A stretch of 64,000 nucleotides of DNA from Nitrospirota bacterium (GTDB taxonomy: Bacteria > Nitrospirota > UBA9217): positions 2,290,907 to 2,354,906 of the forward strand of contig CAWFSF010000006.1 in assembly GCA_963818475.1 (NCBI GenBank), in the 5' to 3' direction. Within the stretch, counting starts at the first letter, position 1, and each line of letters begins with the position of its first letter. The notes under the pieces were generated by a model, which made no database searches, was not told the origin of the DNA, and saw nothing but the letters and a program-made list of their open reading frames with translations. Shown in pieces: positions 1 through 64,000 of this stretch. A program made the position numbers and the translations under genes.

Positions 1-9
1 GGTTCTGGT

Positions 10-1119
10 CTAACCGTGCAGCTGATTCCATACCTTAACCTCCCGCGCGCCAGGCGCGATGATCACCATGTCGTACTTCATGGGGAAAATATCCGTTGTC
101 TTGTCCCGGTCCGGCACCGCACTGTCCACGCCGCAGACCTCGGACATGAGCGCGTACTTGCCTTGCTTACCCCCGACGATGCCGGGTCGAAGCTTCTTCG
201 AGTCCTGTACCATGAAGACCGTGCCGTCGGGCGTAAAACCGATAATGCAGTTAGGGCCGTCGATGCAAAGCGGCCGGAGCGATTTTTTGAGCAGCCGGAG
301 CGCCGGAGCGTCGGAACGGCCGGCGATCTCGCTGTCCTTCATCGGGGTTATAATGTCCTTATAGTAAGAAAGCGGATACCCGAGGGTCCGGTTCGTATAG
401 TGCATGATGTGGGTGAAGACCTCGGAGTCGGAGTTGTACCCCATGTACCCCGGGTTGCCGCGGCCCATGAGAAACTCGCGGATCGGAACGAAAGCCGTGT
501 TCTCGCCATTCGTCATGGTGCCGTAGCCCTGGATGAAAAAGGGATGGCAGGCATAAAGATAGATGGCGTAGTTAGTGTTCTGTCGGCCCTGGGCAAGAAC
601 GATCTTGGCCTTGACGTCGGACCGGTCGAGGCCGAAGAACTCGCCCACCTGGAGCGGATCGCCGACCTCCTTGAGCGTCAGCACGTCGGGGTAGAAGGAG
701 AAGACAAAGAGCGACCCGTCGGGCTCGCCCATGCACCGGAGGGCCAGCCTCGTATTCATGAGCAGGTCCTCCTTCTCGCGCAAGGGTTTATCCCGGTACG
801 ATTCGGGATAATCATACACCTTGGCGATATAGTGCTCACGGCGTTCGATACCCGGTACGTTCTTGATGGAGGGCGCCCAGGTAAACTTCTCCTTGAATCC
901 ATGGGTCTTCATGTATTCGTCCAGGTCCCGAAGCCCCTTGTTCGAACAGATCGCGGAAAGAACGGGAAATCCCTTGAACTCCGCGAAGGGCCCGCCCAGG
1001 TCCTTGAGCATCAGGCCGAGCCCGGACCCGTCATGGCCTTCCTTCATGGTCTCGAGCGCATGGATGTTCTCCATGGGGGAGAAATAGTCGCTCGATGTTA
1101 TTGCGCTCAAACGGCACAT
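10..1119 (-). CDS. Class II glutamine amidotransferase (glutamate synthase GltB domain-1-like subunit)
   Basis: N-terminal MC (Ntn-hydrolase Cys2), GHDGSG, RQNTN, HPF, NGEN and SDSE motifs; RBS GAGGAG upstream. Confidence 0.85.
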   Translation of the reverse strand: MCRLSAITSSDYFSPMENIHALETMKEGHDGSGLGLMLKDLGGPFAEFKGFPVLSAICSNKGLRDLDEYMKTHGFKEKFTWAPSIKNVPGIERREHYIAKVYDYPESYRDKPLREKEDLLMNTRLALRCMGEPDGSLFVFSFYPDVLTLKEVGDPLQVGEFFGLDRSDVKAKIVLAQGRQNTNYAIYLYACHPFFIQGYGTMTNGENTAFVPIREFLMGRGNPGYMGYNSDSEVFTHIMHYTNRTLGYPLSYYKDIITPMKDSEIAGRSDAPALRLLKKSLRPLCIDGPNCIIGFTPDGTVFMVQDSKKLRPGIVGGKQGKYALMSEVCGVDSAVPDRDKTTDIFPMKYDMVIIAPGAREVKVWNQLHG

Positions 1120-1356
1120 GCTGTTGCTCCTCTTCTTACCGCCAGTGATGGTGGGGAAAAATCACCCGGGCAGGAAAAACCATGCGTTGTCGCCTGCCGG
1201 TACCGTAGGGGACTACCCTTCAATTATAAACGGGGAGTATCGGATTTGGGAGTTCGCTATGGTTTTGTTTCCGCCCCAGGGGGAATCCGGGCTGCCGGCG
1301 AGAACGATCACCTCCAGGCGGGGAAACGCCTGCGATGCACATGCTCAACCAGCGGC

Positions 1357-1383
1357 AAAAAGCCCCTTTACGAGGGGCTTTTT
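1357..1383. terminator. Bidirectional intrinsic terminator-like hairpin
   Basis: AAAAAGCCCCT-TTACG-AGGGGCTTTTT perfect inverted repeat with A/T tails. Confidence 0.7.
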
Positions 1384-1750
1384 AATCGGCAATACCTTTG
1401 CCGTATGACTAGGTAAAATACACCGGGTAAAGCTCTGCTGTCAAGCAAAAATTGAGCGCGGCAGGGGGAGGGATCGCGCTGAATCGGAAGCGAGCTACGC
1501 GGCCGAGGAATGGGTCCTTGCAAGGGAGGACGTAGAGTAAATAAGATCCTTGAGCGGGACCAGACGGGAAATATTCGAAGAGCGTTGACATGGCCTTGCT
1601 CTCGGTGACAATGCCGTTTCGTTTTTTGCTTTTTCGAAACGAGAGGTCATGCCGCCTCTTTCAGGATCATCCGCCTGAACTGTAGCTTCTTTTAGCTCCT
1701 TGTTTCAGCGAATACCGAAGCTGTACATCAGGGTATTTTGGAACTACTCA

Positions 1751-2452
1751 CTAATAATACAGCAACATAAGGAGCAGAAAAGCCAGACTCTTTGCCACTT
1801 CTATCCAGCCTGTGGTCTGCAGCCTCACCTTATAAAGGGTGGCAGCCGCTATGAGGTTTTCCAGGAGCGGCAGGAGAGGAAGAAGCGAGAGGTGGAAACC
1901 GCGATACACAACAACGACAAACAGCACATACAGTACCGCGAGCACCCGATCCATTGATTTCTTGAACAGGAGCACCTTGACCTTGAATACGCCCGCGGTG
2001 AAATACAGTGCCACAGCCACAAAGAGCCGGACATCGATCCCGTTCGTTATCAGGAACTTCGCCAGCACAGCCGCGAGGCTCAGCAGGGCGAAGCCGAGCA
2101 GCTCGGTAAGGAGGAAATGCTCGCCTGCGAAGCGGTTCATCAGCAGATATGCCGTAGGGATAACAAGAAGGGGCAGGAGCCTAGGCACGTCGCTGCCGAA
2201 AACCGCAACGAGAACGGCCGTTGCCGCAACGATCTGGCAGATGAAGATGACGAAGTACCGCTGGTCCCCTTTTTTCCTGAGCCATTTCGAGAAAGCCTGC
2301 TTCGAGTTGACCAGCATGGCGAGAGCAAGAAACAGGGGGAAAACCAGCCACGTAAAACCACGGCTGACGCCGATGCCGACAAGGAAGGCGATGATCAATA
2401 CACTCCAGGAGCCGTATTCTTTGAGGAAATAGCCTTTGGTTTCAGTTCTCAT
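1751..2452 (-). CDS. YwiC-like membrane protein
   Basis: N-terminal KEYGSW motif resembling YwiC (P)KEHGAW; multiple TM segments; C-terminal GWIE. Confidence 0.7.
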   Translation of the reverse strand: MRTETKGYFLKEYGSWSVLIIAFLVGIGVSRGFTWLVFPLFLALAMLVNSKQAFSKWLRKKGDQRYFVIFICQIVAATAVLVAVFGSDVPRLLPLLVIPTAYLLMNRFAGEHFLLTELLGFALLSLAAVLAKFLITNGIDVRLFVAVALYFTAGVFKVKVLLFKKSMDRVLAVLYVLFVVVVYRGFHLSLLPLLPLLENLIAAATLYKVRLQTTGWIEVAKSLAFLLLMLLYY

Positions 2453-2630
2453 GCCTGCAGTATACCATTGAGAAAGGAAGAGCGTGTATGAGGAAAATCA
2501 TAAAAAGCAAAAAGCGCGGCATGTTATGCTGTGGGAAGGAGCGACAGATGGCGGAAATGGCGGATCGGCGCTTTGCATACCTTGTTCTGCCTGAAGGCTG
2601 CGACCTGCCTCCCGGACACGTGCTTCGGTC

Positions 2631-3554
2631 TTAGTCGAACCCGAGCGCTATGCCGAGCCCGGCATACGACAGCCTGTTGACATAGAATTGTCCATGCGGC
2701 GAGTACCCTTTGTAAGCCTCTAAGAGCACGCGGATAAATCTGCCGTTGGGTATAGAGCTGTCGAACTGAAGCCCCGCCTTGAGTGATCCATTCACTGCCC
2801 AGTCATGTTCCTGATCGATCTTGAGATCGAGCCCGCCGACGAGCCGACCGCGGCCCAGGACCGGGTCGGTCCCGTAATACTCGACCCCTCCCTGCGCTGC
2901 CCACGGGCGCAGTTCATGCGGAACCTTGTGGAGGAAGTACTCGCCGCCGCCATAGACACGCCACTCCCGCCATTCCCGGGACCAGATAACATTCAGGGCC
3001 TCATAGGAAAATTCGATACGGTCCGTTTTGGACTGGAGCAGGTACTCATCGCCCAGATGAGAGCTCTGATGATAAAGCGCGATCCGCACCGAAACAGGGC
3101 CCTTACGGTAGCTCATGGGAAAACCGATGGTATAGTCGGCATTGACCAGGGCACGGGACGGCATATCGAGGTTGAACTGCGCATGGATGCCACCGCCGAA
3201 GTTCATCTGCCATGCAGACCCCTCAGCCCGGTCGATATGCCGGTAAATACCGAAGATCTCGCCGAATCCGCCGGTCGCGGCGTTAATGGACTGCGATTGA
3301 TACACATAGTGGCGATAACTGAGGTAGAAGTGAGGTTCTTTGGGGTCTGCCAGAAGAGGCCGGAAGAGGTCGCCTAAAGGAAGGAATATTGTCTCAGCAG
3401 GGGAAACGGAGGAGCCAGCCGGGGCAATTATTTCACTGCCCGTTCCAGGAGTATGCGAAGCGAATTCAGTGGCATGAGAGGCCGGCGTCAGTGCGATCAG
3501 GATGAAAAAGACGAGCGCGACTGAACCAGCACAATTCCGGAAGAACAGGTTCAT
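2631..3554 (-). CDS. DUF1207-like exported/outer-membrane protein
   Basis: Signal peptide MNLFFRNCAGSVALVFF...ASHA; LPLGDLFRPLLADPKEP and HQSSHLGDE motifs; the ORF track fuses it to the NuoN C-terminus. Confidence 0.65.
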   Translation of the reverse strand: MNLFFRNCAGSVALVFFILIALTPASHATEFASHTPGTGSEIIAPAGSSVSPAETIFLPLGDLFRPLLADPKEPHFYLSYRHYVYQSQSINAATGGFGEIFGIYRHIDRAEGSAWQMNFGGGIHAQFNLDMPSRALVNADYTIGFPMSYRKGPVSVRIALYHQSSHLGDEYLLQSKTDRIEFSYEALNVIWSREWREWRVYGGGEYFLHKVPHELRPWAAQGGVEYYGTDPVLGRGRLVGGLDLKIDQEHDWAVNGSLKAGLQFDSSIPNGRFIRVLLEAYKGYSPHGQFYVNRLSYAGLGIALGFD

Positions 3555-3604
3555 AAGATGAAGTATAGCGGATTGGCTGGCAGTTTGTCGCCGGTGTCCA
3601 AAAG

Positions 3605-5064
3605 CTAAGCAAGCCAAACCGGCGATCGAGGCCTTGGCGAAATCGAGCAGCTGAGCCGGCAATACGCCGATGTAGATGACGAAGGACGCTGAAATTGCCA
3701 GCGCCAGCGCCAGCGACGGGGCCCGGGAGATCTCGAATGACCCGACGGGGTCCTTCATATACATGACCATGATAACGCGCAGATAGAAATAGGCGCTGAT
3801 CGATGAAAGCAGGACGCCGACAACGGCAAGCCAGACAAGGCCCGCTTGTACGGCTGACTGGAAGATATAGAACTTGCCGACAAAACCGGCTGTCGGCGGT
3901 ATGCCCGTGAGCGAGAACATGAAGATCAGCATGAGGAAGGCTGCGGTCTTGTTGGTCTTGCCCAGGCCGGCAAAGTCCGCGATGTCCTCGCCCCGCTCCC
4001 CCGCCTTGCGCAGCATGATCACCACGCCGAAGGCCCCCATGTTCATGAGCGCGTAAATGCAGACGTAGAGCATGACGCTCGCGGCACCGTCGGGACCGCC
4101 GGCAGCCAGGCCGACGAGTGCATAACCCGCATGGGCAATGGAGGAATAGGCGAGCATGCGTTTGATGTTCGTCTGCGACAAGGCCATGATGTTGCCCGAC
4201 AGCCATGGTCAGCACGGCCAGACCCGCCAGGATCGCGGTCGATTGTTCATGGAGCGGCTGGAGCGCATACAGGAAGACCCTGAGCAGCACGGCAAAACCG
4301 GCGACCTTGGGACCGGCGGACATGAACGCCGTGACCGACGTCGGCGCCCCTTCGTATACGTCCGGCACCCACATATGGAATGGCGCTGCAGCCACCTTGA
4401 ATCCGAAGCTCACGACCAGCATGATCATGGACAGCATCAGGACCGGGTTCGTCAGGTCAGCCTTCTGGAGGAACAGCAGGATGCCGGCCAGGTTCGTGGT
4501 GCCCGTGATTCCGTACATCAGCGACATGCCGTACAGCATGATCCCCGACGAGAAGGCGCCCAGGAGCAGATACTTGATAGCCGCTTCATTGGAACGGTTG
4601 CTGCCCCGCATGAAGCCGGCGAGGACATAGATCGAAAGGGCCATGAGCTCGAGTCCGAGGTACAGCGTGATAAGGTCCCCGGCCGAGGCCATGAGCATCA
4701 TGCCGCACGTGGAAAAGAGCATCAGTGCGTAATACTCGCCGCGGTGGATATCCTCTTCTTTAAGGTAATTGATCGAGACGAGGATGCCCAGGCCGCAGGC
4801 GCTGTAAAAAACGAACTTGAAATACGTCGAGAACGGATCGATGAGGAACGTTCCCGAGAACACAGAGCCGGAGGCGCCGATCGCTCCATAGCTCGCCACG
4901 GCGGCAAATGACACGCAGCCGAGACTGAACCATCCGAGGTATCCTTTATATTTCTTGTCCGTGAAAAAATCGAGGATCAACACCAGCAGGCCGCCGGCAA
5001 TGATAATGATCTCCGGTGCAAGGGACGTCATGGATTGTGCTATTTCCTGGATCGAGCTGGACAT
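3605..5064 (-). CDS. nuoN: NADH-quinone oxidoreductase subunit N (frameshift near 4190; end approximate)
   Basis: LYLGLELMAL, EAAIKY, FKVAAAPFHMWVPDVYEGAP and KRMLAYSSIAHAGY across two frames. Confidence 0.92.
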
Positions 5065-5109
5065 CGATATCTCCTCACAGATTCCACTGGAATAAAACTC
5101 CTGACAAAA

Positions 5110-6650
5110 CTACTTCGCGAGCAGGGAACCCACCGCTTGGGCCATGGCAGGAACGTGCTGGACTTTGGCGTTCACCTGCTGAATAAGATTGGATGCGGAC
5201 ATATGGATCATCTGGAGCGCCGCATTCGGATAGAGGCCGATGAAGAAGACCAGTATCACCAGCGGCAACGATGCGGCGATCTCCCGCAGGTTCATATCAA
5301 CAAGATGTTCGTTATGCGGGATTCGTGATCTTGCCGAAGGCCACACGCTGATAGAGCCAGAGCATGTATCCCGCGCCGAGAATGATCCCGAGCGAGGCGA
5401 TCACGGCATAGGGCTTATAGTGCATGAACGCGCCGAGCAGGATGGCAAACTCGCCGATGAAGCCGTTCGTGCCCGGCAAGCCGATGGACGAAAAGGTGAT
5501 GATCATCAGGAACGTGGCATAGATCGGGACCCTGGCTGCGATGCCGCCGTAGTCGGCGATCACCCGCGTATGGGTCCGTTCGTATATCACACCCACGGCA
5601 AGGAACAACGCTCCCGTCGAGATGCCGTGGTTCAGCATCTGCAGGATCCCGCCCTCAAGCCCCTGGCTGTTCAGGGCAAAGATGCCGAGGGTGACAAAAC
5701 CCATATGGCTGACGCTCGAGTAGGCAATCAGTTTCTTGAAGTCCGTCTGCGCAAAGGCCATGTAGGCCCCGTAGATGATCGCGATCACCGAAAGGATCAT
5801 GATGGCCGGGGTCCAGGCTGAGCGCGGCGTCAGGGAAGAACGGCAGCGAGAACCGGAGGAAGCCGTAGGCGCCCATCTTGATCAGGATGCCGGCCAGGAT
5901 GATGCTGCCTGCAGTGGGCGCTTCCACGTGTGCGTCGGGCAGCCAGGTGTGGACCGGGAACATCGGCACCTTGACCGCAAAGGCCGCGAAAAAGGCAATG
6001 AAAGCAAATATCTGGAACGTATAGGTGAACTGGTGGTTCATGATGGCCAGCACATCGAAGGTCTTACCCGCGGCAACGTAAATGGCCATGATGGCGACGA
6101 GCATGAGCACGCTGCCCACGAGAGTGTAGAGAAAGAACTTGATGGCAGCGTAAAGCCGGTTCGGTCCTCCCCAGATGCCGATCAGCAGGTACATGGGGAT
6201 GAGCATGGCTTCCCAGAAGATATAGAACAGGAAAAGGTCAAGCGAGGTAAAGACGCCGATCATAGCCGCTTCAAGGAACAGGATGGCAATCATGAACTCC
6301 CGCACCCGGTCCTGAATGGCGGTCCAGGACACCATGATCGAGATGACCGTCAGGAGGGCTGTCAGCGCCACAAAGAGGATGCTGATGCCGTCAACGCCGA
6401 GCTTGTAGCTGATGCCCCAGGCGGCGATCCAGGGCAGGTTCTCGCCGAACTGCATGTTCGCGGTCGTCGTGTCAAAATTCGTGAGCAGCGGCAGACAGAG
6501 CGCAAGATCGATGACCGCGACGCTTACGGCGATCCAGCGTACTGCCGCGGCGTTCCTGACGAACAGCAGGATGAACGAACCGATCACGGGAATGAAGATC
6601 AGGAGGCTCAACAGCGGGTATCCGAGCTGGTTCGGGATCAATTCAAGCAT
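5110..6650 (-). CDS. nuoM: NADH-quinone oxidoreductase subunit M (two frameshifts)
   Basis: FYIFWEAMLIP, FAVKVPMFPVHTWLPDAHVEAP, KKLIAYSSVSHMG, LPGTNGFIGE. Confidence 0.92.
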
Positions 6651-6730
6651 GGATCTGACTCCTTTGGCAAATGGATACTGATGTCAACGCAAACCACGAG
6701 GCATCTGTTTCAATGATAAGCTGCGCCCTG

Positions 6731-8663
6731 CTAACGCAGAACGTAGTACAATCCCACGAGGACCACCAGGCCAAGCGCCATGGTAAATGCATACTGCTGC
6801 ACATAGCCGGTCTGGATCTTCCGGCTTTGCTGGCTCGTCGAACTGATCGCCTGCGCAAGGCCGTTCACTGCACCGTCGATGATTTTGACATCGCCGATCG
6901 TATAGAGAATCTTCGCCAGTTTGTGAACCAGGCCGTCAACAAAAATGTAGTTGTAGATTTCGTCAACCTTATATTTATTAAGGAGCAGCGTGTAAGCACC
7001 CTTGTACTTCTCCGCCCAGTAGGCGGGCCGGGAAGGGTTCTTTACATACCATGCATAGGCGCTTCTGATCCCGGCAAGCGCGACCACGACGGAAAACACC
7101 ATCAGGCCAAGCTCGAACCAGTGGCTTTCTGCCGCAGCTGCATGCTCAGCATGCGGAAAGAGCGGTGCGAGAAAATCGCCAAACAGGTTCATGTGAGGAA
7201 TGATCGCCCCGGGCATCCCGATCCAGCCGATGACCACGGAGAAAAACGCAAGGATCATGAGCGGGACGGTCATGACCTTCGGCGACTCGTGCACATGGTG
7301 CTCGACCTCGTGGTCCATGCGGGATTTTCCGTAGAAGGTCAGGTAGATCAGCCGGAATGAATAGAATGCCGTCATGAAGGCGGCGGCCACGCCGAGGACC
7401 CACAGCCCGCGGCCCAGCGTCGATGCATTGTAAGCGCTCCAGAGGATCTCGTCCTTGCTGAAAAAGCCCGCAAAGGGAAAGATCCCGGCCAGGGCAAGAG
7501 AGCCGATGATGAACACCGCATGGGTGATCTTGATCTTGGACTTGAGCGCGCCCATCTTGCGCATATCCTGCTCGCCCGACAGTGCATGGATCACGCTGCC
7601 CGAGGCAAGGAACAGGAGCCCCTTGAAGAACGCATGGGTCGTGAGGTGAAAGATGCCTGCCGAGAACGCCCCGACCCCGAGCCCCAGGAACATATAGCCG
7701 AGCTGACTGATCGTTGAATAGGCGATGACGCGCTTGATGTCATTCTGCACCAGGCCGATGGTCGCGGCAAAGACCGCGGTCAGCCCGCCGACGATGGCAA
7801 CGACATTCATCGCGGTCGGAGAGAGCGAGAAGATCGGCGCACAGCGCGCCACCATGAAGACGCCGGCGGTGACCATGGTCGCCGCATGGATCAGGGCGCT
7901 GACCGGCGTGGGGCCTTCCATGGCGTCCGGGAGCCAGACGTAGAGCGGAAGCTGGGCGGACTTGCCCATGGCTCCCACGAACAATAGCAGCGCGATCAGG
8001 GTAATCACACTGATCTCTGACCCGAAGAGCAGGTAGTTGAAATTGGCGGCCGGATCGGCAACGGCCTTGAAGACCTCGGCGAAAGTTCAGTGTGCCGAAG
8101 GTGACAAAGATCAGGAGCATGCCGAGCAGGAAGCCGAAGTCGCCTACGCGGTTCACGACAAAGGCCTTGATGCCGGCATCGGAGGCTGATTTTTTCTCAT
8201 ACCAGAAGCCGATCAGGAGGTAGGAGCAGAGGCCGACCCCTTCCCAGCCCACGAACATGAGCAGGAAGCTGTTGGCCATGACCAGCACCAGCATGAAGAA
8301 GGTAAAGAGCGCCAAATAGGAGAAGAACCGGGCAAAACCTTTGTCGCCGTGCATATATCCCACGGAGTAGATGTGAATAAGGGAACTGAGCGTGGTCACG
8401 ACCAGGAGCATGACCGTGGTCAACTGGTCGATCTGCAGCCCCACATTCACCGAGAGCGTACCGATGGAGATCCAGGAATAGAGGTTCTCATTGATGATCG
8501 TCCCGCCGAGCACATCGAAGAAGGCGCTCACGGAAAGCACGAACGCCCCGACCACGCCGAGAATGGGGAAGTAGGCGGCCCTCTCCTTCAGGAATTTCCC
8601 GAACAGACCGGCGATCAGGAAGCCGGCGAAGGGCAGCAGCGGTATCAGTGCATATTTAAGCAT
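6731..8663 (-). CDS. nuoL: NADH-quinone oxidoreductase subunit L (frameshift near 8080)
   Basis: GWEGVGLCSYLLIGF, GKSAQLPLYVWLPDAMEGPTP, C-terminal QTGYVQQY. Confidence 0.93.
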
Positions 8664-8679
8664 AATCACCTCTTCGAGG

Positions 8680-8808
8680 TAAATTCCAAACTTCAATTTC
8701 CAAATCTCAAATAAAATCCAAATTTCAAATTCGAATCATAGAACATTTGCCTCTTGGTACTTGGAATTTATTTGTAATTTGGCGCTTGGGCTTTGGGATT
8801 TCCCGATT
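8680..8808. repeat. Intergenic palindromic array of AT-rich heptamers (nuoK-nuoL)
   Basis: Left arm AATTCCA/AATCTCA/AATTTCA units; right arm TTGGAATTT/TTTGGGATTT units. Confidence 0.7.
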
Positions 8809-9111
8809 TTATCCCTTCATGATGTTAAAGTCTTCCACGTGGATACTCCCGCGGTTGCGGGCCAGGAGGATGATGATCGCCAGAGCCACCGCTGCCTCGG
8901 CAGCGGCCACGGTGATGACAAAGATCACGAAGATCTGGCCGGTGAGCGACTGCAGATAGTGCGAGAATGCGACCAGGTTGATGTTCGCCGCATTCAGCAT
9001 GAGCTCGATGGACATCAGGACGATGAACACATTGCGGCGGCTCAGCACGCCGACAACACCGATGGTGAACAACCCGGCACTCAGCAGGATATACCAGGAC
9101 AAGGGGATCAT
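8809..9111 (-). CDS. nuoK: NADH-quinone oxidoreductase subunit K
   Basis: [26 protein letters not shown]; 100 aa. Confidence 0.95.
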
Positions 9112-9139
9112 GGAAACCTCCGGTTTCCATTGCGGAGGA

Positions 9140-9201
9140 AGATTGCAGAATTTGGATTGAGATTCAGCAAAAGCCGCAATCCGAAATCCGAAATCCGCAA
9201 T
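9140..9201. repeat. Intergenic palindromic heptamer array (nuoJ-nuoK)
   Basis: GATTGCAGAATTTGGATTGAGATT ... CCGCAATCCGAAATCCGAAATCCGCAAT. Confidence 0.7.
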
Positions 9202-9209
9202 GTACTTAT

Positions 9210-9720
9210 CTATTCATTCGTTTTCTTCTTCGCCAGCATTACAGCACCCACGAGCCCGACCAGCAGGATGATGGACGCGATCTCGAACGGCACCAGGTAG
9301 TTGGTATACAGTTCAATGCCGAGGGCACCAACCCCGGTACTCGAGACATCGCGCATCGGTTGGCCCGCGTCTGCCGGAAATCTGCCCTTAATGACAAGCA
9401 ATCCGATCTCACCGGCGATCAGCACGCCAAAACCGACGAGCCAGGGCCAGAAACGGTTTGCCCGCAGCGCGGTAGACCTCGCGGTCCACGCTCAGGAGCA
9501 TGGCCACGAAGAGGTACAGGATCAGGATGGCCCCGGCATACACGATAAGCTGCACCGCAGCCAGGAACTCCGCGTTCAGCAACACGAATACGCCTGCAAT
9601 ATGAAAGAAGAGCAGGAGCATGAACATCACGCTATGGATGGGGTTCTTCCGGGTGACCGTGAGGACCGCCGATACGAGGATCACTGCGGCAAAATACAGG
9701 AAGATAAGTTTATGCGCCAT
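9210..9720 (-). CDS. nuoJ: NADH-quinone oxidoreductase subunit J (frameshifted)
   Basis: [38 protein letters not shown]. Confidence 0.9.
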
Positions 9721-10207
9721 TACTTCTTTACCGCCTTTCCGCCCATGTAGTGGTCGCCCACATCGACAAGACGGTCCTTGGTATAGAACGCATCTTTCCG
9801 GTCATAGCAGGCAAGCTCGAACTCGGGGGTCATCAGGATCGCCGAAACAGGGCACGCATCGATGCAGAAACCGCAGAACACGCACCGGAGCAGGTCAAGT
9901 TCGTAGGAGTTCACCACTTTTTCGATGGTCTGGCCCTTCGGACGTCACCACCGTAATGGCCTTGGAAGGACAGACCGCCTCGCAGAGACCGCAGCCGATG
10001 CACGCCGCTGCGCCCTTTTCATCGCGGCGCATGGCATGGAGCCCGCGCGAACCCGGGGATGGGTTTGCGCTTGAAGGCCGGGTACTGCCGCGTCCTCGCA
10101 TAGGGTATCATACGTTTTTGACGGGTGAGCATGGTCTTGAGCGTCAGGGCCATGCCCTGTGCGATCTCGATCATGAAGATCGTTTTGAGCAGCTTTTTAT
10201 TTTTCAT
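9720..10207 (-). CDS. nuoI: NADH-quinone oxidoreductase subunit I (frameshifted)
   Basis: [12 protein letters not shown] and [12 protein letters not shown] in successive frames. Confidence 0.9.
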
Positions 10208-10248
10208 GTCATTTACTCCTCACTCCGCCCTCGCTCAAACCTCTCCGT

Positions 10249-11336
10249 CTACAGCCAGCCCAGCTGCTTCATACCTGCCGCCACGAGCAGCGTGCAGAGC
10301 GACAAGGGGAGAAAAATCTTCCAGGAAATCTTCATGAGCTGGTCATAACGGTACCGGGGAAGCGTTGCCCGGATCCACATGTAGAAAAAGATGAAGAAGT
10401 ACAGCTTTGCCAGCAGCCAGAGCGTCGGGGGCAGGGCCGCGAACATCCGGTTGATGAATGCTATTGAGGTGAGATGGCCAAACGCGGTGTTGGGAAGAAT
10501 CTGCACCGGCAGCCAGCCGCCGAGGAACATGATGCTCGCCAGGAGCGAGACCACCATCATGTTCATGTACTCTGCCATGAAGAAGAGGCCGAAGCGAATG
10601 CCGCTGTACTCGGTGAAGTATCCCGCCACGAGCTCGCTCTCTGCCTCGGGCAGGTCGAAAGGAACACGGTTCGTCTCTGCAATGGCCGAAACCAGATAGA
10701 GGAAAAATGCCACCGGGCCCACGGGCAGCGCGATAATGAACCATTGCTTGCTCTGGGCATTCACAATATCGTTCAGGTTCAGCGAGCCGGCCAGGAGCAC
10801 CACGGTGAGGATCGCAAAGGCCATGGGGATCTCGTAGCTGATCATCTGGGCTGCGGACCGGAACCCTCCCATGAGGGAATACTTGTTGTTCGACGCCCAG
10901 CCGGCCATGATGACGCCGTAGGTGCCGATGCTGGCGAACGCGACGATAAAAAGAACACCTACGTTCAGGTTCGACACCCAGAGCGGGACCGTATGGGACA
11001 GCAGACCGAAAAAGTCGTGGGCGGTCCAAAGGGTATGACCACAAAGGCGCCAAACGCCATGACGAGCATGAGGATCGGCGCAATGCTGAAGACCCATTTG
11101 TCGGCCTTGGCCGGGATGATGTCCTCTTTCATGATGAACTTGACCGCATCGGCGATCGGCTGCAGGATCCCGTGCCAGCCGGTCCGCATCGGGCCCAGGC
11201 GCCCCTGCATATGCGCAAGCACCTTGCGCTCCATGAGCTGCAGATACATCGCATTGGCCAGGATGAAAGCCAGCAGCACCACAATGGGAATGACGAGCGT
11301 ATAGAGGATGTTGAGTACCAGGTTCAGATCAGGCAT
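10249..11336 (-). CDS. nuoH: NADH-quinone oxidoreductase subunit H (frameshift near 11000)
   Basis: ERKVLAHMQGRLGP, QPIADAVK, AETNRVPFDLPEAESELVAG, RYDQLM. Confidence 0.95.
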
Positions 11337-11345
11337 GTTCTGCTC

Positions 11346-13521
11346 CTACACTTCGATCTTAATGTGTTTAATGGTCCCGATTTCATGTGACCGCGTGATC
11401 GTCATCCCGGACGAGAACAATTGCTTCTCGGCCGTGATCACTTCCTTCTTCATGATCGTAGCGGATGCCAGCGACAGGTCAACATCCGTTCCGGCAAGGG
11501 GCGACTTGTTCACGCGGCCAGCACGCACCAACGGCAAGACCGGCATACAGCGGTACCGTGGACCGGATCTCCGCAATGATGTCCCGCACGGATCCATAGG
11601 TCAGGGACCCGCCCATCTTCTTCGCAATCTCCGCGAGGATCTCCCAGTCAGGACGCGATTCCCCGTAGGGCTCTTCAGCGCGGTTGATCTGCTGGAGGCG
11701 GCGCTCAAGGTTCGTGAACGTTCCGCTCTTTTCCACATAGCTTGCCGCCGGCAGCACCACATCGGCCATCTGCGCCGTCTCGGTCATAAAAATGTCCTGC
11801 ACCACGAGGAAATCGAGCTTCGCAAGCACCGGTTTGAGGCCCGGGTCGCTTCCGATCGGATCGTCGCCCATGATATAGAGGGCATGCAGTTTGCCGGAGG
11901 CCATCGCGTCGACCATCTCCACAGCGTTTTTGCCGGCCGTCTCGGGCAGGACCGCGTTCCAGGAACCGGCAAGCGAGGCCGTCGTATCAGCACTGACCTT
12001 CCGGTATCCGGGATAATAATCCGGAAGCACTCCCATATCGAGCGCACCCTGGAAGTTGCTGCGCCGTACGATGGGATAATAGGTAACATTCTTCAGAAGA
12101 CCGGCAAGCTCCTTGATCCGGCTGAAATCCGCGTCCGTGAGCTTCGACGGTACGATGACCGCCACGCTTCCGGCACCTTTCAGGACCGCTGCAGCATGCT
12201 GTGCCTCGCTGCTGCCCTGTCCGGCAGACAACGCCCTGACCAGGTCGCCCAGCGCCGCCTCGGTGCTTTGGGGGATCACGACCGAAGCAAGCTTGTTGAA
12301 TTTATTAATTCCGTCGTTCACCAGGACCAGCGTGCGGCCTTTTCGATTGACGGCGCGGACGATCTCAATGCCGGTGAGCGGGTTGATATCGCCGACTTCC
12401 TTGTCGAGCACCAGGATAACATCGTTAGTGCCCATCTGGCCGAGTTCACCGCTGAAGAACGCCGTATCGAGTCCTTTCGGCGCCTTGAGCCTCGCCAGCA
12501 GATCCACATTGTTCGTGCCCACGATCGTGCGCATGAACTTCTGGAACACATAATGGTCCTCGTTCGTGGTCCGGACGGACCCGAGACCGCCGATGCTGTC
12601 AGCCCCGCTCTTGCCCTTGATCACGTTGAGGTTCGTGGCCACCACTGCCAGCGCCTCTTCCCAGGTGCAGTCAACGAGCTCATTGCCCACGCGCATCTTC
12701 GGCGTAGTGAGCCGGTCTTTGTGATGGACCGCGTCCCAGCCGAACCGCCCCTTGGCGCAGAGATAATTGTCCTTCCCCGGGCTCACCCGCATGATCCTGC
12801 TGTCGCGGGTCTCAAGCGTGGTGGTGCAGCCGCAGCCGCAGTAGTTGCAGACGGATTTCGTCCCCTCCAGGTTCCAGGACCGGGCCTTATACTTGAACTG
12901 GCGCGTCGTGAGCGCTCCCACCGGGCAGATCTCGACGCATTCGCCGCAGAACTCGCAGTCCAGCGGCCGGTCGAAATCGGTGCTGATCCGCGCCTTGGTG
13001 CCGCGGCGGGTGAATGCCCACTCGCCTACGCCGTTCTGTTCATCGCAGATCCTGACGCATTTGCCGCAAAGGATGCAGCGGCTGATATTGCGTTCGACGA
13101 TCGGGCTCTCCAGATCAGGCGGGAGGTAGCCCTTTTCAGCATCGAACCTGCTCTGGCCGAGTCCGTACTCATGCACGAGGTCCTGGAGCTGGCACTCGCC
13201 CGCCTTGTCGCAGACCGGACAGTCGAGGGGATGCTTGATCAGCAGGAGTTCGAGCACCATCTTGCGCGCATTGATGAGCTCGGGCGACGTGGTGCGGACC
13301 ACCATGTTGTCGCCGGCCGGCGTGGTGCACGACGGCGTGAACCGGCGCGGCGTTCCCTCCACCTCCACGATGCAGATCCGGCAGGCGCCGAAGGGATGGA
13401 GCTTGTTGTCATGGCACAGGGTGGGCACCCGCGACCCGGCCGCATTAGCAGCCTCGAGGATGGTCGATCCCATGGGCACTTCTACTTTTTTTCCGTCAAC
13501 CGTTACTGTTATTTTTTGCAT
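11346..13521 (-). CDS. nuoG: NuoG/BfuA-like multi-Fe-S subunit with a degenerate molybdopterin-oxidoreductase domain (C-terminal frameshift)
   Basis: [2Fe-2S] CH...GACRIC...C, HPLDCPVCDKAGEC, CILCGKCVRIC, CEFCGECVEICP, CNYCGCGC; the FDH metal-ligand position reads NNVDLLARLKAP (no Cys/Sec). Confidence 0.8.
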
Positions 13522-13578
13522 AGGTTTTCTTCTACCTTTGTATGCAACCGCTGTTTTCCGCGGTAAATTTGTCCGCTG

Positions 13579-15387
13579 CTAATCGATCGACCAGAACCGG
13601 CACGCCTTGATGCAGGATTTGCACTTGGTGCACTTTTCAGGATCGATGTATGCAACCTGGCCTTTTTCCCACTTGAGCGCGCCGGTCGGGCAGGCCTTGA
13701 AGCACTGGCCGCACTTCTTGCATTTTGACTGATCTACCACAAACTTGACGAGCGGCGTGCAGACCCTGGCCGGGCAGCGATGCTCCTTGATATGCGCCTC
13801 GTACTCGTCGCGGAAATACTTGATCGTGGTAAGCACGGGGTTGGGCGAGGTCTGACCGAGACCGCACAGCGAGGTGTCCTTGATCTGCTGGGAAAGATCG
13901 AGCAGCAGTTCGATATCGCCTTCACGACCCTCGCCGTTCGTAATGCGCTGCAGAATGGTGAGCAGCGTTTTGTTCCCGATCCGGCAGGGCACGCACTTGC
14001 CGCAGGACTCGTCCTCGGTGAACTCAAGGAAGAACTTGGCCATGGCCGGCATACAGGTGGTCTCGTCCATCACCACCATGCCGCCTGAGCCCATGATCGC
14101 ACCGGTCTTGTTGATATTCTCGAAGTCCACGGGCGTATCGATGAGCGAACCGGGTATGCAGCCTCCCGACGGGCCGCCCATCTGCACTGCCTTGAACTTG
14201 CGGTTGTTCTTGATACCGCCGCCGATATCATAAATGATGGTCTTGAGCGGCGTGCCCATGGGCACTTCGACAAGCCCGATATTGTTCAAGGCTCCGGAGA
14301 GCGCGAACACCTTGGTGCCTTTGCTCTTCTCGGTCCCCAGGCTCGCGAACCAGTCCGCTCCGTGCAGAATGATCGGCGGTATGTTCGCAAAGGTCTCGAC
14401 GTTGTTCAACACCGATGGGCGCTGCCACAAGCCTTTGACGGCCGGGAACGGCGGCTTGGCCCGCGGCATGCCGCGCTTGCCTTCGATCGACGCCATGAGC
14501 GCCGTTTCTTCTCCGCAGACAAAAGCGCCGGCGCCCTGGTAGATCTCAATATCGAGGTCGAAACCCGTGCCGAGGATGTCCTTACCCAAGAGGCCGTGGT
14601 CCTTGGCCGATTCGATGGCAAGTTGGAGCCGTTGCACTGCCAAGGGATATTCAGCCCTTACATAGATGTACCCGTAATGGGCGTTGATCGCCTTCGCGGC
14701 AATGATCATGCCTTCGAGCACGGAGTGGGGGTCCGCCTCCATGACGCTGCGGTCCATGAACGCGCCCGGGTCACCCTCGTCTCCGTTGCACAGAATGTAC
14801 TTGATATCACCCGAAACACGGGCGCAAAGCTCCCATTTGAGGCCCGTCAAAAAGCCGGCTCCGCCCCTGCCGCGAAGTCCCGATTTCTTCATTTCGACGA
14901 CGATCTGCTCCGGCGTCATTTCCGTGAGCGCCTTGGCCGCAGCCATGTAGCCGTCGCGGGCGATGTATTCCTCGATCTTCTCGGCGTCGATGAGGCTCCG
15001 GTTCCTGAGCGCCCGGAGAACCTGGTGCTTGAAGAAGGGGATCTCGTTCATCACCGGGATCGTGTTCTTTTCCGCCGGCGGCGTGTACAGGAACTTCTGG
15101 ACCGGCCGGCCCTTGATGAAATGCTCCTCCACGAGATGCGGCACATCCTCGGGCTTCACCAGCTGATAGAAGATGTCCTCGGGGTAGACCACCATCACCG
15201 GGCCCTTGGCGCAGAACCCGTTGCACCCGGTCAGCACGATCTTGACCTCCTTCTGGAGGTTACGCTTGATGAGTTCGGTCTCGAGCGCGTCCTTGACCTT
15301 AAGGGATCCGTTTGCAACGCAGCCGGTGCCTGCGCAGATCATTATGTTCGAACGGTATGCAGTCGTTTCCACGATATTACCCCGCAC
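13579..15387 (-). CDS. nuoF: HydB/HndC/BfuB-type FMN/NADH-binding subunit (extended NuoF)
   Basis: N-terminal CAGTGC...GCNGFC, GRGGAGF, NGDEGDPGAFMDR, GAFVCGEET, GGPSGGC, SCGKCVPCRIG, C-terminal 2x[4Fe-4S]. Confidence 0.9.
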   Translation of the reverse strand: MRGNIVETTAYRSNIMICAGTGCVANGSLKVKDALETELIKRNLQKEVKIVLTGCNGFCAKGPVMVVYPEDIFYQLVKPEDVPHLVEEHFIKGRPVQKFLYTPPAEKNTIPVMNEIPFFKHQVLRALRNRSLIDAEKIEEYIARDGYMAAAKALTEMTPEQIVVEMKKSGLRGRGGAGFLTGLKWELCARVSGDIKYILCNGDEGDPGAFMDRSVMEADPHSVLEGMIIAAKAINAHYGYIYVRAEYPLAVQRLQLAIESAKDHGLLGKDILGTGFDLDIEIYQGAGAFVCGEETALMASIEGKRGMPRAKPPFPAVKGLWQRPSVLNNVETFANIPPIILHGADWFASLGTEKSKGTKVFALSGALNNIGLVEVPMGTPLKTIIYDIGGGIKNNRKFKAVQMGGPSGGCIPGSLIDTPVDFENINKTGAIMGSGGMVVMDETTCMPAMAKFFLEFTEDESCGKCVPCRIGNKTLLTILQRITNGEGREGDIELLLDLSQQIKDTSLCGLGQTSPNPVLTTIKYFRDEYEAHIKEHRCPARVCTPLVKFVVDQSKCKKCGQCFKACPTGALKWEKGQVAYIDPEKCTKCKSCIKACRFWSID

Positions 15388-15451
15388 ATGAATTGTAGGT
15401 TCTGTTCTTAGTTACCTGCTCGCTCCTGGTTGTCGAGCGTTTTTTACCTGA

Positions 15452-15829
15452 CTAATAGGTCGTTTCGTGCCCGGCAACCAGGGCGTATTCTTTGACCGGC
15501 CGGCCCGCAACGACATGCTCGGCGAAGATCTTGCGCATCTTTTCTTCCGTCAGAGCAGTATATTTTATCGGCGGCTCCCCGGTGGTCTCGATGGTGGTCA
15601 TCGGTTCCTGGCTGCACAGGCCCGCGCAGCCCGAGGTCGTGATCGCCACGTCCTTCAGATTGGACTTGGCAAGCTCTTCCATGATGGTGTTCATGATGCC
15701 CCGGGCGCCCGCAGCAATCCCGCAGGTCCCCATATGCACCGTGATCTTGACCCTGAACCCACCCTCGCGAAGCCCTTGATGGTAGTCTTCCTTGATCTTT
15801 TTTAAATCAGCGATCGTCAGCTTTGCCAT
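15452..15829 (-). CDS. HndB-like thioredoxin-fold [2Fe-2S] ferredoxin subunit
   Basis: VHMGTCGIAAGA and GCAGLCSQEP motifs. Confidence 0.85.
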   Translation of the reverse strand: MAKLTIADLKKIKEDYHQGLREGGFRVKITVHMGTCGIAAGARGIMNTIMEELAKSNLKDVAITTSGCAGLCSQEPMTTIETTGEPPIKYTALTEEKMRKIFAEHVVAGRPVKEYALVAGHETTY

Positions 15830-15844
15830 ATACCCCCCATAGGG

Positions 15845-15930
15845 GAAATCCTAAATTCGAATACCGAAATACTAAACGTTTCAGTTGTTTCGATATTATT
15901 TAGAATTTCGTATTTCGCATTTCGAAATTG
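15845..15930. repeat. Intergenic palindromic heptamer array (hndA-hndB)
   Basis: AAATCCTAAATTCGAATACCGAAATACTAAAC ... TTTAGAATTTCGTATTTCGCATTTCGAAATT. Confidence 0.7.
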
Positions 15931-15932
15931 CC

Positions 15933-16442
15933 CTAGTCGTATTTCTTAATAATGTCCATTACCTTCGTGGCCGCCACATCGCCGTAGGTGTCCTGCCCGA
16001 TGACCACAACCGGTGCGAGGCCGCATGCGCCGAGGCACCGCACTGCCTCGAGGGAATACTTCTTGTCCCGGGTGATCTCGCCGACTTCGAGGTCCAGTTC
16101 AGCCTTGATCTTTTCGATGATCTCCTCGCTTCGTTTCACGTAGCAGGCGGTCCCGAGGCAGACCCGGATCACGTGCTTGCCGCGCGGGACCAGGGTGAAG
16201 TAGGAATAGAAGGTGGCCACGCCGAAGACCACGCTGGGAGACATGTTCATGCCTTTCGCGATATAGCGCTGCACGATATGCGGGAGATACCCGCAGATCT
16301 CCTGCGCCTGCTGCAGTACGGGAATCAGCGAACCGGGCTTGTCCTTGTACTTTTCAATGATCACGTCGATCTTCCGGTACATCTCGGGCAAGATGACCTC
16401 ATTGTTTGTGGCAGTATGTTCTGCTGCTTCTGTACTCATCAT
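15933..16442 (-). CDS. nuoE: NuoE/HndA [2Fe-2S] subunit
   Basis: GVATFYSYF, CLGTAC and CLGACGLAP. Confidence 0.9.
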   Translation of the reverse strand: MMSTEAAEHTATNNEVILPEMYRKIDVIIEKYKDKPGSLIPVLQQAQEICGYLPHIVQRYIAKGMNMSPSVVFGVATFYSYFTLVPRGKHVIRVCLGTACYVKRSEEIIEKIKAELDLEVGEITRDKKYSLEAVRCLGACGLAPVVVIGQDTYGDVAATKVMDIIKKYD

Positions 16443-16475
16443 TAACCTCTTCGACTCACCTGATGAATTTTTCTT

Positions 16476-17006
16476 TCAGATCCTCATACCGTGCTGCAGC
16501 ATGCCCCTGAGTGCTTCGAATACCGCCGGGCTGTTGATCGGCACATCGTCGAGCTCGTTCTTTATCTCCCGGGTGTCAAGCCGGAAGACCTCACCGTCCA
16601 CGCGTTCTTCGTAGACCATATCCAGCTCAGGATGGCCCGCAATGATCGTCAGCAGGGTATCTGCCATGGCGCCCATCTTGGGCCGGTCAATGTTGCTCCA
16701 CTGGAACGTGACCGTTACCCGGGTGCCGCTGTTCGGCGCTGAGTCGATCGTCAGGCCGCCGCCTGCCTGCTCCGCTGCCTGGGCCAGAAGCGGAATTCCG
16801 AGACCTGTTTTCTTATGTTTCGTCGAAAAAAAAGGGTTCCGGACCCTTGCCAGCGTCTCGGCATCCATCCCTCTTCCGTTATCAATCACCAGTATCTGCA
16901 GAAGGTCCTGAGCACTGTCCCTGTTGGCCAGTATTTCAATTCTTGTCGCGCCAGCCCGAAGCGAGTTCTCTGCAATATCGAGGATATGGAGCGAAATTTC
17001 TTCCAT
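16476..17006 (-). CDS. Stand-alone HATPase_c (histidine-kinase-like ATP-binding) protein
   Basis: MEEISLHILDIAENS (N box), DNGRGM, NPFFSTK, GLGIP; no DHp/His domain. Confidence 0.8.
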   Translation of the reverse strand: MEEISLHILDIAENSLRAGATRIEILANRDSAQDLLQILVIDNGRGMDAETLARVRNPFFSTKHKKTGLGIPLLAQAAEQAGGGLTIDSAPNSGTRVTVTFQWSNIDRPKMGAMADTLLTIIAGHPELDMVYEERVDGEVFRLDTREIKNELDDVPINSPAVFEALRGMLQHGMRI

Positions 17007-17010
17007 TACC

Positions 17011-17757
17011 TCAGTACTCAGCCTTCCTGCCATCTTTTCCGGCAAGGGCCTTTTTGATCTCGGCAACCGTGCCCTCTTCCAGCAAAAAGGATGTAAACCG
17101 CTTCCCCATATCTGCAGGGCTGTGAGCATCCGAACTCGTGACCATTGGATACTTCGCGCAATCAGGGAATCGTTTTCGAGCCTCGACAATGTTCGAGTTT
17201 GCCGATACCTCCACCGCATCCAGAACCAGCGTATCAGGGATGAACCCAAGCTGTCCGATAATGCTGAAGGATTCCCGGTCAACATGAGCAGCTATTACAA
17301 GGCTGTCACCCTTTGCCGCCCGGGCTTTAGCAACGATCGCTTCTGCGGGCAGCGATGTAGCTCCGATCAGAAGCCGCTCACAAAAGCCGGTTACTCCATC
17401 CTCGTCGTCAGCGATCACCTGCAGTCCAAAGGAGTGACCGTCATTTTTTCCGGCAAGGTGTTGGTAAACAAACTTCTGGAAATCCAGGAGATCGTCGTCA
17501 TCATCAAAGAACACCAGGATGTGCGCTTCCTCGGAAGAAGTGACTTCCATCCCGCCGAGAACAATCAACCCGTTGCGGAGCCCGGCTTTTTTCACGGCAA
17601 TGACGTTTTCAGCCGAGTTATGGTCACACACACCGATCAGGTCGATCCCCTTCTCGATGGCAGCGCTCACGACCTCCCTCGGTGACATGTCAAGACCGGA
17701 GCAGGGAGACAGGCAGGTGTGTACATGAAGATCGGCCTTAAAGCGCCTCAGCGCCAC
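17011..17757 (-). CDS. PHP-domain phosphoesterase
   Basis: DLHVHTCLSPC, DHNS, AHVDR, SSDAH. Confidence 0.85.
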   Translation of the reverse strand: MALRRFKADLHVHTCLSPCSGLDMSPREVVSAAIEKGIDLIGVCDHNSAENVIAVKKAGLRNGLIVLGGMEVTSSEEAHILVFFDDDDDLLDFQKFVYQHLAGKNDGHSFGLQVIADDEDGVTGFCERLLIGATSLPAEAIVAKARAAKGDSLVIAAHVDRESFSIIGQLGFIPDTLVLDAVEVSANSNIVEARKRFPDCAKYPMVTSSDAHSPADMGKRFTSFLLEEGTVAEIKKALAGKDGRKAEY

Positions 17758-18088
17758 GGATACCTGCCTTATACAATCTGCCCACCAGTTCGAACGCCGA
17801 AAGGTTGCTCACCATGATCGGAATGCCTTCTACCTCGGCCTTGGCGATCGTATCCTGGTCCGGGACCCTGCCCTGTATCAGAATGATGCCCGACAGCCCC
17901 GTATGTGCTGCCACGGCCACAATGTTGTGGTGGATATGGAGCGTGACCCATAGGTTCCCGTCCTCGGCGTGGGCCAGGACGTCCGACAGGAGGTCGCTCA
18001 CGTACCCGCCGGTCACCTCGTTATCAAGATGCCCTGCGCCGGTTTTGACGGTCAAGCCGAACTCCGCTACCAGGTCACGTAGTTTCAT
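17738..18088 (-). CDS. DRTGG-domain protein
   Basis: VTGGYVSDLLSDVL, LWVT, IVAVA; ~116 aa. Confidence 0.8.
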   Translation of the reverse strand: MKLRDLVAEFGLTVKTGAGHLDNEVTGGYVSDLLSDVLAHAEDGNLWVTLHIHHNIVAVAAHTGLSGIILIQGRVPDQDTIAKAEVEGIPIMVSNLSAFELVGRLYKAGIRGAEAL

Positions 18089-18098
18089 TGGTCTCCGG

Positions 18099-19055
18099 TC
18101 AACTCGTATAATAGAACTGCATGGTCAGATGAGTTCCCTCGGGCACCGATGATACGAGGTTCATCTCATCGGCGCATTTTTTCATGTTCGCCAGCCCCAT
18201 GCCGGCGCCGAACCCTAATTCCCGCACCCAGTCCGGCGCTGTGGAAAAACCGGGCTGCAATGCTTTTTCGACATCGGGTATTCCGGGCCCGGTGTCGATC
18301 GCCTCCACCGTAACCCCCCACTTTTCCACCTGGGCACGGATCACACCGCCCTTGGTATATGAAGCGAGATTTATCTCTGCTTCGTACGTGGCAACCCCGA
18401 TCCTCCTGAGGAGAGGCGGGCAGACACCCAGTTTTTTGAGAGCATTCTTGAGTTCGCTCGCCGCCTTACCGGCGTCCTTCAGTGTCTGACCAATAATATT
18501 GTATTTAAATGTGAAGCTGATTTCGTCCGCAGTCACATCCTCAAAGAACTTCCGCATGGTCGGACGCTGACGCGTCAGGGCAGCCTTTGATTCCGACTGC
18601 TCGTATTCGACCTCAAGTTTCTTCAACAGGCCTTCGACAATACTCCCCTTCGTGACGATGCCGACCAGCTCATTGTCCCGGTTCAAAACGGGGTACCGCC
18701 GGTAACCGAATTTGGAGAACTTTGCTATGCAGTGAACAAGCAATTCATCAGCATAGAGACACTCAACCTTTGTTTTCATTCTCTCCCGGATGGGAGCATT
18801 GATCGCGTTGTCGGTCAGTGCGTTGATCAGATCTTCTATGCTGATCATGCCGACGAGCTTTCCATTCTCCACAACCGGTGTGCCGGACAGCCGGTTGTCA
18901 CGCAAGAGGATCCTGAGCTCCGACATGGTCTGCTCAGGCCCTACGGTGACCATCGTCGGGGGCATGACCTCGCCGACGGTAAGCTCGTAGACCATCTCCT
19001 GGGTCTTGGTCAACCGGTCCAGTGTTCCCTGATCTTTACCTTGCGATGCAATCAC
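18099..19055 (-). CDS. CBS-pair plus RsbT-like anti-sigma/Ser-Thr kinase (HATPase) fusion
   Basis: Two N-terminal CBS repeats (SGTPVVENGKLVGMIS; RRYPVLNRDNELVGIVT); C-terminal YEAEIN, DTGPGIPD, GFSTA, GAGMGL. Confidence 0.82.
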   Translation of the reverse strand: MIASQGKDQGTLDRLTKTQEMVYELTVGEVMPPTMVTVGPEQTMSELRILLRDNRLSGTPVVENGKLVGMISIEDLINALTDNAINAPIRERMKTKVECLYADELLVHCIAKFSKFGYRRYPVLNRDNELVGIVTKGSIVEGLLKKLEVEYEQSESKAALTRQRPTMRKFFEDVTADEISFTFKYNIIGQTLKDAGKAASELKNALKKLGVCPPLLRRIGVATYEAEINLASYTKGGVIRAQVEKWGVTVEAIDTGPGIPDVEKALQPGFSTAPDWVRELGFGAGMGLANMKKCADEMNLVSSVPEGTHLTMQFYYTS

Positions 19056-19056
19056 G

Positions 19057-19431
19057 TTATTGCCGTTCGTCTACCCCTCTGAGCCCGCTCGTGTACAAGA
19101 TGCCGCAGGCCTCGAACATGGACAACCTCGTAATGAAGAGAGGAATCTCTTTTTGCTTTGCCAGTGCCACGGTTTCCGCTTCAGGTCGCTTCCCGCGCAC
19201 TACACAAACCGCTTTGATATCGGCGATATCAGCGGTCCGTACTGCCTGGGGGTTCGTGATCCCCGTGATCAGAATGCCATTCGCGTGCATACGACCGAGC
19301 ACATCGCTCATAAGATCGGCGCTGAAACAGCTATCCACTTCAATTTCGCTTATAAGGCCGCTCCCGGCAAGGACCTCAGCGTTCAAAAGCGTGACGATCT
19401 CTTTCAAATTCATGCCGCGTTCCTCAGCCAC
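19057..19431 (-). CDS. DRTGG-domain protein
   Basis: SADLMSDVL, LITGITNPQAVRTA, VRGKRP. Confidence 0.8.
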   Translation of the reverse strand: MAEERGMNLKEIVTLLNAEVLAGSGLISEIEVDSCFSADLMSDVLGRMHANGILITGITNPQAVRTADIADIKAVCVVRGKRPEAETVALAKQKEIPLFITRLSMFEACGILYTSGLRGVDERQ

Positions 19432-20631
19432 TTACCGGTCAACCTCACCCAGCACGATGTCGATGGTCCCGATGCATGAGATAACATCGGCCACCATATG
19501 GCCGGTCACCATCTTCGAAAGGGCGCTCACGTGCACATACGAGGGGGCGCGGATCTTGATGCGGTAGGGCCGGCCGCTGCCGTCGCTTACTATATAGAAC
19601 CCGAGTTCGCCCTTCGGCGCCTCGGTCGCCACGTAGACCTCGCCCTTGGGCATGGGGACCCACTTGCTCATGAGCACGAACTGGTGGGCCAGCGATTCCA
19701 TGTTTTTCATGACGTTCATTTTCTCGGGAATGGCGTACCGCGGGTCCGGGGTCACCACCGGACCGGGCGGCATCATATCGAGGCACTGTTTGATGATCCG
19801 GTTGCTCTGGCGCATCTCATTGATGCGCACGATGTACCGGTCGTAGACATCGCCGTTCTTTCCGAGCGGCACGTCGAAATCAACCTTATCGTAGGCCGCA
19901 TAGGGTTCGACCTTGCGCAGATCGTAGTTCACGCCGGAACCGCGGAGCGTACCGCCCGTCAGGCCGTAGTTGACCGCATCCTTGGCCGAGAACACGCCAA
20001 TGCCCACGGTGCGCTGGAGCCAGATGCGATTTTGCCGGATCAGCGTATCGTACTCTTCAAGCCGTTTGGGGAAGATCTCGGTGAATTCACGGCACTTATC
20101 AATGAAATCACGCGGTATATCGTTGCGTACGCCGCCGATGCGAACATAGCTCACGGTCTGGCGTGCTCCCGTCACCATCTCGGTAAGGTCGAGGATAAGC
20201 TCCCGTTCCCGCAGCGTATACATGCAGACCGTCATGGCACCGATGTCAAGGGCATGGGTGCCAAGCCACACCAGATGGCCCGAAAGCCGCGTCAGCTCCG
20301 CCATCAGCGTTCTGATGAACTGCGCCCGCTCCGGGACCTCGATGTTGGCAAGCTTCTCGACGGCAACCACGTACCCGAGGTTATTGTTCATGCAGGTGAT
20401 ATATTCCAGCCGGTCAGTCATGGGGATGATCTGATGGTAGGTCCTGCTCTCCATCCACTTTTCGATCCCGCGGTGGAGATACCCGGGGCGGGCGTCGCAG
20501 CCTACCACGGTCTCGCCCTGCAGGTCGAGCACCAGGCGCAGCACGCCGTGGGTGGCCGGATGCTGCGGCCCCATGTTGAGCGTTATTTCTTTCTGGACTA
20601 TTTCTTTTTCTGTCGTCTCTGTCGCTGACAT
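19432..20631 (-). CDS. nuoD: NADH-quinone oxidoreductase subunit D
   Basis: NMGPQHPATHGVLRL, GYLHRGIEK, EAPKGELG, DIVLGEVDR; no NiFe CxxC pairs. Confidence 0.95.
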   Translation of the reverse strand: MSATETTEKEIVQKEITLNMGPQHPATHGVLRLVLDLQGETVVGCDARPGYLHRGIEKWMESRTYHQIIPMTDRLEYITCMNNNLGYVVAVEKLANIEVPERAQFIRTLMAELTRLSGHLVWLGTHALDIGAMTVCMYTLRERELILDLTEMVTGARQTVSYVRIGGVRNDIPRDFIDKCREFTEIFPKRLEEYDTLIRQNRIWLQRTVGIGVFSAKDAVNYGLTGGTLRGSGVNYDLRKVEPYAAYDKVDFDVPLGKNGDVYDRYIVRINEMRQSNRIIKQCLDMMPPGPVVTPDPRYAIPEKMNVMKNMESLAHQFVLMSKWVPMPKGEVYVATEAPKGELGFYIVSDGSGRPYRIKIRAPSYVHVSALSKMVTGHMVADVISCIGTIDIVLGEVDR

Positions 20632-20647
20632 AGTGTCACCATCTGAT

Positions 20648-20780
20648 AAAATTCCAATTTTCAAATCCCAAATCTCAAATACTATCCAAATTTAAAATTC
20701 CAATTTTCAAAGTGTTTGTATTTTGATGCTTGCAATTTGGAATGTATTTGTCATTTGGTGCTTGAAGTTTGGTGCTTGTC
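20648..20780. repeat. Intergenic palindromic AT-rich heptamer array (nuoC-nuoD)
   Basis: AATTCCAATTTTCAAATCCCAAATCTCAAAT ... ATTTGGAATGTATTTGTCATTTGGTGCTTG; resembles the 8680-8808 element. Confidence 0.72.
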
Positions 20781-20784
20781 GTTA

Positions 20785-21255
20785 TCAGTATCCTTTCAGC
20801 GGATATTCCTTCCGGAGCGGATGCCCTTCCCAGTCCTCGGGCAGCAGGATCCGGCGAAGGTCGGGATGGCCGTCGAACTTGATCCCCATGAGATCGAAGG
20901 TCTCGCGTTCGTGCCAGTTGGCTGTTTGCCAGACCGACGACACCGTGTCGATCCGCGGGTCCTCTTCCGGCACACGCACCTTCAAACGGATGCGGTGGCG
21001 GTACTCGATAGAGATAAGGTTATAAACGACTTCGAAGCGGAGACCGGTGTCACCCGGATAGGTCGAGTAATCGACGGCCGTCAGGTCGGCCAAGTGGTCC
21101 ATCTGGAGGGAGGGTTCATCTTTGAGGTACAGACAGATGTCCCGGATCCTGTCTTTTTTGACCATGATCGAGACCTGACCTGCAAAGGTCGTCGTATCCA
21201 GGACCTGACCGGCGAATTTTTCTTCTACCATCTTAGCGATCTGTAAGGGATCCAT
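20785..21255 (-). CDS. nuoC: NADH-quinone oxidoreductase subunit C
   Basis: ANWHERETFDLMGIKFDGHPDLRRIL, GHPLRKEYP. Confidence 0.95.
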   Translation of the reverse strand: MDPLQIAKMVEEKFAGQVLDTTTFAGQVSIMVKKDRIRDICLYLKDEPSLQMDHLADLTAVDYSTYPGDTGLRFEVVYNLISIEYRHRIRLKVRVPEEDPRIDTVSSVWQTANWHERETFDLMGIKFDGHPDLRRILLPEDWEGHPLRKEYPLKGY

Positions 21256-21325
21256 ACAACCTCGTCACGGTCCGCACCGCGCAAAAGGTCCGCGGTGCTC
21301 GGTTTCGATCAGGATATTTGGTGTA

Positions 21326-21826
21326 TTACTTCCGGATATAGTGCTCTTTCTTGATCTTCTCTTGCAGTTTGATGATGCCGTTCATCAGGGCCTCAGGACG
21401 CGGCGGGCAGCCCGGTATGTAGACGTCAACGGGAATGATATTGTCAACGCCCTGCACCACGGCGTAGGTATTAAAGATGCCGCCGGAACCGGCGCAGCTT
21501 CCCATGGCGATGACATACCGCGGTTCGGGCATCTGGTCATAGACGCGGCGCACGATGGGTGCCATCTTTTTCGAAAGCGTACCGGCTACCAGGAGCAGGT
21601 CGGACTGCCGGGGAGACGGACGGGGTACGGTGCCGAAGCGGTCGAAGTCGTGCTGGGGAGCGGAATAATACTGGATCATTTCAATGGCGCAGCAGGCGAG
21701 GCCGAACGTCATGGGCCAGATGGAGCTTGCACGGCAGTAATTGAGAAAACCATCGACGGTGGTCGTGATATACCCGTCCTCAAAAAGATTCTGGACTACT
21801 CCCATTCGAGCGCCCCTTTCTTCCAC
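21326..21826 (-). CDS. nuoB: NADH-quinone oxidoreductase subunit B (start may be ~21805)
   Basis: [28 protein letters not shown]. Confidence 0.95.
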
Positions 21827-22170
21827 GCGTAGAAATACCCGACAAGCAGGATGATGATGAAGATCACCATCTCCACAAAGCCGTAGAGACCGATCTGGTT
21901 GTACGACACTGCCCAGGGATAGAGGAATACGGCTTCAATATCGAAGATAAGGAACAGCATGGCGATGATGTAGTAACGGATGGAGAACTTCTGATTGGCG
22001 TCCATGAAGGGAGTGATGCCGGACTCGTAGGTCAGCAGCTTTTCGGGATAGGGGTTCCGCGGACGGATGAACCATCCGGCAACCAGCATGCCGACGCCGA
22101 CAGCAGTACCGAGCAACAGGAATATTGCTACGGGCAAAAAGTGTTCTGGAAGATAGGTACTTGGTGTCAT
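21796..22170 (-). CDS. nuoA: NADH-quinone oxidoreductase subunit A
   Basis: [27 protein letters not shown]. Confidence 0.95.
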
Positions 22171-22225
22171 ACACTAAACTCCCTGCTATTAAATTTTAAA
22201 TTAACACAACTTCTGAAACTTGTGC

Positions 22226-22254
22226 ATAGTAAGCCAAGCAAAATATTTTGTCAA
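22226..22254 (-). promoter_or_regulatory. Sigma70-type promoter of the nuo operon
   Basis: Minus strand TTGACA-17 bp-TACTAT upstream of nuoA. Confidence 0.6.
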
Positions 22255-22390
22255 GCAAAACATTATGACGAATTAACAGCGTTCTTTCCCGGTAAACCAC
22301 AGTTATAAAACGAAGCGCACTGCTGAATCCTTATGCCCTTGATTTCCGTCGCGTGATGCCGTAAAATGGCGGCGCACTGGGGAGGTCGTC

Positions 22391-23020
22391 ATGGATCCAT
22401 ATTCAAAAGAACAGCTCTTGTCCTTCTATAATATGCACCTGAAGAAATTCGGCGACCGGCCCGAGGCGCTCCGCTGGACGCCGCAGGGCCAGCTCAAGCG
22501 CTATCACATGCTTGCCGATATCGCGCCGGCCGCGGAGCTGAACAACAGCACGGTCCTCGACTACGGATGCGGGACTGGGGATTTTTACCGGTTCTTAAAG
22601 CGGCGGGGCATCAAGGTAAAATATACGGGCGTGGACATCAACGAGAATTTCATCAGTCTGGCGCAGAAGAAGTACCCCGAATGCACGTTCAAGGTCATGA
22701 ACGCCGATGATGACGAATTCGAAGGATTCTATGATTACATCTTTATCTGCGGCGTGTTCAACCTGAACGTGCCGGGCGTCAACGACGACCTGAAGAACGC
22801 CCTGGTCACGCTCTTCAAACACTGCAACAAGGGGCTCGTCCTGAGCGCCCTCTCCTCGCACACGCCCATCAGGGACCCCGAGCTCCACTTCACGTCCCCG
22901 GAAGAGATGGTCAAATTCGCGCTGGAGAACCTTTCGCCCTCCATCGCACTGCGTCACGACCGAATCCAGTACGATTTCATGCTTTACGTCTATACGGCAT
23001 ATAACGAAGTAACGATCTAG
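22391..23020 (+). CDS. Class I SAM-dependent methyltransferase
   Basis: VLDYGCGTG, YTGVDIN; RBS GGAGG. Confidence 0.85.
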   Translation: MDPYSKEQLLSFYNMHLKKFGDRPEALRWTPQGQLKRYHMLADIAPAAELNNSTVLDYGCGTGDFYRFLKRRGIKVKYTGVDINENFISLAQKKYPECTFKVMNADDDEFEGFYDYIFICGVFNLNVPGVNDDLKNALVTLFKHCNKGLVLSALSSHTPIRDPELHFTSPEEMVKFALENLSPSIALRHDRIQYDFMLYVYTAYNEVTI

Positions 23021-23105
23021 CCGAATTAGAAATTAAAAAAGGCTGGGTATACCAACATGCCCATCCTTCCTGAAATGACCGAATAAGGAATAACCATCCG
23101 CTGCC

Positions 23106-24557
23106 CTATTGCTCTTCCTCCTGCCCACGTTCGTCCTCATTGAAATGCATCTTGATTCCCAGTTCCTTGATCTTCTTCCTGAGCGTGTTGCGATTGATGC
23201 CGAGGAGGTTCGCGGCGCGCACCTGGTTCCCTTCGGTCTTTTTGAGGACCAGCGTGATGAGCGGCTTTTCCACGCGCTGGACCACCATGGAGTAGATGTC
23301 GCCCACTTCAAGCCCGCCCATGCGGTCCACGAGGTCGGTGAGCTTTTCTTCGAGGAAATTCTCGAACGAGAGTGCGACGCCATGGCCAGGCTTGAAGATC
23401 TGGGGCGGCAGGGCGTCGGGAAATATCTTGTCGCCCTGCGAGAGCGTGATGGCGCGCTGGACCGCGTTCTCAAGCTCCCGCACATTACCCGGCCAGTCAT
23501 AGGCGCGGAGGACCTTGAGCGTCTCCGGCGTAAGCACCCGGGGTTTGCCCTGCCCGGCCTGGTGCTTTTGCATAAAGTATTCCGCCAACGGAGTGATATC
23601 GTCCTTCCGTTTCCGCAGCGGCGGGATATTGAGTTGGATCACGTTCAGGCGGTAGAACAGGTCCTCGCGGAAGCGCTTTTCCCGCACGGCCTTCTCAAGG
23701 TTCTGGTGGGTCGCGGCAATGACGCGCACATCGGTCCTGATCGACTCGGTGCCGCCCACCCGTTCGAACTCACGCTCCTGCAGCACGCGGAGCAGCTTGC
23801 CCTGAAGCGGCAGGCTCATGTCGCCGATCTCGTCCAGGAACATCGTGCCGCCGGCGGCCGCCTCGAACTTCCCGATCTTCCGGATGACCGCGCCGGTAAA
23901 GGCGCCCTTCTCGTGACCAAAGAGCTCGCTCTCAAGCAATTCCGACGGGATGGCCGCCGAATTCACCGCCACAAAGGGGCGGCCCGCGCGCTTGCTGTGA
24001 TAGTGGATGGCCCGAGCCACGAGCTCCTTGCCCGTCCCGCTCTCGCCGTGGATCAGGACCGTGGCATCGCTCTCCGCCACCCGTCCGATGGTCTTGTAGA
24101 TCTCCTGCATGGCAGGCGTATTGCCCACGAGGCCGCCTTCGTACTTCTCGCGCACCTCCGCCCGGAGCGCGGTCACTTCCTGCGAGAGCCGCCGCACGTC
24201 GATGGCCTTCCGCACGAGGATGTTCACCTCGTCGAGGTCAAAGGGCTTGGTGATGTAGTCGAAGGCGCCGCGCCGCATGGCCTCGATGGCGTTCTGCATC
24301 GTTGCCTGGGCCGTCATGATGATGACCGAGACCCCCTTGCCGTCCCGCTGGATCTTGTCGAGCGCCTCGAAACCGCTCATGCCCGGCATGCGGATGTCCA
24401 TCAGCACGATCGCAATACCGCCCTCGCTCAGCCGCTCAAAGGCCTCGGCAGCGTCCTGGGCAAGCACCGCAGTCATCCCCTCTTTTTCAAGGGACTTCTT
24501 GAGCACCCAGCGGACGCTCTCATCGTCGTCGACTATCAGTATTTTTTCGTTTGTCAT
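23106..24557 (-). CDS. ntrC: Sigma54-dependent response regulator, NtrC-like
   Basis: Receiver domain, [37 protein letters not shown]. Confidence 0.8.
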
Positions 24558-24566
24558 AGCCCTTCC

Positions 24567-24672
24567 AATTTCGGATTTCGGATTGCGGATTTCGGATTAA
24601 CCCAGAACCTTAGCAACCCGTGCTTCGTTTTTGCCTTTCATTCCGCAATCCGCAATCCGCAATCCGCAATTG
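24567..24672. repeat. Intergenic palindromic heptamer array (ntrB-ntrC)
   Basis: TTTCGGATTTCGGATTGCGGATTTCGGATT ... ATTCCGCAATCCGCAATCCGCAATCCGCAATT. Confidence 0.8.
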
Positions 24673-24674
24673 CT

Positions 24675-25808
24675 TCATCCCATCAGCGGCAGATACACGC
24701 TGAAGGTCGTTCCCTCTCCCTCGTGGCTTTCGACGCGGATCGTGCCGAGGTGCTCCTGCACTATCTGGTATGACAGCGCCAGGCCGAGCCCCACCCCCCG
24801 GTCCTTGGTCGTGAAGAAGGGCGTGAAGATGTCGTTCAGATGCTCCGGCGTGATCCCCTTGCCCGTATCGCTCACCTTGATGACCATGAGCCGGTGTTTT
24901 TTACCGTCAGCCTGAACGCTGGTGAACAGGTCCGACATGCGCGTCAGCACGGTCAGCTTCCCGCCCGAGGCCATGGCCTCGACTGCGTTCTTGATGATGT
25001 TCAGGAACACCTGCACCAGCTGGTCCTCGTTGCCGAGCACCTCCGGCAGGCTCGGGTCGTACATCCGGGAGAGGACGATGCCGCTCTCCCGGGCCTGTTC
25101 CTCATGCAGCAGCAGCACCCGGTCGATGATGCTATGGATGTTGATCCCCCTGATCTCGCTCGGGCTGAGGCGCGTAAAATCGAGGATCCCCTCCAGCACA
25201 TTGTTCAGGCGGTCGGCTTCCTTCATGATCACGTCGAGGTATTCTTCGAAGCTCCTGCTGTCCTGCCGGGATGCCGCAGCATCGCTCCGAAGCTCCGACC
25301 GCATGAGCTGCGCAGCGCCGCGAATGCCGACCAGCGGGTTTTTAACTTCATGAGCGATGCCTGCAGCGATCATTCCGAGCGTCGCGAGGCGGTCGGACCT
25401 GCGCATGCGCTCCTTCAGGTCCCGCACGCCGGCCTGATCGCGGATGGTCGAAATCACGCCCGTGGGGCTGCCGTCGTCATCCGCCAGCACGCTGGTCACG
25501 AGCCCGATGGGGAGCGGCGGCCGGTGCCTGGCAGCCAATTCCGTTTCGTAATCAGAGTACGAGCGGCCCGTCGTGAAGGTCTTTTCGATCTGGCTCACCA
25601 TGGCGGGGTTGTCGGCGAATACGAGGCTTATGCCTTTGCCGAGCGCCTCTGACGCTGTGATCCCGGTCATTTCTTCTGCCGCGCGGTTCCAGATGATGAT
25701 CTGTCCCTGCGCATCGGTCACCACGACACCGTCGACGATCCCCGTGAGGATATCAGCGGTCAGATCCTTTATTTTTTGCGTCACCGAGCCCATGCTTATT
25801 GATATCAC
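24675..25808 (-). CDS. ntrB: PAS-domain sensor histidine kinase, NtrB-like
   Basis: PAS domain, AHEVKNPLVGIRGAAQL, YDPSLP, NAVEA, PFFTTK, GLGL. Confidence 0.8.
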   Translation of the reverse strand: MISISMGSVTQKIKDLTADILTGIVDGVVVTDAQGQIIIWNRAAEEMTGITASEALGKGISLVFADNPAMVSQIEKTFTTGRSYSDYETELAARHRPPLPIGLVTSVLADDDGSPTGVISTIRDQAGVRDLKERMRRSDRLATLGMIAAGIAHEVKNPLVGIRGAAQLMRSELRSDAAASRQDSRSFEEYLDVIMKEADRLNNVLEGILDFTRLSPSEIRGINIHSIIDRVLLLHEEQARESGIVLSRMYDPSLPEVLGNEDQLVQVFLNIIKNAVEAMASGGKLTVLTRMSDLFTSVQADGKKHRLMVIKVSDTGKGITPEHLNDIFTPFFTTKDRGVGLGLALSYQIVQEHLGTIRVESHEGEGTTFSVYLPLMG

Positions 25809-25851
25809 ATACTATTTGATGATTCAAGGTAATTTATGATATAGTCCGTTC

Positions 25852-25946
25852 AATTGCGGATTTCGGATTGCGGATTTCGGATTTAGTAAAGCTGCCTGCT
25901 TTATTCTGCTGTTCATTCCGCAATCCGAAATCCGCAATCCGCAATC
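25852..25946. repeat. Intergenic palindromic heptamer array (ntrB/eamA divergent region)
   Basis: ATTGCGGATTTCGGATTGCGGATTTCGGATTT ... ATTCCGCAATCCGAAATCCGCAATCCGCAAT. Confidence 0.8.
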
Positions 25947-25947
25947 T

Positions 25948-26820
25948 ATGCTCAATCTTCGTCTCATACTCGTGGCCGTCATTTGGGGCGTGAACTTTTC
26001 CCTTATCAAGTTCGCGCTTGCCAATTTCTACCCGCTCGGATTCACAGTGATCCGCTTTGCGCTTGCGGCACTGTTCCTCTTTGGCGTCATTGCGTTGACT
26101 CGCGAATCATTCGGCATGAAGCGCCGCGACTTCGCCGCGGTCGCCGTGCTCGGCTTCATCGGCATCTCCCTGTACAGCATTCTGTTCATGTACGGGCTCA
26201 AATACACGACAGCATCCAACTCGGCACTCTTCATTGCCATGTCGCCCCTGTTCGCTGCAATGACGCAACTCGTTACGAAAAAGGAGCGCTTGCCCGCGAA
26301 AAGCGCGCTGGGCCTTTTGCTGTCGTTCCTCGGTGCAGCTTTGATCATCTGGACGAGGACCGGCGGCCTCCATTTCACCTGGCAGGCGCTTTCCGGCGAC
26401 CTCCTGACCCTTGCGGCATCCTGCTCCTGGGCGCTCTATACGCTCCGGGCCAAACCGCTGCTTCAGCACTACTCCCCGATAAAAATTACGGCATACAGCA
26501 TGGCCGCCGGGACCGTCCTCCTGCTCCCGCTGTCCTTGCCCGAGCTTGCAGCCCAGCCATGGCTATCGATCCCAATGCAATCCTGGGGCGCGCTCGGCTT
26601 TGCCGCTTTTTTAGGCGGCGGACTCGCCTACACGCTCTGGTATCAGGGCGTGCAGCAGTTCGGCGTCACCAGAACGATCGTCTATCACTACCTCGTGCCC
26701 TTTGTTGCTGTTGCGTTCGCAGCCCTCTTCCTGCACGAACATATCACCTTCCTGCAGATCCTCGGCGGCTGCTCCATCCTTGCCGGGGTCTACCTGGTGC
26801 AGAAAAATTCTCCCGGCTGA
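25948..26820 (+). CDS. DMT/EamA family transporter
   Basis: IWGVNF, RFALA, GLKYTTASNSA; two EamA repeats, ~10 TM. Confidence 0.85.
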   Translation: MLNLRLILVAVIWGVNFSLIKFALANFYPLGFTVIRFALAALFLFGVIALTRESFGMKRRDFAAVAVLGFIGISLYSILFMYGLKYTTASNSALFIAMSPLFAAMTQLVTKKERLPAKSALGLLLSFLGAALIIWTRTGGLHFTWQALSGDLLTLAASCSWALYTLRAKPLLQHYSPIKITAYSMAAGTVLLLPLSLPELAAQPWLSIPMQSWGALGFAAFLGGGLAYTLWYQGVQQFGVTRTIVYHYLVPFVAVAFAALFLHEHITFLQILGGCSILAGVYLVQKNSPG

Positions 26821-26910
26821 GAAAAAAACTTCCTCAGAAAAACCAGTCCTCCTCCTTATGCAGGCGAATCGCTCCCAGACATGACGAAATAGGCATATGC
26901 ATTTTTATAT

Positions 26911-26926
26911 AGCAATGCCTGTGCCA
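26911..26926 (-). promoter_or_regulatory. Sigma54 (-24/-12) promoter with no obvious downstream gene
   Basis: Minus strand TGGCACAGGCATTGCT matches TGGCAC-N5-TTGCW. Confidence 0.6.
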
Positions 26927-27097
26927 CCTCGCCTGACTCCAGCATGGCCTGCTATCTTATTAATTTAATGAGACAATTTTTATTCTATTCAGGGATACGA
27001 TGGTGTGACTTTGATATTTTGCGGCATAAAATTAAGCACCTGATCATAAAACAGGCATTCAACGATCCACAAATGATGCGCTCGGGAAAAAATTCAG

Positions 27098-27134
27098 TTG
27101 ACAAGTAGTTCATACTATATTAAAATCATTCTAA
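27098..27134 (+). promoter_or_regulatory. Sigma70 promoter with overlapping PerR/Fur-like box
   Basis: TTGACA-17-TAAAAT; TTAAAATCATTCTAA (27120-27134) resembles the Per box TTATAATnATTATAA. Confidence 0.6.
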
Positions 27135-27273
27135 TTTAACCCGCACACAACCGGATATGCGGACTCCATGTCAATGCTTGCCTGCGGCTGCAGCTGCTAA
27201 AGACCGGCCCTACATGATTCTGCTATACTTTTGCTTAACGGCACCGCACTTTTAACAAAGGGAGGAACACCTT

Positions 27274-27858
27274 ATGGCATACGATCCAAAGGATTATACA
27301 AAGCTCATAGGAATGTCCGGGTTCAGCGAGACCCTGCTTAAGAACCACTTCACGCTCTATCAGGGCTATGTAACGAACACGAACAAGGTGCTCGATACGC
27401 TCGACCAGATGGCCAAGGACGGCAAGACCGCGGCGCCGGAATTTGCGGAGCTGAAGCGGAGGCTCGGCTGGGAGTTCAACGGAATGCGGCTCCATGAATA
27501 TTATTTCGAGAACCTGGGCGGATCAGGATCAGCCGGACTCAACAAGGATGGCAAGCTCAGCAAGAAAATAGCCGAAAGCTTCGGCAGCTACGAAGCCTGG
27601 GAAAAGGACTTCCGGGCAACAGGCGCCATGCGCGGCATCGGCTGGGTCGCGCTCTACCAGGACCCGGCCTCGGGACGGCTCATCAATTTTTGGATCAACG
27701 AACATGATGTGTCCCATCCGGCAGGCTGTACCCTCCTGCTCATCATGGACGTTTTCGAACATGCCTTCATGATCGATTATGGCCTGAAGCGCGCGGACTA
27801 TATCGAAGCCTTCTTCAAGAACATCAACTGGTCGGCTGCCGAAGCACGGATAAAGTAA
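27274..27858 (+). CDS. sod: Fe/Mn superoxide dismutase (ChrC-like)
   Basis: NHFTLYQGYV, LHEYYF, DVFEHAFMIDY. Confidence 0.88.
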   Translation: MAYDPKDYTKLIGMSGFSETLLKNHFTLYQGYVTNTNKVLDTLDQMAKDGKTAAPEFAELKRRLGWEFNGMRLHEYYFENLGGSGSAGLNKDGKLSKKIAESFGSYEAWEKDFRATGAMRGIGWVALYQDPASGRLINFWINEHDVSHPAGCTLLLIMDVFEHAFMIDYGLKRADYIEAFFKNINWSAAEARIK

Positions 27859-27974
27859 ACCTCAATTTTCCCCCAGGCGGGGGTGAAGTCTGCAGTATTC
27901 ACCCCCGCCTACCCCTTCATCGGACAAAACAGTTAAAACCGTAAACGCATACATTACTAAAGGAGGATCATACG

Positions 27975-28469
27975 ATGTCAAAATCAGAACAGGGTCTGCA
28001 GGACGCCTTTGCCGGCGAGTCCCAGGCAAATCGGAAATATCTCGCCTTTGCCAAGAAGGCGGAAGTAGAAGGCTTTAAACAGGCGGCGAAATTGTTCAGG
28101 GCCGCGGCAGCAGCCGAGACAATCCATGCCCATAACCACCTGCGCCAGCTCGGCGTGGTCAAATCCACGAAAGAGAACCTTATGGCTGCCATCAGCGGCG
28201 AGTCCTTCGAGTTCCAGAAGATGTACCCCCAGATGATCGCAGATGCCCAAGAAGAGAACAACAAAGGCGCGCTCCAAAGCTTCAACTACGCCAACGAGGT
28301 GGAGAAGATCCATGCCGCCTTGTACCAGAAGGCGCTCGATACGCTCGGCAAGAACGTTGACACCGACTACTATATCTGCTCGGTCTGCGGCTACACGGCT
28401 GAAGGCGAAGCTCCGGACGAATGCCCGGTCTGCAAAGCAAAGAAACAGGCATTTCGCAAGGCGGAATAG
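27975..28469 (+). CDS. rbr: Rubrerythrin
   Basis: AFAGESQA, ETIHA, EKIH, C-terminal CSVCG...CPVC. Confidence 0.92.
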   Translation: MSKSEQGLQDAFAGESQANRKYLAFAKKAEVEGFKQAAKLFRAAAAAETIHAHNHLRQLGVVKSTKENLMAAISGESFEFQKMYPQMIADAQEENNKGALQSFNYANEVEKIHAALYQKALDTLGKNVDTDYYICSVCGYTAEGEAPDECPVCKAKKQAFRKAE

Positions 28470-28472
28470 CGA

Positions 28473-29042
28473 TTGAAGATCGTCGCGTTCAACGGCAGTC
28501 CGCGCCCCGGCGGCAATACCGAGGTCCTCCTTGAAGAAGCGTTAAAGCCGCTCCGTGAGGCCGGGCATGAAATCACCGTCTTTAAGCTCAACACTATGGA
28601 CTTCAAACCCTGCCAGGACTGCGGCGGGTGCACAAAAACGGGCATCTGCATCCACCCGGACGCGATGACCGAAATATACGCTGCCATCAGGGCGGCGGAC
28701 AGGATCATCCTGGCCTCCCCGATCTTTTTCTACAGCCTAAGCGCCCAGGCCAAGGCGATGATTGACCGGTGCCAGGCTTTCTGGTGCGAGAAATACCTGC
28801 TCAAGAAGATCATTCCCGCAGGGCCGCACGGAAGAAAAGGCCTGCTCCTGCTGGTAGGCGGCATGAAAAAGGACGACGGCAGGCAGTGTGCGGAGGCCGT
28901 GGCAAAAGGGTTTTTCAGGACCTGCAGCGTTCCGGAGCATGAGACGCTCTTCTTCGGCGGTGTTGATGCCAAAGGAGATGTGCAGAAGCACCCGACGGCG
29001 CTGAAAGAAGCATATGAGGCGGGGAAGCGGCTGGGGACGTGA
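28473..29042 (+). CDS. Flavodoxin family / iron-sulfur flavoprotein (NADPH-dependent FMN reductase)
   Basis: GSPRPGGNT, CQDCGGC...C, ASPIFF. Confidence 0.85.
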   Translation: MKIVAFNGSPRPGGNTEVLLEEALKPLREAGHEITVFKLNTMDFKPCQDCGGCTKTGICIHPDAMTEIYAAIRAADRIILASPIFFYSLSAQAKAMIDRCQAFWCEKYLLKKIIPAGPHGRKGLLLLVGGMKKDDGRQCAEAVAKGFFRTCSVPEHETLFFGGVDAKGDVQKHPTALKEAYEAGKRLGT

Positions 29043-29062
29043 CCATCTGGCACTTTTGAACC

Positions 29063-29097
29063 AAAAAGGGATCCTTCGATGAAGGGTCCCTTTTTTA
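29063..29097. terminator. Bidirectional intrinsic terminator
   Basis: AAAAAGGGATCCTTC-GAT-GAAGGGTCCCTTTTTT between convergent genes. Confidence 0.8.
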
Positions 29098-29180
29098 TGC
29101 CGCCGGTGTTTCCCTAATCGCAGCAGTCGAGCCATCCTCGCTTTTCGTTCGGTTGCTGCCTCATTATTAAGACTTCCTGC

Positions 29181-30116
29181 TTACCGCAGGATCCCCTTCA
29201 CGATCACATCCACGGCCTCTTCCGGCGACAGTCCGTGCGCCATGAGCGTCTCCATCTGCCGTTTATCCACGCTCCCGATGGCTGCTTCATGGGTCACCTT
29301 CGCCAGCGGATGGGTCACCTGCACCAGCGGGATGGCCTTTGCCACGGCGCGGTCCTTCACGATCTCCATGCAGTCCACATGGCCGCGGGAATAGGCGGCG
29401 TTCCCCTCGGTGATGCCGGTGATCTCGGCTGTGGCGTCGTCCTCGATGGCCACACGGGCCTTGATCATTCCGCGCGCACTCTCCCCTGCAAGCACGACCT
29501 TTTCCCTTATTTTAATATCATCGTTCCCATGCCCGAAGACCCTCGCCGTGAGCTCAACAACGGCACCTTCTCCGGCGCTGACCTCGTAATCGATGCCGAG
29601 TTTTCCCACCCTGCCCGTGGTGAGCGTGAAGTCCGTGAAGTACCTGCCGTTCTTCCCGACCTGCACGCGGAGCTTCGGAACGACCTCGATGCCGCCGAAC
29701 AGGCCGTGATAGTGCGTTTCTGAGTAGCGCATTTCGGCACCCTCGCCTATATCGACAGTCGCGTCCATGAGATGGCGCACCTTCTCAGCCTTCGGGAAAA
29801 TGCAGTGGGCGATGAATGCGGCAGACGAATTCTTCTCGAGTTTCACGTCCATCAAGATCCTTTGCGTCCCTTTCTTGTGCAGCACGCCGAAACAAAGATG
29901 CACGGGCTTCGCGAGCTTTACGCCTTCCCGGACCGTTACCTTTGCCGAGATACCGTTCCGCAGCTCCTTCGCCTGCACATCGATCCCCGGGACCAGCCGG
30001 CTGCTCAGGATGCTGTTGCTGCTGACGCTCAAGTGGGCGGTCTCTGCATCGGCGAGCACGCTCCGGTCCCCGCCTGCCTCGCCCAGTGCCTGCATGAGTT
30101 CGTTCAAATCAGACAT
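29181..30116 (-). CDS. SufB/SufD-family Fe-S scaffold (SmsB-like), copy 1
   Basis: PVHLCFG, GHVDCMEIV, VTHEAAIGSVD. Confidence 0.85.
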   Translation of the reverse strand: MSDLNELMQALGEAGGDRSVLADAETAHLSVSSNSILSSRLVPGIDVQAKELRNGISAKVTVREGVKLAKPVHLCFGVLHKKGTQRILMDVKLEKNSSAAFIAHCIFPKAEKVRHLMDATVDIGEGAEMRYSETHYHGLFGGIEVVPKLRVQVGKNGRYFTDFTLTTGRVGKLGIDYEVSAGEGAVVELTARVFGHGNDDIKIREKVVLAGESARGMIKARVAIEDDATAEITGITEGNAAYSRGHVDCMEIVKDRAVAKAIPLVQVTHPLAKVTHEAAIGSVDKRQMETLMAHGLSPEEAVDVIVKGILR

Positions 30117-30834
30117 AATGGCACTCCACCAGACCACAGGTCATGCATTTCTGCAGTTTATAATGCTCAGAAACCTTTTCCGGCGTTCCGGAGCAGATGA
30201 TCCTCCCATGGCAGAGCTGTGATGCCCGGTCCGCGATCAGCGCGATCTCTTCCCGGTGCGTGACCAGAAGCACGGCTGCACCGCTGTTCTTGAACGCGCT
30301 GATGACGTCGATCACGTCATGGATGGACAGCATATCGATGCCCGAATCAGGCTCGTCCAGGATCGCCAGCCGGGGCGCAAGCGCCAGCACCGACGCGAGT
30401 TCGATCCGCTTCCGCTCTCCCCCGCTCAGGCACTTGTCGACCATCCTTCCCAGGTACAGGTCCGGCGAGAGGCCCACGCGGTCGAGAAAGGGCGCGGCAT
30501 CGAGCACGGGGTTCTTGATGGCAAGGTAATCCCGTACCGTGATGCCCTCGAACCGGACCGGCTCCTGCCAGGCCATGGTGATGCCGAGCCGTGCGCGTTC
30601 ATGGATCGCGAGGTCGTTGATGACCCTGTCGTCGAACCGGATCTCTCCGGCTGTCGGCCGATAGCCTTCGCACCCCATGACAAGGTATGCCAGGGTGCTC
30701 TTGCCGGTCCCGTTCGTTCCGAGCAGAGCATGCACCTCGCCGGGTTCGATGGCAAGGGAAAGCTGATCCAGGATCGGCGTTTTACCGTCGGGACCGGTAC
30801 CGTAGACCACGTTGTTTATCTCAAGCAGCGGCAT
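30109..30834 (-). CDS. SufC-like ABC ATPase (SmsC-like), copy 1
   Basis: GTNGTGKST, LSGGERKRIE, LDEPDSG; C-terminal CxxC...C. Confidence 0.85.
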   Translation of the reverse strand: MPLLEINNVVYGTGPDGKTPILDQLSLAIEPGEVHALLGTNGTGKSTLAYLVMGCEGYRPTAGEIRFDDRVINDLAIHERARLGITMAWQEPVRFEGITVRDYLAIKNPVLDAAPFLDRVGLSPDLYLGRMVDKCLSGGERKRIELASVLALAPRLAILDEPDSGIDMLSIHDVIDVISAFKNSGAAVLLVTHREEIALIADRASQLCHGRIICSGTPEKVSEHYKLQKCMTCGLVECHYV

Positions 30835-30854
30835 GAGGACACCTTTTTTGAGTC

Positions 30855-30970
30855 AACAGATCTTTTGACACGGATCAAGGCGGATAAAAATATGATTTTC
30901 ACGGATACGTCAGAGACTTATCCGCTTTTATCATATATAAATCAGCCCTTATCCGTGTCAGAGATCTGTT
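30855..30970. repeat. Palindromic element with (AC)ACGGAT-type repeats
   Basis: AACAGATCT..TGACACGGAT..GCGGAT..ACGGAT ... ATCCGC..ATCCGTGTCA.AGATCTGTT inverted arms. Confidence 0.7.
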
Positions 30971-30974
30971 TATC

Positions 30975-32586
30975 CTATGTTCTCTCCCATCGTTTCACAG
31001 CAAAAGCCACCACCAGCGATACAGCCAAAGCCCCTGCCAGAAGCAGGAACGAGACGAACACGTTGTTCAGCAGCGCCGGGTTGACCAGCAGCACCAGCGC
31101 CAGCCCGAGCATCATGGCCCCCGACACCAGCTTCAGGAGCCTCCCCTGCCATTCCGTCAGCTGCCGTTTCCCGAGCGTTATGCCGAACGCCACAACAATG
31201 ATCAGCAGCGGGATAACGTAAATAACATTGTAGAGCACCAGATACAGGTAGTAGGAGGCTGTTGACAGGCTGTTCAGCGTCAGTATGCGTGTGTACACCA
31301 TCGGGAACCCGGCCGTGCAGAGGAGCTCATAGGAGTTCGCGGCAATAGCCAGGACCGTCGTGCCCAGGAGCAGCGACAGCAGCGACGAGGCATGAATAAG
31401 GCGGCGCATCCGGTCGAACAGCTTCGGTTTGGCGCTGTCGGGGATCGTGAGGGACAAGCCCTTTTTGAACAGGAAGAAGTCCTTGATATTGATGGCGGCA
31501 ATGACGAGCGAGAGCCCGCCGGCGACCCGGGTGATGAGCGCAACCTGGCCCATGACCAGGAACAGGTTGAGCCAGGCGGCCATAAAAAGGAAATAGATGA
31601 AGCCCGAGAAGAACACAAAGACGCCGCCGACGAACAGCATCCTGCCGCGCGACCGGGCATAGACCATGAGCCCCAGGAGGGACAGGAGCACAAAGAACGC
31701 GCAGGGATTAAAGCTGTCCATGCCGGCGATCATGACCGTAAGGAGCGGCAGGGACGTTGCCGTTGTGTCGACGCTTCCGAACAGGGGAAGGTCGATGACA
31801 GTATTTTCGCCTGCATAGGTCAGCGTTGACCCTTCTGCCTGAGAAGCGGTTATCGTGCCGCGGGACGCCGGCAACGACCCCGGCAGCACCGGGCCTTCCG
31901 AAGCCGGGGTTTTGAGCGACGCAATGCCGCTCAGAATATCCATGGGATCGGTACAAGGATCAGCGGCGCATCGCTCGACAGCGGACGCGATCTGTCTGCC
32001 AATCTGTTCGGTAAATCCGACAAACACCTCGCGGTCCACAAAGGTCATGGGCACGCCGCTGATGCTGTTGTGATACGCACGGGACAGCTCGGCCAGCAGT
32101 GCTGCGTTCTTTTTGTCATGCCACACTTCGTAGGACCTGATATCCATGCCCGGGTGGAGCGCGCCGCAGGTCCTCCAAGAACGGTTTCTCGTCATCACAA
32201 TGGGGACAGCCGTCGCCCCAGAAGAAATATACGGTGAACCTCCGTTTCAAGGACCGGGTGCTTATATCATCCGGTGTGCCAGGGCTGCTCCTGTCCCGGC
32301 CTGAAGGAGCAACCGTTCCTTCTTCGAACGGGAAAGGGGCAGGACCATCACCCTGCGGAAGAGAAAAAAACAGGCCCTTCGTTCCCTCAGAACTGTCTGC
32401 ACACGCTTCTGACTCAAAACCGGGCGGGCAGATGCCTTGCTGTGTCAGGGACGGAATAGATAAAATTGCGTCATCCTCGTGGCTGCCGTCCGGAACCATT
32501 TCAACTCGTTCCCCTGCGGATGCATTCAGCCCGCTGAGGCACAGAGAGATCAAAAGGACAATAAAAATCAAAAAGCGGAATATCAT
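30975..32586 (-). CDS. Glutaredoxin/thioredoxin domain fused to a CcdA-like membrane domain (frameshift ~32160)
   Basis: Signal peptide, FFWGDGCPHC, GVP; membrane part DSFNPCA...ELLCTAGFP. Confidence 0.7.
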
Positions 32587-32703
32587 ACGAGCGTACCCCG
32601 GCTCTCTTGCTGCATGATTTATCTTTATTTTACCATTTTTTACAAGAAATTACGGCGGAAGGGCATGTCAGGCAAGGCCTGATTGGAGATGCGCTTTTGG
32701 CAT

Positions 32704-32738
32704 AAAAAAACCGCTGCCCTCACCGGGAGGACAGCGGT
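32704..32738 (-). terminator. Intrinsic terminator after the HesB-like gene
   Basis: Minus strand ACCGCTGTCCTC-CCGGT-GAGGGCAGCGGT-TTTTTT. Confidence 0.75.
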
Positions 32739-32777
32739 AGAATTTGGCCGATCAATGCGTCAAGCGAGGTGCTCGCT

Positions 32778-33083
32778 CTAGCAGGTGCTGCACGATGAAC
32801 CGCAGGAACTCTGTTGCATGCCCGTGAGCACGAAGCCCTGAGCTTCCACGAAATCGATGGTGGTCGTGTTCAGCATGTCGTTTGCTTTCTGTTCAAGAAA
32901 AAGCTTGAGTCCGTCCTTCTCAAGGGTGATATCGCCCTGTGCTGCTGCTTTGGCTATGTCCATAGCCAGTGAAGGGCTTCAGCCGCCGGGGACAACGAAT
33001 ATCCGCACACCGTCCCCTGCCTTTCCCTGCTTCTCAACAACCGTTTTAAACTGTTTTACCGCACCGTCCGTCAAACTTACCAT
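32778..33083 (-). CDS. HesB/IscA-like selenoprotein (in-frame TGA at 32979-32981)
   Basis: RBS AGGAGG; MVSLTDGAVKQF...VRIFVVPGG-TGA-SPSLAMD...TIDF...GFVL...SCGSSC; hairpin after the TGA. Confidence 0.8.
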
Positions 33084-33340
33084 GGGTCCTCCTGGCTGCA
33101 TGCTGAGCCTGTGATCTCAGTCATGATAGATGTCGTACTGCCTCGTAACTGAAAATTACAAGGTGTGCATAGTACCAATATATTCGCTGAACTGCAACTG
33201 TTTTTTTGCTGCCCGGAGCCGCCTAAAACCCTGTTATACCCAGGTAGATGCCGGCAGCAATTAGCACGATCCCGCTGTGCGGCCTTGCCGATCAGTTCGT
33301 TGCATTCCAGGTGTCTGGATATGCGCTATCCCCAATAGAC

Positions 33341-33430
33341 TCAGCCCCTTACCCAGGCAAAGATGAACGCCGAGACAATGATTATCACCCCGGTGACCAC
33401 GGCCATGATCAGAGCATACCACCGGCGCAT
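33341..33430 (-). CDS. Small single-TM protein (29 aa)
   Basis: RBS GAGGAG just after the oxidoreductase stop; MRRWYALIMAVVTGVIIIVSAFIFAWVRG. Confidence 0.5.
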   Translation of the reverse strand: MRRWYALIMAVVTGVIIIVSAFIFAWVRG

Positions 33431-33443
33431 GGGCAGTCTCCTC

Positions 33444-34757
33444 TCAGACGATATTGAAAAGCTCTGAATGAAACTTCGCTACAGGAACCCCCAATCTGCG
33501 CAGGGCCTTCTCGCAGACATCCATCATCGGTACCGGCCCGCAGATGAAGAACTGGCGCCCCCCCGCTTCAGGGACATGCCGCGCGATCATCTCGGCGTTG
33601 ATAAAGCCGCTTTCCCCCTGCCAGCCGGGCGGCGGGTTCTCAATGATATGCACGACCCGCAGGTCCAGAAGCCCCTTGAGTTCATCCAATTCCTCGCGGA
33701 ACGCCACACGCTCCCACCGTTTGTTGGCATAGAAGAGCAAAAGCGGGCGGGCGTCGCCCCGGTCCGCCAGCGTCCGAAGCATGCTCATGATGGGGGCCGC
33801 GCCGATGCCTCCTGCGATGAAAACGAAAGCCTCGGCCGGATACCGGTCACAACTGAATGAGCCGTACGGGGCGTCTACGTAGACGGTTTCTCCAGGGTCG
33901 AGCGTTTTGATTTTCCTCGTGAAGTCCCCGCGCTCCTTGATGGTGAACTCCAGGACAGGGGCCTGCCCGGCGCTCGATGCGATGGAGAAGGGATGGTCCT
34001 TCATAGCGAAAGGCGAGTGCCAGATCGAAAGCCAGGCGAACTGTCCGGGAAGGAACCGGATGCCGCCATGCCCTTTCGGACGTATCCGTATCGTCCAGTT
34101 GTCGCCGCGCTCCCCTTTTACTTTTTCAACAACATAAGGCCTCCGGCGCACCAGCAAGGGGCTTACAATCCACATATACAGGACGAGCCATGCCCACGCC
34201 AGGCCGAGCGCGGACCAGAAGATGCGCTTCCACTGCTCCTGCGTGGAGTAGCCAACGCCTGCGATGTGCCCTATCGCGGCAAGAATCGCGACGACGGCCA
34301 AAACCCGGTGCCAAAGCCGCCAGTTGTCGTACTCGATGTTGAAACGCTGCCTCACGACAGTCACAACGCTCAGGGAAACGACGGCCAGCGCCGAGACGAT
34401 GCCGGCCTTAAAGCTGAGCGGTGTCGTCACCGGGTCCAGGAGCGCGACAGTCGTCGGGTGCGTGAAAAAGATTATCGCCGGATGGACGACGACGAACCCG
34501 CAGACGAGAAGGCCGACGTATTTGTGGAAGTAGTAGATGATGTCGATGCCGAAAGGGGCCGTGGCTGTCTTGAAGCGGGCCGTCAGGGCAAACTCCATCC
34601 CCATTGTCGTGATGCTCATGAACCCCAGGGCCGACGAGAATTCCCACCAGAAGTCTCTTCCCGGCAGGGGCTTGCTGGCCAAAAGCGCAAAAATCGGGCC
34701 GACTATGATGAAGAGGTAAAGCCCGTACCAGAATCCTCTTGGTATGAAGTAGTTCAT
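33444..34757 (-). CDS. Ferric-reductase-like transmembrane protein with FAD/NAD(P)-binding oxidoreductase domain
   Basis: TM His residues (YFHKY, VVHP, WHRV, GHI), HPFSIAS, IAGGIG, ICGP, ELF. Confidence 0.85.
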   Translation of the reverse strand: MNYFIPRGFWYGLYLFIIVGPIFALLASKPLPGRDFWWEFSSALGFMSITTMGMEFALTARFKTATAPFGIDIIYYFHKYVGLLVCGFVVVHPAIIFFTHPTTVALLDPVTTPLSFKAGIVSALAVVSLSVVTVVRQRFNIEYDNWRLWHRVLAVVAILAAIGHIAGVGYSTQEQWKRIFWSALGLAWAWLVLYMWIVSPLLVRRRPYVVEKVKGERGDNWTIRIRPKGHGGIRFLPGQFAWLSIWHSPFAMKDHPFSIASSAGQAPVLEFTIKERGDFTRKIKTLDPGETVYVDAPYGSFSCDRYPAEAFVFIAGGIGAAPIMSMLRTLADRGDARPLLLFYANKRWERVAFREELDELKGLLDLRVVHIIENPPPGWQGESGFINAEMIARHVPEAGGRQFFICGPVPMMDVCEKALRRLGVPVAKFHSELFNIV

Positions 34758-35010
34758 CGTTGAACGTCCACGGTTTTCGTCTTATATTTACTTGTATGAC
34801 AAAGGCTATTACGGCGTCCTGTTTTATTGAAAAAAGAAGTGTTCAGAGGATGACATGAATACCTGAGGCGTCACCTTGGCCCTTCCTCGACCGCGCCTGA
34901 CAGATTCTCTACGATCGAAGACTACACTGCAAACCGACTCAATGGAGGCGCGACAATGAGAAGAAAAAGCATTTTAAGCGTAATGATTGCAGTACCACAC
35001 GATCCTTACA

Positions 35011-35907
35011 TCATGCCTGCTTCGCTTTACAGATGAGCACCGAGCAGTCCGCATGACCGAGGACATTCCGGGCCACGCTTCCGAGCATGCCCCGGACCCC
35101 GCGCATGCCCCTGCTCCCGATGGCGATGACGTCCGCCCCGGTTTCCATCGCCGCTTTGAGTATCTGCTCCGATGGGTCTCCGCTCTTCATCAAAATCGCC
35201 ACGTTCCGGAATTTCTCATTCAGAGCTGTTCGGGCCTGCTCCAGTACCTCCCCGGCATGTTTCGATTCCACCTCTTTCATGCCGGCCACGATCTTCTTGA
35301 TCCGATCGTCCATCTCCGGATAAAATCGGTCCGGGATTTCCGTATGCATCGAGGCTGATATGTTCACCGCCGTCATTGTCGTGTCCTTCGAAAAAGGCAG
35401 GGAAACCAGAAGTTTTTCCGTCTCCCTGGCGCAGTCCGAACCGTCGGTGGCAAAGAGTACCTTGAGCGGTCCGCCGGATTTCCCCTGGGGAGGTTTGACG
35501 ACCAGGACGGACCTGGGAGCGCTGATGGCCACGGCCCGTGCCACGCTCCCGAGCAGCAGCGCCCCTATCGCCTTCTTTCCCCTGCTGCCCATGACGATCA
35601 AATCATGGTCGGCCTGTGCTGCCACGGCGAGAATGGCGTCAGCGGGGTGACCCGTGGTCACCGCAGTGGAAACGTTCGCCGGGAGGTCTTTCAGAAGTCC
35701 TGCGGTCTCGTCAATGATGCCAGGCGCGATTTCCTCGCCGAGCTGCACCAATGCGGCGGAATACGGATCGTCGCCGTGCGGAAAGGGTATCCCGGGCACA
35801 ACATGCAGCACCGTGATATTGTCCAGTGCCGATAAATCGAACCGCGCCAGAAACCGCGCCGCTCTTTCCGAGTGTTCAGAACCGTCAGTTGCCAGTAAGA
35901 ACTTCAT
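35011..35907 (-). CDS. Tandem universal stress protein, copy 1
   Basis: LATDGSEHS, VMGSRG..LLGSVA, second USP domain. Confidence 0.88.
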   Translation of the reverse strand: MKFLLATDGSEHSERAARFLARFDLSALDNITVLHVVPGIPFPHGDDPYSAALVQLGEEIAPGIIDETAGLLKDLPANVSTAVTTGHPADAILAVAAQADHDLIVMGSRGKKAIGALLLGSVARAVAISAPRSVLVVKPPQGKSGGPLKVLFATDGSDCARETEKLLVSLPFSKDTTMTAVNISASMHTEIPDRFYPEMDDRIKKIVAGMKEVESKHAGEVLEQARTALNEKFRNVAILMKSGDPSEQILKAAMETGADVIAIGSRGMRGVRGMLGSVARNVLGHADCSVLICKAKQA

Positions 35908-35910
35908 TGA

Positions 35911-36186
35911 TCACCTCCTGAGCGCTCCCGATGTCAGTTCACGCGCAGCCGCGTCGGGATCATCGGCGTCTATAGCGCACGAATACCCTTTTGCCCGGCA
36001 GTATTTCACCAGCTTCCCGATTGTATCCCGGAACTCCTCGCACAACGTCATGAGTTCTCCCGTCCCCTCGCAGCCTTTCTTCCGCTCCTTCGCAAGAAGA
36101 TAGACTTGAGCGTACTCCCGGGCCTCGTCAAGGAGCGCCGCGAGACGGACATCCGAATTAGATGCCTGCAGCAGACTATCAATCAT
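35911..36186 (-). CDS. Hypothetical protein
   Basis: 91-aa ORF with RBS (GGAG), coupled to the USP gene; its 3' end is echoed at 38517-38570. Confidence 0.55.
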   Translation of the reverse strand: MIDSLLQASNSDVRLAALLDEAREYAQVYLLAKERKKGCEGTGELMTLCEEFRDTIGKLVKYCRAKGYSCAIDADDPDAAARELTSGALRR

Positions 36187-36230
36187 TTTTAATCTCCGCC
36201 CGCTGTTCTTCCACTCGTTCTTTTATATCC

Positions 36231-37275
36231 TTACCGGGAGGATAAGACTCCGAACAGATACCCGCCAAAGACCGTGAAAACAATGATCAGGCTTACGTAC
36301 GCAACAGTTCGTTTGGTCCCCATGATCTTGCTGACGACCAGGATGCTCGGAAGTGAAAGCACAGGGTCGGCGAGAAGATAGGCCATAAGCGGTCCTTTTG
36401 CCATGCCGAGATCGAGAAAGACCTTTGCCATCGGCACCTCGACCAGTGTCGGGAAATACACAAGCACGCCGAAGATAACAGGGATAATCAGTGCGGTCAG
36501 GGAATTTGATCCCACGTAGGTCGTAACAAACTCCTGGGGCAATAACACCTTGACCATGCCCGATACAAAGACCCCGGCAAGAAGAAGCGGGGCGATCGTT
36601 TTCGCAAAACCCCAGGTTTCCATCATCCAGCTCTCGATTTCTTCTTTGATAAAGAACTTTTTTGCGATCACGGCGCTCATGCCGATCAGAAGGAGCACGA
36701 TCACATACTTGATCCAGGGTACGCTTATCCTTGTCCCGACCAGCAGTATGCCGATGAGGGCGCTGAAAAGATAAAATAATCGCCTTATATCGTGCTTTTC
36801 TCGCTTTTAACAAAGGTATCAGAGGCCTGCGCCTCCTCGTCCTCGTGAAAAAGCTTACTGATGATTATGCCAATGAAACGGCAAACAGGACGGAAAAGAA
36901 TATCCGGGCCACTGCCACGTCCCAGCCGATGAGGCTGCCGGTATAAAGAATCGCCACTATGTTCGTCGCCGGGGCGGTATAAAGAAAAGCGATTGCCGGG
37001 CCTATACCTGCGCCTCCCTTTCTTATGCCCGCAAAGAGCGGAAGCACCGTGCAGGAGCAGACCGCAAGCAAAAGACCCGTAACAACCGCAATGGGATAGG
37101 CAACATGCTTTAGGGGAGTTTTTCCCAAGGTATGGCAGACAGCAGGTCCTTGGGGATCAGCGCTGCCATTGCCCCGGCAATGAAAAAGGCCGGGACAAGA
37201 CAGAAAAGCGTATGCGCAAGCACATAGTCGTAGATCAGCCTCAAGCCCTGAGGAAACTAAAAGGGAGATGTTCAT
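36231..37275 (-). CDS. DUF318/ArsP-like permease (frameshifted)
   Basis: AVCSCTVLPLFAG, GPAIAFLYTAPATN, YFPTLVEVP, LSLPS. Confidence 0.75.
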
Positions 37276-37276
37276 G

Positions 37277-37510
37277 TTACCTCCTCAGGAAACCTACTAT
37301 TTCCTCAACGCTCGGTATCTTCCCGCTTGCCACTGTTTTGCCGTCTATCACCAATGCCGGGGTCATAAATATGCCCCTCTCGATAATTTTGGTCATGTCA
37401 TAGACATGTTCTACCGTTGCGTCGACTCCTGCAATTGCAACCGCTTCCTTTGCCCGTTTTTCGAGTTCCGCACATTTACTGCAGCCTGAACCGCAAACTT
37501 CGATCTTCAT
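37277..37510 (-). CDS. MTH895/ArsE-like small thioredoxin
   Basis: GSGCSKC, TPALVIDG, GKIP. Confidence 0.85.
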   Translation of the reverse strand: MKIEVCGSGCSKCAELEKRAKEAVAIAGVDATVEHVYDMTKIIERGIFMTPALVIDGKTVASGKIPSVEEIVGFLRR

Positions 37511-37613
37511 TGTTCGCCTCCTTGCTATAAAACATTAAACACTTTAGCGGGTCTGTCTTTCACCAAAAAGCCACCGAAGAAAGCCGGTCCCGCCGGTTTA
37601 AGCTGTCTCTTCC

Positions 37614-38502
37614 TTACGCTTGCAGATCAGGACCGAGCAGTCCGCGTGGGCGAGGACGTTCCGGGCCACGCTGCCGAGCATGCCGCTGACGCCGCGCATC
37701 CCCCTGCTTCCGAGAGCAATGATGTCCGCCCTGTGTTTCCCGCGCAGCCTGGAGGATCTGTTCCGACGGGTCTCCATTTTTGATCAGCACCGCCACGTTC
37801 TGGAACTTTGTCCTGCAGCCGTGTTCTGGCCTGTTCCAGTACTTTTTCCGCATGTTTCGTTTCCGCTTCCTTCATCCCTGCCATGATCTTCTTTAACCGC
37901 TCGTCCAGGCCCGGACAGAACCGGTCGGGAATGTCCATATACGTTGAGAGCGAGACGTACACAGCCGTGACGCTCGTGTCAGGATGAAAGGGAATCAGGG
38001 AAAGGACCCTCTCCGTTTCCCTGGCGCATTCCGAGCCGTCGGTGGCAAAGAGCACCTTGAGCGGTCCGTCTGGTTTCTCCTGGGGCGGCTTGACGACCAG
38101 GACGGATTGCGGAGAGTTGATCGCCACGGCCCGCGTTACGCTCCCGAGCAGCAGCGAACCGATCGCCTTCATTCCCCGGTTTCCCATAACGATGAGATCA
38201 GGACCGGATTGCGCGGCCACGTCGATGATGGCCTCGGCTGGATGGCCCGTGGTCACTACGGTGGACACGTTCGCCCGGAGGCCTTTCAGTAATTCCGGCG
38301 GTCTCATCAATGATCCTGGGCGCAAGTTCCTCGCCGAGCTGCATCAAAGCCGCGTTGTAAGGCCCGCCGCTGTGAGGAAACGGCAATCCGGGATGACGTG
38401 CAGCACGGTGATCTCATCGGCCTGTGAAAACTCGAAGCGCGCCAGAAAACGCGCCGCACCATCCGAATATTCCGAACCGTCTGTGGCAAGTAAAATCTTC
38501 AT
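37614..38502 (-). CDS. Tandem universal stress protein, copy 2 (frameshifted)
   Basis: Paralog of 35011-35907 (LATDGSEYS, LLGSVT, PLKVLFATDGSECARETE). Confidence 0.78.
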
Positions 38503-38659
38503 GGATCACCTCCTGATTGTTCGATATCAGCGCATGCGCCGCTGCTTCGGGATCATGGGAGCTAATAAAGCTGCCGTCAGTACTATTCCGAAACCCTAAA
38601 AGATCGCGTTTATCCGATGCTGATGAGTTTTTTTGCTATTTCGCCGCACCATTTGGCGC

Positions 38660-39086
38660 CTATTCTCCAGACACCTCCGCAATAACGGGAAGATATTCCT
38701 TCTTTGTTGCTTTTTTGCGCAACAGGAGCAGGACCAGAACGCCGACGATCAGGCCAGAGCATGCCGAGCGCAACACCGTAAGCTCAGACGGCCACCCAAA
38801 CCGGGCCGCAAGCGGAATACCTCCCGCAATGCCGATCAAAAACAACAGTACCGGTATTCCATACACCGCCGCCACTGCCTTCATGTACACAACGGACTCA
38901 AGGCGCACCCGAACCCGGTCGCCTACCTTTGCCTGAGCAACGTTTACCGCTTCGAACACGACCCTTCCGCCCATTGCCAAGTCCTCGACTTACCCGCAGA
39001 CCGCACTGGGCGCACGCGGACGTCCGCTCAACCTCCACGGCGGCCTTCCCGCCGATAATCTTCACTACACGTTCGACGTCTTCCAT
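38660..39086 (-). CDS. RseC/MucC family protein (frameshifted)
   Basis: VEVERTSACAQCG, AKVGDRV, AAVYGIP plus two TM segments. Confidence 0.7.
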
Positions 39087-39381
39087 CACTGCACTGCTCC
39101 GTGTTCATATGCTGCTTTCTTTATTATGACACGTGCCGCTTTGTTTAGTTGACTTTTCCCGTGCCAAGACCGTTTTTCTGCGTACCAACGTTTTCCTTTG
39201 CAACAGGTATGTCGACGGCGCAGTATCGCGCAGGAGTATGCACTTTGCTTCACTTTTCTGTTCTTTCGCGAATGTTTAATCCATGGGCTTGTTCTGCTGA
39301 TATTGACCCGCTTTTACTTCACCGCATATTTGTAATCGTTGTCCTTCTTTCCGCCTAGGTCTTTGTAAGAGACAAATCGCT

Positions 39382-40318
39382 TCATTTCAAAATCCCCTTC
39401 ACGATCACATCCACCGCCTCCTCGGGAGAAAGGCCATGGGCCATGAGCGTTTCGAGCTGCCGCTTATCAACACTGCCGATGGCTGCTTCATGAGTCACCT
39501 TCGCGAGCGGATGGGTCACACTCACCATGGGGATCGCCTTTGCCACGGCATTGTCCTTCACGATTTCCACGCAGTCCACATGACCTCGCGCGCCGGCGGC
39601 ATTGCCTTCGGTGATTCCTTTGACCTCGGCCGTGGCCTCATCCTCGATTGCGACCCTCGCTTTGATGAGTCCTCGGGCGTTCTCGCCTGCGAGCGTGACC
39701 TTCTCCTTGATCTTCACATCGTCGTTCGCATGTCCGAAAACACGGGCAACAAGCTCGACCACGGCATTCTCGCCTGCGGTAACGTCGTAATCGATATCGA
39801 GCTTGCCGACCCTCCCATTCACAGAGTGTAAAGTCCGTATAGAACCTGCTGTTCTTGCCGACAACGACCGTGAGCTTCGGTACGACCTCGATGCCGCCAT
39901 AAACACCGTGATAATGGGTCTCGGAATAGCGCATCTCGGCCCCTTCACCGATATCGACCACGGCGTACATGAGGTGTCTTACTTTCTCGGCCTTGGGGAA
40001 TATGCAGTGGGCTATAAAGGTGGCTGATGAATTCTTTTCAAGCTTCACGTCCATCTCGATCTTCTGCGTCCCCTTTTTATGGAGCACGCCAAAGCAGAGG
40101 TGAACAGGCTTCTGAAGTTTAACTCCTTCACGGACCGTGACCTTTGCGCTGATGCCGTTCCTCATCTCCCTCGCACGAACGTCGATTCCCTCGACCTCAC
40201 GAGCGCTCAGAATATTACTTCCGCTTACAGACAGGTGGGCAATGCCCGTGTCAGCGAGCGCACCCTTGTCCCCGCCCGCCTCTCCGAAAGCCTTCAGCAA
40301 TTCATCGAGCTCAGACAT
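39382..40318 (-). CDS. SufB/SufD-family scaffold (SmsB-like), copy 2 (frameshifted)
   Basis: Close paralog of 29181-30116 (PVHLCFGVLHKKGTQ, GHVDCVEIV, VTHEAAIGSVD). Confidence 0.82.
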
Positions 40319-41026
40319 AGGCGCACGCTTCCCCGTCGCAGACAAGACATTTTCTCGTTTTGTAGTATTCGGCAACCTTCACCGGGTTGCCTGAACAGAC
40401 GATCTTCCCATTGCATACCTGCGAGGCCCGGTCGGCGATAAGAGCTATCTCCTCCCTGTGGGTAATGAGCAGGACGGAAGACCCCGCTTGCTTGAAAGCT
40501 TGTATCACATTGATGATGTCTTGCGTTGAAAGCATATCGATTCCCGAATCGGGCTCGTCAAGAATTGCTAGCCGCGGATTCATCGCCAGCAGGGACGCAA
40601 GCTCGATTCTCTTTCGCTCCCCTCCGCTCAGAGACTTATCAACCATTCTGCGAAGGTAAAGCTCCGGATGAAGTCCTACCATCGCAAGGCAAGATGACGG
40701 ATCTCTCTCTTTATTCTTGATGGTCAGATAATCCCTGACCGATATACCCTCAAATCTCACCGGTTCTTGCCATGCCATGGTGATCCCGAGCCGTGCCCGT
40801 TCATAAATATTCAGGTCATTGATGACCTTGCCGTCAAACACTATGTTCCCTGATGACGGCCGGTATCCCCGCAGCCCATGATGAGACTGGCGAGGGTGCT
40901 CTTCCCGGTCCCATTTGTGCCGAGAAGAGCATGGACCTCCGAAGTCTCCATGGCCAAGGAGAACTCGTCGAGAATTGTTTTATCGCCCGCCCGGAAGGCA
41001 AGGTCGTTAATCTCCAGTAGTGACAT
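40311..41026 (-). CDS. SufC-like ABC ATPase (SmsC-like), copy 2 (frameshifted)
   Basis: GTNGTGKST, LSGGERKRIE, LDEPDSG. Confidence 0.82.
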
Positions 41027-41046
41027 AATTTAGATACCCTCCGTGA

Positions 41047-41451
41047 TTACCGGATGGAATTATCCTTTTCCGTCGCCGGTTTGATGTCGAGGACGGGCGT
41101 CCCGTCCAACATGTCCAGGCCTTGGATACGAATAACGCTGCCTTCGACGCCGAGGACTTCCACAACCGACATGCCGATGGGATTCGGCCTGATTGGCGAA
41201 CAAATGCTGAAGACACCTAACCGCTCGTTGCGGTGCGGAGGAGTTTGTACCAGAAATTCCGGAGTGAATTGTAGGCTTTGATGGAAATAAAAAAGCACGA
41301 CAATGCTCTGCCCGGCCTTGAGGTCCTTAAGTCCTTGGGCATACTCTTCATTGATAATTATAGCACCTTCAACTTCGGACACGGTCCAGTGCCTCGGGAC
41401 CTTCCCGACATCGGTTTTCACGAAACCTATCGGTTCAAATTCGATCTTCAT
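41047..41451 (-). CDS. tsaA: TsaA/TrmO-like SAM-binding tRNA methyltransferase domain
   Basis: EPIGFV, GVFSICSPIRPNPIG, GLDMLDGTPVLDIKP. Confidence 0.8.
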   Translation of the reverse strand: MKIEFEPIGFVKTDVGKVPRHWTVSEVEGAIIINEEYAQGLKDLKAGQSIVVLFYFHQSLQFTPEFLVQTPPHRNERLGVFSICSPIRPNPIGMSVVEVLGVEGSVIRIQGLDMLDGTPVLDIKPATEKDNSIR

Positions 41452-42215
41452 GACTGACCCCGCTTTAGTAGCCCCCACGCCATCTTCGCCGCTATAACGT
41501 AGAGCACGATGCCGATGATCTTCTTCACCTGATTGGCGTCGAGCTTTTTGTGCATGAGCCATGATCCCAGGATCGCACCCGCGATTGACCCAACGGCAGC
41601 GAACGTCAGCAGGTTCCAGTTGATGCTACCCATGGCCGCATGGCCGAAGAAACCCGAGAGTGACGAGAATACGACGATGAAAGCCGTGGTAGCCGCTGCT
41701 TTTTTTGGATCAATACCGAGCCAGACGAGAGCCGGAACAATGAAGTTTCCACCGCCCACGCCCAAGAGCCCGCCGAGGTACCCCGCGCCTATACCCAGAC
41801 CGATGCCGGTCTTGAGTTCCTTTCCGCTGTCTCTCTGACCCTCCGTTTTCTTTTTCGGTTTATAAAAAAGCATCATCGATGCCGCGAAGACCAGAAAGAG
41901 CACGAATAGTAGAATCAGAACGTTTTTGGGGAAGTACTTCGTCGAATATGCGCCCAGGGGAGAAAAAACGACTGCAAGCACAATGATCGGAATGGCAGTC
42001 CTGAACAGAACAAGGTTGTAGCGGATATAGTTGGCCGACGCAAAGGTCATGCTGATGGCGTTCAACAGCAGGCCGATGGCCATGGCCTCCGTAAGCGGTA
42101 CGCCGAGCCAGTAGAATGTGGGTATTACGATGAAGGCCGATCCCACGCCCGCAATGGTAAGGACCGTGGTGAATACAAAAACGAGAACGGCTGCGGCTGC
42201 ATTAATGGCAAGCAT
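41448..42215 (-). CDS. TauE/SafE sulfite-exporter family protein
   Basis: AGVGSAF..P, GLLGVGGG..IVP, KAAATT; ~8 TM. Confidence 0.85.
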   Translation of the reverse strand: MLAINAAAAVLVFVFTTVLTIAGVGSAFIVIPTFYWLGVPLTEAMAIGLLLNAISMTFASANYIRYNLVLFRTAIPIIVLAVVFSPLGAYSTKYFPKNVLILLFVLFLVFAASMMLFYKPKKKTEGQRDSGKELKTGIGLGIGAGYLGGLLGVGGGNFIVPALVWLGIDPKKAAATTAFIVVFSSLSGFFGHAAMGSINWNLLTFAAVGSIAGAILGSWLMHKKLDANQVKKIIGIVLYVIAAKMAWGLLKRGQS

Positions 42216-42242
42216 GACAGGTCTCCTTTTTTGCCGGACCAT

Positions 42243-42345
42243 ACCCGCACAGAACAGCTTGCCTCAAGGAAGGCAAAGAACGCAGAGAAAAAAGACCCCC
42301 CTGACGAACAGGCATACTCTCCGTTCTCTGCGATCTCTGCTGTAA
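42243..42345. repeat. Palindromic element with CGCAGAG-type nonamer repeats
   Basis: CGCACAGAAC..GCAAAGAACGCAGAGA ... TCTCCGTTCTCTGCGATCTCTGCTGT. Confidence 0.6.
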
Positions 42346-42383
42346 GTCTTACTTTCCGCGCGACGGGTACGACAGGCTTCTCT

Positions 42384-42992
42384 CTATTTCCCGTGCTCGG
42401 CGCAGGGAATGCAAAGAAGCCGTCCGTCAGGAGCCTTTGTCAGTTTATCGGTGAACACCGTCTCTCCGCATTTCGCGCAGCGTTTTACCTCGAAGTTCGG
42501 AGATCCTTTTTTCAAGTCTTTGTGAAACACGTCGCTGATATTCAGGAAGTCGGCTTCGGAAAGCCCAACTATCCGATCGACAAGAGGATCCGTAATCGAC
42601 GCGGGAATATCCTGAGGCGGCACTCCTTTTTTCCTCTCCTGTACAAATGGCGAATTGAGCGCTTTTTCGAAGAATTCCGGCTTCAGTGAGACCCTGACAG
42701 CTTTTCCGGTCCTGGCGTCGATAAGCGTGAAAGCCATTTTATTGTAATAAAGTTTTTGGATGTTAGCCTTGCCGTAGGTGCAGCCGGTGGCGGTCATGAT
42801 GCCATCCAGGAAGCACCCGGCGGCATGTCCTTTGCCCGTCTCCGCTTCCACGAAGAGTTCTTTGTCCTTCGATCGTTCAACGCCGAGCGCCTTCATGGCC
42901 GCGAGACCTGCCCTCAGGCCCATGGGCATGGCCGGGCATTTGTGGCCGTGAAACTTCATTGCGGTGTCAAAATACTCAGTAAATTCTTTCAT
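42384..42992 (-). CDS. FmdE family protein with C-terminal zinc finger
   Basis: FHGHKCP, CFLDG, GCTYGK, CAKCGE...CIPC. Confidence 0.85.
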
Positions 42993-43141
42993 TGCAGGCC
43001 TCCGTTAGTGTTTGAATGACATGGTTCTTCCCTGGCGAACGCAAATGCGGTTCTGAGGATCACCAGCCATTCCACCAGCAGCGGCAAATGACAGAAAAAC
43101 GTTTTTTAATCCTTACTTTTCGTTGTCGCATGATCGGATCT

Positions 43142-43831
43142 TCAAAAGTTAACTATTCCAAGATAGAGCCCTGCAGCCACAAGCAATGCACCGCTGAACC
43201 GTTTCGAGTATAAGGAGAAGTTCTTAATTCCTTTCGAACTCACCATGCTCTCCGTCAGCCCGATGGAAAGACCTGCAATAAAGATCAACGCGCAATGTCC
43301 CACGGCATACACGAAGAGAAGCGACCCGCCGTACAGAACATCACCCTGAGTGGAAACGTAAGCAAGTATCACGGCCAGCACCGGCGTGGCGCAGGGAGAC
43401 GAGACGGTGCCGGTCAAAAGTCCGAGGAGGAACGCGCCCCAGAGGCCCCGGGACTTCACCTGCCGTGTTTTCTGGAACGGCAGCGGAATCGAGATGAAGC
43501 CCATGAGCTGGAGCCCCATGGCCACGGCGATCACCGCAAGGCCGATATACAGCCACTGGCCCGCAAAAGAAAGGAATTGGCCCATGGCCGATGCCGCAGC
43601 GCCGAGGACCGTGAAGGTGATGGACAGTCCGAGAATGAATACGAGTGAGTAGATCGCGGCTTTCTTCTTATCCCCCCCGGAATAACCGCCCACGTACCCG
43701 ATGATCAGCGGTATGGCCGCGAGCACGCAGGGACTCGCTGCGGAGATCAGACCGCCGGCAAAGACGGCCAGAAACGCCAGGCTGTGATTGTTCTGGATGA
43801 TCGTCTGAATATTTTCCAATAAGTGCTGCAT
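43142..43831 (-). CDS. ccdA: Cytochrome c biogenesis CcdA/DsbD membrane protein
   Basis: SPCVL and SPCATP cysteines in a 6-TM protein. Confidence 0.85.
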   Translation of the reverse strand: MQHLLENIQTIIQNNHSLAFLAVFAGGLISAASPCVLAAIPLIIGYVGGYSGGDKKKAAIYSLVFILGLSITFTVLGAAASAMGQFLSFAGQWLYIGLAVIAVAMGLQLMGFISIPLPFQKTRQVKSRGLWGAFLLGLLTGTVSSPCATPVLAVILAYVSTQGDVLYGGSLLFVYAVGHCALIFIAGLSIGLTESMVSSKGIKNFSLYSKRFSGALLVAAGLYLGIVNF

Positions 43832-43857
43832 AGCGAATACCTTATGTAAGGGCTGTT

Positions 43858-44076
43858 TTAAGTTTCCGTGAGTCTTTCCTTTGCTTTGTCCACCACACGG
43901 CGGACATCGCCCAGGCATCACCTGCCGAGCGGATTCTTTTCGCCGCAGGAGCATCCACCGCCCTTTTTCTCAGCCATGATCTTTTCCATGATCAGGGAGC
44001 GGCCGTTGTTTGCCAGAACATCTTTTGTTATGTCTTCTTCTGAATATCCAAAACAGTAGCAAATCTGATTTTTCAA
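43858..44076 (-). CDS. Small Cys-rich BFD-like/CopZ-N-like Fe-S/Zn protein, candidate selenoprotein (in-frame TGA at 43918-43920)
   Basis: TTG start; ICYCFG...GCSCGEKNPLGR-TGA-CLGDVRRVV; TGA sits at the first C of the NPxGxCCLG motif; hairpin follows. Confidence 0.72.
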
Positions 44077-44104
44077 GATTCGGTCCCCCGCCAGGGCATT
44101 TAAC

Positions 44105-44484
44105 CTATATCCCAGCCTTCTTCAGCACAGGTGCGATCTCTTCATAGGAATAAAATCCGACATGCCGGTGAAATTCCTTGCCGCTCTTGTCCAGAAAAAC
44201 CTGTGTCGGGATCATGTTCACTCCGAACCGTCTGCCGGTCTTATTGTCCTCACGCACATCGATAAAGATGACCTCAAGCTTCCCCGGGTACGTATCGCGC
44301 AATCTCTGCATTACCGGCTTCATCTGCTCGCAGGGAATGCAGCCGACCGAACCCAGCTCAAGCATGACGATCTTGCCTTCCGCTTTCGCTTTGTTCAGCA
44401 CACCATCGATGTCTCCGGTGCATTGCTGCATGACGAAATAGACAACAGGAACAGTACAACCAGCACCGCAAACTTGATTTTCAT
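44105..44484 (-). CDS. Thioredoxin-family lipoprotein (frameshift after the signal peptide)
   Basis: MKIKFAVLVVLFLLSISSC signal; ELGSVGCIPC, IPTQVF. Confidence 0.78.
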
Positions 44485-45200
44485 TTCGCCTCCTTCAGCC
44501 TCTCTGCAAAATACACGGGCAACCCGCTCGCCACGATCGCCTTTGCCGCTTTCTCCACATCATAGGGTACCCGCAAAAAATCTACGCTTACCGACTTGGC
44601 GGTTATCTCGATCAGGGCCACGCAGGCCCTTGGGTCGCCGTCCTTCGGCTTGCCCACGCTTCCGGCGTTGATAAATATTTTATTTTCGACATCCTTACGG
44701 TAGGGCTTGTGCGTATGGCCGTAGATCAGAATGTCGGCATCTATCTTTCCGGCCATCTCAGTGAAAGAACTTCTCCGGCCGGTCCTCGAACCAATAGAGG
44801 TTGTTCTTGCGCGGTGTGGCGTGAAACAGCGCGACTTTCCTTCCGAGAACCTCAAAAATGATCTCAACGAGGAAGCTTTCCAAGGTACTTCTTCGTCTTC
44901 GCCGAGGCATGCTCCTTCGTCCAGGCGAATGATCGATTTGCCATTTCCTCCTGCACCGGATCCTCGGCCTTGCAGCCGCAGTGCTCCCGGTCATTGGCGC
45001 CACGGTTTCGTCGTAGTTTCCCTGCACGCCTTCTATATTATGTTCTCTGATAAAATCAACGACCTCATTCACAAAGGGAGAATATCCGCCCAGATCGCCG
45101 AGATGGTAAATCTTTTCCGCACCCGCGCCTGCGCCGCCTCATAGGCCGCCTTCAGGGCCTCGATGTTTCCGTGTATGTCTCCGAATACCGCGAACTTCAT
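44481..45200 (-). CDS. Metallophosphoesterase (ars-operon associated; frameshifted)
   Basis: GDIHGN, HLGDLGGY, QGNYD, GHTHKP, NAGSVGKPKDGDPRA across frames. Confidence 0.78.
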
Positions 45201-45241
45201 TTAATCACCTCAACGCAACAATACTGATCCGACGACCTTCG

Positions 45242-46321
45242 TCAAAGCGTATCGGTTCCCTTGACCCTGCAGTATTCAACGCTGAAATAGGTCCGCTGAA
45301 AATACTTGGCCACATTCACCAGGCCGATCAGCACCGGCACCTCGACCAGCGGCCCGATGACCGCGGCGAAGGCCGCGCCGGAATTGATGCCGAACACGGC
45401 TACGGCTACGGCGATGGCGAGTTCGAAATTGTTGCTTGCCGCGGTAAAGGACAGCGTCGCGGTCTTCGGATAGTCCGCTCCGATCTTCTTTCCGAGATAG
45501 AACGAGACCAGGAACATGACCACGAAATAGATCAGCAGCGGAACCGCGATGCGGAGCACATCAAGCGGCAGCTTGACGATGTAGTTGCCTTTGAGCGAGA
45601 ACATGACGACGATCGTGAACAGCAGCGCAATAAGCGTGAGCGGGCTGATCTTCGGGATGAAAACCGTTTCGTACCACTGGCGGTCCTTGATCTTGATAAG
45701 CATGAAGCGGGTCAGCATGCCGGCGATGAACGGGATGCCGAGATAGATGAAGACGCTTTCGGCGATCTGGCCGATGGTCACATCGACGACAACACCCTTG
45801 AGCCCGAACCAGACCGGAAGCACGGTTATAAAGATATAGGCATAGACGGAAAAGAAAAGGACCTGAAAGATCGAGTTGAACGCCACGAGACCGGCGGCAT
45901 ATTCCGTGTCGCCGCAGGCGAGATCGTTCCAGACGATGACCATGGCGATGCAGCGCGCCAGGCCGATCATGATGAGGCCGACCATGTATTCGGGATAATT
46001 GCGAAGAAAAATGATCGCAAGAGCGAACATCAGGACAGGGCCGATGACCCAGTTCTGGACCAGGGACAAGGCGAGGATCTTCTTGTTCCTGAACACTTCG
46101 CCGAGTTCTTCATATTTTACCTTGGCAAGCGGCGGGTACATCATGAGGATGAGGCCGATGGCGATGGGGATATTGGTCGTGCCGACCTGAAAGCTGTTGA
46201 TGAATTCTTCAGTGCCCTGGATGAAATAGCCGAGCCCCACGCCGAGGGCCATTGCCGCAAAGATCCAGAGCGTCAGGAAGCGGTCTACAAATGATAGTTT
46301 TTTCTCCCCCTTCTCAGCCAT
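45242..46321 (-). CDS. acr3: ACR3 family arsenite/antimonite efflux transporter
   Basis: [48 protein letters not shown]. Confidence 0.95.
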
Positions 46322-46379
46322 TGTTCATCCCCCTTTTTGATATGAAAGCGTTTGTAATGGAGCCTTCGAAGAACATCGC

Positions 46380-46763
46380 TTATCCGCAGCAACGAGCCTT
46401 CGGTTTCAGGGTCTTCAGGGTCGTAACCTTGCCGCCGCCATCTTTGCTTTCCAGAAAAGCATTCAGTCTCTTCCTGTCCGCTGATATTGAGCCGTCCTGC
46501 ATCCGCTCACACACAGAGAGGATCAGCGTTCTTCTGAACAGGTCTTTTTCGTTCAGACTGTAATGGATCCATTTGCCCTGTTTTCGGTCCTTGATGAAGC
46601 CCGCTTCCTTCAGGGCGCTGAGATGAAAGGACACCTTCGGCTGCACCATGTCCAGCGCGGCGGTGATGTCGCACACGCACAGCTCGCCCTCTTCCAGGAG
46701 CTTGATGATCCGGAGCCTCGTTTCGTCGGAAAGCGCTTTAAATATCATGACGAGATCGTTCAT
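46380..46763 (-). CDS. arsR: ArsR family metalloregulator
   Basis: [24 protein letters not shown]; C-terminal CC. Confidence 0.92.
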
Positions 46764-46769
46764 AGTTTT

Positions 46770-46825
46770 TTCGGTGAATCGGTTATTCGGTGAGTCGGCA
46801 ATTACCCTTCACCCACTCACCCCTC
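46770..46825. repeat. Empty palindromic octamer array
   Basis: TTCGGTGAATCGGTTATTCGGTGAGTCGG ... TTACCCTTCACCCACTCACCCC. Confidence 0.7.
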
Positions 46826-47060
46826 TGATTCTTATAAGTTCTTTTACCTTCTCGAGCGTCGGCAGCGGCTTGCCGGAATGCTTGATCTTGCCGTTCACGA
46901 CAAGGCCCGGCGTGGACAGAATACCGTGCATGGCGATCTCGCCGATATCCGTGATCTTTACGACCGTGGCCTCGACACCGAGTTCCTTAACAGCCTGCTT
47001 CGCAATCTCTTCCATCTTGTGGCAATTCGCACAACCTGGTCCCAGCACTTTGATTTCCAT
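46809..47060 (-). CDS. MTH895/ArsE-like small thioredoxin
   Basis: VLGPGCANC, STPGLVVNG. Confidence 0.88.
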   Translation of the reverse strand: MEIKVLGPGCANCHKMEEIAKQAVKELGVEATVVKITDIGEIAMHGILSTPGLVVNGKIKHSGKPLPTLEKVKELIRIRGVSG

Positions 47061-47071
47061 GATAACCTCCG

Positions 47072-47575
47072 AATTCGGTAAATTGGTAAATTGGTGAATA
47101 GGTTGATCGGTAAATCGTTATAAGCTCATTAACCTCTTCACCCCTTCACCGACTCACCCATTCACCGACTCACCCTTCTCGCCATAATTAACTTCGTAAG
47201 CATTGATCCTATTTTGTTGCACTTTTCCTCAAGCGGGTCAAAAGTCTCCTGAGCGACGTAATTTATATCTTTGGCAATTTCCAGTTGTGTTCTTAATTCC
47301 GAGATAGAACCTTTGGCAATCATCAGAAACCGGACAAACTCTTTATCACTATTACGTTCATACCCCTCAGCGATGTTCGATGCTATTGAAACACCAGCTC
47401 GCTGCATCTGGTCTTTTAGGCCATAATCTTTTGCAAGCCCGCCGTTTGCCGTTATCTTATAAACCTCCACGGCCAATATTTTTGCTTCCTGCCATACTCT
47501 CAATTCTTTGAAACTCTCGTATCCCATCTCCCCTCCCCACTGACCGACTCACCCATTCACCCACTCACCGCTTCA
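47072..47575. mobile_element. Candidate repeat-bounded cassette carrying a four-helix-bundle gene
   Basis: Direct octamer arrays (TCACCGAC/TTCACCCA) at 47128-47176 and 47540-47575 flank the gene; inverted arm at 47072-47114; gene visibly more AT-rich than its neighbours. Confidence 0.55.
47162..47527 (-). CDS. Four helix bundle protein (23S rRNA IVP / TIGR02436-like)
   Basis: FKELRVWQEA, DQMQRAGVSIASNIAEG, FLMIAKGSISELRTQL. Confidence 0.9.
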   Translation of the reverse strand: MGYESFKELRVWQEAKILAVEVYKITANGGLAKDYGLKDQMQRAGVSIASNIAEGYERNSDKEFVRFLMIAKGSISELRTQLEIAKDINYVAQETFDPLEEKCNKIGSMLTKLIMARRVSR

Positions 47576-47581
47576 GCATTT

Positions 47582-48535
47582 TTACAGAATCGCGTTGAAC
47601 AGATATCCCACGCCGATGATCGTGACCGTCATGATCGAGACGAACACGGCGAGGAGCTTGATCTTGAGCACCTTCCGCAGAATGATCATCTCGGGAAGCG
47701 ACAGGGCCGTGACCGCCATCATGAAGGCCAGCACCGTGCCCATGCTCATGCCTTTTTCCATAAGCGCATAGACGATCGGGATCACGCCCGCGGCGTTGGA
47801 GTAGAGCGGCACGCCGAGGGCAACGGCGATCGGAACACCGAAGGGATTCTGCGGACCGGCATACTGGACCAGGAAATCTTCAGGCACATACCCGTGGATG
47901 AACCCGCCGATGCCGATGGCAACGATCACATAGATCCAGACCTTCTTCAGGATGTCCGTCGTATTCTCCCGGGCGTAGACAAGCCGGTCTTTGAATGTCT
48001 GCTTTGCGATGTCGGCAGCAGCACCCAGGGACTTGATCTTATACACATACTCCTCGACCCATTTTTCAAGCTTCAGCTTGCCGATGATCATGCCCGCGAT
48101 GATCGCCACAAGAAGACCGGTCCCCAGATAGATCAGCGCGATCTTCCAGCCGAAGAGCCCCCACAGAAGCACGACGGCAACTTCATTCACCATGGGGGAG
48201 GAGATCAGAAAGGAGAACGTTACGCCGAGCGGAACACCGGCTTCAACAAACCCGATAAAGAGCGGGACAGCGGAACAGGAGCAGAAAGGGGTGACGATGC
48301 CGAGGAGGGCGGCGAGAATATTACCGATAAACTCTCGTTTATGGGACAGAATGCGTTTCGTCCGTTCAGGAGGAAAGTAGGACCGGATGATGGAAACGAT
48401 GAAGATAATGACGGAAAGGAGCAGAAATATCTTTATTGTGTCGTAAATGAAGAATTCCAGGGCTCCGGAAAGCCGGCTGCCCTGCGCCATGTCGAAAACC
48501 GAGTACACCAGGTAGTGAGCAAATTCCTTGAGCAT
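47582..48535 (-). CDS. DUF318/ArsP-like permease
   Basis: TPFCSCSAVP, LISSPMVNE, GVPLYSNAAG, LSLPE. Confidence 0.85.
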   Translation of the reverse strand: MLKEFAHYLVYSVFDMAQGSRLSGALEFFIYDTIKIFLLLSVIIFIVSIIRSYFPPERTKRILSHKREFIGNILAALLGIVTPFCSCSAVPLFIGFVEAGVPLGVTFSFLISSPMVNEVAVVLLWGLFGWKIALIYLGTGLLVAIIAGMIIGKLKLEKWVEEYVYKIKSLGAAADIAKQTFKDRLVYARENTTDILKKVWIYVIVAIGIGGFIHGYVPEDFLVQYAGPQNPFGVPIAVALGVPLYSNAAGVIPIVYALMEKGMSMGTVLAFMMAVTALSLPEMIILRKVLKIKLLAVFVSIMTVTIIGVGYLFNAIL

Positions 48536-48547
48536 TCCCGCACCTCA

Positions 48548-48594
48548 TATAAAATAATGTTTATATGTTATCGAAGGTGGACGGGTTTGTCAAG
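48548..48594 (-). promoter_or_regulatory. Promoter of the ars operon with a putative ArsR operator
   Basis: Minus strand TTGACA-17-TAACAT followed by the palindrome ATATAA-ACATTATT-TTATAT. Confidence 0.55.
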
Positions 48595-48718
48595 AATATT
48601 TTTCAGCTCCGTGAAGGTTGGCGACAACAGTGCGGAAGGCGGGATGGAAATCAGAACGTGGTAAAACAGCATGCACCACTATTGTCGGTTGAAATCCGTC
48701 AGTACGGCGGTGTACGGA

Positions 48719-50305
48719 TCAGTGGAGTTCCTTTTGACTGGCCAGGATCGTCAGTTTCGGTGATTCCCGCAGCCGGGGCTCGGTCCGGCCGCCATTGTCC
48801 GATAGCTTAAAAAGAGCCACCATCTGGTCGAGTTCGGCAGCCGCTGCGGATAGTTCCTGCGCCGTCGATGCAATTTGCTCCGTGGCGCCGGCGTTCTGCT
48901 GAATGACGTTGTTCAACTGTTCAATAGCACTGCCGATTTGCCCCGCGCCGCCGGCCTGCTCCTTGCTGGCAGCGCTGATCTCCTGCACGAGAGCCGCGGT
49001 CTGCTGAATATCGGGAACCAGCTGTGCCAGCATCTTGCCCGCCCGTTCCGCGACCTCCTTGGTCGTCGATGACAGATGGCTGATCTCCGCCGCAGCGGCC
49101 TGGCTTCGCTCCGCAAGCTTTCGGACCTCGGCCGCGACGACCGCAAACCCTTTTCCGTGCTCTCCCGCGCGGGCCGCCTCGATCGCCGCGTTCAAGGCAA
49201 GGAGGTTCGTCTGACGCGCTATTTCCTCGATGATCGAGATCCGGGAGGCGATATCCTTCATGGCAATGACTGCCTCGGACACAGCCTTGCCGCTTTCGAT
49301 GGCATCGTTGGCCGAACTTTGCGCGATCTTTTCTGTCTGCGCGGCGTTCTCCGCGTTTTGCCTGATCGTGGCGTTCATTTCCTCTACGGACGAAGAGACC
49401 TCTTCGGCCGATGCCGCCTGTTCTGTCGAGCCCTGGGACATCATCTCAGTGCCGGAGGCTATTTGTTGGGCGCTCAGGACGGTCTTTTGGGCGGTTTCCC
49501 TGATCCTGCGGATCAAACCGCTGAGATCGGAAACCATCTTGGAGGTCGCCTGCGCCAGTTGCCCGATCTCGTCCTTGGCCCCGAGATCTACCTTCCGCAG
49601 CAGTTCGTCCCGCAAATCGCCCTGAGAAACCTGCGAATTTATTTCTGCAAGCTTCATGACCGGGCTTATGATGGACCGCCCGATCGCTACAATAAGCAAA
49701 AGAATGATGATGAATATCGTTCCGGTGACCGCAATTGCCGCGATCAGGGTACGTTTGACCATGGCGGCCGCATTGGCCTCCAACTCATCGTTTTCCAGGC
49801 CGATCATCATCACCATGGCGTCTATCTGCTCATTGTAACGTTCGTACCGCTGCTCCTGGATACCAATCGCCATTTCTCGCGCATCCGCATGCCCACCCCG
49901 CTCAATGGCCGGAAGCATGTCGTTCTCGACCGTTGTGAGAAATTCCGACCAGGTCGTCTGGGCGTCCTGGATCGTTATCTTTTTTTCCTCGGTCGTGACA
50001 AGACTGAGTACGCCCGCAAAGCCATCGTCGATTTCCTTCTTGAAACCATCAAGCCGTGCTTTGGTCTGCGCGATACGGTCCTGGTTCGTCTCATCGATAA
50101 TGATCGACACATCCGCGCGATAGTGATTCAGCCTGGTGCTCAGTTTCGCGATCTGCTCAAGCGTGTCCTTGTTCCCCTTGATCGTATTGTACATGTCGCT
50201 GCCGATCCTGACCTTTCCGGTCAGGTACAGACCGATCCCGAAGGTCAGGACGAGTCCCGACAGCACGACCGCGGTGAGCACAAGCAGCTTGTTCCGCAGT
50301 TTCAT
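48719..50305 (-). CDS. Methyl-accepting chemotaxis protein
   Basis: TM-periplasmic domain-TM-HAMP; [37 protein letters not shown]. Confidence 0.93.
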
Positions 50306-50402
50306 GTTTCCGATGGGGTTGGAACACCCCGCTCCATACCTTTGCAAGCCTCCACATAGGGTATCCCCTTCCTCTGGGCAGCTTGATAAAAAAGCCCTGT
50401 TC

Positions 50403-51230
50403 CTATTTTTTTACCGGCACGAAATTTATGCCTACGATCTTCTGACCATCCGGTGAAAGCATGAAATCGATGAATTTCTTTACATCGCCTTTCGGCAGTC
50501 CCTGCGTCACGAGCAAAAGAGGCCGCGAGATCATGTAAGCGCCGGATTGAATGTTCGCCGCCGATGGCGCGATGCCGTTCACGGTCACGGCCTTGACATT
50601 GCCGCGAAGATCTCCACTCACGGCCGCGAGCAGCCCGAAACTGACACCACAAACAGCATTCTCGTTCTTCGCCACGTCCACGATCTGATCGCGCGGGAAG
50701 TCAATCTCCTTGAAGCCCGTTCCATAGGGCGCATTATCCATCGCCATTTCCTGGAACGCCAGCATCGTTGCCCGTTTTTCTCCCGCGACCTCGGTGTTCG
50801 GCCGGATGGGCGCGTCCTTACCACCCACCTCTTTCCAGTTCTTTATCTTGCCGGTAAAGATCCCCTTGACCTGCTCCTTCGTAAGGTTCTTGACCGGATT
50901 GTTCTTATGAACGAAGACTGCAATTGCATCATACCCGATCGCCGTGCCCAGCAGTTTCATTGCTTTTTCCTGGGGCTTCAGAGTGCGCGAGGCGCCGGCA
51001 AGCGTCACTTTTCCATCCAGCAACGCCTGGATCCCTTTTCCCGAGCCCGGTTGATCAATGGATTTGAACTTTATTCCCATTTTCTGCTCGAACGCTTTTA
51101 CCGCTCCTGCTTCCAGCACCGACATCCCGATCGTGGATGAGCCGCTGTAGGAAAGCTCGTCTGCCGCAAATGCAAATCCCGCATTCACGAAAAAAACCGA
51201 CAATAGGAACAACGCAATTTTTCTGATCAT
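50403..51230 (-). CDS. PstS-like periplasmic oxyanion-binding protein
   Basis: Signal peptide, [28 protein letters not shown]. Confidence 0.8.
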
Positions 51231-51365
51231 AATTACCCTCCTGTAGTTGAATTAAATGTTTTTCTAAATACCCGATCGCTCTATTTTGCCCTAGATCGCA
51301 TAATGTTGCATATTTCCCTGTGCAGACGAAAGCCCAAATATGCATATGGTGCTGTGGCTTTACTT

Positions 51366-51381
51366 TGCAATTTTTTTACCA
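51366..51381 (-). promoter_or_regulatory. Putative sigma54 promoter for the pstS-like/MCP pair
   Basis: Minus strand TGGTAAAAAAATTGCA (GG-N10-GC). Confidence 0.5.
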
Positions 51382-51860
51382 AGGAAATTCCTGATTATTA
51401 AATCATTAAATCAGCAGGTTAATTCCAGTGACAGCAGCAGACTGTCCAGAAATAGGACGCTGTAGGAGTTCATGCAGCCAAAGTTTGTCATGTTTTCGCT
51501 TTTTAACTTTTTGCACTATTATGTGTTGTGAGGGGTATTGGCAGGAGATAGGACCAACGCATCTTAGTTCGTACCGATGCCTGATGTTCACGCAGGACGC
51601 TGGCTGATCTGGATTAGATACAGCGGGTGGCACAAGGGGAATCAGTTCGGATGTTTTCTTTGCTGCCATGATTCCTGCTACCCGCGCTATACCAAAAAGT
51701 CACCTTTGGAAACCTTCCGGTCCAGAATGAACTGAAGCGTTTCAGGCATCATGAAAAATCGGCCAGCAGCAGCCTCGCGCACTGTTTGCGCTTTCGCGGA
51801 AATATCCACCATACGGGCAGCGCCTTCGTCGTTGAAGTGACTCAGCTTAGTACTCATTCA

Positions 51861-52871
51861 TTATCCCCCGATCTGCGACATGGGAGACATGGCGGGACGG
51901 AGTAAGGACCTCTCTCGAACGGCATGGCGCTCGGGTTTGGACAGAACAGCGCTGCGATAGAGGGCTTCCAGTTCGTCGTCCGATACGCCGTTCCTGAGCG
52001 GAGTTTTGATGTCCACGGTAATTTCTGAAAACAGACAGGGTCTCAGCTTTCCGATCGCCGTAAGGCGCAACCGGTTGCAGGAACCGCAGAAACAATCGCT
52101 GATAGGGCTGATGAAGCCGATCATACCCTGTGCCCCCTCAATGCGGTAATTTCTCGACGGGCCTCCCCCCTTGAACGGAAGCTGAACGAGCGTGCCTGCG
52201 CCTGCTACACGCCCCACGATCTCGTCTTTACTCAGATACGCATCAGGTTTCCATGATCCATTGTTTCCAATGGGCATGAACTCGATAAACCGGATGTGAA
52301 CGTCCTTGTACAGGGTAAGCGCCGCAAACCTGGTTATTTCATCGTCATTGACGCCCCGGACCGGGACCACGTTGATCTTCACCGGCGAGAGGCCGGCTCG
52401 TTCCGCTTCCGCGACCGCTTCCCATACGCGATCGATCTCGCCGCCTCGTGTTATGTCCCGGTAGCGGTCCGCGATTAGTGTATCGAGACTGATGTTTACC
52501 CGGTCGAGACCCGCTTTTTTGAGTTTCTGCGCCATGCCTGCCAGGCGCTGCCCGTTCGTGGTTATACTGAGGTCCTTTATGCCGGCGCTCTTGATGCCTG
52601 AGATCAGCGGGACAATATCTGCACGCAGAAGCGGTTCGCCGCCGGTGAGGCGGACTTTCCTGACGCCGTATTTACACGCAATGCGCACGATCCTGATGAT
52701 CTCGTCGCTCGTAAGAATATCCGACTGGGCGAAGTGCTTGAGCCCTTTTTCCGGCATGCAATAGATGCATTTCAAATTACATTTGTCGGTGATGGAAATT
52801 CTGAGATAGTCTATCTGCCGGTTGAAGGCGTCTTTAAGCGATTCTGATACGTAGGTGTTATTGTTACGCAT
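51861..52871 (-). CDS. moaA: GTP 3',8-cyclase MoaA
   Basis: YLRISITDKCNLKCIYC, LTGGEP, FCGSCNRLRL, C-terminal IGG. Confidence 0.95.
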   Translation of the reverse strand: MRNNNTYVSESLKDAFNRQIDYLRISITDKCNLKCIYCMPEKGLKHFAQSDILTSDEIIRIVRIACKYGVRKVRLTGGEPLLRADIVPLISGIKSAGIKDLSITTNGQRLAGMAQKLKKAGLDRVNISLDTLIADRYRDITRGGEIDRVWEAVAEAERAGLSPVKINVVPVRGVNDDEITRFAALTLYKDVHIRFIEFMPIGNNGSWKPDAYLSKDEIVGRVAGAGTLVQLPFKGGGPSRNYRIEGAQGMIGFISPISDCFCGSCNRLRLTAIGKLRPCLFSEITVDIKTPLRNGVSDDELEALYRSAVLSKPERHAVRERSLLRPAMSPMSQIGG

Positions 52872-52916
52872 GTTCTCACTCCATGATAAATCCGCGTGGA
52901 GGTACGGAAGTTTCTC

Positions 52917-54051
52917 CTACCCGAGTTTCCCGAAGGGACAGACCGGATACCTGCACACGTCGCACTTCATGCAGAGTCCGCCATGGCCGAGCGCAGCCAC
53001 CTCTTTTCTCCCTATCCGTTCCCCGGCAAGAACGCGGGGAAGGACCAGATCGAAGATCGTGGTCTTTGCATACATGCCGCAGGCGGGAATGCCGAGGATC
53101 GGAATTTCGGAATTCGGATTGCGGATTGCGGATTTCGGATTTCAGCATTACGCATTCCGCATTCCGCATTCTCAAGATACGCGACTAGAAACATTGCCCC
53201 CGGCAAGCACTGCTGAACCGTAGGTGATGTCGCCAGCGCCCAGTTCCCGGATCGCGAACCGTGTCACGTCGTCGGGATCCACGGACATGCCGCCCGTGGT
53301 GATCAGCAGATCGGCTCCTGCCTTCAGCAGTTCCCGCAGCCTGTCCACGATGAATGCCTTGTCGTCCGGCGCATAATAGATGCCCGACAAGCTCCCCGCC
53401 GATTTCTTCGATCTTCTTCGTGATGACCGGCGCGAAGGCGTCCTTGATCCTGCCGTGGTAGACTTCATTGCCGGTGATCACGACGCCGACTTTCGGCTTT
53501 CTTATCTCCTTCACCTGGATGATCGACTCGTGCTTTGTCGACCGCTATCGCAACCGCTGCCTGAACAACATCTTTTCTTCACCACCAGCGGGATCGCCCG
53601 TCGTCCCCGCGACCGTCTGTCCTTTTTTCACGACCGTATTGTCGTGAAGCGTTGCGCACATGACCTCGCCGAGCATGTTGAACTCCAGGAGCGCGTCGCG
53701 GTCGATCTTCAGCAGCCCGTCCCGCTCGGCAATGATGTTGATCTTGCCTTCCTTCGGCTCGCCCTTGATCGCAACACCTCCACCCATAAGCGCCTTGGCG
53801 ATCGCGTAGGCCGCGTCGTTCTCGTGCATCTCGTCTTCGGCGACATGCAGCACGAAGAGATGCTCCTTGCCGAGCCGCTGAAGATGGCAGACATCCTCTT
53901 CCCGGATGACATGTCCTTTTTTAAAAGCCCGTCCCTTGAATTCGCCGGGCCGTATCTCGGTAATATCATGGGCAAGGACCGTGCCTACGGCCTGTTGACC
54001 GGTATCGCTTTCGTGCCAGATTCGTTGCCGTTCCTGAGCGTCGTCACACAT
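52917..54051 (-). CDS. Molybdopterin-binding (MoeA/CinA-like) protein; frameshifted, with an internal repeat insertion
   Basis: LAHDITEI..GEFKG, TGNEV, TGGMSVDPDD, PGAMFL, GIPACGMY, GHGGLC..C..C.YP.CPFGK. Confidence 0.78.
53098..53172. repeat. Heptamer repeat element inside the molybdopterin-binding gene
   Basis: GGAATTTCGGAATTCGGATTGCGGATTGCGGATTTCGGATT ... CATTACGCATTCCGCATTCCGCATT. Confidence 0.75.
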
Positions 54052-54409
54052 GGGAACCTCCCTTGAATATGCTCCTGAATCGTTTATCGACGATCTCTTG
54101 TATGCCTTTTTCCAGCGCTTCGTACTTTTTCAGAAATTTCCGCGCATCAGCCGTCAAGGCGGCGCCGCCGCCGTTCTTGCCGCCCGTCTGCCGATCGACC
54201 AGCTTCACGCCCAGCCGCTCTTCCATGGCCTTGATATGGCCCCATGCCTTGCGGAAGGAGATATCGACTTCCTGTGCCGCCTGGTTGATCGAACCGTGGG
54301 AATCTATGGCTTCCAGGAGAAAGCGCCTGCCCCGGCCGAAGACCGGCTCGCCTCCGACCTCGATCCAGATCTTTGACCTGATATCCAAACCGTTATGACT
54401 TTTCTGCAT
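54044..54409 (-). CDS. modE: ModE-like winged-helix regulator
   Basis: FGRGR..LLEAI..HGSINQAA..ISFRKAW, GGKNGGGA.LT. Confidence 0.8.
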   Translation of the reverse strand: MQKSHNGLDIRSKIWIEVGGEPVFGRGRRFLLEAIDSHGSINQAAQEVDISFRKAWGHIKAMEERLGVKLVDRQTGGKNGGGAALTADARKFLKKYEALEKGIQEIVDKRFRSIFKGGSHV

Positions 54410-54441
54410 AACGCACCGCCAATAAAAACCGCTTCCCTTCT

Positions 54442-55019
54442 TCACTGTTCATAGTAGCCGCCCTGAGCGCAGGCAACGCACAGGACCTTGCCGTCCCGAT
54501 AGACTTCCCTCATGTCCTGAACATGCTCGCCGCAGGAGTCGCACTGCACCCTGCGCATCGGCCTGCCCGGCATGTCCTCGGGCCGAAGCTTCACGGACAA
54601 CTTCCATCACTTCGAAAAGCTCTTCATCGGCCATGATCTTGTACGCTTCAAGCTGTGCGGCATATTTGTTCTCGATTTCCGGGAAATGCTCCTTTTGCCT
54701 TATCGCGGGAATCCTCCCGGGCGACGATCCGTATTGCCTTGCCTGTTTTGAGATTCAGGTACGTCGCCGCCATCTTGCCGTAGTCCATGAACTTCATGCT
54801 CCGCTTGCCGAGGCTGCAGCCGGTCACGGACTGGACCGCGTCGGTGGCGCACCGGTCCATCTCAACGAACACGATCAGGCTTTTCCTGTCCGCTCCCTTC
54901 GGGTCGCTGATGCCGATCTCCCGGAGTCCGAGCATGGACATGCGGACACCCAGCACCTGCCCCGCGCAGAGGTGGCCGTGGACCTTGACGGACTCCAGTA
55001 AGAGAGCTTCGAAATCCAT
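54442..55019 (-). CDS. FmdE family protein (frameshifted)
   Basis: [21 protein letters not shown]-terminal CDSCGE...CVAC. Confidence 0.78.
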
Positions 55020-55043
55020 GTATTCCGTCAGAAGCTTTCATTA

Positions 55044-55632
55044 TCATCTCCCGATCGCTTCAATGACCTGCCGTGTCGTCCGTGCCAGAGCTCTGAATAA
55101 CGGCGTCTCCGCGGCGTTCTCCATATCACGCGTAAATTGCGGCACCCATTTCATGAGATGTTCGTTCAGAAGTGTACCGGTCCTGTCCGGCTCGTTCCTT
55201 TCTGCCTGTGACCGACTGAGTCCGCTGAAGCAGAACAGCAAGAAAATTCAGTTCCACACCGATATGGTCCGGCATCACGTCATCCGTGTTGATCGTCAAT
55301 CCGGCCCCGGCATACAGCTCCCGAACCTGGTCCGCCGAATCCTGCATCATGAGTTTCTTCGGAGAAGTGTATACGGATTCCCAGGGAGGGCAAGGCAGCT
55401 TGTAAGGCCCGATAAAAAGACGGGTGTATTCCCACAACAGCTCTTCGAGCTCCGCCTCCGACGTCGTGTCGATGTCGTTGAGCGTTTTCTTCAGCTCGTC
55501 AAGAAAGAACGACGTTTCTCCGGAAAGCGCCGTTTTCCAGCTTTCCAGGGCTTCACGGGAAGGCTTGCAGAGATACATGCTGCTTAACAAAGAAAGCGCT
55601 TCCGATGGCGTTGTCATTTCCTCAATCATCAT
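55044..55632 (-). CDS. TorD/DmsD family chaperone (frameshifted)
   Basis: EYTRLFIGP, PPWESVY, PDHIGVEL, HLMKWVPQF. Confidence 0.85.
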
Positions 55633-55676
55633 GATCAATACGGGAGGGGCAGGATCGCTGCCCCTCCCGTCTCCTT

Positions 55677-56253
55677 CTATTTGTTTTCGGAAAACTTCAC
55701 CGATGGCCTGGTCAGCTTCGGATCGGCAAATCCCGGCAAACTTTCCTTCAACGGCCTCCGGTAAATGTCCGGCGGCGTCTTCTGCGCTTCGATATCGGAC
55801 ATCTTCCCGTGCCAGAGCGAATACCCGAGGCAGGTCCTGACGCACGCCGGGCGGCAGACCTTCCTTGAGCCGGTGGTAGCAGAGGTTGCATTTGTCCACC
55901 TTCTTTTTCGCGGCGTCGAACTGCGGAGCGCCGTAGGGACAGGCGGCCATGCAGCGCTTGCAGCCGATGCACTTCTTCTGGTCGTGCAAAACCACGCCGA
56001 ACTCCGGCTCCTTGGTGTACGCGCCGACCGGACACGCCTTGAGGCATGCCGGCTCTTCGCAGTGGTTGCAGGCCGTGGAAATATAGCGCACCTTGGCATT
56101 CGGATACTTGCCTTCCTCTTTGATGATCACCCGCCTGCGGCGGACGCCGATCGGGAGGTCGAACTCCTGCTTGCAGCCCGCCTCGCAGGCCCTGCATGCA
56201 ATGCAGTTGTTTTCATTATAGTACCAGCCTATTTGATTTGGATTTTTCGCCAT
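55677..56253 (-). CDS. 4Fe-4S dicluster electron-transfer subunit (PsrB/ArrB/DmsB-like; frameshifted)
   Basis: CIACRACEAGC, CNHCEEPACLKACP, CIGCKRCMAACP, KCNLC...PACVRTC. Confidence 0.88.
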
Positions 56254-56266
56254 TGTTATTTCCTCC

Positions 56267-58789
56267 CTATGCCTTCATGACCCGGACGCCGATTTCCTTG
56301 TGAACGGCCATGCCGGAGAATTTTTCGGCCTTGCCCGGCAGGAACTGTCCGTCGCCGGTTCCCGCTGCGGACCATTTATTTAACGTGTTCATCGATCCCC
56401 GTGCGATCTTGCCGAAGCCCCAATGCCCGTACCCGTGGTGCAGGGCCACGACCTCGGGATGGATCCGCTCGGAGACCTGCACGGTCCCCTTGGCCTTTGC
56501 AAAGGAAGACTCGATCCAGATGGCGTCCCCGTCCTTGAGACCGAGCTTTTCCGCCGTGGCCGAGTTCATGATGAGCGGGTTGTCGGGCTTCATTTCCATC
56601 AGATAATCGTTGTTGAAGGTCCGGGAATGGGTGTGCTCGTTCTGCTTGTAGTTCACGAGATGGAGCGGGAACTCCGCTGTCGGAGCGTCTTCGGGCGCGC
56701 TGTATTCAGGCAGGCCGCTGTGCTTGTTCTTCTTGAGGAATGCCGAGGTGAGCTCCAGCTTCCTGGTCGGCGTTTCGAAGCCCTTGCAGATCTTCTCGCC
56801 GATCTTAACGCCTACTGCCTTGGCTTTGCCGTCAGCTCCCGGCTTCTCCTTCACCACGCCGGTCTTTTCGTCGATGCTGCCGCCCTCCGGCATCTTGACC
56901 TCTTTCCGGAATTTCTCGTATTCCGTCTTGCCGGTCATCGCGAGCGTGGACTTTTTGTATGCCTCCCAGTTCTGTTCCTTGACATAAGGCGTCGGGTTGT
57001 ACTCGTCGGCATAATAGGCGTCATAGGTATTGTCCGCGGGAGAATATCCTTTTTTGTCCTTCATGCCCCATCTTCTTCATGACCGCCATCCAGAACTCGA
57101 CTTCGGTCAGGCCGTTGATCACGGACTTGACCACCGGCTTCCTGAGTCCCAGGACCGGCCAGGTAACCCAATAGCCCGGTGAAGTCATACCGTTCGAGGT
57201 AGACCGAGCCGGGGATCACGATGTCCGCCAGTTCCGCGGTCTCGCTCATGTGCGTGTCGTTCACGACCACGTACTCGAGCTTCTTCATGAAGTCGATGAT
57301 TCTTCTTCGTATTCGGCACGGACATGACGAAGTTCTGGTACACGAACACACCCGCCTTCGGCACGCCGGAGCCCGGTGTCGATTCCTTGCCCGCCAGCAC
57401 CACGTCCCTGGTCTCGACATAGATGCCCGAGCCGTGGCCCGAGAATGTATTTGGTTCCCTTGCCGTCCACACGCGGTTTTTTCAACGAAGGAAGATCGAC
57501 ATCGAGCGCGTGATAGGCATTTCCTTTCTTACTCGGCACCATCATCGTGCCGGGCTTGTCGATCATCCCGAGCAGCGCCGGCAGGACGGTAATGGCATAT
57601 CCGCCGAGCGTGGCGTTCGTGTGGTGGCCCGGTCCGCTCCAGGTGTCGATGACCACCCCTTTCCCGGCCTTCGCCGTCTCGCCGATCTCCGTGGCGATCT
57701 GTTCTATCGTGGCAGCCGGGTACGCTGCTGATCTTCTCCGCCCATTCGGGCGTCTTGTCCGCGACATACGCTGCGTATTCGTCGAACCCGACGTCCACTC
57801 GTCGATAAAGGGTTTGTTGACAAGGTTCTTCTTGATCAGCACGTGGCCGATGGCCAGCGCCATGGCTCCGTCCGTTCCCGGACGGATCGGCACCCACTGG
57901 TCCGCCTTGGCCGCCGTCTGGCTGCTGAAGGGGTCAACATAGACCATCTTCGCGCCCTTGGCCCTGCCCCGGTTCCAGATGCCGGGCAGATGGGTCCATT
58001 TGGTCGCGCCGAGCAGGTTCCAGCCGAACACCAGGGCATAGGACGTGTCTTCAAAATCCGCAAGCGGACGCTCGTCTCCCATGGAAAGCTTGAATGATGC
58101 CTTGCGCGCAACATCGCAAAGATTGGCGTGGTTATGGTAGTTCGGCGTGCCGAACATTTTGCAGAAGTCCTGCTGGATGTGTGTGAAACAATGGTCTTCG
58201 CTGAACCATGCGAGGCTTTCGGCGCCGTGCTTGTCCTTGATCTTCTGCAGGTTCTCTGCAACCTGCGTCACTGCCTTATCCCAGGAAATTGCCTTCCACT
58301 TGCCGCTGCCCCGCTCACCGACCCGCACCATGGGCGTCTTGAGCCGGTCCGGATCGTACAGGTTCCGAAGCCCTGCATTTCCCTTGGAACAGAGCCTGCC
58401 GGCCGCATCCTTATCATTATAAAGCGCCGCCGAGGTCTGCAACCACTTTATCGTAGTTTGTCGAGATATTCGCGATATTGTTCGGGATTGGCGATGCCCT
58501 CGATCTTCACGGCCCGGCCATTCACGACCTTGACCTTGATACCGGACTGGCCGCCGCACATGTTGCAGTTGCTGTAGATCCATTCCCCGTCCTTCAGGCT
58601 TTTCTCCTGCGCACTCGCTTCCCTGAACAGTCCGAGTTGACCATCCCAGAGAAGCCCGCTGGCGACGGCCGCGCCGGCGAGGGCCGACGACCATTTGAGG
58701 AACGACCGCCTGGTGAACTCTTTGCCCGTAACTTCCTTGAACAGATTTTCCTCGTCTTTTGTGATAGTCCTATCCTCGCTCATCGACAT
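56267..58789 (-). CDS. Tat-exported molybdopterin oxidoreductase catalytic subunit (PsrA/PhsA/ArrA superfamily; several frameshifts)
   Basis: TRRSFLK Tat motif, CNMCGG...LCSKG, YDPDRLKTP, GTPNYHNHANLCDVARK, IRPGTDGA, HTHSRT, HHGYGHW. Confidence 0.85.
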
Positions 58790-58795
58790 CCTCCT

Positions 58796-59152
58796 TTACT
58801 GGACGAACAATTCTTTTGCGCCTTTTACGCCGCCGCTATGGCACCCGGAACAAATCTGGGGATCGACCTGCTTCCGGAGTGCCGCCCCGGAGCCATTCCT
58901 GAGATCAACGGACTGATGACAGTCAACGCAGTTCTTCGGCGTATCTTTTTTTGATTCCAGGTGCACCCTGTGGAACGTCTTGTACTTTTTATTCAGCGGA
59001 ACTTCCTTCAAAATCCCCGCATGGCACGCGAGGCACTCCTTTTTGGCCATCTTTCCTGCGTTCTTATGCAGTTCGACAAGATTCTTCTCGGCAGCTCCCG
59101 CTGCAGCAGCGGAGAGCAGAAGCGCCAAACAGCCGATCACCAGATTCTTCAT
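58796..59152 (-). CDS. Small periplasmic triheme c-type cytochrome
   Basis: Sec-pathway signal peptide; CLACH, CVDCH, CSGCH. Confidence 0.85.
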   Translation of the reverse strand: MKNLVIGCLALLLSAAAAGAAEKNLVELHKNAGKMAKKECLACHAGILKEVPLNKKYKTFHRVHLESKKDTPKNCVDCHQSVDLRNGSGAALRKQVDPQICSGCHSGGVKGAKELFVQ

Positions 59153-59165
59153 AACAAGCCTCCTC

Positions 59166-59333
59166 TCAGGAATTACTTTTAGCAGGTTGATCCTCTTTTG
59201 CCGCGAGCGACTTTTTGAATCCTCCGATTGCCTCGCCCAGACCCTTACCCAGCCCCGGCAGCCGCGACGGCCCGAAGAGCACAAGAACGATCACGAGAAT
59301 AATCACTATTTCAGGCATTCCCAATCCGAACAT
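59166..59333 (-). CDS. tatA: Twin-arginine translocase TatA (missed by the ORF track)
   Basis: MFGLGMPEIVIILVIVLVLFGPSRLPGLGKGLGEAIGGFKK; RBS GGAGG. Confidence 0.9.
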   Translation of the reverse strand: MFGLGMPEIVIILVIVLVLFGPSRLPGLGKGLGEAIGGFKKSLAAKEDQPAKSNS

Positions 59334-59367
59334 GGTTCACCTCCATTCCGCAACGTATGATTTTTTC

Positions 59368-59688
59368 TTAATGTCGGGGATTTTTGCTGACCCTATCCAT
59401 TGCCTCTATCACGGCATTTTCAACCATGATCAAGGGAGATCCGATTTCGCCGCCTCTGCCCGTTTCCACGTAGTAATGGGGAGGTAGATAATTGAGGGCC
59501 AGAGCGATGATGTCGTTCAGACAGCGTTGACATTTGCAGATGCGGTACCGGTTGTCATGGAAGAAGTTGTTCAGAGCGGTCAGAACGCTCTCGTAATTAG
59601 CATTCCTGACGGAACAGTTTGCCAATTGTTCGCGGTTCCACGCCACCATCGACTTAGGAACATTCTCGGTAATAGAGTTAGAACGCAC
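59368..59688 (-). CDS. ComFB (late competence development) family protein; start uncertain
   Basis: VRNANYE..V, CKCQRCLNDIIALALNYLPPHY, VSKNPRH. Confidence 0.8.
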   Translation of the reverse strand: MRSNSITENVPKSMVAWNREQLANCSVRNANYESVLTALNNFFHDNRYRICKCQRCLNDIIALALNYLPPHYYVETGRGGEIGSPLIMVENAVIEAMDRVSKNPRH

Positions 59689-59699
59689 GCGTGTAGTAT

Positions 59700-59863
59700 T
59701 ACAAAAAACGTACCATTTCCAAATATCTGAACTTTAAGGATTATGAAAAAGAGGATGTTTCGACGTCGGAACAATAAATAGCAAAAAAAGTGGATAACAG
59801 ACGGAATTCGTTCGAAGTTTAAAAGAAAACGGGGTTACAGGAAGGTGTTACGGTTTCGTAACA
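59700..59863 (-). promoter_or_regulatory. Putative sigma54 promoter and upstream activator palindrome for the reductase operon
   Basis: Minus strand TGGTACGTTTTTTGTA (59700-59715, GT at -12); palindrome TGTTAC-N6-GTAACA at 59846-59863. Confidence 0.5.
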
Positions 59864-59934
59864 GTTTTTGATCTCGGCAGGAAAGAAAGTTTGGTGGACG
59901 TTGGAGCAAATAGGTGGTTTACGAGAATTATGAC

Positions 59935-61275
59935 TTAAGTCCGTATGCCGTTCATCTTTTCCCACAGGGTTTTCCGGCTGATGCCGAGCATTTCTGCTGC
60001 TTTTGTTTTGTTTCCCTGGGCGATCGCCAGGATTCGGATGATATGTTCTTTCTCTGCCCCGGCTGCAACTCCGCACAGCGTCACAGGACTCCACTGCTTT
60101 CCAGCTTTCCGGAAAACGACGGGAGGAAGGTCGTCTTTCTCTATGACATCGGAGCCAGCCAGCGTAGCGCCCCGTTCCACAATGTTTTCCAGCTCTCTGA
60201 CATTGCCCAGGATAGTCGTACTGCATAAGCGCCGTCATGGCATCCTTCGAGAAACGCACGGTCTTTGCGGTCCTGTTCCGGCATTTGCCCAGAGCGAAAT
60301 CCACGAGCGCGGGGATGTCCTCTCTGCGTTCCCGGAGCGGCGGGATCACGACGGGAATCACATTCAGGCGGTAGTACAGGTCTTCCCGGAAGCGACCGGC
60401 CTTTACTTCTTCTTCAAGATTTCTATTGGTCGCCGTGAGAACCCTCACGTCTATTTTTAATGTCTCAGTTCCGCCCACTCGCTCGAACGTCTTCTCCTGG
60501 ATCACCCGAAGAAGTCTTGTCTGTGTGGAAAGCGGCATGTCCCCTATCTCATCGAGAAAGATCGTGCCTCCGTTCGCCAGCTCGAACCTGCCCGGTTTTC
60601 TTCTGACCGCGCCGGTGAACGCGCCCTTTTCATGGCCGAAGAGCTCGCTCTCGATCAGGGTCTCCGGCAGGGCCGCGCAGTTGATCTTGATGAGCGGCTT
60701 GTCCTTCTCGCCTGCTCTGATAATGAATGGTCGTCGCGATCAGCTCCTTGCCGGTCCCGCTCTCGCCGAGGATCAAGACCGTCGAATCCGAGGCCGCAAC
60801 CTTCTCGATCAGTGGAAAAGACCTTCTTCATGGCCGCGCTTTCACCGATGATGTTCGGAAAGCAGAAATACCGGTTGATGTCCTTTCGCAGCCGGATGTT
60901 GTCTTCCCGGAGCCTCTTCATTTCCAAGGCCCGTTCGATCAGCATCCGGAACTCGTCCAGGGAAAAAGGTTTTGTAATGTAGTCGAACGCGCCGAGCTTC
61001 ATCGCCTCGACCGCATCTTTGATCGTACCGAAGGCCGTCATGACGATCACGGGCACGTCGCTCGATGCTGCGATCTCTCTGAGGATCTCGATCCCGTTCT
61101 TATCGGGAAGGCGAATATCCGTCACCACCACGTCGCAGGCGCGTTCCTTGAATGCGGCAAGACCGTCCGCGCCGTTCTCGCAGGCGATGACACTGTAACC
61201 CGATGCTTTGAGCGAGTCCTCAATGGTCACGCGCATCAATTTTTCGTCTTCAATGACAAGGATCGTTTCCTTCAT
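59935..61275 (-). CDS. Sigma54-dependent response regulator (frameshifted)
   Basis: Receiver ILVIEDE, GAFTGA (in an alternate frame), [34 protein letters not shown]. Confidence 0.85.
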
Positions 61276-61279
61276 CTTC

Positions 61280-62768
61280 ACTTCACCCTCTCGCCGCCAG
61301 CGGGAAAGCTCATGGTAAATCTGCTGCCCTTGCCCCACATCGCTCTCCACGGTGATCTCGCCGTTATAGTTTTTCATGATTCCGTAGGTGAGCCACAAAC
61401 CGAGGCCGGTCCCCTCCCCGGTCGGCTTTGTGGTAAAGAAAGGATCGAATATCCTGCCGACATTCTCCGGCGCTATGCCGGTCCCCGTATCGATGATATC
61501 GATCTTGACCGCGCCGTTATCCTGGTCGCCCGCTGATTCTGAGATGACCTCCGTTACTGCATCGCGTGAACCGCGTTGATCATAAGGTTCAGGAGCATCT
61601 GCTGAAAATCGTGAAGATCCACGATGACGTGCAGGTCGTCCGGTACGTCATTGACGAATGTAATGTTGTTCTTCTGGATCTTGTACTCCACAAAATGATA
61701 GACGCCGTCCACGGCGTTCCGGACATTGACGTCAACAGGCGCATGCTCGGACTTCCGGGACATCCAGAGCAGTTTGCTCACCGTCGTTTCTATCTTGTCG
61801 AGGCCCTCTTTTACCAGGGCAAGGTATCGCTCCCGGAACTCGGGGTCGTCCCGCTCTGCTTCAGCATCTCAACGCAGTTGAAGAGACCGCCAAGGGGATT
61901 ATTGATCTCGTGAGCCACGCCGGAGGCAAGAATGCCTATGGATGCCAGTTTCTCGGACTGGATCATCTTCTCGTTGGCTTTCCGAAGGTCTTCATTGGCC
62001 TGCCGTATGCGCTCGATCATGCTGTTGAAGCGTTCCCCCAGCACGGCCAGTTCGTCATGGCCCTTCACGTCGACCTTGACGTCCAGGTAATCGCCGCGCG
62101 CCTTCTCCATGGTGCTCGCGAGCTGCGTAATGGGATTGATGAATCTCCGGCTGAGCAGCAGAATGACGGCAAAGCCGACGGCTACAAGAATCAGCGTCAG
62201 CAGGACGATCTTGCCGATCGTGGTAATGATCTCATGTTCAGCCTGTTCAAGGGAAACGCCGATCTTGAGCGTGCCCCATCGCTTCTTGCCGATGGATAGA
62301 GGGACGCCGATGTCAAGTGCCGCATGTCCCTTGCTGGCAAAATCGCTGAATGATCGTGTTTTCCGCCGCACGCGACTTTGCGGTCAGAGGATCGGAATAG
62401 ACCTTGCCGTATTCCGTGATGTCATTATGGGAGATCACCCTGCCGTCCTCGTCGATGATCACCAGATAGAGAAGGTCCAGGTCCCGGCGGTTGAATATCT
62501 CCATGATGTAGTTGTCGAGGAGTCCGCCTTCCTCGACCAGTCCGAGCCGCTCGTAGATGAGATCGTTCAGGATGGGGATGGCAAGCGTCTCGCCGAGCAG
62601 CTTGCCCTGCCGTTCGACATCGCTGTACAGGATGGATTTCTCCCGCTGGACGGAAACATAGCCGATCACGCCCATCAGGACGATAATGGCCGAGGTGGTG
62701 ATCAGGATGAATTTCGATTGCAGCCGCAATCCGTCAAATGTGTTCCAGATTCTTTTCATACTCTTCAA
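61280..62768 (-). CDS. HAMP-domain sensor histidine kinase (frameshifted; end approximate)
   Basis: TM-periplasmic-TM-HAMP, SEKLASIG..GVAHEINNPLGG, NAVHA, PFFTTK..GTGLGL. Confidence 0.82.
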
Positions 62769-62769
62769 C

Positions 62770-63690
62770 TCACAGTTGTATCTTTGGATGGCACCCCAAC
62801 CCGCAGGTTCGGGGCACGGCGTTTATCTTGGAACGTATGTCCGCGTAATCGGCATCAGAAGCGTCCGTAAAGCCGCTCTTCAGGTCGTCATCAAGCCTTT
62901 GCAGCATCTTCTTATGGTCCGGGTCGTCGGGATTCAGGGCCAGCAGCGCCCGCTTGATGTTCTCGATCACTGCATACGGCGTCCCCGGACCGGCCACGAG
63001 CGGTCCGGTTGGTATCGGCTCCGATTCTGCGATGATTTCGATGCCGAGCTTGCTGTATTTTCTCGCCACCGAATCCCGTACCGCTCCTGCATCCTGTTGT
63101 CCCTTCAGAACCGCCTTGACAACAGAATCGTGATAGTCAAAGTTGGCATAGCGGCCGAGATCGCTCAGGTGCAGTCCGGAGTTCGCCAGGAGATATCGGG
63201 GAATCAGGTTCCCGGATGTGGATTTGGAAGCGGAAAACGCAACACTCTTGCCCTTCAATTCGGAGAGTTGTTTGAGCGCAGACCCCTTTTTTGTGATGAT
63301 CACGCTCCGGTACCGCGAGTCCCCGTTCGCGCCTTTCGGTTTCAGGATGCTTACGGCGCCGTACTTCGCACGGGCCTCAAGGTAGGTCAACGGTCCGAGC
63401 AGAGCCACATCCATATCACCGCTTCCCAGCGCATTGACCGTATCCTCGTAATTCTTCTTCAGCACCAACTCATACGTGTACGGGGTCTTGGCAGCGAGGT
63501 AATCGAGGAGCGGTTGATATTTTTCAAAGAGAATGCGTGGATTATCCCTCGGTATCAGGACGAGTGGCGTTGGCTTCCCGTCCTCCAGCACCTGGATATT
63601 GGCGGCTGTATAAGCGCCGAAAGCTTCGGGAACATTCTCCACTGGTTCCGGAGTTAGGCGTTTCAGGTAGCAGGGATTAGTTTCCATCAA
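62770..63690 (-). CDS. PhnD/AioX-like periplasmic oxyanion-binding protein; N-terminus anomalous
   Basis: IPRDNP, YRSVII, STSGNLIP, HDSVVKAV, DAGAV; no signal peptide; C-terminal CGLGCH. Confidence 0.78.
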   Translation of the reverse strand: MMETNPCYLKRLTPEPVENVPEAFGAYTAANIQVLEDGKPTPLVLIPRDNPRILFEKYQPLLDYLAAKTPYTYELVLKKNYEDTVNALGSGDMDVALLGPLTYLEARAKYGAVSILKPKGANGDSRYRSVIITKKGSALKQLSELKGKSVAFSASKSTSGNLIPRYLLANSGLHLSDLGRYANFDYHDSVVKAVLKGQQDAGAVRDSVARKYSKLGIEIIAESEPIPTGPLVAGPGTPYAVIENIKRALLALNPDDPDHKKMLQRLDDDLKSGFTDASDADYADIRSKINAVPRTCGLGCHPKIQL

Positions 63691-64000
63691 AGGTGTTACC
63701 CCCTAAAATTTGGTGTGAATTGCCGGAGCTGGTCAAGGTTTTTCTGAGCGGCCAAAGAAGATAGGCCGTTAAGGCCTCTAAAATGACCAAGAGGACTATT
63801 TTCTGCCTCGCGGGATACTTCTTTTACCATCCAGACTATTATAACATATGATAGCTATAAAAAGAAGCTAAACAATACAAATTGTCAGCCCTGAATCACC
63901 TGCTGAAGATGAAGAAAGAAACCAGAGAAGTACGAGCTGGTTTCAAACCAGCCCGTCCCTGCGGTTCTTATAAAAACCTTTGACTCTCTGACAATGGTTT

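Follow-up and report, generated by a model that had tools for sequence, protein, structure and literature searches.

The window, a stretch of 64,000 nucleotides from a Nitrospirota bacterium, contains a full nuoA-N set with bfu genes placed mid-operon, and between nuoD and the nuoE-like gene lie five small genes (the cassette), all on the minus strand, intact and closely packed, with successive gaps of 18, 1, 10, −20, 4 and 33 nt (Table 1). The initial annotation had described these genes as lying between nuoD and nuoE; their presence, order and tight packing hold, but the downstream gene is that of BfuC and not a canonical nuoE. A survey of gene neighbourhoods in relatives recovered the same order after nuoD in most of the family, in 42 loci (41 genomes, the window counted), and chance insertion or misassembly is thus ruled out. 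Single-base frameshifts occur in the window's nuoG-N and are absent from relatives; of the five cassette genes, none is frameshifted. Across the family the cassette genes are 57–98% identical and retain their catalytic residues. DRTGG-2 shares 29% identity with its paralogue DRTGG-1. None of the five genes has a DNA-binding domain by Pfam, and NCBIfam and Pfam find no sigma factor in the operon. The whole operon likely starts from the promoter upstream of nuoA, the elements of which, TTGACA...TA(C/T)TAT with equal spacing, recur before nuoA in those family loci that were compared. ntrBC-like genes are found upstream of nuoA in the window and likewise upstream in the canonical operon L086, and a conserved AT-rich imperfect palindrome lies downstream of the nuoA promoter.

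Table 1. Features of the operon in window coordinates, in order of transcription (Pfam cut-off for DRTGG, 25.2 bits).
Feature	Position	Strand	Remarks
Sigma-70-type promoter TTGACA-17-TACTAT, upstream of nuoA	22226..22254	-	Top-scoring site of promoter scan
nuoA, nuoB, nuoC, nuoD	19432..22170	-	NCBIfam
DRTGG-1	19057..19413	-	118 aa; ATG start, GAGGA ahead; Pfam DRTGG 28.8 bits
CBS-CBS-HATPase_c_2 kinase, SpoIIAB/RsbT-type GHKL domain	18099..19055	-	318 aa; Pfam
DRTGG-2, DRTGG-1 paralogue	17738..18088	-	116 aa; Pfam 19.9 bits, under cut-off
PHP-family metal-dependent phosphoesterase (predicted)	17011..17757	-	248 aa; Pfam
Stand-alone GHKL ATPase (HATPase_c, HydE-like)	16476..17006	-	176 aa; Pfam
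BfuC (HydC/NuoE-like 2Fe-2S subunit)	15933..16442	-	NCBIfam, Pfam
Stand-alone thioredoxin-like Fe-S protein (HydD/HndB-like)	15452..15829	-	125 aa, three Cys
BfuB (HydB-type flavoprotein)	13579..15387	-	602 aa; N-terminal 2Fe-2S, C-terminal 2x4Fe-4S
NuoG/BfuA	11346..13521	-	Frameshift near C-terminus in assembly
nuoH to nuoN	3600..11336	-	Several assembly frameshifts; low end approximate

Judged by its domains and cluster ligands, the block 3′ of the cassette is not an ordinary nuoEF but the input module (BfuC/D/B) of the predicted Nuo-Bfu. By Nuo-Bfu is meant a complex I whose input module is BfuABC, predicted for clades 38 and 39 (Schut et al. 2022, PMC9304861), and its bifurcation involving NADH, ferredoxin and menaquinone is itself a prediction in that work. 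Clade 39 comprises Planctomycetes and Nitrospirae (PMC9304861); the phylum of the window fits this clade. Pfam assigns FMN, NADH-4Fe-4S, SLBB and C-terminal 4Fe-4S domains to the window's BfuB, BfuC and BfuA are also present, and matching by spacing to the residues listed in PMC9304861 places all five ligands of the B2 cluster (C445/T483/H532/C538/C543), the histidine among which is absent from non-bifurcating homologues (PMC9304861). The pattern H-x5-C-x4-C is found in 35/37 cassette-linked BfuB, and the complex I of the window is predicted to be of the electron-bifurcating type. NuoG/BfuA is orthologous to NuoG of the family's canonical operons (65–68% to L085/L086) and reaches only 36–42% to the 820-aa partners in other Nitrospirota; an active formate dehydrogenase is ruled out, as the catalytic Cys of Fdh is missing. 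In agreement with the initial annotation, the operon contains no hydrogenase, and the [FeFe] H-cluster family PF02906 was not found in the window's genome (91% complete). Group 4 [NiFe] enzymes may account for weak NuoD-like matches at C6:1.69–1.72 Mb. The same genome has two further Bfu-type loci, neither with a cassette in cis.

The kinase, called RsbT-like from the start, proves to have an intact SpoIIAB-like site: E225, N229, D254, G256 and G258, representing the catalytic Glu/Asn and the G boxes, are invariant (133/133), and SpoIIAB is the nearest solved relative both by profile (E 1e-11) and by fold (1TIL, TM 0.81 by target). One CBS site is retained with S72, D75 (38/44) and R120 (42/44), with E74 beside the pocket, and the second is degenerate in the family, with S/N at position 138. 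A ribose pocket of the form G-h-h-S/T-x-x-D together with a basic phosphate contact marks an adenyl-nucleotide site, and the top CBS fold matches bind AMP, ADP or Ap4A; the CBS pair likely reads adenine nucleotides. Natural fusions join DRTGG to the kinase (P0235, P0238 and P0239 by Pfam; P0200, P0212, P0247 and P0260 by sequence, all with DRTGG-1) and also the kinase to an Fe-S sensor. The metal ligands of the PHP enzyme are complete (H11, H13, D45, H46, E71, H79, H158, D210 and H212, kept in 107–109 of 109), and among solved structures those closest to it are EndoQ, a nuclease, and nucleotide phosphoesterases rather than protein phosphatases. In the stand-alone ATPase, D10, N14, D42, G44, G68 and G70 are invariant (92/92), the N-box having Asp in place of the kinases' Glu. 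Pfam finds HATPase_c alone in this protein, and a two-component histidine kinase is ruled out by the lack of HisKA. The HydE of A. woodii is described as lying outside the active enzyme, with a possible role in assembly or signalling (PMC3315566).

Each DRTGG protein carries one invariant serine, Ser36 of DRTGG-1 (codon 19308–19306; 105/105), located close to a helix start, and Ser35 of DRTGG-2 (codon 17986–17984; 118/118). Both are invariant also in an independent sensor-type set (86/86 and 88/88 HMM matches, from overlapping lists). Of the serines proposed earlier as phospho-acceptors, the first in SADLMSDVL varies (38/105), only the second being invariant. Most other Ser/Thr vary, except that Thr49 is also near-invariant (102/105 and 118/118). 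Ser36 of DRTGG-1 is a candidate phospho-acceptor; alternatively, the conserved serine may be a helix-cap residue, and in 22/30 unrelated DRTGG domains a serine lies at most one position from the same place, in a register that is ambiguous. The DRTGG-1 model (pLDDT 93.9) has the fold of 2IOJ/3L2B/1KO7 (DRTGG/HPrK-N), with no STAS domain among its listed structural matches, and of 797 candidates in the search for longer DRTGG-1 forms one matched, a fragment with tandem DRTGG. DRTGG domains are not known to serve as kinase substrates. In CBS-pyrophosphatase the DRTGG domain is said to contribute hardly anything to regulation (PMC11172384).

Within the family, BfuC/D/B is present in all 37 cassette loci of sufficient length, the contigs of the other 5 of the 42 ending before BfuB. 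Six family loci with canonical nuoEF have neither the cassette nor the Bfu input, and two have both inputs, canonical and Bfu/cassette. By these co-occurrences, the cassette is seen to follow the Bfu input module, not complex I as such. The initial annotation's view of complex I as the target is shifted accordingly to the input module, while the position of the cassette in a complex I operon is conserved. In a quick tree, the canonical operons fall inside the cassette-bearing ones, within a 99-support group that includes L048, and are thus unsupported as the ancestral state; the two both-input operons branch near the base. This topology would agree with a two-input ancestor followed by losses, or with re-acquisition. 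None of the 54 family genomes yielded a Rex, which rules out the Rex route for the family; a Rex-box scan upstream of nuoA returned 4-mismatch matches only, in five relatives, and none in the window.

Outside the family, the CBS version is widespread: many phyla have it next to NiFe, Hdr, Fdh and FeFe enzymes, and it is not special to the nuo setting. BfuB is found in 49/80 CBS-kinase loci of other phyla, where the partners are NiFe (18), Hdr-type (12), FeFe (4) or Nuo, and where the cassette lies next to Bfu modules belonging to hydrogenases, Hdr and Fdh. In a second lineage, the kinase and DRTGG-1 stand immediately before nuoA in 18/18 close relatives. Among the 41 CBS loci having 5 kb on either side, the ATPase is present in 27/30 with BfuB and in 0/11 without, which makes it the one of the five genes with the closest link to BfuB. 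The cassette core occurs with no visible BfuB in these 11 of 41 (mostly spirochaetes) and in 8/20 Nitrospirota stretches from other families, often among two-component genes. CBS and Fe-S sensor are mutually exclusive (sensor in 0/80 CBS loci, CBS in 0/80 sensor loci; the sensor query detects 79/80 control loci), and a third version of the cassette has neither. The sensor gene is encoded behind the kinase, whereas the CBS pair precedes it within one fused protein; going by the exclusion, the pair replaces the Fe-S sensor in role, as proposed initially, but not in position. DRTGG and PHP genes persist without the CBS pair in 80 sensor loci and 21 Nitrospirota loci. Gene order is the same in the 80 sensor-type loci, which upholds the suggested kinship with the gene set of [FeFe]-hydrogenase operons.

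We understand the five genes as a serine-phosphorylation switch that would tune the BfuC/D/B input module of a predicted bifurcating complex I, a reading to which we assign an even chance. The CBS pair would bind adenine nucleotide and so set how active its fused SpoIIAB-type kinase is, a role that elsewhere would be filled by the Fe-S sensor protein or involve no dedicated sensor. The kinase would phosphorylate DRTGG-1, DRTGG-2 or both at the invariant serine, and the PHP enzyme would remove the phosphate. In the weakest step, the phosphorylation state of DRTGG would gate the HydE-like ATPase, which would act on BfuB/C/D post-translationally, at the level of activity or of assembly, and would thereby match the ferredoxin-plus-NADH input into proton-pumping quinone reduction with the energy state of the cell. 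The reading draws on the joint gain and loss with the Bfu module, the kinase site, the invariant serines, the fusions, the exclusive sensors and the role considered for A. woodii HydE; that it would be post-translational is suggested by the cassette lacking a DNA-binding domain and by Rex not being found in the 54 family genomes. Against it are the relatives of PHP, the standing of DRTGG domains elsewhere (not known as kinase substrates, of little regulatory weight in CBS-pyrophosphatase), the ambiguity of the DRTGG serine and Thr49, cassettes without BfuB and Bfu loci without cassette, as well as the published Nuo-Bfu with 14 subunits and no cassette genes. More tentatively, and with clear reservation, the cassette could represent a new class of bacterial switch, with DRTGG phospho-acceptors, a PHP phosphatase and swappable CBS/Fe-S sensors, that directly controls Bfu enzymes and was wired into complex I in two independent lineages, such that energy charge would switch a proton-pumping, ferredoxin-using complex.

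A phosphorylation switch might also act on transcription, via a regulator elsewhere (Rex, two-component, sigma-54) in a feedback loop of the operon. Such output is assumed in the literature (PMC3492117), rex adjoins the cassette in 4/80 loci, histidine kinases and response regulators flank it in other Nitrospirota, and the window has the ntrBC-like genes and the palindrome. With Rex not found in the family, a cassette devoid of DNA-binding and sigma genes, ntrBC equally upstream of canonical L086 and no cassette-linked difference shown for promoter or palindrome, we consider a transcriptional output unlikely. Rather unlikely, too, is a cassette that aids maturation or assembly of Bfu, its GHKL ATPases being chaperone-like, the DRTGG proteins adaptors and phosphorylation minor or absent: exchangeable kinase sensor domains and a phosphoesterase speak for signalling, and cassette-free Bfu loci exist in the same genome, although the ATPase tracks BfuB most closely, has the N-box Asp where the kinases have Glu, and resembles the HydE for which assembly was one of the roles considered (PMC3315566).

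The relatives of PHP being nucleotide phosphoesterases, a small nucleotide signal could take the place of protein phosphate, with PHP hydrolysing a pAp/Ap4A-like nucleotide that CBS and DRTGG sense. CBS-pyrophosphatase joins these same two domains, and the ligands of the top CBS fold matches would suit; the retention of DRTGG and PHP in the CBS-free versions and the intact kinase site nevertheless make this improbable. In a fast tree (96 support), the family kinase falls among CBS kinases from other phyla and apart from those of other Nitrospirota, suggesting that the cassette arrived as a block, which would suit a passenger. A mere passenger brought with the Bfu genes, having no role for complex I, is very hard to reconcile with five intact genes conserved throughout the family in their catalytic residues, and with the second lineage that keeps kinase and DRTGG-1 before nuoA.

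Were the serine-phosphorylation switch real, DRTGG domains would gain a function, and a bacterial complex I would come under a dedicated kinase. Bfu enzymes hold a central place in anaerobic energy metabolism, and the gene set at their side has stood in published lists for more than 10 years, with no test in the literature examined. The locus is without hydrogen sensor and the family without a found Rex, and thus two confounders are gone; the cassette must work here without either. The family offers a natural series (canonical, both, Bfu input) in an otherwise orthologous operon, and the question comes down to two named serines and five proteins, all small and soluble.

The open-access literature searched, mostly main text, listed no study of the cassette; its mentions of DRTGG concern pyrophosphatases, Pta, SpxR and others. 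Nuo-Bfu as published resembles the window in having BfuC/BfuB/BfuA mid nuo operon in replacement of nuoEFG, and in the BfuB clusters and B2 His; the window operon adds five genes and a HydD-like gene to the 14 subunits, and in PMC9304861 'kinase' appears nowhere in the text or supplement, nor 'DRTGG' in the supplement. The gene set upstream of bifurcating [FeFe] hydrogenases in Halanaerobium (Halsa_1862-1871; PMC4237134), C. thermocellum (Cthe_0340-0342 region; PMC3492117) and A. woodii (hydE; PMC3315566) likewise has a Ser/Thr kinase, PHP and a histidine-kinase-like ATPase beside HydC/D/B; the sections of these papers available to us list the genes and report no test. The window differs from it in having no H-cluster enzyme and no Fe-S sensor, and in its CBS-fused kinase and complex I partner. 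HydS/HfsB-HfsC also places a sensor and a serine phosphatase-like gene beside hydrogenases, but the sensor is of PAS type and the phosphatase different, neither gene being in the window cassette (PMC11837493). With SpoIIAB/SpoIIAA/SpoIIE, RsbT/RsbS and RsbW/RsbV, the window shares the kinase fold and catalytic residues, a phosphoesterase, and small partners with a conserved serine, here two GHKL proteins and two small partners. The partner-switching system of the initial annotation is nonetheless not a canonical one, given DRTGG/HPrK-N fold instead of STAS, PHP instead of PP2C, and an operon without sigma factor. The insert of CBS-pyrophosphatase (CBS-DRTGG-CBS; 3L2B, 3L31) also brings a CBS pair and DRTGG together, and adenine nucleotides regulate that enzyme via CBS (PMC11172384); in the window, by contrast, the domains belong to separate proteins tied to a kinase, and DRTGG persists where CBS is absent.

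The cassette of five signalling genes is embedded in an operon that reads, on the minus strand, nuoA-B-C-D, DRTGG-1, CBS-CBS-kinase, DRTGG-2, PHP, GHKL ATPase, E-like, thioredoxin-like Fe-S, 602-aa F-like, nuoG and nuoH-N, with one good sigma-70 site, upstream of nuoA. The initial annotation had placed these genes between nuoD and the E-like gene, and in the window they are confirmed there, all intact and tightly packed (spacing -20 to 33 nt). In the nearest named records, the kinase is 95% identical to that of 'GWC2_56_14' and 89% to that of 'Nitrospirae bacterium GWD2_57_9', both of which we take to belong to the GTDB class UBA9217. The available part of PMC10203281 describes this class as subsurface sulfate reducers for the most part. 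Single-base frameshifts in seven nuo genes of the window, from which the relatives are free, are likely long-read assembly errors. Downstream of the promoter and ahead of the ribosome-binding site of nuoA lies an AT-rich imperfect palindrome, conserved in most family loci and a possible operator of some regulator.

Coordinates of features in the window, its genome (G000) and loci of relatives
Feature	Sequence	Position	Strand
Five-gene cassette	window	16476-19413	-
Frameshifts in nuoG, H, I, J, L, M, N	window	2600-13500	
Palindrome, about ATT.AAAATTTAAT	window	22183-22205 (approximate)	-
Second nuo operon; two more Bfu-type loci; group 4 hydrogenase-/Mrp-like clusters	G000, contigs C6 and C2	C6:308-325 kb; C6:2064-2069 kb, C2:353-358 kb; C6:1692-1719 kb	
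cNMP-binding gene	L085	6264-6743	
cNMP-binding gene	L052	17146-17694	
cNMP-binding gene	L086, L173-L176		
Kinase-RecR open frame	L061 (G035)	9065-10147	-
Kinase-RecR open frame	L060 (G028)	19-1068	+
BfuC with N-terminal receiver-like domain	L059	3353-4213	
BfuC with N-terminal receiver-like domain	L072, L073, L074, L081, L083, L084		

The F-like protein has an additional N-terminal 2Fe-2S domain and two C-terminal 4Fe-4S clusters, and its residues C445/T483/H532/C538/C543 match the B2-ligand spacing of bifurcating BfuB given by Schut et al. (PMC9304861, section 6). GDPGAFMDR, GAFVCGEE and GGPSG are present in 34 of 37 cassette-linked F-like copies, where canonical NuoF has GTFKDR/GAYICGEE; the Fdh catalytic Cys is absent from the window NuoG. 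Judged from its sequence, the complex I of the window is of the Nuo-Bfu type, that is, with the NADH/ferredoxin input module BfuC/D/B. This is itself a predicted class, already proposed for Nitrospirae in section 4 of PMC9304861, whose accessible text and supplement (Figure 3 aside) do not contain the word 'kinase'. The genome additionally holds a second nuo operon, two further cassette-free Bfu-type loci and group 4 hydrogenase-/Mrp-like clusters.

The position of the cassette is retained in relatives. Within the phylum, 301 genomes of at least 80% completeness were scanned, and 85 of them have the kinase; in the family it is 42 of 56. Among 52 mapped family loci, the window included, the cassette directly follows nuoD in 42; 37 of these extend to BfuB, with identical order in all, and the contigs of the other five stop before it. 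Two loci combine canonical nuoEF, preceded by a cNMP-binding gene, with a following cassette and BfuC/D/B, six have canonical nuoEF and neither cassette nor Bfu genes, and two start within the cassette. Eight of the 14 kinase-less family genomes were inspected: six are canonical, and G015 and G202 yielded no orthologous nuoD. Since the window NuoG is orthologous, at 65-68% identity, to that of canonical family operons, the variable block is the cassette with BfuC/D/B, between nuoF and nuoG. Canonical operons nest among cassette-bearing ones (quick NuoC+D tree, 54 rows), so that loss of the block would be at least as likely as gain.

Several arrangements in the family deserve record. L052 and L054 (from G009 and G025) carry in a single nuo operon two alternative inputs, canonical NuoEF and BfuC/D/B, but one NuoG. 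A stand-alone cNMP-binding gene lies between nuoD and nuoE in 8/8 family loci with canonical nuoEF and in 0/42 cassette-only loci; apparently each input module comes with a nucleotide-sensing gene of its own. In two genomes a single open frame spans a CBS-less cassette kinase and RecR, and one of these (G035) has an [FeFe]-Bfu operon (HydA; BfuB fused to a GltD-like domain) with a permuted cassette between ybaB and recR.

Residue conservation was assessed in alignments from which rows below 75% length or with stops, and the near-duplicate L093, were excluded. The best solved match of the kinase profile is SpoIIAB (E 1e-11), in agreement with fold comparison, and E225, N229, D254, G256 and G258 are conserved in 133/133. 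The metal ligands of PHP are conserved in 107-109 of 109 sequences and the boxes of the stand-alone ATPase in 92/92; the nearest solved relatives of the PHP protein are EndoQ and nucleotide phosphoesterases. In the CBS pair one pocket is intact and the other degenerate. Of the DRTGG serines proposed as candidate phospho-acceptors, one is invariant in each protein (105/105 in DRTGG-1, 118/118 in DRTGG-2), but the first serine of the SADLMSDVL motif originally named is conserved in only 38/105. In the DRTGG-1 model the invariant serine is placed where a short helix begins. Counted in an alignment of 30 unrelated DRTGG domains, the corresponding position holds Asp/Glu in 27 under one register, and shifting to the next register gives Ser in 22, so a special role of the serine is at most suggested.

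Natural fusions of the kinase are to CBS domains or an Fe-S sensor, and also to DRTGG-1. A CBS pair was found in 0/80 sensor loci (the best 80 of 582 from a metagenome scan queried with kinase-Fe-S fusions; sensor in 79), and a sensor in 0/80 CBS loci (the best 80 of 596 from a genome scan for CBS-kinase fusions; CBS pair in 79). Each set was selected for its own feature, hence the zeros alone are informative, and they bear out the view that CBS domains take over the role, though not the position, of the Fe-S sensory gene. In 21 loci of other Nitrospirota neither was found. In a fast tree of 138 columns the family kinase clusters with CBS kinases of other phyla, apart from those of other Nitrospirota; on this topology, therefore, the CBS form is older than its complex I setting.

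CBS-kinase fusions are widespread, the best 80 of 596 coming from Chloroflexota, Spirochaetota, Planctomycetota, Cloacimonadota, Acidobacteriota, Thermodesulfobacteriota and others. With short contigs counted, these 80 include DRTGG-2 in 66, PHP in 65, DRTGG-1 in 60 and the ATPase in 48, alongside BfuB (49), NiFe large subunit (18), Hdr-type (12), NuoD-like (5), HydA (4) and Rex (4). The five NuoD-like cases are the family itself, a divergent one (L107), one group 4 hydrogenase-looking (L162), and two (L122, L124) with a second arrangement: DRTGG-1, kinase, nuoA-D, DRTGG-2, PHP, ATPase, BfuC/D/B, NuoG. Of 30 relatives of the L124 genome examined, 17 had close kinases, and these with L124 itself share DRTGG-1, kinase and nuoA, B and C (18/18). 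Since kinase and NuoD of this lineage branch apart from those of the window, the cassette became linked to complex I at least twice. The L122 record is titled Actinomycetes, yet in its nuo and cassette genes it closely resembles Thermodesulfobacteriota L124 (kinase 79%); the label may be in error.

Forty-one of these 80 CBS loci have 5 kb of flank in each direction. The ATPase occurs in 27/30 of them that have BfuB and in 0/11 that do not; the latter, for the most part from spirochaetes, retain some of the core, with BfuB not nearby. For other Nitrospirota families 20 of 42 matches were covered, and 8 of these 20 stretches likewise showed no BfuB; both observations speak against a strict cassette-Bfu link. 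Other settings vary. L065, L071, L073 and L074, from other Nitrospirota families, have a CBS-less cassette, often with its own Bfu genes, head to head with nuoABCD or nuoD. At the receiver-BfuC loci, histidine kinases and response regulators surround the cassette, and the 820-aa BfuA partner has no Fdh catalytic Cys (L072, the sole copy checked). At L096, L098, L103, L106, L108, L110 and L112-L114 the CBS cassette is followed by BfuA-like proteins of ~1,080-1,100 aa that include HdrA-like parts, and HdrB/C, MvhD and NiFe genes lie near. In treponemes (L146, L148, L152, L154, L155, L171) a HAD hydrolase gene lies directly 5' of the CBS kinase, with Bfu genes not in view.

Regarding output, we favour over four rivals that the cassette would act post-translationally on the co-encoded Bfu module via its HydE-like ATPase, a reading we give an even chance. 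The preference arises because no DNA-binding domain was found in any of the five genes, no Rex in 54 family genomes and no [FeFe] H-cluster family in the genome, where the cassette is single-copy and none lies in cis at the two other Bfu-type loci or the second nuo operon. Transcriptional control via another regulator is considered unlikely against this background, and a function as assembly aid similarly so, if anything slightly more. That the cassette runs on a nucleotide signal appears improbable. A mere passenger is the most improbable of all.

The two ingredients combined here, the cassette gene set and Nuo-Bfu, had each been known or predicted before. The available parts of PMC4237134 and PMC3492117 list the gene set, and that of PMC3315566 lists HydE, with no tests in these parts; no study of the cassette was found in the literature searched, nor was a published case found of the CBS form joined to Nuo-Bfu where both H2 sensor and Rex are missing. 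The cassette would work like the partner-switching system originally proposed, but it differs from a canonical partner switch in both STAS and PP2C: the DRTGG proteins have the DRTGG/HPrK-N fold and not that of STAS, and the phosphoesterase is of the PHP family.

Follow-up and report, generated by a model that had tools for sequence, protein, structure and literature searches.

The window analyzed here is a 64,000-nucleotide stretch of a Nitrospirota contig that carries, on its minus strand, a molybdoenzyme gene cluster spanning 52.9 to 63.7 kb and continuing to genes for MoaA, a PstS-like protein, a methyl-accepting chemotaxis protein (MCP), ArsP, and Acr3. All genes that a sequence-only reading of this DNA had named were found on that strand by open reading frame (ORF) and domain profile matches. 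The upstream end is formed by gene X (62773-63690), encoding a PhnD-family periplasmic binding protein (PF12974, 225 bits), gene S (61284-62759), encoding a sensor histidine kinase with sCache_3_2, HAMP, HisKA, and HATPase_c domains, and gene R (59934-61275), encoding a sigma54-dependent response regulator with Response_reg, Sigma54_activat, and HTH_8 (Fis-type HTH) domains. A sigma54-type -24/-12 promoter-like element, TGGTACGTTTTTTGTA (59700-59715, minus strand), lies upstream of a gene for a small ComFB-family protein (59368-59688; PF10719, 47 bits). It is followed by an intact gene for a 55-aa TatA (59166-59333), which has tblastn matches in relatives, and by genes for a triheme c-type cytochrome made as a 118-aa precursor (58799-59152; heme motifs CLACH, CVDCH, and CSGCH), the Mo/W-bisPGD catalytic subunit A with the Tat signal RRSFLKW (56270-58783), a 191-aa DmsB-like four-cluster ferredoxin subunit B (55680-56253), and a TorD/DmsD-family Tat chaperone D (55050-55656; PF02613).

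Downstream are genes for an FmdE domain fused to a ModE-type HTH (54053-55031), which is a single 324-aa protein in the related locus L016, and for a MoeA-like protein of Moco biosynthesis (52926-54111). Intact genes encode MoaA (51864-52871; PF04055 and PF06463), the PstS-family binding protein (50406-51230), and the MCP (48722-50347). The farthest members are an ArsP-family permease (47585-48535; PF03773, 281 bits) and an ACR3 arsenite efflux transporter (45245-46321; TIGR00832, 466 bits against an equivalog cutoff of 282.8). The initial reading had described these last genes as an ars/acr3 operon; Acr3 and ArsP are indeed there, but neither ArsR nor ArsC is among the window ORFs scanned.

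Seven of the genes are interrupted by about 30 single-base indels, 8 of them in A and 22 in six neighbors (8 in the MoeA-like gene, 5 in S, 4 in R, 3 in the FmdE-ModE gene, and one each in B and D), and the frameshifts flagged earlier are therefore real in the sequence. Such an array could represent decaying pseudogenes in this genome, whatever the family does elsewhere. The 30 frameshifts fall within ~10 kb (about 1 per 330 bp between 52.9 and 62.8 kb), a density far above that of the adjoining intact MCP, PstS-like, and MoaA genes, and the X protein of this genome lacks its first domain and its signal peptide. However, none of the seven genes contains an in-frame stop, and insertions account for 25 of the 30 indels, which would be opposite to the usual deletional bias. 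Read through its 8 indels, A is 836 aa long and identical at 801 of 836 positions (96%) to the intact metagenome orthologue P0001; B read through in the same way matches the B subunit of locus L017 at 184 of 191 positions, which puts A and B at 96 to 97% identity to intact orthologues. The kinase and the regulator, likewise read through, are identical to their counterparts in L016 at 344 of 489 positions, without an in-frame stop, and at 313 of 445 positions, respectively. Relatives' contigs from two sediment metagenomes do not carry the indels at 57065, 57441, 57793, and 55849. Moreover, the terminus of the window is the end of contig C6, the indel region sits at a contig end, the source metagenome-assembled genome (MAG; 7 contigs) has 6% contamination, and both NuoL in the same window and Mo enzymes on contig C2 are also split. 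The indels are thus most likely assembly errors at a contig end, and we consider gene decay improbable. Because the frameshifts resemble assembly errors, no evolutionary "repair" of the gene needs to be invoked.

Subunit A has the features of the DMSO reductase (Mo/W-bisPGD, CISM) family. Its frame pieces match PF04879, PF00384, PF01568, and PF10518, and the three molybdopterin domains (PF04879, PF00384, and PF01568) are also precomputed on full-length relatives at 74 to 89% identity. The FS0 motif reads CNMCGGQS...C, and across the family the position of the third FS0 cysteine usually holds Ser or Thr. The active-site segment FGTPNYHNHANLCDVARK is present, with the Cys ligand within NHANLCDVARK; this segment is invariant in the family (NH[AS]NLCDV[AS]RK), whereas its PhsA counterpart is SHEA[ST]CP.TRN. 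By the definition given in PMC13685797, ArrA carries RGRY at residues 163 to 166 together with His189, Cys193, Lys198, and Tyr210. In an alignment with four ArrA-type references, in which RGRY is present, the family has S/T-E-D-H at that position (the aligned columns read F-S-E-D-H), and Arg165 and Tyr166 of ArrA correspond to Ser and Glu in the pocket of A. Equivalents of His189, Cys193, and Lys198 are kept, while the Tyr210 column is not Tyr. The alignment thus agrees with the initial proposal of a Cys ligand in a site distinct from the ArrA type. With Ser and Glu at these two positions, homology offers no argument for arsenate binding.

ArrA, ArxA, PhsA/PsrA, and TtrA do not accommodate A. 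Full-length close relatives of A score under every NCBIfam equivalog cutoff. For ArrA (NF041714), which requires 1600 bits, P0001 reaches 197.9 bits and the window pieces 111 and 52 bits, and RGRY is missing. The ArxA motif GRGWG (residues 164 to 168) is replaced by S-E-D-H-C/S, in a comparison whose tree holds no labeled ArxA. Scores for PhsA/PsrA are 380 to 453 bits in four members (380.5 bits for P0001) against a cutoff of 694 (NF012032), and for TtrA 101 to 141 bits (101.5 bits for P0001) against 1750 (NF011567). We built a tree from 57 rows and 794 columns, with references drawn from one phylum sample that comprise no SrrA, SreA, ArxA, or AnrA. A branch with an SH-aLRT support of 94 sets off the 42 family rows. 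Their sister group, which does not enclose them, consists of 8 Psr/Phs rows (support 100), and the 4 ArrA rows (100) and the 3 Ttr-like rows (100) branch separately. Judged by its sequence, A belongs to a large uncharacterized clade that is known only from MAGs and is sister to PsrA/PhsA. An unnamed clade of the DMSO reductase family had been anticipated, and the tree, the profile scores, and the motifs all place A in one, outside ArrA, PhsA, and TtrA and within no characterized clade among the references used. Leu et al. (2020) label the clade "Unk," with ASW-6_02220 as a member in their Data Set S1B.

To place the window in context, we kept 80 related loci from the GTDB. A cytochrome gene is found immediately upstream of A, with no NrfD match, in 31 of the 80; an Fe-S gene and an NrfD gene lie upstream of A, with no cytochrome, in 37; the remaining 12 have neither arrangement. 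The cytochrome-A-B order of the 31 loci is far above chance. The two locus types form separate clades in the tree (25 and 17 rows, support 99 each). In the half that includes the window, the order is cytochrome-A-B-TorD and B is DmsB-like, whereas the sister half has an NrfD membrane anchor and a DsrO/TtrB-like B. Carriers include Nitrospirota, NC10, Armatimonadota, and Methanoperedens, and Dissulfurispiraceae and "Candidatus Sulfobium" are among them. ComFB is an accessory gene, found beyond the window in only 2 loci (L017 and L036). L053 and L082 likewise have the pair of PstS-like and MCP genes close to the enzyme, and in L043 genes for a PstS-like protein and a HAMP protein are close by. 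Because many related contigs are short, a missing X-S-R or ars gene in them says little.

The triheme cytochrome had been recognized from the window's sequence, and it turns out to be a feature that this half of the clade conserves. The precursor carries a Sec-type signal that includes an AxA site. AxA sites occur in the aligned cytochromes as well, and three CxxCH motifs and three further His residues are invariant in 24 of 24 of them; the additional His residues point to bis-His hemes. Small cytochromes of the c7 type combine three CxxCH motifs and bis-His ligation with the c7 fold in about 70 to 100 residues. The match of the window's cytochrome to PF14522 (Cytochrome_C7) is weak (26.0 bits against a cutoff of 24.8), no significant match was found among PDB sequences, and a model built without heme (pLDDT 68.6) matched no fold. 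A complex model of B (taken from L017, with custom alignments), the cytochrome, and three hemes scored 0.84, compared with 0.01 for the best of 3 controls; of 157 solved complexes, 116 attain the mark for this score, as do 2 of 215 mismatched pairs. At least 90% of the contacts are shared between the model runs, and the partner pLDDT is at least 84. The modeling suggests that the cytochrome is a third subunit docked on B rather than a free soluble carrier. The absence of an NrfD/PsrC anchor, which had also been remarked on, holds within the window (no PF03916 match) and in the 31 cytochrome-type loci. The nearest match in the genome is ~240 kb away, and it, like every NrfD match in that genome, adjoins another Mo/Fe-S gene set.

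These features allow a comparison with the nearest characterized enzymes, PsrABC, represented by Thermus 2vpw, and PhsABC, represented by the Salmonella PhsA model NF012032. The clade shares with them a Mo-bisPGD subunit that is exported by Tat, binds Mo through a Cys ligand, and has an Fe-S domain at its N terminus. It also shares a four-cluster B and is their nearest lineage in the tree, and its sister half keeps an NrfD-type anchor. It differs in that the cytochrome half has no PsrC/PhsC anchor (0 of 31 loci) and instead has a DmsB-like B and a triheme cytochrome, in the distinct, invariant active-site segment, and in the X-S-R and ars context. The enzyme could nonetheless be an ordinary Psr/Phs-type polysulfide or thiosulfate reductase, wired to a cytochrome like many periplasmic enzymes of sulfate reducers. 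PhsA is the best HMM of A, among solved structures the Thermus PsrA-type enzyme 2vpw is closest (1.2e-35), JGI gives the metagenome homologues the KEGG-style name "thiosulfate reductase/polysulfide reductase chain A," and Dissulfurispiraceae and "Candidatus Sulfobium" are among the carriers. We nevertheless find this assignment unlikely, given the PhsA scores far under the cutoff, the separate branch, an active-site segment unlike that of PhsA, and the recurrence of PhnD-type oxyanion sensors and ars genes alongside the enzyme. No rhodanese or Sud partner was detected in the clusters scanned, except for one rhodanese ORF far upstream in L029.

The PhnD-family X, the periplasmic-sensing kinase, and the sigma54 regulator adjoin the enzyme, as expected of the XSR-type sensor module proposed at the outset, with the qualification that the window's X has only one PhnD domain and that no signal peptide could be seen on it. 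In relatives, X is a double-PhnD protein of 566 to 581 aa, and the window's X aligns to residues 310 to 581 of X in L016, that is, to the second domain. Eight of the 31 cytochrome-type loci, as well as L067, have a complete X-S-R set upstream, and other PhnD-linked two-component systems are found beside the enzyme in L037 (Armatimonadota) and the archaeal L044. Of 32 loci, 11 have a sigma54-like element on the coding strand in the segment upstream of the cytochrome gene; the opposite strand has one in 1 of the 32, and 200 shuffles give a mean of 0.7. Within the window alone, such elements are not significant (6 matches versus 11.2 expected). Expression is probably switched on by X, the kinase, and the sigma54 activator upon the appearance of a periplasmic tetrahedral oxyanion. 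The nearest solved relatives of X are PtxB (5o2j, 3.6e-20, 75 bits), ArrX (6x6b, 3e-14, 56 bits), and AioX (2e-8), and the closer likeness to phosphite-binding PtxB than to ArrX counts against an arsenic reading.

Acr3 (at least 63% identity) is encoded in the flanks of 9 of 34 type-1 loci versus 1 of 46 type-2 loci, besides the window, and it is often accompanied by ArsR, ArsC, ArsP, or ArsM. In L025, for example, ArsR, Acr3, an ArsM-like methyltransferase, and ArsC adjoin X. Across phyla, the enzyme is repeatedly accompanied by PhnD-type two-component systems and by ars genes. A link of the enzyme to arsenic or antimony is supported by this repeated adjacency of acr3 and ars genes, and because the clade usually adjoins arsenic resistance genes, its enzyme may have been overlooked as one that respires arsenic or antimony. 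The window's genome and 5 other genomes of carriers yielded no canonical ArrA, with best ArrA-model scores of 115 to 152 bits. The clade's nearest characterized relatives act on sulfur compounds and the host is from a sulfur-cycling lineage, which counts against an arsenic reading.

Arsenite oxidase islands, too, typically adjoin ars genes, so that the neighborhood would fit either direction of catalysis. The enzyme may run as a periplasmic dehydrogenase that passes electrons from a reduced oxyanion (arsenite, or a donor of very low potential such as phosphite or sulfite) to the cytochrome pool. The likeness of X to PtxB would fit this direction, as would the pst/phoU genes that adjoin the archaeal L044 cluster and the PstS-like genes that adjoin others. 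In sulfate reducers, soluble enzymes built from A, B, and a cytochrome usually oxidize a donor, as in the FdhABC3 type, and Aio/Arx islands likewise carry XSR and ars genes. However, three bis-His hemes usually have a low potential, which would make arsenite oxidation uphill; Methanoperedens carriers, as far as they are described, need electron acceptors rather than donors; the ArxA motif is missing; and we know of no Mo-dependent phosphite oxidase. We therefore regard an oxidative role as quite improbable.

A similarly low probability attaches to membership in AnrA, the antimonate respiratory reductase family named from Desulfuribacillus stibiiarsenatis BHU72_07145 and Geobacter sp. SVR, which we compared by description only. 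Like the proposed reductase, AnrA is a DMSO reductase family enzyme tied to a metalloid oxyanion. No NCBIfam model for AnrA is among the profile hits. The Geobacter anr cluster reportedly includes X, S, and R regulators and resistance genes, and Acr3 exports Sb(III) too. In papers, AnrA is named as an Sb(V)-specific enzyme of the family. However, among the best 120 relatives of P0088 (Geobacteraceae), none is named Geobacter and none is from a complete genome, and among the best 120 relatives of L053 (Bacillota), none is named Desulfuribacillus, the sole isolate listed being Carboxydocella sp. JDF658 (53%); only about a quarter of the database proteins carry names, and the absence of AnrA hosts is thus weak evidence. 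In addition, antimonate is octahedral and would be a poor fit for PhnD- or PstS-type sensors.

From the gene content, the conserved architecture, the clade placement, and the ars and XSR association, we infer the substrate, the direction, and the regulation of the enzyme as follows. We propose, with roughly an even chance of being right, a three-subunit periplasmic molybdoenzyme that is most likely a respiratory metalloid-oxyanion reductase. A would be exported by the Tat system with the aid of TorD and the dedicated TatA, with B traveling out together with it, and the Sec-exported bis-His cytochrome would dock on B. The cytochrome and the DmsB-like B would stand in for the NrfD anchor and the DsrO/TtrB-like B of the sister half. 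Because the cytochrome replaces the anchor, electrons would pass between a periplasmic cytochrome network and the Mo site, not straight from quinol. The PhnD-type protein, the Cache/HAMP kinase, and the sigma54 activator would induce the genes upon a periplasmic tetrahedral oxyanion. Respiratory reduction would act on arsenate as the first candidate and antimonate as the second, and the toxic trivalent product would then be dealt with by the neighboring Acr3 and ArsP.

Parts of this scheme have precedents. In the periplasmic formate dehydrogenase FdhABC3 of Desulfovibrio, a soluble Mo/W subunit is joined by an Fe-S subunit and a small multiheme cytochrome c. Here too a dedicated cytochrome takes the place of a membrane subunit and exchanges electrons with the periplasmic cytochrome pool, but FdhABC3 belongs to another lineage of the DMSO reductase family, has a Sec/Cys ligand, formate as substrate, and a tetraheme c3, and is regulated differently. 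ArrAB(C) and ArxAB(C) are, like the proposed metalloid reductase, periplasmic DMSO reductase family enzymes, often X-S-R controlled and beside ars operons; the clade keeps the His189, Cys193, and Lys198 equivalents but lacks RGRY and GRGWG, sits on a long separate branch, and has a cytochrome in place of ArrC/ArxC. Arsenate respiration outside ArrA is described for Ttr-like alternative reductases of Pyrobaculum, Anaeromyxobacter PSR-1, and Limisphaera (PMC13608581, PMC7331816), which belong to the TtrA/SrdA lineage, and the clade is far from the Ttr-like references in our tree.

More tentatively, we conjecture that the clade adds a third, hitherto unrecognized type to the respiratory oxidoreductases of arsenic, next to Arr/Arx and Aio. 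It would reduce arsenate or thioarsenate, be linked by its triheme cytochrome subunit to periplasmic and extracellular cytochrome networks, and have spread by gene transfer among groundwater and sediment Nitrospirota, NC10, Armatimonadota, Methanoperedens, and others. Thioarsenate is a candidate because of the clade's kinship with thiosulfate reductase, thioarsenate being the arsenic analogue of thiosulfate. If this conjecture is true, arrA-based surveys overlook a large share of arsenic mobilization potential. The genes arrA, arxA, and aioA are markers for tracking arsenic and antimony release into groundwater, and if the clade reduces arsenate, antimonate, or a thio-arsenic species, it would be a missing marker gene and would also illustrate the rewiring of a quinol-linked Psr-type enzyme to cytochrome c through the exchange of both electron-transfer subunits. 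The clade is common in aquifer, paddy, and sediment MAGs, including those of anaerobic methanotrophs, where its annotation says no more than "thiosulfate/polysulfide reductase" or "molybdopterin oxidoreductase." Because intact orthologous operons exist in public contigs, the hypothesis is directly testable.

Three-frame translation of the window, combined with Pfam and NCBIfam scans, placed a cluster of genes on the minus strand. The cluster begins with X, a PhnD-family binding protein (62773-63690), followed by S, a Cache/HAMP histidine kinase, and R, a sigma54-dependent response regulator. After R come a ComFB-family protein (59368-59688), a TatA of 55 aa, a small cytochrome with three CxxCH motifs, the Tat-signal Mo-bisPGD catalytic subunit A (containing FGTPNYHNHANLCDVARK), the four-cluster ferredoxin B, and a TorD chaperone. 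An FmdE-ModE protein (54053-55031), a MoeA-like protein and MoaA lie downstream of TorD. A PstS-family protein and a chemoreceptor (48722-51230) stand beyond MoaA on the same strand, as do, further on, an ArsP-family permease and Acr3, whose score of 466 bits exceeds the cut-off of 282.8. The translation and scans recover the gene set, from X through the Moco genes, that the sequence-only reading had listed. In the related GTDB locus L016 (13407-14378), an FmdE domain and a ModE-type helix-turn-helix are fused in one 324-aa protein, and many loci keep this gene downstream of TorD. Further off, both in the window (41451-42992) and in L016, lie a second FmdE gene and a TauE exporter.

Frameshift-aware alignment of intact orthologues to the window DNA located 8 single-base indels in A and 22 further indels across S, R, B, TorD, FmdE-ModE, and the MoeA-like gene. 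These ~30 indels are most likely unpolished assembly errors, because several features of the sequence agree with such an origin. Insertions account for 25 of the 30 indels, and none of the seven indel-bearing genes contains an in-frame stop. The read-through A is identical to the intact metagenome orthologue P0001 at 801 of 836 positions, and B to the B of locus L017 at 184 of 191. The window ends exactly where contig C6 of the source MAG ends (7 contigs, 91% complete, 6% contaminated), and other Mo enzymes on its contig C2 are likewise split across frames. The indel errors are also not confined to the cluster, since NuoL of the complex I operon (6734-8696, minus strand) is split into two overlapping frames, the first with Proton_antipo_N and M-domain positions 1-67 and the second with positions 81-294 and the C-terminal domain. 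The indels are absent at four sites in contigs from two sediment metagenomes (shares 0.06 and 0.05), which come from relatives mostly <90% alike and cannot settle the sequence of the source strain. At the window's G+C content, a statistic of stop-to-stop ORF coverage failed to tell error-rich regions from the rest. The MCP, PstS-like, and MoaA genes adjoining the cluster are intact while the cluster genes carry indels; the error density is therefore patchy, which leaves room for real decay of the window copy. Given the lack of in-frame stops and the high identity of the read-through A and B to their orthologues, we nevertheless consider it unlikely that the source genome carries a dead copy of the cluster.

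The largest in-frame piece of A matched 1,286 proteins at E ≤ 1e−20. Among the best 120 of these, 71 proteins are 74-89% identical to it and 686-838 aa long, and all 120 matches listed come from metagenomes or MAGs. A scan of one genome per GTDB species yielded 568 relatives of A, and the best 80 loci were kept; these belong to Nitrospirota, NC10/Methylomirabilota, Armatimonadota, Chloroflexota, Acidobacteriota, Methanoperedens, a Thaumarchaeota MAG, and others, with no orthologue among the same-genus genomes searched. The listed relatives carry generic names or the KEGG-style name "thiosulfate/polysulfide reductase chain A," and a search of the ESM Atlas returned only generic names. Full-length family members miss all NCBIfam equivalog cut-offs, reaching 380-453 bits on the PhsA model (cut-off 694), 197-253 bits on the ArrA model (cut-off 1600), and 101-141 bits on the TtrA model (cut-off 1750). 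We give only a small chance to the enzyme being a sulfur-compound reductase. One family member, ASW-6_02220, was located by its motif NLCDVARK in Data Set S1B of Leu et al. 2020 (PMC7327174). Literature searches in a limited library found no description of the clade and none of a thioarsenate reductase. Two candidates from the literature, the Soe-like protein of PMC6620896 and the Ttr-like arsenate reductase of Limisphaera, were rejected as belonging to other families. A shorter family member (697 aa) occurs in a Bacillota/Clostridia MAG (L053:2273-5835) directly after acr3 and is followed by a B subunit, with neither cytochrome nor NrfD detected; its only named isolate relative among the best 120 matches is from Carboxydocella sp. 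JDF658 (53%).

The 80 loci, surveyed by tblastn with the window proteins and the neighbors of a distant member, fall largely into two architectures. In type 1, which includes the window, the cytochrome lies directly upstream of A, B and TorD follow, and NrfD is absent (31 of 80 loci). In type 2, an Fe-S protein and an NrfD protein lie upstream of A and the cytochrome is absent (37 of 80). The remaining 12 loci show neither arrangement, being short contigs or having the Fe-S protein alone. The window encodes no NrfD-family protein, and the genome's NrfD matches all adjoin other Mo/Fe-S genes at least 240 kb away. Both the claim that no NrfD anchor is encoded and the proposed unanchored triheme-cytochrome design therefore hold, the latter as a conserved one. 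Judged from these loci, the missing anchor is a conserved trait and not a gap of the source genome. The B subunits differ as well: that of the cytochrome type is DmsB-like (160 bits; L017:5541-6113), whereas that of the anchored type is DsrO/TtrB/NrfC-like, has its own Tat signal, and sits beside a DsrP/QrcD-like NrfD membrane protein (L013:77-2185). Because the types differ in B as they do in cytochrome and NrfD, gene content indicates that both electron-transfer modules are swapped between the halves of the clade. The subunit make-up of Psr, Phs, and Arr also differs from that of the cytochrome type.

To place the family, we built a quick IQ-TREE tree (57 rows, 794 columns, short search) in which the references, drawn from a 301-genome Bacillota sample, have long branches. 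The ArrA references reach 1150-1197 bits over the full ArrA model length and have RGRY, the PhsA references are two proteins above the cut-off and six Psr-like proteins, and the Ttr-like references reach 622-887 bits on the TtrA model. Fourteen rows were dropped, and one locus without a match and one ArrA locus with an internal TGA were omitted. A single branch (SH-aLRT 94) sets the 42 family rows apart, and the 8 Psr/Phs rows (100) are their sister group, with ArrA (100) and the Ttr-like rows (100) further off. Types 1 and 2 form separate clades of 25 and 17 rows (support 99 each). The tree thus answers in part where the enzyme belongs among the relatives named in the sequence-only reading: it stands apart from the ArrA, Psr/Phs, and Ttr-like rows, in a tree that holds no labelled SrrA, SreA, ArxA, or AnrA and no solved ArrA or PsrA row. 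On a tree so composed, the enzyme is placed as a member of an unnamed clade of the DMSO reductase family. That it belongs to the named AnrA family is, in our judgment, quite unlikely.

The active site differs from that of ArrA, as had been read from the window sequence, and keeps a Cys ligand. With ArrA motifs defined as in PMC13685797, the family has S/T-E-D-H at the RGRY columns and retains the equivalents of His189, Cys193, and Lys198; its segment NH[AS]NLCDV[AS]RK is almost invariant. The N-terminal Fe-S cluster (FS0) is also distinctive. Whereas all ArrA, PhsA, and Ttr-like references have C-x2-C-x3-C, the family motif is mostly CNMCGGQ[S/T], with Ser or Thr for the third cysteine in most members; the FS0 motif of the window A (58500-58600, minus strand) is C-x2-C-x3-[S/T] with the last Cys much later. 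An extra insert of 10-25 residues precedes the last FS0 Cys, and the third Cys is kept in a minority (L026, L039, L045, L048, L054, L066, and L091). The Ser/Thr may signify a 3Fe cluster or an oxygen ligand.

Three additional His residues, like the three CxxCH motifs, are invariant across 24 cytochrome sequences, a pattern that fits three bis-His hemes. A short signal of Sec type that ends in AxA is present in most copies, and the Methanoperedens copies and one other bacterial copy have a lipobox-like Cys in its place; the archaeal copies and that of L070 have five hemes. When B (L017) was modeled in complex with three hemes and the mature cytochrome of the window, the score was 0.84, while the best of 3 controls scored 0.01. 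Among solved complexes this mark was attained by 116 of 157, and among mismatched pairs by 2 of 215, a calibration that is only rough because we used our own alignments and ligands. At least 90% of contacts are shared between runs (partner pLDDT at least 84). On B these contacts involve two cluster-binding loops and the C-terminal tail, which is conserved; on the cytochrome they involve the regions of the second and third hemes. The model supports but does not prove binding of the cytochrome to B, and on this basis we think that the cytochrome is docked as a third subunit and is not a free carrier. An AlphaFold model of the cytochrome without hemes had a pLDDT of 68.6 and no Foldseek match in the PDB; a wide VIA-align search with the cytochrome model gave one row (Z 2.1), and the cytochrome profile had a best E-value of 0.007 against PDB sequences.

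Of the 31 cytochrome-type loci, 8 have the full X-S-R module upstream, as does one further locus; many contigs are too short to tell. In relatives, X is one protein of 566-581 aa with two tandem PhnD domains (L016:4448-6190, L029:3268-5004, L038:4157-5893, and L025:4037-5734). The window X has the second domain only and lacks a signal peptide; neither the first domain nor anything related is encoded in the 300 bases that remain before the contig ends. The best solved relatives of X are PtxB (phosphite), PhnD-type proteins, ArrX (arsenate), and AioX. Distant members keep the PhnD protein with other two-component systems, of LuxR type in Armatimonadota and of archaeal HTH type in L044. On the coding strand, 11 of 32 upstream segments contain a sigma54-type element, versus 1 of 32 on the opposite strand (200 shuffles: mean 0.7, maximum 3), and such elements are present in 7 of the 10 loci with a visible sigma54 regulator; the element upstream of the window comFB is not significant alone. 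A ComFB-family gene lies between the regulator and tatA in only 3 cytochrome-type loci (the window, L017:2158-2424, and L036:168-494), all with a sigma54-like element upstream of comFB. A PstS-family protein with a chemoreceptor or HAMP protein recurs near the enzyme in the window and, among distant lineages, in L053 (~6200-9140), L082, and the Methanoperedens locus L043 (4041-5752), where the pair is a PstS-like protein and a HAMP protein. This recurring pair suggests that a phosphate-like anion guides taxis or is sensed by a second route.

In a count that assigns 34 loci to type 1 and 46 to type 2, Acr3 (at least 63% identity) lies in the flanks of 9 and 1 of them, respectively, in addition to the window, often with ArsR, ArsC, ArsP, or ArsM-like genes alongside. 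By a rough estimate, given 1-2 acr3 genes per 3-Mb genome, the chance of an acr3 within 20 kb is ~1%. No canonical ArrA was found in the source genome or in the five other carrier genomes searched. The comparisons establish which genes are present, that their architecture is conserved, that the clade is separate, and that X-S-R and ars genes recur around the enzyme; the enzyme system is real, conserved, and widespread. Its genomic context points to arsenic or antimony. We infer that X and S would sense a tetrahedral oxyanion in the periplasm and that R would activate a sigma54 promoter. A and B would be exported by Tat and the cytochrome by Sec; docked on B, the cytochrome would draw electrons from the cytochrome pool of the periplasm and hand them to the Mo site. 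There an oxyanion would be reduced, most likely arsenate, possibly antimonate or a thio-arsenic species, and Acr3 and ArsP would handle the product. We favor reduction over arsenite oxidation because bis-His hemes are usually of low potential and because the enzyme occurs in Methanoperedens, and we regard an oxidase of a reduced oxyanion as quite improbable. Intact public orthologues make the function of the clade directly testable. A fragmentary second ArsP-family permease piece (36868-37510) lies ~10 kb from the Acr3 gene of the window and adjoins a small thioredoxin-fold protein and universal stress proteins.
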